Assembly (NCBI GenBank): GCA_008632985.1
Contig: QPGO01000105.1
Span: forward strand, 248,001 to 274,223
DNA from: Psammoneis japonica
Taxonomy: Eukaryota
Length of the DNA stretch: 26,223 nucleotides
Reading direction: 5' to 3'
In this document: in pieces, positions 1-26,223 of the stretch
Layout of the letters: each line of letters starts with the position of its first letter
How positions within the stretch are numbered: position 1 is the stretch's first letter
The notes under the pieces: generated by a model
Database searches by the model: none
Told to the model about the DNA's origin: nothing
The model's input: only the letters and a program-made list of their open reading frames with translations
Translations under genes and position numbers: made by a program

Positions 1-2285
1 GAGAAAGGAGCTGTCGGCACTGGATTCATGAAGGCCATGCTTGAGTACGGAAATGCGACGCGTCAAAGGAAGGTTACTGGCCTGACGATCTCGCGTTTGC
101 CAACAAGGTGTTGCAGCCAGAATTGATGCAGAAGCTTGGATATTCCATTTTAAAAGAGGACGTGGAGAACGCTTCTTCTGAGGCTACCGAGAAGAAAACA
201 GTAAAGAGGCATCTCACTGTTGAGAACAAGACGGATGTTGTTGTCAAGGACCCTACGAATCTCACGAAAGAGCTAGCGGCGTTGTATCCGGAAAAGAGAC
301 GTCTCATTGGGATATTGGAGGATGCAGGATTGGCTCTCGAGGTGGATAAAGACGTAGTCCAACAACTTCCTATGGCGTCCGAGGTTTCCGCAATGTACGG
401 AGACAAACCTCGAGTTTTGGGTTTGGAGTACTGCAATGCCTTTCGCAAAACCGTACCCGTGGACAGCCGTCGACTTGGCGTTGCCGGTACCTTCAACACG
501 GGTACCAATTTGCTCTACAACCTTTTGGAAGCGAATTGCGAAGTGACGCAAGTACGTAGGGACCGCGGAATCATGTGGCAAGTGCCGTGGGGAAAGCACA
601 ACCCGCCCATGAATGAAACGTTTCGTTGGGAATACAAAACAAGAGGCACGGAGAATTTGAAGAACATTACGGAATGGTTACCGGCCGTGACGGTGCGGGA
701 TCCGTACTTTTGGATGAAGAGCATGTGTCGAAAGCCGTACAGTGTTTCATGGCATAAGTCCAAGGATCGTTGTCCGAACTTGCTTGATACTAGCATCAGC
801 AACAAGTCCATCCCTGTCCAGGTAAAATACAACAAGAATTGGGTTGTCAAACATGAGTCCCTTGCCCACTTCTGGGATGATTTCTACTCCCTTTATGTGA
901 ATGATCAAAGCTTTCCACACATTTTGGTACGTATGGAGGATTTGATTTATCACGCTCCAGAAACCATTGATATCATGTGCGACTGCGTCGGAGGCAAGAA
1001 GAAGGGAGATTTCAAGTATGCGGTCGACAGCGCCAAGGCGGATCACTTCGAGAAAGGAGCTGTCGGCACTGGATTCATGAAGGCAATGCTTGACTATGGA
1101 AATGCGACGCGTCAAAGGGAAGGTTACTGGCCTGACGATCTCGCGTTCGCCAACAAGGTGTTGCAGCCAGAATTGATGCAGAAGCTTGGATATTCCCTCT
1201 TGAAAGATGACGCGGAGAATAACACAGCAAGAAGTCATCTCGCTGTTGAGAACAAGACGGATGTTGTTGTCAAGGGCCCTACGAATCTCACGAAAGAGCT
1301 AGCGTCATTGTTTCCCGAAAAGAAGCGTCTCATTGAGATTTTGGAGGATGCAGGATTGGCTGAAGCTGTCGACACGGACGTTGTCGAGCAACTTCCAACT
1401 TGGTCCACGATAGTTGAACTGTACGGAGACAAGCCTCGCGTTTTGGGCTTGGAGCACTGCGAGCACTATCGCGAAATGGTGCACTTCGACAGGCGTCACC
1501 TTGGCGTTGCCGGTACCTTCAACACGGGTACCAATTTGCTCTTCAACCATTTGCAAGCTAATTGCGAAGTGTCGAAAGCGCGTAATCACGCCGGTATTAT
1601 TTGGCAAGTGCCCTGGGGAAAGCATAACCCGCCCCTAAATGAAACCATGCGTTTGGAATTTAGACCAAAAGGAATGGAGATCTACAAAAATGTTACGGAA
1701 TGGCTGCCGGTAGTCACGGTGCGGGATCCTTACTTTTGGATGAAGAGCGTTTGCAAAAAGCCATATGCATTAAGGTGGCCACGTAAGGAAGCTCATTGTC
1801 CCAATCTCATTGCTAATCGGCATGATCTGAATGTCAGTCGTGAGCTAGAGTTGCTCAAGCCGGTCCCAGTCAAGGCACACTACCTAAAGCACTGGATCAT
1901 TCCGTTTGATTCGCTGGCGCACTTTTGGAATGATTTTCATGAACGGTACCTCCATGAAAGCAGCTTTCCACGAATCATGGTGCGCATGGAGGATTTGATT
2001 TATCATGCCCACGAAACGGTTGGAACCATTTGCGATTGCTTCGGAGGCAAAATGGCGAATGCTTCTGATTTCAAGTACAAGTTGGAAAGCGCCAAGGCGC
2101 AACATCACGAAGACGGAACTGCTGCTACTGGATTCTTGAAGGCCATGATTCAGTATGGCAATACCACGCTTCGACTTGAAGGCTATTCGCCTGACGACCT
2201 TGTGTATGCAAACATGGCTTTGGATCCAGAACTGATACAAAAGTTTGGATACTCTTTTGTAAACGAAGAGGTCGCCCAGAGTTGA
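1..2285 (+). CDS. Protein with tandem P-loop sulfotransferase-like domains (5'-partial; two complete domains plus the tail of an upstream one; 1-bp frameshift near nt 70)
   Basis: ORF 108-2285 contains two copies each of GVAGTFNTGTNLL (5'-PAPS-binding loop-like), VTVRDPYFWMKS (3'-PB RDP..S-like) and VRMEDL (VRYEDL-like). Nt 1-69 encode EKGAVGTGFMKAMLEYGNATRQR, the same domain tail as at 1050-1118, so the gene starts upstream of the window. Confidence 0.8.
1..2285 (+). repeat. Intragenic tandem duplication, unit ~1030-1050 bp
   Basis: 1-170 matches 1050-1220 almost exactly. 210-760 matches ~1236-1760, with a ~24-bp linker indel before it. A third, diverged domain tail lies at ~2110-2260. Confidence 0.9.
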
Positions 2286-3304
2286 ACAAACAGCCCTCTC
2301 TCTACGTCTGAGGACAACTTTGAGTTGTTATTGTTGTCAAGGGACCTACGATTCTAATGAGAGATCTTGGCGCGGTTATTGTCAAGAAATGTATCGCATT
2401 GGTCTTTCTGACGTTCTCACCCTTTGCGCAATACAGTATACGGATGGCCACGATGTGAGCCGCTGCGTTTATTGCGATAGCCAAGGCAGAGTGTCGTCTT
2501 TTTGGACCCTTTGTTGAATCAGATTGTGGTATTGCAGTCGCCGCCGTCGCTTGTGTACGGTAGTCCAAATGTCTGATGTTGCTTCTTGGACGATATAGAA
2601 GAAGTGCCTTCTTCTTGTTGTCCGCTTTCCAGTGTGGTGAATGGAGTTTTTGATCTTTGTACACATGTGACTGCTTCGTGTTAGACGTTATTTCGAATGG
2701 TTTTGTAGATACTATAGCTTTTTTAGTTTGCCGCCTACCTACGTTTCAAATAGTTTCGAGTGCTGCTACTTACTGTACCTCGTGACCACGTCTGGCATTT
2801 TTTGTGAAGCTGCTACTAAGCACGAACAAACTGCCAGCACTATGATTATCTACTCTAGTACTATAAAGGAGAGAGACAGAAACCTCCTTTCGCGTCATTG
2901 AAAAACATGTAGGAGTTGTTCCTACCACGTGCAAGGCAGTGCTTTGTGTTTTTTGTAGCCTTAACTCTCGTCATTGCGGACCGTCGCAAAAAGTGAGGCG
3001 CCGCAAAGCAGAGCATCAACAGGCAGACCGTGCAACAAGCAGACTGTGACACTGTAAGTTAGACTGTGTGGGTGTGTCATGCATACCCTATTCCATCGTC
3101 GCTGAATTTTTTCGTTTGCCTTCCTTTTGTTTCTGCGCGGCCGACGTGGAGTGCTGTTGGCACCGCAGCGCAACCAGCATCGTGGGGCATTGCTGTTGTT
3201 ATTGTAGTGAATCGCTGTCGTTGTTGCCATAGCACACACAGAACTACTCTCGATATTACTCAACAGCTCTAGAGTAAACACACACACAAGCCATCTCTAT
3301 CATC

Positions 3305-5158
3305 ATGACGACACTATACGTTCGTTTGAGTTCAGGCACTCGCTTTTCCGTCGTGACGGACGTGCCGCTGGAAGAGTGTACCGTGTTGCAGTTGAAACAA
3401 CTCATACAAGAACAAGACGACGGTTGTGAGGTGGAACGTCAACGCTTGATTTACAAGGGACGCATCATGAGTGATGACGATCGTACCCTGAGTGATTATG
3501 GTGTCGTTGCCGAATCGACGCTTCATCTCGTCAAGAGCGCTGCTGCTTCAGGAGGAAGTGCTACGACTCGTACGACTGCAACAGCAACAAGCACTAGTAC
3601 TACGACGAGCAGCACTCCTTCTTCTTCTTCTGCTACTGCTTCTACTACTACTACTTCGCCTCCTGCCTTTCCAGGCATGTTTGGAGCTTCTAGTAGCAAC
3701 ATGGCAGCCATGCAACAAGACTTGATGCAGAACCCGGAACGCATGAGTGAAATGATGAATTCCCCAATCATGAATTCTCTCATGAACAATCCCGAATTGC
3801 TTCGCACCATGTTGGAATCCAATCCCCAAATGCGTGCTGCCATGGATTCCTCTCCGGAATTGAGAGAAATGCTCAACAATCCCGATGTATTACGACAGAG
3901 TATGGAAATGATGCGCAACCCCAATGCCATGCAACACTTGATGCGTTCGCAAGATTTGCAATTGTCGCAACTCGAAAACATGCCGGGTGGATTTGCGGCA
4001 TTGTCGAGCATGTATCGGAATGTACAAGAACCCATGATGGATGCGGCGGCGGGTGCGGGTAGTAATGAGAGTACTACTACAAGTTCCAATACGAATGCAG
4101 CAGCGGCTGCGGCTCCGGGTTCGGCCATGCCCAATCCGTGGGCAAGCTCTACTAGTAGCAGTAGGAGTAGTACTGCTGCGAGTGCTGCTGCTTCTACAAG
4201 CGGCAGCAATGCCAATGCGGCTAATCCTTTTGCTGCTTCGGCTGGTACCAATCCGTTTGCAGCTTCGGCTGGCATGAATCCGTTTGCTGCAGCGTCTGCT
4301 GGTGCTTCCAATCCCTGGGCACAACAACAGCAGCCTTCTCTGGAACAAATGGAACAAACGTTGCAACTCATGGAAAACAATCCCGCCATGAGGCAAATGA
4401 TGGATCAATTGTTATCGGATCCGCAGTTTGTTCAGCAAGTCATTGCCAGCAATCCAGCCTTGCAACAGAATCCCATGGCGGCCCAAGCCCTCCAACAACA
4501 TCCCGAAATGATTCGCAATTTATTCTCCAATCCCCAAAATTTACGAGCCATGATGCAAATGCAAAACGCCATGAATACGTTACAACAGGGTGGAGTAATG
4601 TTTCCTGGAAGTAATAATAGTGGAATGAGTGGTAGTGGTGGTAATATGGGTACGAGTGGTGCTAGCAATGCCAATCCAAGCAATGCTGGCGCGAGTGGTG
4701 GATTGGACTTTTCGTCCTTGTTGAATCAACAATCGTCGTCGTCGTCGTCGTTTGGCGGTTCAGCTCCTCCGTTTGGTGCTGCTGTACCACCCTTTGCGTC
4801 GTTTCAAGCTCCTCCCCAACAACAGACACCACAAGAACGTTTTCGTGTACAGTTGCAATCGTTAAACGACATGGGTTTCCAAGATGAGACGGAAAATATT
4901 CGTGTTTTACAACAATGTCATGGCAATGTCAATCGTGCCGTGGATGTGTTAATCATGGGAAGCAGTACTACAGAGGAGGAGGAGACTACTGGTACTGCTG
5001 CTGGTGCTGATTCTTCTACTATTGCAGCGGCGACTAGCAGCAGTCAAGACAACGCCAATGCTCCGGCTGCTACAACTAATCAAGAAGAAAAGAATGACGA
5101 GCAACCACCGGTGAACAATGACAAACCCAAGGATAGTGTCGACAAGAAAAACGACTGA
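3305..5158 (+). CDS. DSK2: Ubiquilin/Dsk2-family ubiquitin receptor (UBL - STI1 repeats - UBA), 617 aa
   Basis: N-terminal UBL (TVLQLKQLI..RQRLIYKGRIM.DD.TLSDYGV...STLHLVK), Met/Asn/Pro-rich STI1 repeats (MQNPE, MNNPELLR, LSQLENMPGGFAAL), PNPW motif, and C-terminal UBA (PQERFRVQLQSLNDMGF.....NIRVLQQCHGNVNRAVDVL). Single uninterrupted ATG-TGA frame. Confidence 0.95.
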   Translation: MTTLYVRLSSGTRFSVVTDVPLEECTVLQLKQLIQEQDDGCEVERQRLIYKGRIMSDDDRTLSDYGVVAESTLHLVKSAAASGGSATTRTTATATSTSTTTSSTPSSSSATASTTTTSPPAFPGMFGASSSNMAAMQQDLMQNPERMSEMMNSPIMNSLMNNPELLRTMLESNPQMRAAMDSSPELREMLNNPDVLRQSMEMMRNPNAMQHLMRSQDLQLSQLENMPGGFAALSSMYRNVQEPMMDAAAGAGSNESTTTSSNTNAAAAAAPGSAMPNPWASSTSSSRSSTAASAAASTSGSNANAANPFAASAGTNPFAASAGMNPFAAASAGASNPWAQQQQPSLEQMEQTLQLMENNPAMRQMMDQLLSDPQFVQQVIASNPALQQNPMAAQALQQHPEMIRNLFSNPQNLRAMMQMQNAMNTLQQGGVMFPGSNNSGMSGSGGNMGTSGASNANPSNAGASGGLDFSSLLNQQSSSSSSFGGSAPPFGAAVPPFASFQAPPQQQTPQERFRVQLQSLNDMGFQDETENIRVLQQCHGNVNRAVDVLIMGSSTTEEEETTGTAAGADSSTIAAATSSSQDNANAPAATTNQEEKNDEQPPVNNDKPKDSVDKKND

Positions 5159-5466
5159 GCAGGTCTTCAGTTTGTGTAAAAGTATAGTGGTAGTTGCATG
5201 GACAATAATGGCATTGCCTCTAGTCCTCTCGTATGACATTGTGTGCATTTCCACACGATTTGGAATATCAAAACACTCTCCGCACGTTGTTTTTGTCGTC
5301 ATTGCACTCTGGCTTGCATCACCACAAGTCATCAGCGTTGCATTCAAGACATCCTTCTGAGTCGGCACCCTTGCCTCTCTTGTCGCAATTTCTTTCTGTC
5401 GAAACAAATCACCTTGTCATGCCATTTTGCCATGTCCTCATGTGCTTTTACAACAACAGCACACTG

Positions 5467-5890
5467 AAGGCCACGTCATTGTTGTCCATGTAACTTCCAC
5501 CACACTTTGACACAAAATGAAGAGCTGTTCAATTGTTTTTCTTGTCGACACTGTCCTTGGGTTTGTCATTGTTCACCAGTGGTTGCTCGCCATTCTTTTC
5601 TTCTTGATTGGTTGCATTGGGCGGAGCATTGGCATCATCTTGACTGCAATGTCGTGGCAATGTCAATCGTGCCGTAGATGTCTCAATCATGGCAGGCAGC
5701 AGTGCAGAGGTGGAGGAGACGGGCGCTGCTGCTGCTGCAGCGGCGACTGGCAGCAGAGTGTCTTGAATGCAATGCTGTTGACTTGTGGCGATGCATGCAA
5801 GCCAGAGAGCAATGACGACAAAAATGACGTGCTGAGAGTGTTTTGATGTTTCAAATCCTGTGGAAATGTGCACAATGTCATGCAAGAGGA
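5467..5890. pseudogene. Scrambled, degenerate duplicate of the ubiquilin 3' CDS and 3' flank
   Basis: 5467-5647 is an inverted copy of ~5040-5220. 5650-5757 is a direct copy of ~4916-5043 with an internal deletion. 5757-5890 is an inverted copy of ~5224-5352. Confidence 0.85.
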
Positions 5891-5894
5891 TGAA

Positions 5895-6970
5895 TGGAGC
5901 TGCTGATTTTGCAGGAACTCAATTGAAATGTTGTCTGATCAAAGGTGTGGTTTCATGACACCCTTCTCACATGCTGTGCTGAAACACCTCCCAACCCAAC
6001 CCAGGAGTGTGATGGATGCGGGCACAAATTTTCCACACAACATGTGCTGGAGTGCCAAAAAGGCGGCCCAGTCATCTCTTGACATGACTGAGTCAGAGAA
6101 GAGCCAGCTGACATTTTTGGCAAATCCACCAAGCCCTCTTCAGTGCACGACAAACCTTCAATTGACCCTGGCCACAACTCAAGGAGCTCAGTGGACAGCA
6201 CTGAGAAGAGTGAGAGCAAGCCAATGTCTCCAAGACCCTTCGCAAATCAAAAGATGGTGACAGAGGCAACATTCTGGCATGAGGTTGGGTGGCAAACATT
6301 GACTGGTGCCATTCTTGATGTTCGAGTCACAGACACGGTTGCAAAATTGCATCACTCAAAATGTCCAGAGAAAGTCCTGGATGGAAGCCCCCCATCCCCC
6401 CATGAGATGGAGAAGAAGTGTGGGTGCCTCAAGCCATGCCTTGACCAACAACGACACCCCCACTTTTCACCCTTTGGTCCTTGCACATTGAGCGGTGGGT
6501 CAATCAGAAAAGAGGCAAAAGCCACCCTGCACGCAATTGTGCGCGCGCTGCACAAACCAGTTTCTTCAGCGGTGCGCTGCAAAAAAGAAATGTTTTGACT
6601 CACACGGTGAAGAGAGGTGCCTTTGATTAGATGACATTTCAACTGATTTCCTGAGAAGTTGACACTCACACATGGATGGACAGGCAGACTGACAACAGTT
6701 GTTTCTGGCTGGTGCAAATTCTGTGCATGACTCTGAGAGCCGCGGCGATGATTCCAGCAGCAGAGGAGGGCCTCTCTGGCTCCTGGAGTGGAGGCACAGA
6801 GGCGTGCAACTGGTTGATGATGCAAGGTCTAGCTTGACAAGACTCAAAGCTCTTTGGAAAATTGTGAGAGACTTGGAAGGGCTCGCTGATGGAGAACCCA
6901 TTCCAATGTCTCCGCAAGATCTGTCTGACACGTTGACAGTCAGAGCACGGACGACTGTTCCATTCAGCTG
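5895..6970 (+). mobile_element. Degenerate non-LTR retrotransposon remnants (C-terminal CCHC knuckle + restriction-like endonuclease, CRE/R2-like)
   Basis: Frame-broken translation gives CDGCGHKFSTQHVLECQKGG (CX2CX8HX3C knuckle), RGNIL, ILDVRVTD, EKK..LKPCLDQQRH.FSPF and IRKEAKATL, matching the RLE-type non-LTR C-terminus. A second RGD..WSGGTE-like fragment lies near 6740-6860. Confidence 0.7.
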
Positions 6971-7210
6971 AGAGTGATCCACTGTCTGCCTCCCGAAAAG
7001 GCATCGACGAACCTGCGTCAGCATTCCTGTCTGTCTGCCCGCTGAAATCAATGCCTGCAGATGCCAATGAGAAAATGATTTGAATTCAAAGGGGTTGCTG
7101 CCCTGTCAGTTAGCTGCAGTCATCATTGCCTCCCCATCTCATCTGCTGTTTTTTGCGCTGTCATTCATCTGCTTGTTGTTGCCTTTGCAAGTTGTTTCAA
7201 TCTAACAACC

Positions 7211-8522
7211 ATGTCCGTTGCCCCACCTGCTGTTGACCTTGCAACTGACGGCTGGCATGATGACAACAATGGCAATGATCTGCCAGCCTTTTTGCGCAGA
7301 GTTGCTGACGACGACGATGATGATGATGAGGATGATGTGCCAGCTCTTTTGCGCAGAGTTGCTGATGACGACGACGATGATGATGATGAGGAGGACGATG
7401 ATGAAGAGCAGCAGCCTGTTGATGAAGAGCAGCAGCCTGTGGATGTCTGCAATGCATCGAACATTTTAGATGCTGTCTTCTGTGGTCTTGACGATGATTG
7501 GTCTACTCCCATTGTGTTTCCCATCTCTGTTGTCCATTCCAAAGGCGATCCACCCTCTTTTTTCATGGACACCAACATGAGCGAGTTCCTTGGCAAAGAT
7601 GGGCCTGGCACTGCTCTTCATCGACACGCGCATGTCTGCTTTGACACAGCGAAGTGCCCCCCACTGCCCGCTTCTATAAAGCCTTTCTCCAAGGCTGACA
7701 CAAGCCATGCCACTTTGTCAGAGGATTTCTGAAAATGTGTGGCAAGCAATGGCTTTGAGGCAATTTCCAATGGTGGTGGCCGCATCATCTGTTCCTGCCA
7801 TGTCCCGCACTGCCAGAAACCCAAAAGACGCGATGCAACAGTTCCCTCAACATCACACAGGAAAACATCCCTTCGTGATGATCGCTGTCGCAACAATCGC
7901 AAACACGGCAACAAGAAGCATCCTCGACAGCAGCAGACAACCAAGGCCCCAAATCTTGAGGACACGTGTGGTTGGAACATTCGCATCCAAGCTGACGCTT
8001 TTGGGCATTTCTTCAAGTGTGGCACTGGCCGTGGTTTTCATTGTAATCACCACCAACGACTTCCCGAAGAGATTTCCAAGAAGATTCGTCACCTGAGTTC
8101 ATCCACCCTCTTGTCTATGAAGCGAATGAGAAAGGGTCGCTTGGGGGCAGGCCATGCATGCAACTGCATTCTTGCCAATGAGGAATGCTTCCTGTCAAGG
8201 CAGCAGGTTCGTTGCGTCATGCGACAGGCTGACAAGGAAGAGTTAACCCCATTCCTACCCTCTTCTGAAGACACCGCTTTGGATGACAGCATCCTGGAGC
8301 TTCAGAGGTTTTTTCAGAGTCGTGAAGACATTGAATGCTCTGTTCTTGCAAGTGGAGCTAACGCTGTGCAGACGCCAACCCGGGAACGCAACCTGCGTTT
8401 CCAGTCCTCGTTGCTTTTCAATGAATCTCATGTCAATGGAGAAAGGGAGATCCAGAACCTCGAGGAACTTTGTTCCGAGGTGGTCGACCAGTGCAGGCGT
8501 GAGAGGGAAGCCGCCCAGCTTG
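7211..8522 (+). pseudogene. MULE transposase copy 1, N-terminal part (acidic repeats + FAR1/WRKY-like Cys/His DNA-binding region)
   Basis: ATG 7211 (MSVAPPAVDL). Premature TGA at 7730 (CGA in copy 2). Motif TCGWNIRIQADAFG.FFKCGTGRGFHCNH. Collinear with copy 2 up to the LTR insertion at ..GCCCAGCTTG. Confidence 0.75.
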
Positions 8523-8889
8523 TGCAGCATGCGACTGTTGTGTGCATGTTTATGATTGCACATTATTTGTGTGTCAATCGTACCACAGTCGTGGATGCGT
8601 ACAAAGGACAGAACGATCACACAGAGTTGATCGGATGTCGAGAATTGCAAATACGATCGATTGACGATGTTGACATCTTGCGTGTCAATGGCAATCGTAT
8701 CCGGACAATCTGTTGTCACGAATATATTCTCCGAAAGGCCTTTTGTCTGTAGAAGCAGTGCAGAAGCTTTAGGCCATTGAGAACTCGTTCGGAGAAACCA
8801 AAAATCACAGAGCAAAATTTAATCTCATAATTTCCACTTTTCGTACACTATTCTACTTTCGTTTACACTCGTTCTTCGAGCATAGTGCA
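8523..8889 (+). repeat. 5' LTR (367 bp, TGCA...TGCA)
   Basis: Direct repeat of 12882-13248 with TG...CA termini and an imperfect 10-bp terminal inverted repeat. Confidence 0.93.
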
Positions 8890-8943
8890 TTGTGCATACA
8901 CACCACAGAAGGTAAAAAGCACGGAAAATGAAAATTTTAACTA

Positions 8944-11900
8944 ATGTGCCTTTGCAAATTCTTCTATGAACAGGAACGAATCGCATCAGTTCTGCTGGAA
9001 TCGATTTCCGAGCGGAAGAAGCTCAAGCCGAGCAGTGCCTCAAGATGGAACGCTGTTTTTCGTCTACCAGACAAAAGGATTCGCTCTAATGCGGTCTGTT
9101 CCAAGTGTCTCAGGACCAAGGACTCTACAAGAACACAGCATTGTCGAAACATCCACACCAAGTCATGGTTGGGTAGAATTTCAAGTCTTGAGTCGATCAG
9201 ATCCGAGAAACACGTCTGCCATGCAAGGAGAGACTATTGGAGAGTTTTTTGAGACCGAATTGATGATCCTCGAGTCCAAGGAGCAAGAGGGAATCGTTGG
9301 AAAGTACCTCAAGCGTCTCACAACACATGTCCTCCGAGGAAATGCACTTCAGAATCAGGGAAATTATTTTCGAGACGACCTGAAGAAACCAGAGCTGCTT
9401 GACAGCGAGAAAGCCTCTGATAGACCCAAGAGGTCAATGATGAGAGTCCACGCGACCCTCAGATGGATTCTAAGTCGAATCTAGCGGGAAACCGAGCGCT
9501 GATTTATCAGCTATCACTCGCACCGCAAGGATGGCAGCATCAGTCTACTGTCCAAAACAATCAACCATTGCAACTCATCCTTGATGAACTGATTAAGTTT
9601 TGAGTCATCTAAAGGTCGTTCATGACGTCCGTGACGAAAAAACATGTCAACTCAGGCTCTGATAGCGCAGTTGGTTCCAAAATAAAAAAGGTTCCAAATT
9701 TGGTTCCAAAAATGGTCTCCCATATGGTACCACCACAATCCAAAGTGAATGAAAGGTCCAATCTTTGAAAAAAGAATACCTGCATCACGGATTAAAGCCA
9801 TTCTGAAAATGAATTAGCGAAAGAGTGCAAGGGTGGCTCTAAAAGAGACCCAAAAATACGACGCTCTAAATGGCAATCGCACGCGAACGTGACGAGAGCA
9901 GAAACACCTCTGTGAAAGAGGAATTGAACTGAACTATGAACTAGGCAGTTCACAAAAACAATTAAAGCGAGTTCCTCGATAAAGGAACGTAAAAATAAGA
10001 GCGAAAATTAAGACTCTAAAACGCTTAACGAATGAAACTGTCAATTTAGAAAAATTGACCCGATCGAGTCCGATCAAAAAATCACACCGCTCAAGGAGCA
10101 CAACGCGTTACAGGACGTCTGGAAACCCAGAAAAAGCATCACAGTATGTTGTACGAGTCCTATTCTCGCTGTCCACATGACTGCTTCTCTGAGAAAAGCA
10201 AAAAATAAGCTTCTACGTGTTCTCTCGATAAAGAACATCGTCAGCCCATGATTTTACGCAACATCATGCGAAGGTTGAGAACCAAAAAATCCGCCACCAA
10301 AAACTTGGGAAACCAAGGGTGAGCTCTTTACGACTGACAGTAAACACCGAATTCAGTTCTCACTGTGCGAAATTTAAGGCACACTGATGTTCAAACAGTG
10401 TGTGTTGAAAACACTAAATTTTCTTCAGGTTCAAATGATGTGATCATGGGACGCGACTTAATGTCCAGTCCTACAAGTCACATTGGACTACGCAAATGAA
10501 GAAATCTAATGGGAAGAAGCAATTACCTTATGAAGAATGTTCACACACTCTTCGATGCCGATGTTTTCAAGCTGAAAACCGATCACATTGAAAAATGTGA
10601 CGCCGTGAATAGAGTTAATAACGGAACCAATGGTCCTCGACTCACATTGTCACGCCATCGATCTTAATCAAGTGACAACTACGGCGATGCATCTAACCCA
10701 AATGAACACAACCAACTCAATCTTCTTCTTAAGAGGTTGAAATCGTTTTGAAAAGTTCCTCAGACGAATGCATGGGAAGCATCAGTGGATCTCATCGTGG
10801 AAAATCTGACGCGATTCCACGACGCGTGAGAACCTTCTCCTATCATAGTCTTTGGAGGCGTCCAATCAAAAGGAGTTTGACCTATTATGAAAGATTGAAG
10901 TCTTAAGAATGAAATTACTCTGAACAAGTCGCTCTGAGACTCATTGTCCAAAGAAAACAGGTCGAGTTCGACCGCATCCGACACTCAGAAGCTTAGTATA
11001 AGGTTCATACAGGTGGTGTATCCTTTACCCAATATTCAGGAAATACTATTGAAGCAAGAACGTTTCATATATGCAATCTATTTGATTCAAACATGGAATG
11101 CCACCATGTCAAATAAAAAAAGCACACGTCGTGCTCACACGAAAATCATGCCGTGGGGAGAAAATGAGTACTATGGACTTCCAATGAGAATCTATAGAGC
11201 CCCAGATATTTTTATACAACACTTGAGTGAACTCATAACAGGTTTGAAGTTGTCAGAACGACTATATGTGATCGTTTGTGCCTGACAAAAGTGACTTCAA
11301 AATATCACCTGTACAAGTAACAGCTTAATACGGCATTCAAACGACTAGAACAGTTGCTTAGAAGGTTAACAACAAAAGTCCTTCACTATTTAACTTGAAA
11401 TAAACTATCAAGACTTCCATACGTAACGATATGCAATCGATTACAAAGAAAATGGAGGCGATTCAAGCAATCGCAACACGAGAAAAACGTAAAGAACACT
11501 ACGACATCTCGTTGTCATACGTTACTATTATCGAGACATGTAGTCTCAACGATCTCCTGTACAATACTAGCCAAATTCACCTCAATAAAGGTCAAACGGC
11601 AAAAGTACAAGTACGGAACGAAAAGTCTCGGAAAATATGGAGCGTATCAAATCAAAAACTATATTGTTATCATACACGGATTTCAATATTATACGTTACA
11701 ACGGAAAAAAGAACTTCTGTCCATAGTGAAAACACTTATAAAATTCCGAAATATACTGTTTGGCCAACAGATTTATACATATACGGATCATAAGACACAA
11801 CGGACAAAGTCATACGTTGACAACTTCAGTCCCGAATTAGAATACAACGAGGGCAAGGCGAACATCGTCGCGATAGACGCGATCAGCCGACTTACTATAG

Positions 11901-12870
11901 AAAATTGAATCCTACGACAATGTCCTACCGTTAAAACGGGATAAAGACATTCCCTCCAAATTGTCGGACGCGACATATCATACGAACACTTTTCGTGGAG
12001 GCGAGCGAGATCGAAAAATGCTCATGTCACAAGGATAAAATCGCCTTTTTAAAGGACGATTTAGGAAAAAACAGTGACAGATTGGTATACATTATACGTA
12101 TCCACTTCACACTGGCAAAAGACAATCTCACAACACCCGTACGGTTGTATTGTACAATGTACGAGGCAAGACATTAAAATATACATCATGTCGACACACG
12201 AGATGTGCCAAAGATCTAGAAAAAGAAAAGAAAAATGGACATTTATCCACTTAGTGCACGAAACCAGTGCCTTCGGAATGACAAAATAACACCGGTATGT
12301 CAGAAAGAAACGTCCAAATAACGATTAAAATCCAACTGATAGATGGTTGAAGTACAAAAAAAAAATCCATAATGGAATTCATAACCATCACAGGATTGAT
12401 TATCAAGACGAAATAATGGTCATAATATCTTTGACCATCGTTTATTATTACTTATGAAACGTGGTAGTGCAGCAGAGCAATATGGCATATAAAGTAAGCC
12501 CGCCAAACTACATGAAATCCACAAGTAAGTAAGTGAACGCCACAATTAAGAGCGTACATTAAGTACTGAGCACGATGCTATGTACAATCGATATCAGGAA
12601 AAACACTTACTCCAGGACAATTAGTCCTTGTGTTCATATCAACAAGAACGTCAATGAGAATACTCGACGTAATACTATATATATACATATTAAGTGAGAA
12701 ACAAACAATGTCACTCTCAAAAGACATTCGGAAATTGGAACGGCTCTATATTGCCTATACAAAACAACAACAGTCATTGCTAATGGCACAATACAGTGAA
12801 AGTGGAGACATTATTGACACTGTCGATGTCCGTCGAATAATCCACTTACAAATGACTCTAATGTGCAATT
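8944..12870 (+). pseudogene. Decayed Gypsy gag-pol
   Basis: Fragments across frames: gag-like NALQNQGNYFRDDLKKP (~9340-9390); protease tail IMGRDLM (~10444); RT YPLPNIQEILLK and PWG..Y..LPMRI..APDIF (~11020-11215); RNase H EKELLSIVKTLIKFRNILFGQQIYTYTDHK and GKANIVA.DAISRL (~11705-11895); integrase NPQ..ERVH..L and TPGQLV (~12515-12630). Many stops and indels. Confidence 0.8.
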
Positions 12871-12881
12871 AGGGAGGCGAA
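12871..12881 (+). promoter_or_regulatory. Polypurine tract of the Gypsy element
   Basis: AGGGAGGCGAA immediately precedes the 3' LTR start TGCAG at 12882. Confidence 0.75.
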
Positions 12882-13248
12882 TGCAGTATGCGACTGTTAT
12901 ATACATATTTATGATTATATATTATTTATATGTCAATCGTACCACAGTCGTGGATGCGTACAAAGGACAGAACGATCACACAGAGTTGATCGGATGTCGA
13001 GAATTGCAAATACGATCGATTGACGATGTTGACATCTTACGTGTCAATAGCAATCGTATCCGGACAATCTGTTGTCACGAATATATTCTCCGAAAGGCCT
13101 TTTGTCTGTAGAAGCAGCACAGAAGCTTTAGGCCATTGAGAACTCGTTCGGAGAAACCAAAAATCACAGAGCAAAATTTAATCTCATAATTTCCACTTTT
13201 CGTACACTGTTCTACTTTCGTTTACACTCGTTCTTCGAGCATAGTGCA
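12882..13248 (+). repeat. 3' LTR (367 bp)
   Basis: Begins TGCAGTATGC and ends GCATAGTGCA (9/10 inverted match); followed by the TSD CTTG. Confidence 0.93.
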
Positions 13249-13252
13249 CTTG

Positions 13253-15244
13253 GTCCTGAGGACAACCTCTTTGTCGGTGCTGCTTGGACACTCAAGGGCG
13301 AGACACGATTGTTTCGCCAAATGCCACATGTGATTAAAGTGGACGCCACATCTCACACCAACAACGAGAAAAGGCCATGCCTGACTTTCTCCGTCCGTGC
13401 GCCAAATGGCTCTTGCATTGTTTTCCTCCGAATCTTTCTTCCTGATCAAACACAGGGGACGTTTTGGTGGGTGTTTCAGGTGGTGCTACCCACTCTACTT
13501 GATGCAGACACACTGCGGCGAATCAAGTTGGCATTGACGGATGGAGACTCCCAAGAAATCTCGGAGTTGCGCAGTGCAATTCAAGTCTACATGCCGGATG
13601 TCTTCCAAGGATGTTGTGGCTGGCATGTTGTGGAAAAGGGATGGTTGCGTCACTGTCCTGGTGAGACCTGTGTGTCTCCTGGCCAGAGGCGTGAGACCTG
13701 CAAGCAATTTGTTGCCGCAGTCAAAGCCTGGCTGCATTCATTCATGCACCCTGGAGGGTGCGAGAATGAAGATGAACTCAAGGTCTCCAAGTTGTTGCTC
13801 ATCATGTTTCTGCATTCCCCAAGAGTCCTCCAGATGTGCGACGGCATCGAGTCAACCGTTCAGCGCGAGACAAGGTGTGGGCCTGGGAGAACTGCTGTGC
13901 CTTCCACCGCAAGAAATTCCTCCGCCATCATGAGGAAGCAAACAGTTCTAGCCACGAGGGTGCCAACTTTGGCATGAAGAACCATTCTGCTCCAGTGCTG
14001 CCATTGCAGAACTTGGCCACCAGCGCCATGAACTTTGCCATGCAATCGGACGTAAAGGTTGCAGAGCTGCACGCAGAAAGCAACCGCATGGCAACAACTA
14101 AATGCCTCTGGTCTAATCTGCCTGCAGCGGACCATGTCGTCACCATGTGTGAGGGTGTCATTGCTGAATGGTGGAAGCATCAACATGACTTCCACGTGCG
14201 GTGCTGCGGCAAGGAGGATGGCGAACACCCGACATGGGAGGCAGTCCACAAGAAATCCAATGAAGCTCCATCGTCAAACGAAGAGGAAGAAGCCAATCCT
14301 TTCTTTTCCAAAATGCCCAAGTTTCGAAGAGTGCAAAAAGTGAAGCTAGATGCAGAGGGTGTGCTTCGCTGCAGCTGCGGAGAGTTCCAGAGAATGGGCA
14401 TTGGCTGCACGCACTTCCTTGCGGTTGGCCAGCACGAACTTGGCAATGCACATTTGGGATTCACACACCATGATGTTTCCTTTGTTTGGCGGCGCAAGCA
14501 CTTGGATTGTTTGATTCCATCCTCGACAATGATGTTCGAGGACCATGCCTGCCTGAATGGTGGCAGCCAGCACCTCAACCAACTTCAAGCACACCGCCGG
14601 ATGAATCCGTTTTTGACAAACCGCAGGATGTTTGTCACTCACTCCACAATTGCAGTTCCGATCAAGCAAACCGAGCACTGCGTTGTGTGGACCCTGCACA
14701 ATTGGGTCTAAGCGCAATTGGTTGCTCCCAATTGACCAATGTCGATGCAAGCCAACGTGACCAACTGGGAGATGTGTTCAATCTTGAAGACGATGAGCAC
14801 AGTGCAGACGGCGATCTGTTTGCTCTCGAAGAATCAGAAATGAACAGTTCTCCTCAAGACCCTCCTGCAAATGTCACTCCCACAAACATGCGACAGGTGT
14901 TGGCCCCCAAGTTGTCGACTCTGTGTGGTCCATGCGAGTCGGAGAACATCCATCAAATGGAAGCACCCGACTTATCTCACGTTGTTAAATCAATCGATGA
15001 TCTAATTGTGGACATCCGAGGAAAGTTTCACACACACCGTGATGCGCAAGAGACCAATGACACAAGCAGTGAGGGGCCGCGATGGGTGTCCAACTGTTCT
15101 GAACGTGACTCCAAGAAGCGACGCACTCATGTTTGTAGAAATGGTCTAAATCTCTGTTGGCCACCCACTTGTTTGGTGCCAGACTTTCTTGCACAATTGC
15201 AAATGGATTGGAGACAATCTGTTGGAACTCAAACTAGATCTTAA
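13253..15244 (+). pseudogene. MULE transposase copy 1, DDE core + SWIM zinc finger
   Basis: IKVDATSHTNNEKRP (first D), LTDGD (second D), CGWH (CxxH), NSSSHEGANFGMK (E region) and LRCSCGEFQRMGIGCTHFLAV (SWIM). Frameshift near 13865 and a ~43-bp deletion at 14503 relative to copy 2. Confidence 0.88.
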
Positions 15245-17363
15245 TTTTGAGTGCATCGTAGAGGACCTTCTTGCAAAAGGCCTCAGTCTCTCAACTGAGA
15301 GGGCGCAAACTGTTCACTGGGCATGGAACAGACAGCCGCTGCTTGGGATTTATGAGTTCTCGAGGACACTCATGTGACTGTAACTCAACGACGGACGAGG
15401 GGAGGTTGCCTGTGTCAGCAAGTTTCAGGTGCTCAACCAACTCATCCCAGATCACTTGCGAGTCACCGAATGGGATTGCATCGAACATTTGGTGGCAAGC
15501 ACCTGCATTCGTGCGTCCAGGCAGGTGAACTGCTGTTTCGTCATCACCGGTCGTTTCGAAAATAACGGAGTCCCGAAAGTGCGTGTCCTTAAAGAGCCTC
15601 TCCTCAAGTTTGCCCTGCTTCTTGCCCTCACACAGGCAGGACTCTGTGTGCCTTGTTCTCCTGAACGTGGCCACTCCCTTCTCTGTCTTGAGCCGTTGAA
15701 GTAGAGNNNNNNNNNNNNNNNNNNNNNNNNNNNNNNNNNNNNNNNNNNNNNNNNNNNNNNNNNNNNNNNNNNNNNNNNNNNNNNNNNNNNNNNNNNNNNN
15801 NNNNNNNNNNNNNNNNNNNNNNNNNNNNNNNNNNNNNNNNNNNNNNNNNNNNNNNNNNNNNNNNNNNNNNNNNNNNNNNNNNNNNNNNNNNNNNNNNNNN
15901 NNNNNNNNNNNNNNNNNNNNNNNNTTGTAGACTTTCAACTGATCTGCTTGGTTTGGAGTCCCATTCTTGGAAAGGGCACGGACAAAAAGGCAAGCCGTGG
16001 AGGTAAGAGACACCTCATTCTGCCATTGACGAAATGGCACAAGCTCTGGGTCGGGCAACTGACCCCATCGTTGGAAGGTCATTTGGCCACCCCGACCACC
16101 AGTCCTCTCCCTGAATGTGTTGAACAGAAAAATGATGAGCCTGGAAACATGACATCCAAACTTTTCGTTCACCATGTCCCTCCTTAACTTCCTTGGAGGG
16201 ACCAGCAGAAGAATCCAACTGGCGACACCAAGGAAGCAGGGTCCAGGTGCATGGCAATGAAAAGCATGGTGCACCGACTGCAATTCAATGCAGTTGAGGT
16301 TGAACTGCACACCCAACCGAACAATTGAGTCACAAACAATCATGGCGAACCAATCAGGGTCAAGATTGCAGTGGGTGCGATTGGCCGGGAACCCTGGAAT
16401 CCACTCGACTGCATCGCCGGCATCTCGCAGGCTGTTGCTGATCTTGAGTCTTGACACGTCGAATCGATCACAAGCTCTCACCAGGTCGTCGAGAATTGCA
16501 TCCTGGTTGCGCCTGTTGCAAAAGAGGTCATCAATGGATTTCCTCATCTGTCCATTGACTGCATGGCGACGGGGGACACCATCAGGGCCATCCTTGATCT
16601 TGGAAACACCACAGACAGGTTCGATGTCACCATTTTTGTCGTCGACGTGGGTGTCACAGTCCTCCTTCTTCTCTGGTGGAGCCGGCCTTGAGAGCGAACA
16701 ACAAATGACTTCAATCACAACAGAGGGATGGAGAGTGCCAGCAAATTCTTGTTGGCGCGTGGGGTTGAGACGATCCTCAAAGGGATTGTCGCCATCCACA
16801 AATGGCGCATCTTTGGCAAGCACTTTTTTGACATTTTGGAGACAGCAATCATCGCACCAATTGCAGTTGGGTCGCACTCCGCATCGTCTCCAACACTCGG
16901 AGAACAACAGGTGCCCTGCCGCAGGGACGGAACGCAGTGACCGTCTGGTGAGTCATCCCGGTCTCCAGACTGCCCACCACAATGACCCGCGTCGCAGCAG
17001 TTCGTTGAGCGCTGACAAATGGTTGTGGTTAAAGCACCGTCGGGGTTCTCGGTTTTCTTGGGGATTGGGTTGAAACGGCAAGCATGGGACATCAAGCGGT
17101 CAAACGAATCAAAATCAATTTCATTGACGATGTCGGAGAGTTCGTCACCCTTGCCCAACAGAACAAGTAAATCATTGGCATGATTTTTGTTCGGATCATG
17201 CAATTGCAGACCTGAACCGGATGTCGAATGGGAGTCAAGGCAGTTCCCAACCGAAAAAAGCAAAATTGCCAGGAGCGTCTGGCAGTGAGGAAAAACAGCA
17301 GTTTTCAGAAGGTGGGCTTGTTCTGGTGCTTGCGGCCAAAAGTGAATTCGATGAACATGATGC
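15234..17363 (-). pseudogene. MULE cargo gene B, copy 1 (5'-truncated, +2 frameshift near 16825, premature stop at 15291)
   Basis: Reverse complement of 18634-20761. ORFs 16715-17263 and 15291-16907 translate to the same protein as 17543-19924 and 19937-20761. Confidence 0.75.
15707..15924. other. N-run (218 bp) inside cargo gene copy 1
   Basis: Run of n in the sequence. Confidence 0.99.
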
Positions 17364-17620
17364 TGTCAAGTGATCCTGACGTTGTCAGTTGGGTTTGTCA
17401 ACCACTTCAGTTTGAACAATTTACTTCTCCTTACATTTACTCTTCAGCATGTGTGGTCCATTAAAAACTGTTCAGCAGTCATCATTCGAATTCTCAATGA
17501 CTGGCATTTGGTCAAAAATTTGAATTTTCGGTCGCCTCAACGGTGCACACAACCATCACACCGGCACAATGTTGTTTTGCGACGACGTTTTTCATGCCGC
17601 CGATGAAGCCACCGAACCGC

Positions 17621-17698
17621 GTAAGTGTCGCTGTGTGGTTTTTTTTACCTGTCAAGCCATCTTACAGTGTCTCACACTGTGCTTGTTGTTTTTCCCAG
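17621..17698 (+). other. Probable spliceosomal intron in cargo gene B
   Basis: GTAAGT donor, CTCAC branch-like motif at ~17671, pyrimidine tract TTGTTTTTCCCAG acceptor; 78 bp, phase 0. Confidence 0.65.
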
Positions 17699-18014
17699 CC
17701 AAAAAGAGGGAATCACGGATCGCATCACGATCGCAATCACGATCGCAACACACCACGAGTCCGCCGCAAACGTGCTCGCGAACATTCCTTTTCCAAGAAT
17801 CGGTCGCCCCAGAAGCGTCGGACTCGTCGTCGTGGCAAGAGCAAAAACCCTCCGCGACCTACATCCTTTGTGTCGAGTTTTTTTTCTGGCGTGAAATGCA
17901 GTCTCTTGGCTGTTTTTGGTTCTTTTTTCACTCCCCCAACTGTGATGCCGCCAGTGCCCAGTCCACCACAGCCTTCTCTGTTGACTTCTCCACCACTTGT
18001 TGGTGTGATCGATC

Positions 18015-18110
18015 ACTCGTTGGCTTGTGCCAGTGACTCGGGGAAGAAGACCGCCGGCTTGGACTCGTTGGCTTGTGCCAGTGACTCAGGGAAGAAGACC
18101 ACCGGCTTGG
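18015..18110 (+). repeat. 48-bp tandem duplication (SLACASDSGKKT[A/T]GL x2)
   Basis: ACTCGTTGGCTTGTGCCAGTGACTC.. starts at 18015 and at 18063. Confidence 0.95.
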
Positions 18111-20078
18111 AACCCACCATGTTGGAGCAAGAGCCGACTTCTCCACTGGCAAATGCTGGTGTGATCAAATGCTCTGTGGCGAACCGCCAGAAAAAATCTC
18201 TGTCATCGTCAAGTTCTTTGACATCCTCTCAGGATTTGCTGACTTCTCCACTGGTGAATCCCGGTGTGATTGATCACTCTGCGGCGAATTCCCAGAAAAT
18301 GTCGCGGCCATCGTCGATTTCGTCGACGTCTCATGAGTCAACGTCTACACTGTTGCCACCTGCTGGTGTCAGTGACCGCTCTGCAGCGAACCGATCGTCG
18401 CCATTGTTGGATTCGAAACTGTCGTCGATGCCGGTTCTCTTGCCAAAAGAGGCTTTGTCCTCTCGCCAAGAGGTGTTCAACCTCTTGCTTTCATTGTCAC
18501 CCTCCCAGGAAGATGACGATTCTATTTTTAATCACGGCTTTTTGGTGGAGGAAATGAAGCCCTCCTTCTTTCTGCTTCCCAAGGGAAACAGAAATGAGTT
18601 GGTTTCTTTTGGGAAACTGTCGGCCGAGCGCTGGCATTGTGTTCATCGAATTCACTTTTGGCCGCAAGCACCAGAACAATCCTGCCTTCTGAAAACTGCT
18701 GTTTTTCCTCACCACCAGACGCTCCTGGCAATTTTGCTTTTTTCGGTTGGGAACTGCCTTGACTCCCATCCGACATCCGGTTCAGGTCTGCAATTGCATG
18801 ATCCGAACGAAAATCATGCCAATGATTTACTTGTTCTGTTGAACAAGGGTGACGAACTCTCCCACATCGTCAACGAAATTGATTTTGATTCGTTTGACCG
18901 CTTGACATCCCATGCTTGCCGTTTCAACCCAATCCCCAAGAAAACCGAGAACCCTGACGGTGCTTTAACCACAACCATTCGTCAGCGCTCAACGAACTGC
19001 TGCGACGCGGGTCATTGTGGTGGGCAGTCTGGAGACCGGGATGACTCACCCGACGGTCACTGCGTTCCGTCCCTGCGGCAGGGCACCTGTTGTTCTCCGA
19101 GTGTTGGAGACGATGCGGAGTGCGACCCAACTGCAATTGGTGTGATGATTGCTGTCTCCAAAATGTCAAAAGCACTTGCCAAAGATGCGCCATTTGTGGA
19201 TGGTGACAATCCCTTTGAGGATCGTCTCAACCCCACGCGCCAACAAGAATTTGCTGGCGCTCTCCATCCCTCCATTGTGATCGAAGTTGTTCGTTGTTCG
19301 CTCTCAAGGCCGGCTCCACCAGAGAAGAAGGAGGACTGTGACACCCACGTCGACGACAAAAATGGCGACATCGAACCTGTCTGTGGTGTTTCCAAGATCA
19401 AGGATGGCCCTGATGGTGTCCCCCGTCGCCATGCAGTCAATGGACAGATGAGGAAATCCATTGACGACCTCTTTCGCAACAGGCGCAACCAGGATGCAAT
19501 TCTCGACGACCTGGCAAGAGCTTATGATCGATTCGACGTGTCAAGACTCAAGATCAGCAACAGCCTACGAGATGCCGGCGATACAGTCGAGTGGATTCCA
19601 GGGTTCCCGGCCAATCGTACCCACTGCAATCTCGACCCTGATTGGTTCGCCATGATTGTTTGTGACTCAATTGTTCGGTTGGGCATGCAGTTCAACCTCA
19701 ACTACATTGAATTGCAGTCGGTGCACCATGCTTTTCATTGCCATGCACCTGGACCCTACTTCCTTGGTGTCGCCAGTCGGATTCTTCCACCAGCCCCTCC
19801 AAGGAAGTTAAGGAGGGACGTGGTGAACGAAAAGTTTGGATGTCATGTTTCCAGGCTCATCATTTTTCTGTTCAACACATTCAGGGAGAGGACTGGTGGT
19901 CGGGGTGGCCAAATGACCTTCTGACGATGGGGTCAGTTGCCCGACCCAGAGCTCACGCCGTTTCGTCAATGGCAGAATGAGGTGTCTCTTGCCTCCGCGG
20001 CTTGCCTTTTTGTCCGTGCCCTTTCCAAGAATGGGACTCCAAACCAAGCAGATCAGTTGAAAGTCTACAAGCGTTTTT

Positions 20079-20351
20079 NNNNNNNNNNNNNNNNNNNNNN
20101 NNNNNNNNNNNNNNNNNNNNNNNNNNNNNNNNNNNNNNNNNNNNNNNNNNNNNNNNNNNNNNNNNNNNNNNNNNNNNNNNNNNNNNNNNNNNNNNNNNNN
20201 NNNNNNNNNNNNNNNNNNNNNNNNNNNNNNNNNNNNNNNNNNNNNNNNNNNNNNNNNNNNNNNNNNNNNNNNNNNNNNNNNNNNNNNNNNNNNNNNNNNN
20301 NNNNNNNNNNNNNNNNNNNNNNNNNNNNNNNNNNNNNNNNNNNNNNNNNNN
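20079..20351. other. N-run (273 bp) inside cargo gene copy 2
   Basis: Run of n in the sequence. Confidence 0.99.
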
Positions 20352-20750
20352 AGTCCCACCTGTGTGAGGGCAAGAAGCAGGGCAAACTTGAGGAGAGGCT
20401 CTTTAAGGACACGCACTTTCGGGACTCCGTTATTTTCGAAACGACCGGTGATGACGAAACAGCAGTTCACCTGCCTGGACGCACGAATGCAGGTGCTTGC
20501 CACCAAATGTTCGATGCAATCCCATTCGGTGACTCGCAAGTGACCTGGGATGAGTTGGTTGAGCACCTGAAACTCACTGATGCAGGTGACCTCCCCTCGT
20601 CCGTCGTTGAGTTACAGTCGTGTGAGCATCCTCGAGAACTCATAAATCCCAAGCAGCGGCTGTCTGTTCCACACCCAGTGAACAGTTTACGCCCTCTCAG
20701 TCGAGAGACTGAGGCCTTTTGCAAGAAGGTCCTCTACGATGCACTCAAAA

Positions 20751-23700
20751 TTAAGATCTAGTTTGAGTTCCAACAGACCATCTCCAATCCATTTGTGGTT
20801 GCACAAGAAAGTCTGGTGTTAAACAAGTGGGTGGCTGACAGAGATTTAGACCATTTCTACAAATTTGAGTGCGTCGCTTCTTGGAGTCACGTTCAGAACA
20901 GTTGGACACCCATCGCGGCCCCTCACTGCTTGTGTCATTGGTCTCTTGCGCATCACGGTGCATGTGAAACTTTCCTCGGATGTCCACAATTAGATCATCG
21001 ATTGATTTGACAATGTGAGATGAGTCGGGTACTTCCATTTGATGGATGTTCTCCGACTCGCATAGACCACACAGAGTCGACAACTTGGGGGCCAACACCT
21101 GTCGCATGTTTGTGGGAGTGACATTTGCAGGAGGGTCTTGAGGAGAACTGTTCATTTCTGATTCTTCGAGAGCAAACAGATCGCCGTCTGCACTGTGCTC
21201 ATCGTCTTCAAGATTGAACACATCTCCCAGTTGGTCACGTTGGCTTGCATCGACATTGGTCAATTGGGAGCAACCAATTGCGCTTAGACCCAATTGTGCA
21301 GGGTCCACACAACGCAGTGCTCGGTTTGCTTGATCGGAACTGCAATTGTGGAGTGAGTGACAAACATCCTGCGGTTTGTCAAAAACGGATTCATCCGGCG
21401 GTGTGCTTGAAGTTGGTTGAGGTGCTGGCTGCCACCATTCAGGCAGGCATGGTCCTCGAACATCATTGTCGAGGATGGAATCAAACAATCCGTCCAGACC
21501 CTCAACATGACGGTCCCCGTTGAACGCATGGTGAAAGTGCTTGCGCCACCAAACAATGGAAACATCATGGTGTGTAAATCCCAAATGTGCGTTGCCAAGT
21601 TTGTGCTGGCCAACCGCAAGGAAGTGCGTGCAGCCAATGCCCGTTCTCTGGAACTCTCCGCAGCTACAGTGAAGCACACCCTCTGCATCTAGCTTCACTT
21701 TTTGCACTCTTCGAAACTTGGGCATTTTGGAAAAGAAAGGATTGGCTTCTTCCTCTTCGTTTGACGATGGAGCTTCATTGGATTTCTTGTGGACTGCCTC
21801 CCATGTCGGGTGTTCGCCATCCTCCTTGCCACAGTGCCGCACGTGGAAGTCATGTCGATGCTTCCACCGTTCAGCAATGATGCCCTCACACATGGTGACG
21901 ACATGGTCCGCTGCAGGCAGATTAGACCAGAGGCATTTAGTTGTTGCCACACAGTTGCTTTCTGCATGCAGCTCTGCAACCTTTACATCCAATTGCATGG
22001 CAAAGTTCATGGCGCTGGCGGCCAAGTTCTGCGACGGCAGCACTGGAGCAGAGTGGTTCTTCATGCCAAAGTTGGCACCCTTGTGGCTAGAATTGTTTGC
22101 TTCCTCATGATGGCGGAGGAATTTCTTGCAGTGGAAGGCACAGCAGTTCTCCCAGGCCCACACCTTGTCTCACGCTGAACAGTTGACTCGATGCCATCGC
22201 ACATCTGGAGGACTCTTGGGGAATGCAGAAACATGATGAGCAACAACTTGGAGACCTTGAGTTCATCTTCATTCTCGCACCCTCCAGGGCACATGAATGA
22301 ACACAGCCAGGCTTTGACTGCGGCAACAAATTGCTTGCAGGTCTCACGCCTCTGGCCAGGAGACACACAGGTCTCACCAGGACAGTGACGCAACCATCCC
22401 TTTTCCACAACATGCCAGCCACAATGTCCTTGGAAGACATCCGGCATGTAGACTTGAATTGCACTGCGCAACTCCGAGATTTCTTGGGAGTCTCCATCCG
22501 TCAATGCCAACTTGATTCGCCGCAGTGCATCTGCATCAAGTAGAGTGGGTAGCACCACCTGAAATGCCCACCAAAACGTCCCCTGTGTTTGATCAGGAAG
22601 AAAGATTTGGAGGAAAACAATGTGAGAGCCATTTGGCGCACGGACGGAGAAAGTCAGGCATGGCCTTTTCTCGTTGTTGGTGAGAGATGTGGCATCCACT
22701 TTAATCACATGTGGCATTTGGCGAAACAATCGTGTCTCGCCCTTGAGTGTCCAAGCAGCACCGACAAAGAGGTTGTCCTCAGGACCAAGCTGGGCGGCTT
22801 CCCTCTCACGCCTGCACTGGTCGACCACCTCGGAACAAAGTTCCTCGAGGTTCTGGATCTCCCTTTCTCCATTGACATGAGATTCGTTGAAAAGCAACGA
22901 GGACTGGAAACGCAGGTTGCGTTCCCGGGTTGGCGTCTGCACAGCGTTAGCTCCACTTGCGAGAACAGAGCATTCAATGTCTTCACGACTCTGAAAAAAC
23001 CTCTGAAGCTCCAGGATGCCGTCATCCAAAGCGGTGTCTTCAGAAGAGGGTGGGAATGGGGTTGACTCTTCCTTGTCAGCCTGTCGCATGACGTGACGAA
23101 CCTGCTGCCTTGACAGGAAGCATTCCTCATTGGCAAGAATGCAGTTGCGTGCATGGCCTGCCCCCAAGCGACCCTTTCTCATTCGCTTCATGGACAAGAG
23201 GGTGGATGAACTCAGGTGACGAATCTTCTTGGAAATCTCTTTGGGAAGTCGTTGGCGGTGATTGCAATGAAAACCACGGCCAGTGCCACACTTGAAGAAA
23301 TGCCCAAAAGCGTCAGCTTGGATGCGAATGTTCTAACCACACGCATCCTCAAGATTCAGGGCCTTGGTTGTCTGCTGCCGTCGAGGATGCTTCTTGTTGC
23401 CTTGTTTGCGATTGTTACGACGGCGATCATCACGAAGGGATGTTTTCCTGTGTGATGTTGAGGGAACTGTCACATCGCGTCTTTCGGGTTTCTGGCAGTG
23501 CGGGACACAGCAGGAACAGATGATGCGGCCACCACCATTAGAAATTGCCTCAAAGCCATTGCTTGCCGCACATTTTCGGAAATCCTCTGACAAAGCGGCA
23601 TGGCTTGCATCAGCCTTGGAGAAAGGCTTTGTAGAAGCGGGCAGTGGGGGGTGCTTCGCTGTGTCAAAGTGGACATGCGCATGTCGATGAAGAGCAGTGC

Positions 23701-24099
23701 CAGGCCCATCTTTGCCAAGGAACTCGCTCATGTTGGTGTCCATGAAAAAAGAGGGTGGATCGCCTTTGGGGTGGACAACAGAGACGGGAAACACAATGGG
23801 AGCAGACCAATCATCGTCAAGACCACAGAAGACAGCATCTAAAATGTTCAGTGCATTGTGGACATCCACAGGCTGCTGCTCTTCATCAACAGGCTGCTGC
23901 TCTTCATCATCGTCCTCCTCCTCATCACATCATCATCGTCGTCATCAGCAACTCTGCGCAAAAGAGCTGGTGCATCATCCTCATCATCATCGTCGTCGTC
24001 GTCAGCAACTCTGCGCAAAAAGGCTGGTGGATCATTGTCGTTGTTGTCATCATGCCAGCCATCAGTTGCAAGGTCAACAGCAGGTGGGGTGACGGACAT
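20751..24099 (-). pseudogene. MULE transposase with SWIM domain, copy 2 (no insertion; frameshifts near 23925, 23340 and 22170; putative catalytic E->K)
   Basis: ORFs 23848-24099, 23333-23869, 22061-23197 and 20751-22163 carry VDATSLTNNEKRP, LTDGD, CGWH, NSSHKGANFGMK and CSCGEFQRTGIGCTH. Confidence 0.88.
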
Positions 24100-24649
24100 G
24101 GTTGTTAGATTGAAACAACTTACAAAGGCAACAACAAGCAGATGAATGACAGCGCAAAAAACAGCAGATGAGGTGGGGAGGCAATGATGACCGCAGCTAA
24201 CTGACAGGGCAGTGACCCCTTTGAATTCAAATCATTTTCTTGTTGGCATCTGTAGGCATTGATTTCAGCGGGTAGACAGACAGGAATGCTGACGTAGGTT
24301 CGTCGATGCCTTTTCGGGAGGGAAATGGGCAATCGTCCAGCTGCGTGGGTAGCTCTTTATAAACTGTGTAGGAAATGTACCAGGGTTTGTGTAGAATTTG
24401 ATAACGACACAATTCCATTTTGATGGCGACAAGTAGAAACCTACATGGTTTTCCAGTACAAATTTGATAGCGACGCCACGGACGGAATCATTGTCAACGT
24501 GCCAATCACCGCATTATCACAGGTTTTCGATCATAGGGAATTCCTTATTTGGCGCTGAATTTCCTAGACAAGGAAATATAAGAAAATAAGAAAAGGAAAA
24601 AACAATTGGTGATTCAATGCGTGGTTGCAACCGTCATGAACCACTCATC

Positions 24650-25560
24650 TAGAAGTTGATTTGCACAGAGCCTGTGGCTGCCAAAACACCTCTTTTTGTG
24701 CAATGCACTCAATGAGTGAGGCAGACACCATTGGGAGGCACTTTCTCAAGAGGACAAAAAGATGTGCTTCCGTGGTCTCTTCAAGTGCAATCTGCTCCAA
24801 GCAAGCCCACAAAAGCTCAAATTGGTGTGGCAAATCTGGCACACATTGTGCAACAAAACAAAAGAGGAAAGCCTCTTTGTTTTCTTCATTTGACAAGCCA
24901 ATGAGGGGGAAATCAAGATGTGAGCATGAGCGGGGTTTTGGGTCATGGGGGGCTCCTCTCTCAGCAGCCCCCAAATTTCCTCGGATGAAAGGAAAATTTC
25001 CCGCACTTGTTTGGTGCCAGTTGTGACCAACACAGTCCTTTCATCTTGCAGCCAATGTTGTGGTCCACTCATCTCTGTTGGATGGCCAGCACAGAGCACA
25101 GCTGCTGCAGCACTTCAAGCAGCCCGCCACCATGAGAAGCTTGGCGCTGCTTGTCTCTTGTGCCGCAGATGGCTCCTTTCCTTTTGCAATTGTTTTTTCA
25201 TGCAGAGCTGGCAGAAATGCCATTTGACTGCAGTGGCACAGCTGCATGATGTGGCCCAATGCCAACATCATGAGAGGAGGCCAGCACCCACTGTGCTGGC
25301 GGTGGCTGGCTGGCTGGGCTGTGCATCGCAGCTGGCCTTGCCAGCACAGCACCACAAACAAGCACATTTCCTTTGACACCAAACCACAGGAAAATGCACT
25401 CTTGATTGCTTGTCTCTTGTGTTGCAGCAGGCAGATCCTTTCCTTTTGCAACCATTTTTCACAGAGAGCTGGCTGCCAGATTGCCAAGCAACTGATAGAA
25501 ACTGAAGGCAAATGGCAAGAATTCAAACAAACAACTCCTCACTGCTGTCTAAATGGCAGA
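24650..25560. other. Unidentified degenerate, TpA-depleted sequence with a ~70-bp imperfect direct repeat (~25148-25215 / ~25407-25480)
   Basis: Almost no TpA; TGCTTGTCTCTTGTG..CCTTTCCTTTTGCAA..AGAGCTGGC occurs twice; no recognisable protein motif. Confidence 0.45.
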
Positions 25561-25769
25561 TGAGTCTCCGCTCAGAGACCGTCACAGGAGCCGAAAGACG
25601 TGCAAGTCGGTACAATCGGGCCACTGTCATTATTCTTGTGAGCCTTGTGGCTCGAAAGCAAACTACATCGCGCGCGAACGCACGGAACTAAAGCACACAA
25701 AACTGTGCGCGGTAAACTAAACAGCGCGCGATGTTTCGCGCGCACCTAAATCCTGTTCAAATCCTGTCA
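25561..25769 (-). repeat. Candidate Copia 3' LTR (~209 bp, TGA...TCA)
   Basis: Starts TGACAGG right after the PPT. The end is placed at ..GAGACTCA (25561), where composition switches to the TpA-poor flank. The partner LTR is outside the window. Confidence 0.6.
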
Positions 25770-26223
25770 CTCCCCAGTTTGCTTGAGGAGCTACAGAAAC
25801 AGATTCGACTTCGGATGGGATGAAGTTCCAGAACATGAGAGGGTGGAGAAGGTCCCCAGATTTGGGAGTGACCCCAATGCTTGCTGAGAATGTCAGCAGG
25901 ATTGCGGGAGCCCTCGATGAAGTGGAACTCAAGGCAACCAGAGGCAATTGCCTCACGCACACGGTGGAACGACAGTGCGGTGTGTCGCTTGTGTAACTTG
26001 GAGTGCGGGATGGTGGCACTGTCTACAACCGACTTGTTGTCACCGAACATGTAACTGACGTTGCGGATCGGGACGCCAAGGTGGCGCAGGGTGATGCGCA
26101 GGTCGATGATCTGCTCGACACAATTCCTTGCGGCAACAAATTCAGATCCGTAGGTTGCAGTCTCCACGGTGGCTTTGTTTCTTGGAGAACCAATCAGCCG
26201 GGAATTTGTTGAGGAAGTTGGAG
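25561..26223 (-). mobile_element. Ty1/Copia LTR retrotransposon, 3' end (RNase H, PPT, 3' LTR); continues beyond the window
   Basis: Minus-strand DWFSKKQATVETATYGSEFVAAR..MFGDNKSVV..KLHKRHTALSFHRVREAIA..NPADILSKHWG is a Copia RNase H. PPT GGGGAG directly precedes TGACAGG at 25769. Confidence 0.92.

Follow-up and report, generated by a model that had tools for sequence, protein, structure and literature searches.

Fungal RIP changes C to T mainly at CpA, which makes TpA and lowers the GC content; it needs duplication and affects both copies of the duplicated sequence. In cytosine-methylated silent DNA, decay of CpG to TpG/CpA is expected. ADAR hyper-editing is an A>G change with a preference for a 5' U or T, and long inverted repeats are its classic substrates.

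The signature closest to the one considered here, TpA-specific A:T>G:C hypermutation, was described for integrated viral DNA of Bigelowiella natans (Mettrop et al., bioRxiv 10.64898/2026.01.13.699255). According to the accessible part of that preprint, two hypermutable regions yielded 231 single-nucleotide mutations, of which 230 were A>G or T>C, all on TpA, and the hypermutation, which arises in culture and in some lines only, was seen directly in mutation-accumulation lines, at a rate orders of magnitude higher than in the remaining genome. The same text counts 124 TpA-poor, CpA+TpG-rich clusters in the B. natans genome, finds DDE transposase and reverse-transcriptase domains over-represented among TpA-poor coding sequences and proposes an ADAT2 homologue. 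The signature may be that of a genome-defence system.

Here, we analysed a window (the whole stretch of 26,223 nucleotides) of Psammoneis japonica DNA, in which a comparable footprint covers a domain of mobile DNA. As in B. natans, so far as the accessible text of the preprint goes, the changes are almost only transitions, on either strand, that turn TA into TG or CA; they stay within certain regions, here of putatively non-host DNA, that contrast sharply in rate with their surroundings, and they leave low TpA with high CpA+TpG; and repetition is not required, the NCLDV region there and the flanks here being single copy. Unlike the rhizarian B. natans, the host here is a stramenopile (the named homologues are diatoms), and the word 'diatom' is absent from that text. 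Viral DNA is affected there, whereas here it is a MULE pair with anonymous flanks, a mutated host gene fragment included, and the depletion is near saturation (O/E 0.02-0.15), in contrast to a Rho of 0.45 in the NCLDV region. CpG decay, spread into a young insertion and an effect of RTAY vs TTAA context are found here, while 'CpG', 'context' and 'trinucleotide' do not occur in the accessible text. The B. natans evidence is direct, from mutation-accumulation lines, and the evidence here is comparative. We also applied the B. natans cluster thresholds, which are set on 1-kb windows as the 5% cut-offs of another species (1.52 for CpA+TpG). By these, the 1-kb windows of 5001-8000 form a cluster, and both thresholds are passed by 6 of the 21 such windows in 5001-26000, most falling narrowly below the CpA+TpG value of 1.52. 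All 13 of those in 13001-26000 have a Rho of TpA of 0.34 or less, and only three reach 1.52.

The preliminary description had regarded the process as perhaps undescribed, which has been overtaken by the 2026 B. natans preprint with the same signature. No report of the TpA signature in diatoms was found in the literature searched, subscription journals being outside its scope; the SPLASH paper, considered as a report of diatom hypermutation, was rejected, as it concerns antibody genes.

TpA depletion across an island of mobile DNA

The TpA count of each part of the window was compared with the expectation from base composition (O/E). The host genes at 1-5266 contain 210 TpA vs 353 expected (O/E 0.60). 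Among them is an intact ubiquilin gene (3305-5158, plus strand) with the Pfam domains UBQLN1, ubiquitin and UBA and with diatom ubiquilins as homologues; this unmutated neighbour serves as the ancestral reference for the copied fragments described below. The left flank of the domain (5267-6988), which is single copy and without a recognised gene, has 5 TpA vs 110 expected (O/E 0.045; CpG O/E 0.43). It is followed on the plus strand by MULE copy L, whose first part (6989-8522) encodes the transposase N-terminal region and whose second part (13249-17363) encodes the transposase domain, the SWIM finger and the 3' region (Pfam PF10551, PF04434); the two have 11 TpA vs 93 and 28 vs 230 expected (O/E 0.12). 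Inserted in this copy is a young LTR retroelement (8523-13248, plus strand) with 274 TpA vs 407 expected (O/E 0.67) and a CpG O/E of 1.15. Its LTRs (8523-8889 and 12882-13248) have TG..CA ends and a CTTG 4-bp target duplication, and its interior is degenerate. A unique spacer (17364-18633; 11 TpA vs 77 expected, O/E 0.14) leads to MULE copy R (18634-24321), with the transposase on the minus strand and 48 TpA vs 320 expected (O/E 0.15). The 'MULE arms' are two whole inverted MULE copies, 5.7 kb each and 96% alike; the stretches 6989-8522 and 22786-24321 form an inverted repeat that is 95-96% alike. Within the domain there is also a patch of ordinary TpA (24322-24650; 18 vs 28 expected, O/E 0.64) and CpG (1.02), and the last part is the right-hand hypermutated block (24651-25550), where a single TA stands vs 56 expected (O/E 0.018; CpG O/E 0.16). 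The N gaps of the window are sized, 218 and 273.

The near-absence of TpA at 5.4-8.5 kb and 13.3-25.5 kb beside normal host genes, on which the preliminary description was built, is thus confirmed, with an O/E of 0.02-0.15 (5267-8522 and 13249-25550) vs 0.60. The domain starts at about 5267 and not at 5467, since there is no TA between 5266 and 5449. Its edges are sharp at about 5267, at about 25550 and at the LTR insertion, and they coincide with element boundaries. In the depleted parts TG and CA are raised (O/E 1.3-1.8), while ApT is normal (0.74-1.03). The TG and CA counts are nearly equal (345/316, 362/369 and 490/504), so that both strands are about equally affected, in agreement with the strand symmetry claimed at first (T->C or A->G at TpA).

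The nature of the anonymous parts was not revealed by the searches made. Pfam gave no match for five ORFs of the flanks, the spacer and the 3' arm region, with 6092-6598 as the ORF scanned in the left flank, and no viral gene was recognised, and with the ORFs of the flank, the spacer and the LTR interior nothing exceeded the cut-off except a weak RT_RNaseH fragment. An Atlas search with the second ORF of the arm (18635-19924) yielded no usable match, one with the ubiquilin did not narrow down the taxon, and blastn of the patch, the right block, the spacer and the right end against the window returned short internal repeats only. The left and right flanks, aligned in purine/pyrimidine code, gave scores of 25-27 vs a shuffle maximum of 26, which indicates no relation.

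Direction of the change in gene, MULE and LTR copies

Incomplete copies of the 3' end of the ubiquilin gene lie scrambled in the left flank at 5463-5890 (5463-5647 inverted, 5640-5737 direct and 5751-5890 inverted). From source to copies, none of the 16 TAs was kept, vs 298 of 395 other dinucleotides (Fisher p = 5e-10). Twelve of these losses are a single transition, one is a double transition and three are non-transitions; the copies also carry a few A>G changes outside TpA. At the source of the fragments the TAs are retained, the non-coding stretch 5177-5266 included. The change therefore runs from TA to TG/CA, and it took place after the duplication.

Transitions account for 205 of the 213 bases at which the MULE arms differ. 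The dinucleotide tally over the full arms gives 28 aligned sites with TA vs TG/CA, 49 with CA vs TG and 63 with CG vs TG/CA; when events were grouped on a slightly different arm alignment, the same classes numbered 27, 44 and 60, with about 25 other events. Only 29 TAs are common to both arms, vs 457 TG and 444 CA. The loss is also visible in the encoded protein. A protein search with the MULE ORF limited to similar lengths found nothing, whereas an exhaustive HMMER search returned 953 relatives; metagenome scans for DNA of MULE relatives (with a small alignment and the Tyr-poor metagenomic protein P0271) gave no confirmed locus, and a cluster look-up attached neither name nor organism to the Tyr-poor homologues. 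The ORF of copy R at 22061-23332 contains 1 Tyr in 423 aa (0.2%), vs a median of 3.1% in 45 homologues. At all six columns in which at least three of five close homologues have Tyr, the window has other residues (C, C, C, H, F and L), while 108 of 173 other residues at such conserved columns are kept. The commonest amino-acid difference between the two MULE copies is Cys/His, at 10 codons (CAY vs TGY). Five of these could be aligned, and there the homologues have Tyr at three, Arg at one and a mixture at one. As one of the five came from CpG and not from TpA, the CA/TG double sites are a mixture. The strand coordination of the 49 CA/TG sites (19 runs vs 25.5 expected, z = -1.9) is suggestive only.

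These counts bear on the view that no directional process took place, the elements having been TpA-poor on arrival, through foreign origin or odd composition, and their differences stemming from the usual C>T change of methylated DNA at CpA/TpG and CpG. CpG decay is indeed present, both in the 63 arm sites and in the low CpG of the domain (O/E 0.16-0.70), and one CA/TG codon site traces to CpG. However, a fragment of the host's own gene lost every one of its TAs, Cys and His stand in place of conserved Tyr codons, and C>T at CpA would make TpA, yet the arms share so few TAs beside about 900 TG and CA. The spacer is TpA-poor with normal CpG, and the edge of the LTR element is altered as well. 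We regard this view as scarcely credible.

The LTR pair differs at 15 bases in 367 nt. All are transitions, and all 15 lie at YpR (TA vs TG/CA, or TG vs CA), with none of other kinds. Ten of them fall in the 49 nt that adjoin the hypermutated domain: at this edge of the 5' LTR (8523-8571, plus strand), TG or CA is found at 10 of the 12 positions where the 3' LTR has TA, the polarity of the LTR differences resting on this position beside the domain. Two TAs of the LTR appear as TG in 69% of the matching contig depth, which would fit hypermutation of other copies as well as a family state of TG. Since the change spread into the edge of the LTR element, the process acted after its insertion.

The comparisons from which the preliminary description had argued all stand. 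The LTR pair indeed shows TA vs TG/CA, with every difference at TA/TG/CA sites; the hexamers that it quoted from the MULE arms are present at the places it gave for them, among 28 TA vs TG/CA sites; and the intact ubiquilin gene does polarise the change, with 12 of the 16 losses explained by one transition. Its wider claim of a directional process in putatively silent mobile DNA, neither RIP nor 5mC decay, is upheld by the polarity of the gene copies, the loss of Tyr and the independent hits in the MULE copies.

Reads, targeting and sequence context

The variants were looked for in Logan contigs made from public reads at about 33x depth, the runs being labelled 'DNA?' (an uncertain record). 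They are present: two contigs, 659 and 1105 nt long and at a depth of 33, agree with 5234-5892 and 5915-7019 at every base (0 differences), by which 1.76 kb of the depleted flank is reproduced exactly, and arm-specific contigs were found. The reads are not independent of the assembly, because they come from a single sample, probably the assembly's own. This single origin is what speaks for a sequencing or assembly artefact, e.g., systematic miscalls at modified bases. Such an artefact is nonetheless hardly tenable, as the contigs were built independently (k-mer depth about 33), the coding consequences are coherent (Tyr to Cys/His) and the boundaries match those of the elements.

The depth of the flank 5234-7019 equals that of the host genes, which makes it single copy. 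The most repeated thing in the window is the LTR family, with a summed depth of 70,000-83,000 vs 33 for single copy; it has about 2000 copies, and the one in the window has normal TpA except at its 5' LTR edge. The idea of a repeat-restricted process therefore fails, since a single-copy flank is affected (its TpA O/E of 0.045 is given above) and a member of the ~2000-copy family is spared inside the domain. RIP-like triggering is not supported either: the TAs are still present in the ubiquilin gene from which the fragment was copied, whereas RIP would affect both copies. The locus resembles fungal RIP in being transition-only and dinucleotide-specific, in the wrecking of mobile elements and in that it can leak into adjacent sequence. 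It differs in that TpA is destroyed and GC goes up (0.49-0.51 in the domain vs 0.40 in the young LTR element), and in that single-copy DNA is affected while the source of the duplicated fragment is spared. The pattern is best explained if targeting follows the chromosomal domain and not sequence duplication.

The TAs that survive suggest an order of attack. In the domain, 3 of the 104 remaining TAs stand in RTAY; the corresponding figures are 69 of 210 for the host genes and 93 of 267 for the LTR interior. TTAA accounts for 15 of the 104, vs 5 of 210 in the host genes. The best explanation, resting on survivors only, is that RTAY sites would be the first to mutate, with TTAA and CTAA/TTAG the last. 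The +1 base of the 42 late events that were oriented is C in 19, T in 11, G in 7 and A in 5, which a hand calculation shows as not significant (chi-square ~5.6, 3 d.f.).

A point beyond the preliminary description is that CpG is low in most of the domain. Ordinary CpG->TpG/CpA decay is a second process across most of the TpA-depleted DNA. The two are separable, because the spacer has a TpA O/E of 0.14 but a CpG O/E of 0.96. Deamination of 5mC at CpG likewise makes TG/CA in silent transposon DNA; it removes CpG, however, and not TpA.

Proposed process and its implications

We propose that 5267-25550 is a putatively silent mobile-DNA island, composed of the inverted MULE pair, the spacer and the single-copy flanks, on which a domain-aimed TpA mutation process has come near to completion; we put the probability of this account at about 0.8. 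A process at the DNA level would turn the A of 5'-TpA-3' into G on either strand, giving TG or CA, at a rate far above background. It stops about 100 bp or less from the neighbouring gene, and it has reached about 50 bp, and in weaker form about 170 bp, into the recently inserted LTR element. The evidence for it in the window consists of fixed differences. As for the chemistry, a TadA/ADAT2-like deaminase that is drawn to silent chromatin most likely converts DNA adenine to inosine; the purpose of the process may be to disable mobile or foreign DNA.

Thymine could be the base attacked instead: at TpA in silent chromatin it would be oxidised or otherwise modified (e.g., a TET/JBP-type enzyme would make 5-hydroxymethyl- or 5-formyl-uracil of it) and mispair with G, yielding T>C. 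It is known that 5-formyluracil mispairs with G. As TpA is self-complementary, T>C and A>G at TpA look the same in sequence, and TG and CA products are equally common. Yet the sole published treatment of the signature, in its accessible part, prefers adenine deamination and names an ADAT2 homologue, likewise as a proposal only (bioRxiv 10.64898/2026.01.13.699255), and we consider thymine modification improbable.

More doubtful still, and in our view very unlikely, is RNA editing made permanent, in which dsRNA of the MULE hairpin would be deaminated at UpA and its sequence then returned to the DNA, either through reverse transcription or through RNA-templated repair. An inverted repeat with 5.7-kb arms at the core of the domain is an ideal source of dsRNA, and RNA adenosine deaminases favour A>G with a 5' U, as is stated in the Discussion of the preprint (bioRxiv 10.64898/2026.01.13.699255). 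However, the single-copy flanks (5267-6988 and 24651-25550) and the unique spacer are no less depleted than the arms, MULEs transpose as DNA, the inserted LTR was altered in place at its edge, and both strands are about equally affected. ADAR prefers a 3' G, while the contexts of the survivors point to a 3' pyrimidine, and to our knowledge ADARs are confined to metazoans. Hyper-editing by ADAR is moreover an RNA-level event and not heritable, whereas here genomic DNA at single-copy depth is changed, with non-repeated flanks included.

A broader reading can be offered tentatively, at somewhat under even odds: diatoms would share with Bigelowiella a TpA-directed DNA-editing defence that is old and widespread in SAR, that works domain-wise beside cytosine methylation with a preference for RTAY, and that is guided not by copy number but, e.g., by small RNAs from the inverted MULEs or by a chromatin mark. 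It would be still active, as it has begun to eat into the new LTR insertion. The handles on the targeting signal and the enzyme are the sharp boundary on the gene side, the spread of about 50 nt and the spared member of the ~2000-copy family, together with the fact that CpG decay can be told apart from it and the order in which RTAY goes first and TTAA last. The base-editing field would also take an interest in a natural DNA adenine deaminase; if the reading is true, this would be a natural, double-strand-symmetric DNA adenine editor, in organisms some of which are transformable.

For such genomes, transposon annotation and molecular dating would need correction. Hypermutation accounts for all of the divergence between the LTRs here, so that ages estimated from LTRs would come out too high. 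Elements that it has altered are also stripped of Tyr codons and of TAA and TAG stops, with long false ORFs as the result. TpA-aimed A:T>G:C hypermutation of DNA has been reported once before, in 2026 and from one alga, a rhizarian. If a diatom has this footprint too, the system is no oddity of one lineage, and it could be studied in a group for which reference genomes and methylomes exist and, in some species, genetic tools as well.

Layout of the window and its TpA-poor domain

Two host genes occupy the left end of the window. The first, an ORF on the forward strand (108–2285), is made of three tandem units of about 350 aa with 70–96% DNA similarity. The proteins homologous to it are from diatoms, and some carry a sulfotransferase-domain label; single-unit homologues (about 310–400 aa) are found in many diatoms. 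The ORF appears to have arisen by a recent tandem triplication whose units share a single reading frame. The second is an intronless ubiquilin gene (3305–5158). Named homologues of both genes come from diatoms (Ditylum, Chaetoceros, Fragilaria, Thalassiosira, Skeletonema and others), then from other ochrophytes and from oomycetes.

At about 5267 the base composition shifts, and the changed domain extends to about 25550. Its core is formed by two inverted MULE copies, 96% alike: copy L (6989–8522 plus 13249–17363, forward strand) and copy R (18634–24321, reverse strand), with a unique spacer of 1270 nt (17364–18633) between them. A MULE transposase domain and a SWIM finger were detected by Pfam in both copies, and an exhaustive protein search returned 953 relatives of the transposase. 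An LTR retroelement (8523–13248) splits copy L; it has 367-nt LTRs, TG...CA ends, a 4-bp target duplication (CTTG) and a degenerate interior; since copy R does not carry this insertion, the element arrived later than the MULE duplication. The LTRs are almost identical, the interior is AT-rich and stop-filled, and its sole match is a sub-threshold RT_RNaseH fragment (11399–11908); the family looks very abundant and probably non-autonomous. The right end of the window cuts through a Copia-like fragment; this label comes from reading its translation, and Pfam gave no match for it.

We calculated the ratio of observed TpA to that expected from base composition (O/E) for each segment. In comparison to 0.60 in the host genes, the ratio was 0.045 in the left flank (5267–6988), 0.12 in copy L, 0.14 in the spacer, 0.15 in copy R and 0.018 at 24651–25550, where 1 TA stands against 56 expected. 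The near-absence of TpA claimed in the preliminary description is thus borne out by the segment counts (0.018–0.15 in the domain). In the depleted segments TG and CA are raised (O/E 1.3–1.8) and ApT is normal. Values of 0.67 and 0.64 were obtained for the LTR element and for a patch at 24322–24650, respectively. The patch (329 nt, CpG O/E 1.02, GC 0.41) sits between the end of copy R and the block with 1 TA in 900 nt, and its sequence has no match in the rest of the window. Either a recent insertion or a protected element could account for it. Because TAA and TAG need TpA, only TGA stops are left in the depleted domain, and ORFs of up to 807 codons without a family match are present on both strands; ORF length in such DNA is no evidence for genes.

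Direction of the change

Four lines of evidence, namely the ubiquilin copies, tyrosine loss, the differences between the MULE copies and the LTR pair, concur that TA changed to TG or CA, and the directional reading proposed earlier is well supported. Three pieces of the ubiquilin 3' end, in mixed orientation and scrambled order, lie exactly at the domain edge (5463–5890; source 4906–5359). All 16 TAs of the source are lost in these copies (8 to CA, 4 to TG, 1 to CG and 3 by non-transition changes), while 298 of 395 other dinucleotides are unchanged (p = 5e-10). The source itself keeps its TAs, including those in non-coding DNA up to 5266. At 5102–5403 the contig depth is 260–670, which means that part of the ubiquilin 3' region occurs more than once in the genome.

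Tyrosine is encoded by TAY, cysteine by TGY and histidine by CAY. The 423-aa MULE ORF contains a single tyrosine (0.2%), where the median among 45 homologues is 3.1%, and in the six alignment columns where at least three of five close homologues have Tyr it reads C, C, C, H, F and L. Two distant relatives of its transposase from ENA metagenome contigs, P0071 (613 aa) and P0271 (755 aa), at 23–24% identity, have 0.16–0.26% Tyr and raised Cys and His; Tyr is below 1% in 6 of the best 150 homologues. Judged from their composition, such Tyr-poor metagenomic proteins may carry the same hypermutation footprint from other genomes or samples.

The hexamer differences cited earlier between the MULE copies were found in place. 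Comparison of the copies gave 49 sites with CA versus TG, 28 with TA versus TG/CA and 63 with CG versus TG/CA, and a separate grouping of events gave about 25 further events of other kinds. The commonest amino-acid difference is Cys/His (10 codons); among the five such codons alignable to homologues, three correspond to Tyr, one, at a CpG site that took two hits, to Arg, and one is mixed. From these differences and the Cys/His codons it follows that each copy was hit independently after separation; most of the double sites derive from TA and some do not. TA is kept at 19 discordant sites in copy R and 9 in copy L, and a cluster of 7 TAs in copy R (19523–19809) corresponds to TG/CA at about 16190–16475 in copy L (e.g., Tyr in R, Cys in L), so the hypermutation seems patchy and unequal between the copies. 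The discordant CA/TG sites form same-orientation runs, 8 and then 5 consecutively, at 7068–7963 and its copy R partner (19 runs versus 25.5 expected, z = -1.9), a weak hint that adjacent hits fell on the same DNA strand.

Both LTRs of an element are identical when inserted. Here 15 of 367 bases differ: at 12 the 3' LTR has TA and the 5' LTR has TG or CA, with the polarity taken from the position next to the domain and not from an outgroup; one difference is opposite, and a single TG-versus-CA site supplies the remaining two. Differences of other types are absent from the 367 nt. Ten of the 12 TA-loss sites fall within 49 nt at the start of the 5' LTR, abutting the depleted MULE sequence.

Targeting, CpG decay and sequence context

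Contigs from a public run, at a k-mer depth of about 33, reproduced 5234–5892 and 5915–7019 with 0 differences, which excludes assembly error; the runs all derive from a single sample, which is probably also that of the assembly, and provide no independent replicate of the variants. Arm-specific contigs had a depth of 33 and those common to both arms about 64–70; the MULE occurs about twice, and the left flank, at the depth of the ubiquilin gene, is single copy. The LTR family has a summed depth of 70,000–83,000 versus 33 for a single copy (about two thousand copies' worth), and the member in the window is untouched except at its edge. The earlier view of the process as repeat-restricted is not supported: because the single-copy flank was hit and is most depleted, a member of a family of about 2000 copies was spared and the ubiquilin source is unmutated, the targeting is by domain and not repeat-induced. 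At four TAs of the window's LTR, TG or CA makes up 60–69% of matching contig depth, an unpolarised figure, and other family members may be hypermutated.

CpG O/E is 0.16–0.70 across most of the domain, as expected for methylated silent DNA. In the spacer it is 0.96 with a TpA O/E of 0.14, and therefore CpG decay and TpA loss are separable. The TAs left in the domain are a non-random sample: RTAY (GTAC, ATAC/GTAT, ATAT) accounts for 3 of 104 surviving TAs there, compared with 69/210 in the host genes and 93/267 in the LTR interior; the respective values are 15/104, 5/210 and 24/267 for TTAA, and 21/104, 12/210 and 23/267 for CTAA/TTAG. This preference, derived from surviving TAs, suggests that a purine before T and a pyrimidine after A would be favoured. 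At the LTR edge 7 of 7 RTAY and 3 of 5 TTAT sites were converted (alignment read by eye), and among 42 oriented late events an excess of C at +1 was non-significant by hand calculation.

Relation to known hypermutation

RIP was rejected on its two defining tests, direction and dependence on duplication. ADAR-type editing is ruled out by the change being in DNA and by the inclusion of unique sequence. A full-text literature search yielded one directly relevant work, that of Mettrop et al. (bioRxiv 10.64898/2026.01.13.699255) on mutation-accumulation lines of Bigelowiella natans. The 302 nuclear point mutations of these lines included 231 within two integrated viral regions, and A>G or T>C changes, every one at TpA, made up 230 of these; the rate was about 1000x the background, and some lines only were affected. 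The B. natans genome was reported to hold 124 clusters of 1-kb windows that are TpA-poor and CpA+TpG-rich, and TpA-poor coding sequences were enriched in transposase and reverse-transcriptase domains. With the thresholds given there, 5001–8000 forms a cluster here; in 13001–26000 all 13 windows are TpA-poor and 3 of the 13 also CpA+TpG-rich. The signature, which the preliminary description could not confirm as undescribed, is already on record in that preprint (10.64898/2026.01.13.699255). The window does not come from B. natans; the host here is a diatom, judging by the named homologues of both host genes. The available text of the preprint is free of the words "diatom", "CpG", "context" and "trinucleotide", and literature searches on diatoms, which covered sources outside subscription journals, yielded no report of the signature in this group.

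The B. natans authors propose that an ADAT2 homologue deaminates DNA adenine as a defence (10.64898/2026.01.13.699255). Adenine deamination is also our preferred mechanism, with a putative enzyme and targeting signal; modification of thymine is its main rival. The window is best classed with the TpA hypermutation described recently, as its member from a second lineage. To the anatomy of that process it adds a depletion close to saturation, CpG decay in the same domain, an abrupt boundary on the gene side, spread over a short distance into a new insertion, and a preference for RTAY.

Follow-up and report, generated by a model that had tools for sequence, protein, structure and literature searches.

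The window, by which we mean the whole 26,223-nucleotide stretch of DNA analysed, carries a host ubiquilin gene that nests among pennate diatoms, a copy of the 3' end of this gene, and an inverted MULE duplication of 5.7 kb, one arm of which is interrupted by an LTR element (Table 1). The two arms are 94.7-95.8% identical, run past the MULE ORFs and both encode a MULE transposase domain (PF10551, E = 2.7e-9 and 2.3e-9) and a SWIM domain (PF04434, E = 4e-4 and 2e-4); 953 MULE homologues were found at E <= 1e-3. A separate, Tyr-poor transposase relic (P0194, 1 Tyr in 613 aa) occurs in an unrelated environmental assembly.

Table 1. Coordinates of the features discussed, with positions counted from the first letter of the window.
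Feature	Position	Strand	Remarks
Host ubiquilin gene, single ORF	3278..5158	+	TA-normal; polarity reference and the one gene behind the taxon placement
Copy of ubiquilin 3' end, inside TpA-free domain	5468..5890	-	12 parental TAs are TG/CA
Arm 1, left of insertion, MULE N-terminal part	6989..8522	+	nearly TpA-free
Target-site duplication CTTG, left	8519..8522
5' LTR, more edited copy	8523..8889	+	367 bp, TG...CA termini; 12 TpA sites are TG/CA, plus TG at 237-238
Edited tract, outer edge of 5' LTR	8528..8571	+	10/12 sister-LTR TpA sites lost (7 to TG, 3 to CA)
Internal region of LTR element	8890..12881	+	degenerate; TA-normal (o/e 0.68)
Ty3/gypsy-type reverse-transcriptase relic	10941..11687	+	10 in-frame stops; Tyr codons 15/249
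RNase H relic	11705..11905	+	Pfam RT_RNaseH, E = 5e-5; 42-53% identity to Ty3/gypsy-type Pol proteins
Polypurine tract, directly 5' of 3' LTR	12871..12881	+	read from the sequence
3' LTR, near insertion state	12882..13248	+	one TA to TG (327-328); CA at 237-238
Target-site duplication CTTG, right	13249..13252
Arm 1, right of insertion	13249..17363	+	MULE and SWIM domains at 13132-14711; nearly TpA-free; N run 15707-15924
Arm 2 of inverted duplication	18634..24321	-	uninterrupted MULE ORFs 22061-23332 and 20751-22169; N run 20079-20351
Empty site, single CTTG, in arm 2	22786..22789

The inserted element displays the hallmarks of a Ty3/gypsy-type LTR retrotransposon: its LTRs lie in direct orientation and have TG...CA ends, a target-site duplication and a polypurine tract are present, and adjoining reverse transcriptase and RNase H relics remain, the Pol proteins matched by these relics carrying RVT_1, RT_RNaseH and rve domains. 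It does not qualify as autonomous, a status that calls for intact gag, protease and integrase and a tRNA primer-binding site. Specifically, no Pfam domain of gag, protease or integrase was detected in the 29 plus-strand ORFs of at least 37 aa that were scanned. By tblastn the integrase core had no match, and the C-terminal part of Pol had a single weak one of 28 aa (E = 0.004); the window holds no tRNA gene for a primer-site comparison. The two LTRs are sisters of one insertion, because the element is flanked by a CTTG target duplication and the corresponding empty site is intact in arm 2.

The alignment of 8523-8889 with 12882-13248 is gapless over 367 bp and contains 15 mismatches, all of them transitions, which bears out the preliminary description of a pair of LTRs differing by 15 TpA-type changes and no indels. 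Its finer counts are reproduced as well: at 12 sites, ten of them within the first 50 bp, a TA in the 3' LTR faces TG or CA in the 5' LTR (nine TG and three CA in our alignment); at one site near the outer end of the 3' LTR (327-328, 40 bp from the end) the situation is reversed, with TA in the 5' LTR and TG in the 3' LTR; and the remaining two mismatches form one double, TG in the 5' LTR versus CA in the 3' LTR, at 237-238. With 56 TA-destroying single transitions available on the 367 bp of the 3' LTR, at least 13 of 15 mismatches toggling a TA would be expected by chance with P = 1.9e-9. The double was described earlier as consistent with an ancestral TA; it is indeed present, but its ancestry is ambiguous, since a comparable TG/CA double at column 303 of the MULE alignment is CpG-derived (Arg in 26/39 homologues), so that single doubles are non-diagnostic. 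Outside TpA-type dinucleotides, at roughly 300 positions, the LTRs do not differ. All 21 CpGs are common to both LTRs, none having changed in one LTR only; the first reading had noted that many CpGs are unchanged. From 15 TpA-type differences against none of any other kind we infer that the TpA process is much faster than the background, which upholds the earlier characterization of the process as fast and context-specific. Because the whole 4.1% LTR divergence stems from this process, naive LTR dating is grossly inflated, again as proposed.

Depletion of TpA marks the transposon domains around the element. In 500-bp windows, TA o/e is 0.00-0.10 across 5501-8000, 13501-15000, 16001-17000 and other stretches, with CA and TG o/e of up to 1.4-2.0 in the TpA-poor flanks. 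In 1-kb windows, the MULE and spacer region reaches 0.03-0.15 for the most part and 0.25-0.34 in four, and TA o/e is 0.48-0.72 over the host genes (1-5000). The left boundary of the TpA-poor domain lies between 5266 and 5675, and domain boundaries coincide with element boundaries. Across the 26 1-kb windows, rhoTA and rhoCA+TG are inversely correlated (Spearman -0.68); CpG o/e and TA o/e correlate positively (+0.69). The arms share 204 CGs and differ at 63 sites as CG versus TG/CA, a change polarized from CG to TG/CA at Arg columns 62, 242 and 303 of the MULE. They also differ as TG versus CA at 49 double sites, where about 2-3 would be expected from uniform CpG decay. Together with 29 TAs shared by both arms and 28 lost in one, these 49 doubles cannot be fitted by a uniform per-site model, and TpA editing must therefore be patchy.

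Four lines of evidence support TA as the ancestral state and TG or CA as the derived one. The two MULE ORFs of arm 2, of 423 and 472 aa, contain a single Tyr and none, respectively, against a median Tyr content of 3.3% in aligned homologues (n = 40), and none of the six Tyr-consensus columns retains Tyr, the residues now being two Cys, one His, two Phe and one Leu. At column 80 (Tyr in 18/33 homologues) the arms carry TGC and CAC, at column 344 (Tyr in 31/38) CAT and TGT, and at column 256 (Val/Ile/Leu) GTG and GCA, splits that point to TAC, TAT and GTA, respectively, as the ancestral codons. The host gene provides a reference in the same window: between the functional ubiquilin 3' end (4913-5364) and its copy (5468-5890), 12 sites changed from TA to TG/CA and 2 in the opposite direction, with 15 TAs in the parent and 2 in the copy. 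Finally, a third copy of the LTR family, recovered from sequencing run X1, has CA at LTR positions 17-18, 19-20 and 25-26, where the 5' LTR has TG and the 3' LTR has TA. At such three-state sites TA alone is one step from both TG and CA. The preliminary description had held that TG or CA in other family members at the mismatched positions would signal a recombinant LTR or reversed polarity; such members do exist, yet the three-state pattern argues for recurrent editing instead of reversed polarity.

Some counts from the family run the other way. At seven listed mismatch places TG/CA is the majority state of the family depth (53-87%), so that a simple majority rule would make TA derived, and the interior of the element has TA at 9841, 9980, 10473 and 11443, where 93-99% of the family depth is TG/CA. 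The majority at the seven places could be accommodated if the LTRs had carried TG/CA at insertion and a RIP-like C to T mutator, acting on CpA/TpG and CpG, had then created the 12 TAs while spreading into the 3' LTR from the internal region; all 15 differences can be written as C to T, and TA rises and GC falls towards the 3' half of the element. We consider this very improbable. Elsewhere in the window the composition is the opposite, the transposon domains being TA-poor and CA+TG-rich; CA and TG remain plentiful in the 120 bp just upstream of the 3' LTR; and the 3' half of the element, with TA o/e of only 0.8-1.0 and CA/TG of 1.2-1.3, is not RIP-like. Moreover, the CA of the third copy against the TG of the 5' LTR would demand CG ancestors and three steps per site versus two, outgroup-polarized codons and the host-gene copy both give TA to TG/CA, and 0 of the 21 LTR CpGs changed.

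Fungal RIP itself was likewise rejected. RIP of ascomycete fungi resembles the process at this locus in making context-specific transitions by which repeated or mobile DNA is inactivated in place; it affects both strands in clusters, can reach repeat-adjacent sequence and skews both dinucleotide indices and LTR dating. By contrast, RIP converts C to T at CpA/TpG and so enriches TpA, whereas here A:T to G:C changes destroy it, and the RIP indices are inverted in the affected domains (TpA/ApT 0.0-0.2; (CpA+TpG)/(ApC+GpT) 1.5-2.6).

The block-like arrangement of the differences at one end of the 5' LTR could also reflect gene conversion, by which an edited family copy would have overwritten the first ~170-240 bp. 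Potential donors abound, the family being present in very high copy number in run X1 (contig depths over the element sum to 3,700-76,000, versus 33 for locus-specific contigs) with both states among its copies at the listed places. Such an import is nevertheless improbable: the donor would have to be identical save for the edits, given the lack of any other difference between the LTRs, and the visible third copy is not, differing from both LTRs at 6 non-TpA positions in 32 bp. Unedited-letter frequencies in the family vary between adjacent places (47%, 13% and 34% at 8558, 8559 and 8561), which indicates that the copies are mosaics and not two haplotypes, and the element retains an intact target duplication. 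A still poorer explanation of the TA-free stretches and the LTR differences is systematic error in base calling or assembly, for instance at modified bases, which we regard as extremely improbable. No platform is recorded for the assembly or for run X1, and X1 is possibly the data set behind the window's own assembly. However, X1 contigs agree letter for letter with 5400-5892 and 5915-7019, contigs from runs X2 and X3 reproduce the version of the 3' LTR, with exactly 12 differences in the section that they cover, the arms show TG versus CA doubles plus CpG decay differences, and element and domain boundaries coincide.

Within the 5' LTR, ten of the 12 TA losses fall at positions 6-49. Normalized for TA availability, 10/12 sites are lost in positions 1-50 versus 2/16 beyond (Fisher p = 3.3e-4). 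Three events lie in mid-LTR (157, 167 and 237-238), and at the outer end of the 3' LTR 1/6 TAs changed in the last 67 bp. The proposed clustering towards both outer edges is consequently strong at the 5' LTR but nearly absent from the 3' edge. The further suggestion that the process encroaches from the flanking MULE sequence is not established, as the 3' edge is nearly untouched and arm 1 itself retains TAs at 8044, 8116, 8244, 8256 and 8359, that is, 165-480 bp from the LTR junction. The edge cluster is explained equally well if a TA-dense tract is intrinsically hot or if a single clustered burst took place: most of the family depth is edited at the seven mismatch places, and the third copy has the same outer tract edited on the opposite strand.

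Deaminases of the APOBEC (C to U) and ADAR (A to I) type likewise produce deaminase-type spectra, clustered hyperediting and retroelement inactivation. Editing of RNA or cDNA before integration yields two identical LTRs, as follows from established retroviral replication. Pre-integration editing was rejected, since there are 15 differences between the sister LTRs and the edits extend to a DNA transposon and a copy of a host gene; the substrate is thus chromosomal DNA. Methylation-driven CpG decay occupies the same domains, and both processes feed the TG/CA pool; however, CpG decay cannot remove TpA and has left the LTR pair untouched (0/21 CpGs).

The editing obeys a strand rule. Of 33 informative edited sites, 25 have a pyrimidine and 8 a purine directly 3' of the mutated A (p = 0.0046), and TAC is the commonest triplet (25/55). 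Arms, LTRs and ubiquilin copy all show this 5'-T[A]Y-3' preference in the same direction. TadA/ADAT2 naturally acts on tRNA in a U-A-C context. As proposed for Bigelowiella natans, a TadA/ADAT2-like deaminase may convert the adenine in DNA into hypoxanthine. Alternatively, though we think this unlikely, the thymine of TpA might be attacked, for example by TET/JBP-type hydroxylation to 5-hydroxymethyluracil, with mispairing or faulty repair then turning T into C in 5'-R[T]A-3'. TpA is self-complementary, which makes T to C and A to G indistinguishable from sequence, and the strand rule can equally be stated as a preference for T preceded by a purine. In dinoflagellates, TpA and TpC are the preferred places for the replacement of thymine by 5-hydroxymethyluracil, which counts in favour of an attack on thymine, but nothing in the present data points to this base in the organism, and the T-A-Y preference resembles the tRNA context of TadA/ADAT2. 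An ADAT2 candidate was also found by the authors of the Bigelowiella natans preprint (bioRxiv 10.64898/2026.01.13.699255), which speaks further for deamination of adenine.

The process in the window matches the TpA hypermutation of B. natans. In mutation-accumulation lines of this alga, de novo changes in integrated viral DNA were almost exclusively A to G/T to C, all on TpA (Mettrop et al., bioRxiv 10.64898/2026.01.13.699255); the de novo rate in such lines is raised and the activity comes in episodes. Both systems share near-exclusive A:T to G:C change at TpA, giving TpG or CpA according to strand, and restriction to foreign-derived domains with TpA depletion and CpA+TpG enrichment. The preprint's joint cut-offs (rhoTA <= 0.43 and rhoCA+TG >= 1.52) are passed by 6/26 of our 1-kb windows, three of them consecutive (5001-8000), as in its definition of a cluster. 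The preprint also describes DDE and reverse-transcriptase domains as enriched among TpA-poor CDS, reports a single-copy target and cites ADAR as favouring a 5' U. There, however, the host is a chlorarachniophyte (Rhizaria), the target a giant-virus/virophage insert, rho 0.45 in the NCLDV region and the evidence de novo mutation; here the host is diatom-like (Stramenopila), the process hits a MULE, a host-gene fragment within the domain and an LTR retrotransposon, rho is 0.03-0.15, near saturation, and the evidence is comparative. The link with CpG decay, the evidence from sister LTRs that the process acts after integration, and the T-A-Y rule are found here and are absent from the available preprint text, in which 'trinucleotide', 'LTR' and 'diatom' do not occur.

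Our overall reading, to which we assign a probability of about 0.8, is a single LTR insertion into a MULE arm followed by TpA-specific A:T to G:C hypermutation of chromosomal DNA. Under this scenario, a non-autonomous Ty3/gypsy-type LTR retrotransposon would have inserted once into one arm of the inverted MULE duplication, with LTRs identical at integration. All 15 differences would have been made later on chromosomal DNA, TpA becoming TpG or CpA depending on the strand hit, through 13 events in the 5' LTR (ten in one TA-dense outer tract) and 2 in the 3' LTR. Longer action of the same process would have stripped nearly every TpA from the MULE copies and the captured host-gene fragment, abolishing Tyr codons, within sharply bounded domains that also show CpG decay. 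Of this, the data show the anatomy, the mutational spectrum with its polarity, the action on integrated DNA, the clustering at the edge and the 5'-T[A]Y-3' preference. The process may be targeted through silent methylated chromatin, and it may serve in defence.

So far, TpA-directed A:T to G:C hypermutation of foreign DNA has been described in one preprint and one chlorarachniophyte, and full-text literature searches returned no report of it for diatoms or LTR pairs. The window displays the same signature, near saturation, in a diatom-like genome and on ordinary transposons. The sister LTRs identify integrated DNA, not an RNA or cDNA intermediate, as the substrate, the T-A-Y rule narrows the enzyme candidates, and CpG decay in the same domains points to targeting via silent chromatin. 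Such genomes mislead LTR-divergence dating, repeat-family consensus building, RIP-index screens and ORF calling, the last because TA-free DNA is devoid of TAA and TAG stops and yields spurious ORFs of up to ~800 codons. We tentatively propose, at slightly less than even odds, that diatoms may possess a genome-defence mutator of a polarity opposite to RIP: a T-A-Y-specific, TadA/ADAT2-like DNA adenine deaminase that would act in bursts on the chromosomal DNA of silenced, CpG-methylated mobile elements, may spill tens of bases into a new insert, and would be shared with chlorarachniophytes and hence be old within SAR. If this proposal is correct, Tyr-less transposase relics elsewhere would be its footprints.

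Loss of TpA in the LTR pair and its flanks is a real and striking feature of this locus. The two LTRs align without gaps over 367 bp and differ at 15 positions, all of them transitions, in agreement with the counts of the preliminary description. At 12 sites the 3' LTR reads TA where the 5' LTR reads TG (9) or CA (3), with 10 of the 12 lying at LTR positions 6-49; one site (327-328) has TA in the 5' LTR and TG in the 3' LTR, and one dinucleotide (237-238) is a double, TG in one LTR and CA in the other. TA-destroying transitions make up 56 of the 367 possible on the 3' LTR, and the chance of at least 13 such changes among 15 is P=1.9e-9. CpGs, many of which had been described as unchanged, are in fact identical between the LTRs at all 21 sites. 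GC-biased gene conversion was rejected, since it should favour any W-to-S change, and yet the LTRs are identical at every A/T position outside TpA; selection against TA was also rejected, because the elements are pseudogenised and frame-broken.

Each LTR starts with TG and finishes with CA, a polypurine tract lies immediately 5' of the 3' LTR, and the element is flanked by a 4-bp repeat, CTTG. Its host, a MULE carrying MULE and SWIM domains, belongs to an inverted duplication of 5.7 kb (identity 94.7-95.8%), of which arm 1 holds the element and arm 2 presents an uninterrupted target with a single CTTG; together with the CTTG duplication, this indicates one clean insertion and LTRs that are true sisters. 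Reverse transcription leaves sister LTRs identical at integration. The interior is of a decayed Ty3/gypsy type with 62 stop codons in its full translation, and a Pfam scan of 29 plus-strand ORFs returned only a weak RNase H match. Gag, protease and integrase domains were not found in these ORFs, so this copy is non-autonomous. ARAGORN found no tRNA gene in the window, and no primer-binding site was assigned. In the one sample holding the locus, summed contig depth over the element reaches 3,700-76,000 against 33 for locus-specific contigs, and although depth does not equal copy number, the LTR family is extremely abundant there. A metagenome scan with a conserved LTR pattern gave 0 matches.

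Coordinates of features along the window
Feature	Positions	Remarks
Region with internal direct repeat	1-2367	1-1300 versus 1050-2367, 73% identity
ORF within this region	45-2285	746 codons
Host-gene part	1-5000	
Functional ubiquilin 3' end	4913-5364	
Copy of ubiquilin 3' end	5468-5890	within TA-free domain
TA-poor 500-bp windows	5501-8000, 13501-15000, 16001-17000, 18001-18500, 19001-19500	several more
Arm 1 of inverted duplication	6989-8522, 13249-17363	
5' LTR	8523-8889	
Reverse transcriptase (RT) relic	10941-11687	10 in-frame stops
RNase H relic	11705-11905	
3' LTR	12882-13248	
TA-retaining stretch of arm 1	15003-15590	mirrored in arm 2
N run	15707-15924	218 bases
Long flank ORFs	17501-19924	across spacer and arm 2
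Arm 2 of inverted duplication	24321-18634	
N run	20079-20351	273 bases
Stretch of normal TA density	24106-24650	25 TAs in ~550 bp

Four independent lines agree in indicating that TA was lost rather than gained. The MULE ORFs of arm 2 contain 1 Tyr in 423 residues and 0 in 472. An exhaustive protein search with the MULE ORF recovered 953 relatives (a word-indexed search gave no match), and in an alignment of 40 of the best 150 homologues listed, picked by eye for coverage from the top of the list, the median Tyr content is 3.3%. None of the six columns with a Tyr majority has Tyr in the window protein, which shows two Cys, one His, two Phe and one Leu there; by comparison, it retains Leu in 17 of 20 Leu columns and Trp in 5 of 6 Trp columns. 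Tyr is found at column 80 in 18 of 33 homologues, where the two arms have TGC and CAC, and at column 344 in 31 of 38, where they have CAT and TGT; at column 256 (Val 17, Ile 9 and Leu 9 of 40) they have GTG and GCA. The respective ancestors were TAC, TAT and GTA, with opposite strands hit in the two arms. The 3' end of the functional ubiquilin gene and its copy differ at 12 sites by TA to TG/CA in the copy and at 2 in reverse, with 15 and 2 TAs, respectively. Finally, a contig of run X1, a sequencing run with contigs matching the window and other copies of the LTR family, holds a third family copy in which the polypurine tract is joined to LTR position 33, the 35 letters between representing 3 plus LTR positions 1-32. 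In register, 22 of the 32 letters match the 3' LTR, and at positions 17-18, 19-20 and 25-26 the CA of the third copy stands against TG in the 5' LTR and TA in the 3' LTR. Only TA lies a single step away from TG and CA alike, and this copy therefore supports an ancestral TA.

Given that ancestor, the alignment records 13 hits in the 5' LTR and 2 in the 3' LTR, and the LTR divergence of 4.1% derives wholly from hypermutation. The LTRs are identical at ~300 positions outside TpA-type dinucleotides; the insertion is therefore young and a clock-based age inflated at least several-fold, bearing out the earlier suggestion that such estimates would be too high.

The flanks carry the same signature in extreme form. 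TA observed/expected ratios fall to 0.00-0.10 in the TA-poor windows, where CA and TG rise to 1.4-2.0 and CpG falls to 0.2-0.75, and the longest TA-free run reaches 953 bp. The host-gene part has TA at 0.48-0.72 and CpG at ~1, and the LTR element forms a TA-normal island (interior TA 0.68). Across 26 windows of 1 kb, rhoTA shows a correlation of -0.68 with rhoCA+TG and of +0.69 with rhoCG. Domain boundaries are sharp: on the left, TAs follow one another at 3-57 bp spacing up to 5266, the next occur only at 5449, 5491 and 5675, and none follows until 6628. Since TA-free DNA lacks TAA and TAG stops, it contains many long overlapping ORFs in all frames, and the very long flank ORFs (for example, 807 codons), which lie in several frames and have no Pfam match, are expected by-products rather than evidence of genes.

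Several other observations concern the architecture of the region. The stretch of normal TA density spans the outer end of arm 2 and has TA-free sequence on both sides; it inserted more recently or else was spared by editing. The two N runs occupy mirror-image places in the arms, which implies that the same sub-element was masked or left unassembled in both. The 746-codon ORF near the left end has only sub-threshold Pfam matches (EAD1, RelB-like). The duplicated ubiquilin 3' end, which includes the stop codon and downstream sequence, is rearranged, mostly inverted and 82-86% identical to its source; it sits at the edge of the TpA-free transposon domain and may reflect Pack-MULE-like capture or rearrangement at an insertion boundary.

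Family-wide frequencies count against an ancestral TA. At 7 listed mismatch places the edited letter (TG/CA where the unedited state is TA) is the majority, at 53-87% of family depth, and the interior has 4 places with TA in this copy but TG/CA in 93-99% of family depth. Such majorities would be expected if old copies are mostly edited and little-edited masters give rise to new insertions. Private interior differences are mixed in polarity: this copy has the TA at 4 and the family at 1, and CpG changes run either way. One could formally invoke reversed polarity, that is, C-to-T change at CpA/TpG in the 3' LTR, but this needs a second mutator, of which none was observed, and is contradicted by the composition of all other parts of the window, by the CA/TG-rich sequence immediately 5' of the 3' LTR and by the third LTR copy. 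It is also possible that gene conversion from an already edited family copy imported the differences as a block. Yet the LTRs lack any non-TpA difference, whereas 6 such differences separate the third copy from them within 32 bp, and the family frequency of the unedited letter is 47%, 13% and 34% at the adjacent positions 8558, 8559 and 8561; such dissimilar frequencies indicate site-by-site editing.

Site-by-site editing of TA also follows a strand rule. When 55 polarised edits (arms 28, LTRs 13, ubiquilin copy 14) are aligned on the A that mutated, the 3' base is most often C (25), followed by T (15), G (9) and A (6). In a within-site comparison the mutated A precedes a pyrimidine 25 times and a purine 8 times (binomial p=0.0046), with the same direction in all three data sets (15:5, 5:1 and 5:2), and the base 5' of T shows no preference (chi-square p=0.36). 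This gives the motif 5'-T[A]Y-3'; TadA/ADAT2 has a similar context, U-A-C, in its tRNA substrate. The motif fits the hypothesis of an adenine deaminase; read as R[T]A, it fits an enzyme acting on thymine equally well.

The proposal that mismatches cluster towards the outer edges holds for the 5' LTR, where losses affected 10 of the 12 TAs available at positions 1-50 and 2 of the 16 further in (Fisher p=3.3e-4), but not for the outer edge of the 3' LTR, where 1 of 6 changed. Encroachment from the flank could account for the 5' cluster, and a TA-free stretch does run across the junction from 8360 to 8550. However, arm 1 retains TAs at 8044, 8116, 8244, 8256 and 8359 (four of them lost in arm 2, all to CA), the 3' outer edge was little affected, and the tract at positions 6-49 is also edited in other family copies of run X1. 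We rate a burst of clustered edits, in a tract dense in TA and easy to melt, as somewhat more likely, although one locus cannot decide.

Between the arms there are 213 mismatches, 205 of them transitions and almost all within the set CG, TG, CA and TA: 49 TG/CA doubles, 63 CG versus TG/CA and 28 TA versus TG/CA, alongside 29 shared TA and 204 shared CG. Uniform CpG decay would yield, by arithmetic on these counts, ~2-3 doubles against the 49 seen. CpG decay is nevertheless real in the arms, as Arg columns 62 and 242 polarise CG to TG/CA and column 303 is a CpG-derived double. With TpA loss and CpG decay both present there, two processes converge on TG/CA, and the LTR pair has been touched by the TpA process only. 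For the arms, editing at one uniform rate per site was rejected as a model, as shared, single and double classes could not be fitted jointly. Editing is patchy within the duplicated block. In the TA-retaining stretch, 11 TAs are common to both arms and the neighbours are TA-free. On the MULE sense strand, one-arm TA losses gave CA 21 times and TG 7 times, with the same sign in both arms despite their inverted orientation in the chromosome; the doubles are balanced (25:24), and the 5' LTR has the opposite bias (9 TG, 3 CA). The excess of CA on the sense strand may stem from the T-A-Y rule or from transcription.

Among named sequences, those matching the intronless ubiquilin ORF best are from diatoms (35-46% identity), and a tree of 19 sequences sets it within the diatom clade (100/100) with the pennates Fragilaria and Fistulifera (98/98), which, from this one gene, suggests a host among pennate diatoms. 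Three of the best 150 MULE homologues have Tyr below 0.5%. One, P0194, a 613-aa protein from an environmental assembly, has 1 Tyr, is 35% identical to the window's MULE and carries His at the conserved Tyr of the W-x-Y-S-W motif. It is possibly a footprint of the same TpA loss in another organism, and similar relics may exist elsewhere; when a Tyr-less JGI homologue was used to scan metagenomes, 75 pattern matches appeared, of which none was confirmed.

The TpA-loss signature of the window matches the hypermutation reported in Bigelowiella natans, where 231 de novo mutations fell within two integrated viral regions, 230 of them A to G or T to C and all on TpA, arising in some lines only, with an ADAT2-like enzyme proposed as a candidate (bioRxiv 10.64898/2026.01.13.699255). 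The words 'diatom', 'LTR' and 'trinucleotide' are absent from the main text of that preprint, and a full-text literature search found no other report of a TpA-directed process. For a kind of mutator described only very recently, both the host lineage and the class of target at this locus are new, and so are two details, the in-situ, post-integration evidence and the strand rule.

Follow-up and report, generated by a model that had tools for sequence, protein, structure and literature searches.

The question raised by this locus of Psammoneis japonica is what the second gene of a MULE-type transposon encoded before it decayed, and whether that gene is a proper part of the element. The window, i.e., the whole stretch of DNA that was analysed, spans 26,223 nucleotides and holds a right and a left copy of the transposon. 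An earlier note, made from the letters alone, had read the gene as a cargo gene of about 1,000 residues, present in both copies, with motifs suggestive of a DNA base-modifying enzyme. The features on which the argument turns are listed below.

6989–8522, − strand: left copy, outer part, with the terminal repeat at 6989–7019
8523–13248: insertion splitting the left copy into inner and outer parts
13249–17363, − strand: left copy, inner part, with a truncated second gene (15291–17363) and a transposase, 95.8–96.4% identical to the right copy
17594–20761, + strand: second gene of the right copy, about 1,050–1,055 codons, with an in-frame TGA at 19922–19924 and Ns at 20079–20351
17594–18532, + strand: N-terminal region, a predicted basic NLS-like stretch followed by Ser/Pro-rich repeats, as read from the translation
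18533–19504, + strand: predicted TET/JBP-like double-stranded beta-helix domain
about 19004–19075, + strand: upstream motif GHCGGQS..PSLRQG
19346–19363, + strand: HVDDKN, the HxDxxN motif, within CDTHVDDKN (His codon CAC at 19346–19348)
19424–19468, + strand: RRHAVNGQMRKSIDD, read from the translation
19427–19468, + strand: RHAVNGQMRKSIDD, the conserved Arg strand (R-x-S/A..N.Q.RKS.D)
19517–20450, + strand: predicted helical domain, ADDT (aGPT-Pplase)/HhH glycosylase-like, with approximate limits and partly masked
20354–20371, + strand: SHLCEG, remnant of the family motif ENxLCK, with its Glu codon half masked
20751–23929, − strand: right-copy MULE/SWIM transposase, now split over three reading frames
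24291–24321, − strand: right-copy terminal inverted repeat, on the transposase side

The open stretch of the gene frame extends from 17501 to 19921; beyond the TGA at 19922–19924 the frame resumes and runs on to the stop at 20759–20761. An ATG stands at 17594. Because this frame has a single stop in 859 codons (17501–20077), where the five others have 20–28 each, it is taken as a real former coding frame; its base composition by codon position is also close to that of host genes. All the motifs quoted in the earlier note were recovered at their positions in this one frame, between 17594 and 20761. The TGA falls in a column that is Arg in most family members covering the site, and the same site is CGA in another genomic copy. 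A candidate in-frame intron of 78 nt may run from a GTAAGT at 17621 to a CAG at 17698. The N-terminal region, which contains direct repeats of 93 nt at 18133–18330, is variable among relatives and missing from the left copy, and the N-termini are unalignable across the family. Runs of masked Ns (273 nt in the right copy, 20079–20351; 218 nt in the left, 15707–15924) cover about 70 codons of the C-domain in both copies.

That the gene lies in both copies holds in full for the right one, on the + strand, and in part for the left, where it (15291–17363, − strand) begins at the point matching 18634, so that about 345 N-terminal codons are gone. Near 16828 the left-copy gene further shows a gap of 2 nt, and at 15293–15291 it is cut short by a premature stop. 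Given these stops, the frameshift and the truncation, both window copies are non-functional relics. The 76 differences between them are spread evenly over the three codon positions (30/21/25), and almost all are transitions at TA and CG: a host process turning TpA and CpG into CpA/TpG has heavily mutated both copies. Both are almost devoid of Tyr, which amounts to 0–0.2% in the right-copy transposase; this bears out the earlier suspicion that His and Cys codons here may be mutated Tyr.

The transposase of the window retains the MULE (PF10551, 2.3e-9) and SWIM (PF04434, 2e-4) domains of Pfam and shares 31% identity (E 2e-60) with the intact one of a related locus, L001, which carries both domains as well. 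The terminal repeats of the window are inverted to each other (6989–7019, +; 24321–24291, −). The same convergent pair, with the second gene on the + strand and a MULE/SWIM transposase downstream of it on the − strand, is present in L001, L002 and L003, with the L002 transposase being 61% identical to that of L001. L001 and L003, copies that are 99% identical but differ in their flanks, have inverted termini that enclose exactly both genes. Six related loci were gathered with a 10-row subfamily alignment as query, so that they represent a single branch of the family. The gene at 17594–20761 is the second of the two in a MULE/SWIM transposon, integral to the element rather than a chance passenger. 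Its description as MULE cargo is upheld by the conserved pairing with a transposase and by the terminal inverted repeats flanking the related elements.

A word-indexed protein search with residues 330–807 gave no match, which made a full HMMER scan necessary; this recovered 53 relatives at E ≤ 1e-3, 23 of them at E ≤ 1e-10, all unnamed. Full-length family matches span query residues 7–732, intact relatives occur in environmental DNA, and overall identity among the family is 20–25%. Conservation was counted on a 67-row alignment in the numbering of the relative P0007, with denominators that vary by position; the conserved positions include H310, D312, R334, C399, N400, D402, P403, E635, N636, C639 and K640. 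The second-gene protein of the window is without any match in Pfam, and the Pfam Tet_JBP and ADDT models matched 0 of 28 relatives at E ≤ 0.01 and 0 of 17 at E ≤ 10. Searches of PDB sequences (phmmer and profile search) returned nothing relevant, the sole row being a DBF4-RAD53 chain at E 0.28, and the ESM Atlas yielded no usable match, whether queried with the window protein or with residues 60–400 of P0007.

For the N-domain, a TET/JBP-like double-stranded beta-helix is the predicted fold and is largely supported. In structure searches with predicted models, TET/JBP enzymes took ranks 1–3 for one model and ranks 1–4 for the other, the latter being the window's own N-domain (NgTET1 8.4, TET2 7.3, CMD1 7.1, CcTet 6.7). 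Conservation of the H-x-D among homologues, which the earlier note had set as a check, is pronounced: of 56 sequences, 50 retain H310 and 48 retain D312, the pair is complete in 13/13 sequences covering the site in a separate alignment, and both window copies carry it. In TET enzymes the HxD motif takes the form HxDxxN. R334, a candidate for the 2-oxoglutarate-binding Arg, is likewise retained in 49 of 61 sequences. The conserved His residues besides HxD, H113 (39/42) and H132 (43/46), are both upstream of it, and downstream of HxD the 67-row alignment shows no conserved His within the domain, much as the distal metal-binding His had not been evident from the window itself. Foldseek against the PDB gave nothing for either model (best E-values 0.22 and 0.067). 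Alignment with hhalign to seven phage TET/JBP proteins was not significant (E 0.1–0.3); it paired the R334 strand with the RxS strand, and placed what follows HxD against the two final barrel strands rather than against those that come after a canonical HxD. The residue correspondence to TET/JBP is tentative, since this strand pairing departs from the canonical order. In sum, the TET/JBP-like module proposed earlier stands as regards the predicted fold, which ranks TET/JBP first, and the conserved HxD, and finds no backing in Pfam Tet_JBP, Foldseek or the significance of hhalign.

The motif first noticed in the C-domain as ExxLCE is the ENxLCK of the family, in which E635 is conserved in 31 of 40 sequences and C639 in 31 of 38; the left-copy counterpart of SHLCEG is ESCLCEG (15644–15624, − strand). 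In hhalign comparisons with six phage ADDTs the family motif falls on their invariant E243-T-x-x-C247-K, at E 0.0086–0.024 (global modes gave meaningless alignments). The best structural match of the predicted C-domain is a thymine-modifying transferase (ADDT), which seems to agree with the motif, and the proposed likeness to aGPT-Pplase proteins gains ground. Activity is lost upon mutation of the Glu or the Cys of the ADDT motif in M6 gp51 and ViI gp247, according to PMC8989533, which further describes the phage ADDTs as free-standing proteins of about 290 aa acting with a 5hmU DNA kinase. PaMx11 gp46 itself matches the Pfam ADDT model at 1.6e-27. Taken together, the reading as two modules, TET/JBP plus ADDT-like, is largely supported.

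The explanation that we favor, and regard as reasonably probable, is that the MULE-borne protein combined a basic N-terminus with a TET/JBP-type dioxygenase and an ADDT-type domain, and acted in a chemistry akin to thymidine hypermodification. The intact protein would comprise the variable basic N-terminus, a TET/JBP-type Fe(II)/2-oxoglutarate dioxygenase domain bearing the conserved HxDxxN and a helical domain of the ADDT type (formerly aGPT-Pplase) with the conserved Glu-x-x-x-Cys. What the protein modified, by which reaction and to what advantage for the transposon is drawn by analogy with phage thymidine hypermodification: the dioxygenase domain would oxidise a pyrimidine base of DNA at its 5-methyl group (turning thymine into 5hmU, or 5mC into 5hmC), upon which the Cys of the ADDT-type domain might attack C6 and exchange the C5 substituent for a nucleophile, giving a bulky modified base that may mark or shield the DNA of the element.

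One might instead suppose that the folds were kept and the chemistry lost, with a degenerate barrel and a glycosylase-like domain serving as a DNA-binding or base-flipping accessory of the MULE transposase. Such a course would account for the distal His not identified in the alignment, for the lack of a Pfam match and the weak profile matches, and for the fact that no kinase domain was found by Pfam in either gene of the element, in the window or in L001, although phage ADDTs require phosphorylated 5hmU. Yet the best-conserved residues are those typical of catalysis, namely the HxD and ENxLCK, and purely structural modules seldom retain such motifs at the overall identity seen in this family; we therefore consider the loss of chemistry unlikely, if still worth keeping in view. 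Were the N-domain a nucleic-acid demethylase of the AlkB/FTO type, joined to a glycosylase-like domain, the whole could serve in DNA repair or dealkylation. Against this stand the TET/JBP entries at the head of the ranking for both models, the TET form of the HxDxxN and the match of the C-domain to a thymine-modifying transferase with the catalytic motif aligned, which together leave a repair enzyme quite improbable.

Two further alternatives concern the relation of the gene to the element and to its decay. A captured host gene in the Pack-MULE style, without a role for the element, or a neighbor co-duplicated with the transposase, might be suspected, for the cargo-side terminal repeat is absent from the window (it was not found by short-word BLAST, and purine/pyrimidine matching did no better there than shuffles) and the two copies could represent a segmental inverted duplication. 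However, the convergent pair recurs with transposases that are only 31% and 61% identical, the inverted termini of L001 and L003 enclose exactly the two genes, and in another genomic copy (a contig of sequencing run X1) 22 letters of the window terminal repeat stand, on the + strand, just upstream of the position matching 17368; capture is accordingly regarded as extremely improbable. The other alternative, raised earlier as a link of the gene to T-to-C change at TpA, is that the enzyme itself causes the TpA to CpA/TpG changes by way of oxidised or decorated thymines mispairing with G. Thymine is a plausible substrate of the enzyme, TpA is nearly gone from the element (observed/expected 0.08–0.17 versus 0.5–0.8 in host genes), and at four sites a third copy has TA where the two window copies have CA and TG. 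Much speaks against it: the 52 sites differing between L001 and L003 are an ordinary mix of 23 transitions and 29 transversions, of which 6 touch TA; TpA is ordinary (0.48–0.79) at the loci of intact relatives; unrelated flanking repeats in the window bear the same signature as the element; and the TpA loss is accompanied by CpG decay, which the enzyme would not explain. Moreover, for viral DNA integrated in Bigelowiella natans, where the same TpA signature occurs, a 2026 preprint proposes adenine deamination of the ADAT2 type. The suggested link to the mutations thus fails to find support, and a mutator role is judged very unlikely.

The favored reading, a dioxygenase fused to an ADDT-type domain, places the family between several known systems. 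With the TET/JBP enzymes (PF12851: NgTET1, TET2, CMD1, CcTet, JBP1/2 and the phage 5mYOX T-dioxygenases) it shares the predicted beta-helix, the HxDxxN, a putative strand of the Arg-x-Ser type and presumably the target, a 5-methylpyrimidine in DNA; it differs from them in an extra N-terminal beta region with H113 and H132, in a fused second enzyme-like domain, and in being without a Pfam match, a significant hhalign score or a located distal His. Relative to the ADDTs (PF18724: PaMx11 gp46/PUGT, M6 gp51, ViI gp247), the C-domain is fused to an oxidase, has no kinase beside it and leaves the Pfam model unmatched. Fungal KDZ/Plavaka transposons reportedly carry TET/JBP genes. The present family parallels them as a eukaryotic DNA transposon with a TET/JBP-type gene as the regular companion of the transposase, whereas here the transposase is of the MULE/SWIM kind and the companion is far more divergent and bears an ADDT-like domain. 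A parallel might also be struck with the hypermodification clusters of phages: Rhodococcus phage Tonitrus has an aGPT-Pplase2 gene preceded, at a distance of about 330 nt, by a Tet_JBP gene (E 7.7e-10), so that what adjoins there appears fused here. The phage genes, on the other hand, are separate ones among about five, with a kinase and an anti-restriction role, and are not transposon-borne.

A full-text search of the literature found no paper on a MULE carrying a TET/JBP gene, and a broader search returned only an unrelated dinoflagellate preprint. Outside phages, according to PMC13229309, enzymatic thymine modification in DNA is documented only for JBP1/2 of trypanosomes and a single JBP homologue from a dinoflagellate. 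The family described here is invisible to Pfam and Foldseek, so that surveys of TET/JBP and ADDT proteins to date have probably overlooked it; its unnamed environmental members form a ready set for testing. The window is also a second independent case of TpA-to-CpA/TpG hypermutation of foreign DNA, previously known from the single preprint, and extends it to transposons and to its occurrence together with CpG decay.

If the favored reading is true, a transposon family with a fused oxidase-transferase would point to base hypermodification of the phage style in eukaryotic genomes. More speculatively, and as a proposal we put forward with considerable doubt, a single polypeptide of a MULE lineage may oxidise thymine (or 5mC) and conjugate a nucleophile to the oxidised methyl without a kinase of the phage type; some protists might then carry phage-type hypermodified thymines written by transposons, perhaps shielding the latter against host silencing or TpA-directed hypermutation.

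The second gene is an integral gene of the MULE/SWIM transposon, and its long frame is convergent with the transposase. In two metagenome loci with intact relatives (L001 and L003), the relative lies on the + strand and a MULE/SWIM transposase of 1,071–1,085 aa comes after it, in convergent orientation; the two transposases are 99% identical, their flanking DNA is different, and the shared DNA ends at inverted termini enclosing just the two genes, about 7.6 kb in total. The same gene arrangement recurs in a third locus, L002, whose transposase shares 61% identity with the L001 enzyme; the window transposase shares 31% with that L001 enzyme (E 2e-60). The second gene of L003 has a ~1.3-kb deletion near 3097 relative to L001 (L001 4675–5955); thus, internally deleted copies circulate among the related elements too. 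Beside the intact elements are long ORFs (966 aa at L001 132–3029, 642 aa at L001 11039–12964 and 999 aa at L003 8293–11289); they have no Pfam match and no mutual similarity, and are probably host or other mobile genes.

In the window, a stretch of eukaryotic DNA, one element is present twice, in inverted orientation, with copies 95.4–96.4% identical, each with a MULE/SWIM transposase broken into three frames (Pfam MULE 2.3e-9, SWIM 2e-4). The layout is as follows:

3278–5158 and 45–2285: two host genes, no evident introns; one product resembles ubiquilin and has ubiquitin, UBQLN1 and UBA domains, and the other gene is an ORF of 746 aa with three ~350-aa repeats (~1,050-nt period) and no clear Pfam family
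5159–8522 and 13249–26223: repeats, with TpA observed/expected 0.03–0.3, CpG 0.4–0.8 and CpA/TpG 1.3–1.9
17363 back to 13249, then 8522 back to 6989: left copy, inverted relative to the right copy
8523–13248: insertion of 4.7 kb that splits the left copy in two
8523–8822 and 12882–13181: 300-nt direct repeats at the insertion ends, 95% identical
17364–18633: 1,270 nt between the copies, single-copy within the window
17594–20761 (+): frame of the second gene, right copy
18634–24321: right copy
21492–21534: 43-nt stretch in the right-copy transposase region without counterpart in the left copy
6989–7019 (+) and 24321–24291 (−): identical terminal 31 nt

The cargo-side terminal repeat is missing from the window because at 17364–17367 the right copy meets, head-to-head, a left copy that is cut off at the point matching 18634; the two are a rearranged or aberrantly transposed pair rather than two clean insertions. 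A contig from sequencing run X1, representing another genomic copy, carries 22 letters of the element's 31-nt terminus (+ strand) 8 nt ahead of 17368, and therefore the complete element is about 7 kb, with the gene starting ~230–260 nt inside its left end. The insertion is AT-rich (GC 0.40) and not depleted in TpA (0.67), and resembles an LTR-type element, one that either inserted once the hypermutation was over or escapes it.

The motifs quoted in the earlier note were all located at the coordinates it gives. Its statement that both copies carry the gene holds for the right copy, whereas the left copy has it only from the equivalent of 18634 onward; there, 2 nt are missing near 16828, and 15293–15291 is a stop codon opposite CGA in the right copy. 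The right-copy frame is open over 17501–19921, is interrupted by a TGA at 19922 and then stays in register up to 20761. Since the TA-poor region gives open frames of 100–270 codons in every frame, stops had to be counted as a control: this frame has 1 in 859 codons, against 20–28 in each of the other five, and its base usage at the three codon positions is like that in the host genes. Runs of N cover 273 nt of the right copy and 218 nt of the left one, making ~70 codons unreadable in both, and a candidate intron of 78 nt (GTAAGT..CAG, 17621–17698) can be discerned from sequence.

Both window copies are dead and heavily mutated. Aligned over 5,366 positions, they show 213 differences, 205 of these being transitions; the 76 differences in the second gene are spread evenly over codon positions (30/21/25), and those in the transposase frames likewise. 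Adjacent double differences are CA versus TG in 47 of 54 cases, and the 105 single differences comprise CG versus TG/CA (65), TA versus CA/TG (28) and others (12). The X1 contigs represent a third genomic copy, in which 69 of 73 differing places are transitions; among the rows listed, it apparently has TA at four sites that are CA in the right copy and TG in the left. At 19922 it reads CG, the right copy TG (the stop) and the left CA, in a column that is Arg in most family members covering it. The copy differences and third-copy readings thus indicate that TA and CG both decay to CA/TG. In the element and flanking repeats TpA observed/expected is 0.03–0.17 versus 0.5–0.8 in the two host genes and the insertion, and CpG is 0.4–0.8 versus ~1.0. 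Tyr makes up 0–0.7% of the element proteins versus 4.0% in a host ORF, with His plus Cys reaching 7–11%; at 15 Tyr positions of P0003, the closest relative, the window protein has Tyr once, His five times and Cys twice. The earlier suspicion that these His and Cys residues derive from Tyr was therefore right, but the His of the HxD motif (H310/D312 in the numbering of the relative P0007) is genuine, since the family retains it.

A word-indexed protein search with the window protein gave no match, while a full HMMER scan of 1.84 billion representative proteins recovered 53 with E <= 1e-3, of which 23 reached E <= 1e-10 (best 9e-62, 39% identity), all named 'hypothetical protein' at source. Full-length relatives have ~800–1,200 aa, and the alignment spans query residues 7–732. 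None of 28 relatives had a Pfam domain at E <= 0.01, and none of 17 matched Tet_JBP (PF12851) or the amino-acid:DNA transferase ADDT (PF18724, formerly aGPT-Pplase) even at E <= 10. The conserved motifs, numbered after the intact relative P0007, are PHYQ; RQ..D.G...R...G..P..K; CxCHxDxxN; R.S.N.Q.RKS.D; N.CN.DP; and ENxLCK.

AlphaFold2 models built from a 67-row alignment were confident for both P0007 (pLDDT 89.6, pTM 0.86) and the window's own N-terminal 474 residues (pLDDT 90.2, pTM 0.84). Foldseek against PDB returned nothing useful for either; an all-against-all VIA structure search over 48,161 chains gave:

P0007 ~80–354: NgTET1 9.4 (rmsd 3.1, 164 aligned), TET2 7.7, CMD1 7.6, AlkB 7.5, FTO 7.3, CcTet 6.8
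P0007 355–685: PaMx11 gp46/PUGT 7.1 (228 of 287), QNG1/DUF2419 6.1 and 5.9, AGOG 5.3, 4.9 and 4.5, MagIII 4.4
Window N-domain ~18–335: NgTET1 8.4, TET2 7.3, CMD1 7.1, CcTet 6.7, ranks 1–4

Among the 50 P0007 rows listed, 43 fall on the N-domain, nearly all titled Fe/2OG oxygenases, and 7 on the C-domain.

At the residue level, a reference alignment of six phage ADDT proteins has invariant residues that include E243, T244 and C247, and hhalign pairs the family's ENxLCK with the phage E-T-x-x-C-K (E 0.024 with the full profile, 0.0086 with the C-domain columns alone). Mutation of that Cys or Glu is reported to abolish activity, and the role proposed for the Cys is attack on C6 of phosphorylated 5hmU (PMC8989533). 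Against seven phage TET/JBP proteins, hhalign was not significant (E 0.1–0.3); the same alignment sets R334-x-S of the family against the RxS strand ending the TET/JBP barrel. By eye, R...P..K, a helix, a strand, HxDxxN, a strand and [R/H]-L-S-I follow one another in the same order as in the first half of the alignment of phage TET/JBP proteins, a reading that disagrees with hhalign on the strands after HxD. The family alignment has no conserved His after HxD, the other conserved His being H113 and H132.

The proposal that the gene is linked to T->C change at TpA is unsupported. Between L001 and L003 there are 52 differing sites (23 transitions, 29 transversions), just 6 of them touching TA, and both loci have ordinary TpA levels; unrelated repeats adjoining the element in the window are struck as hard as the element. 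A 2026 preprint (bioRxiv 10.64898/2026.01.13.699255) describes exactly the same TpA->TpG/CpA hypermutation in viral DNA integrated into the genome of Bigelowiella natans, reports an enrichment of transposon domains among TpA-poor coding sequences, and proposes an adenine deaminase of the ADAT2 type. The window signature matches, but differs in being found in transposons with CpG decay alongside.

The family, with its two predicted modules in one protein, is missed by Pfam and Foldseek. Transposon-borne TET/JBP genes are already known from fungal KDZ/Plavaka elements, and pathways with TET/JBP and aGPT-Pplase from phages. A MULE whose regular second gene joins both modules is apparently unreported in the literature searched; Iyer et al. 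2013 may mention algal versions. Phage thymidine hypermodification starts with the oxidation and has the substitution among its later steps (PMC8989533, PMC13229309); phage Tonitrus encodes the same two activities side by side. Confidence in such a function here is only moderate, because there is no kinase and no clear third iron ligand. With that reservation, the protein of the intact element is probably a two-step DNA base modifier, which would oxidise a 5-methylpyrimidine in DNA and then carry out a Cys-mediated substitution at the C5 methylene.
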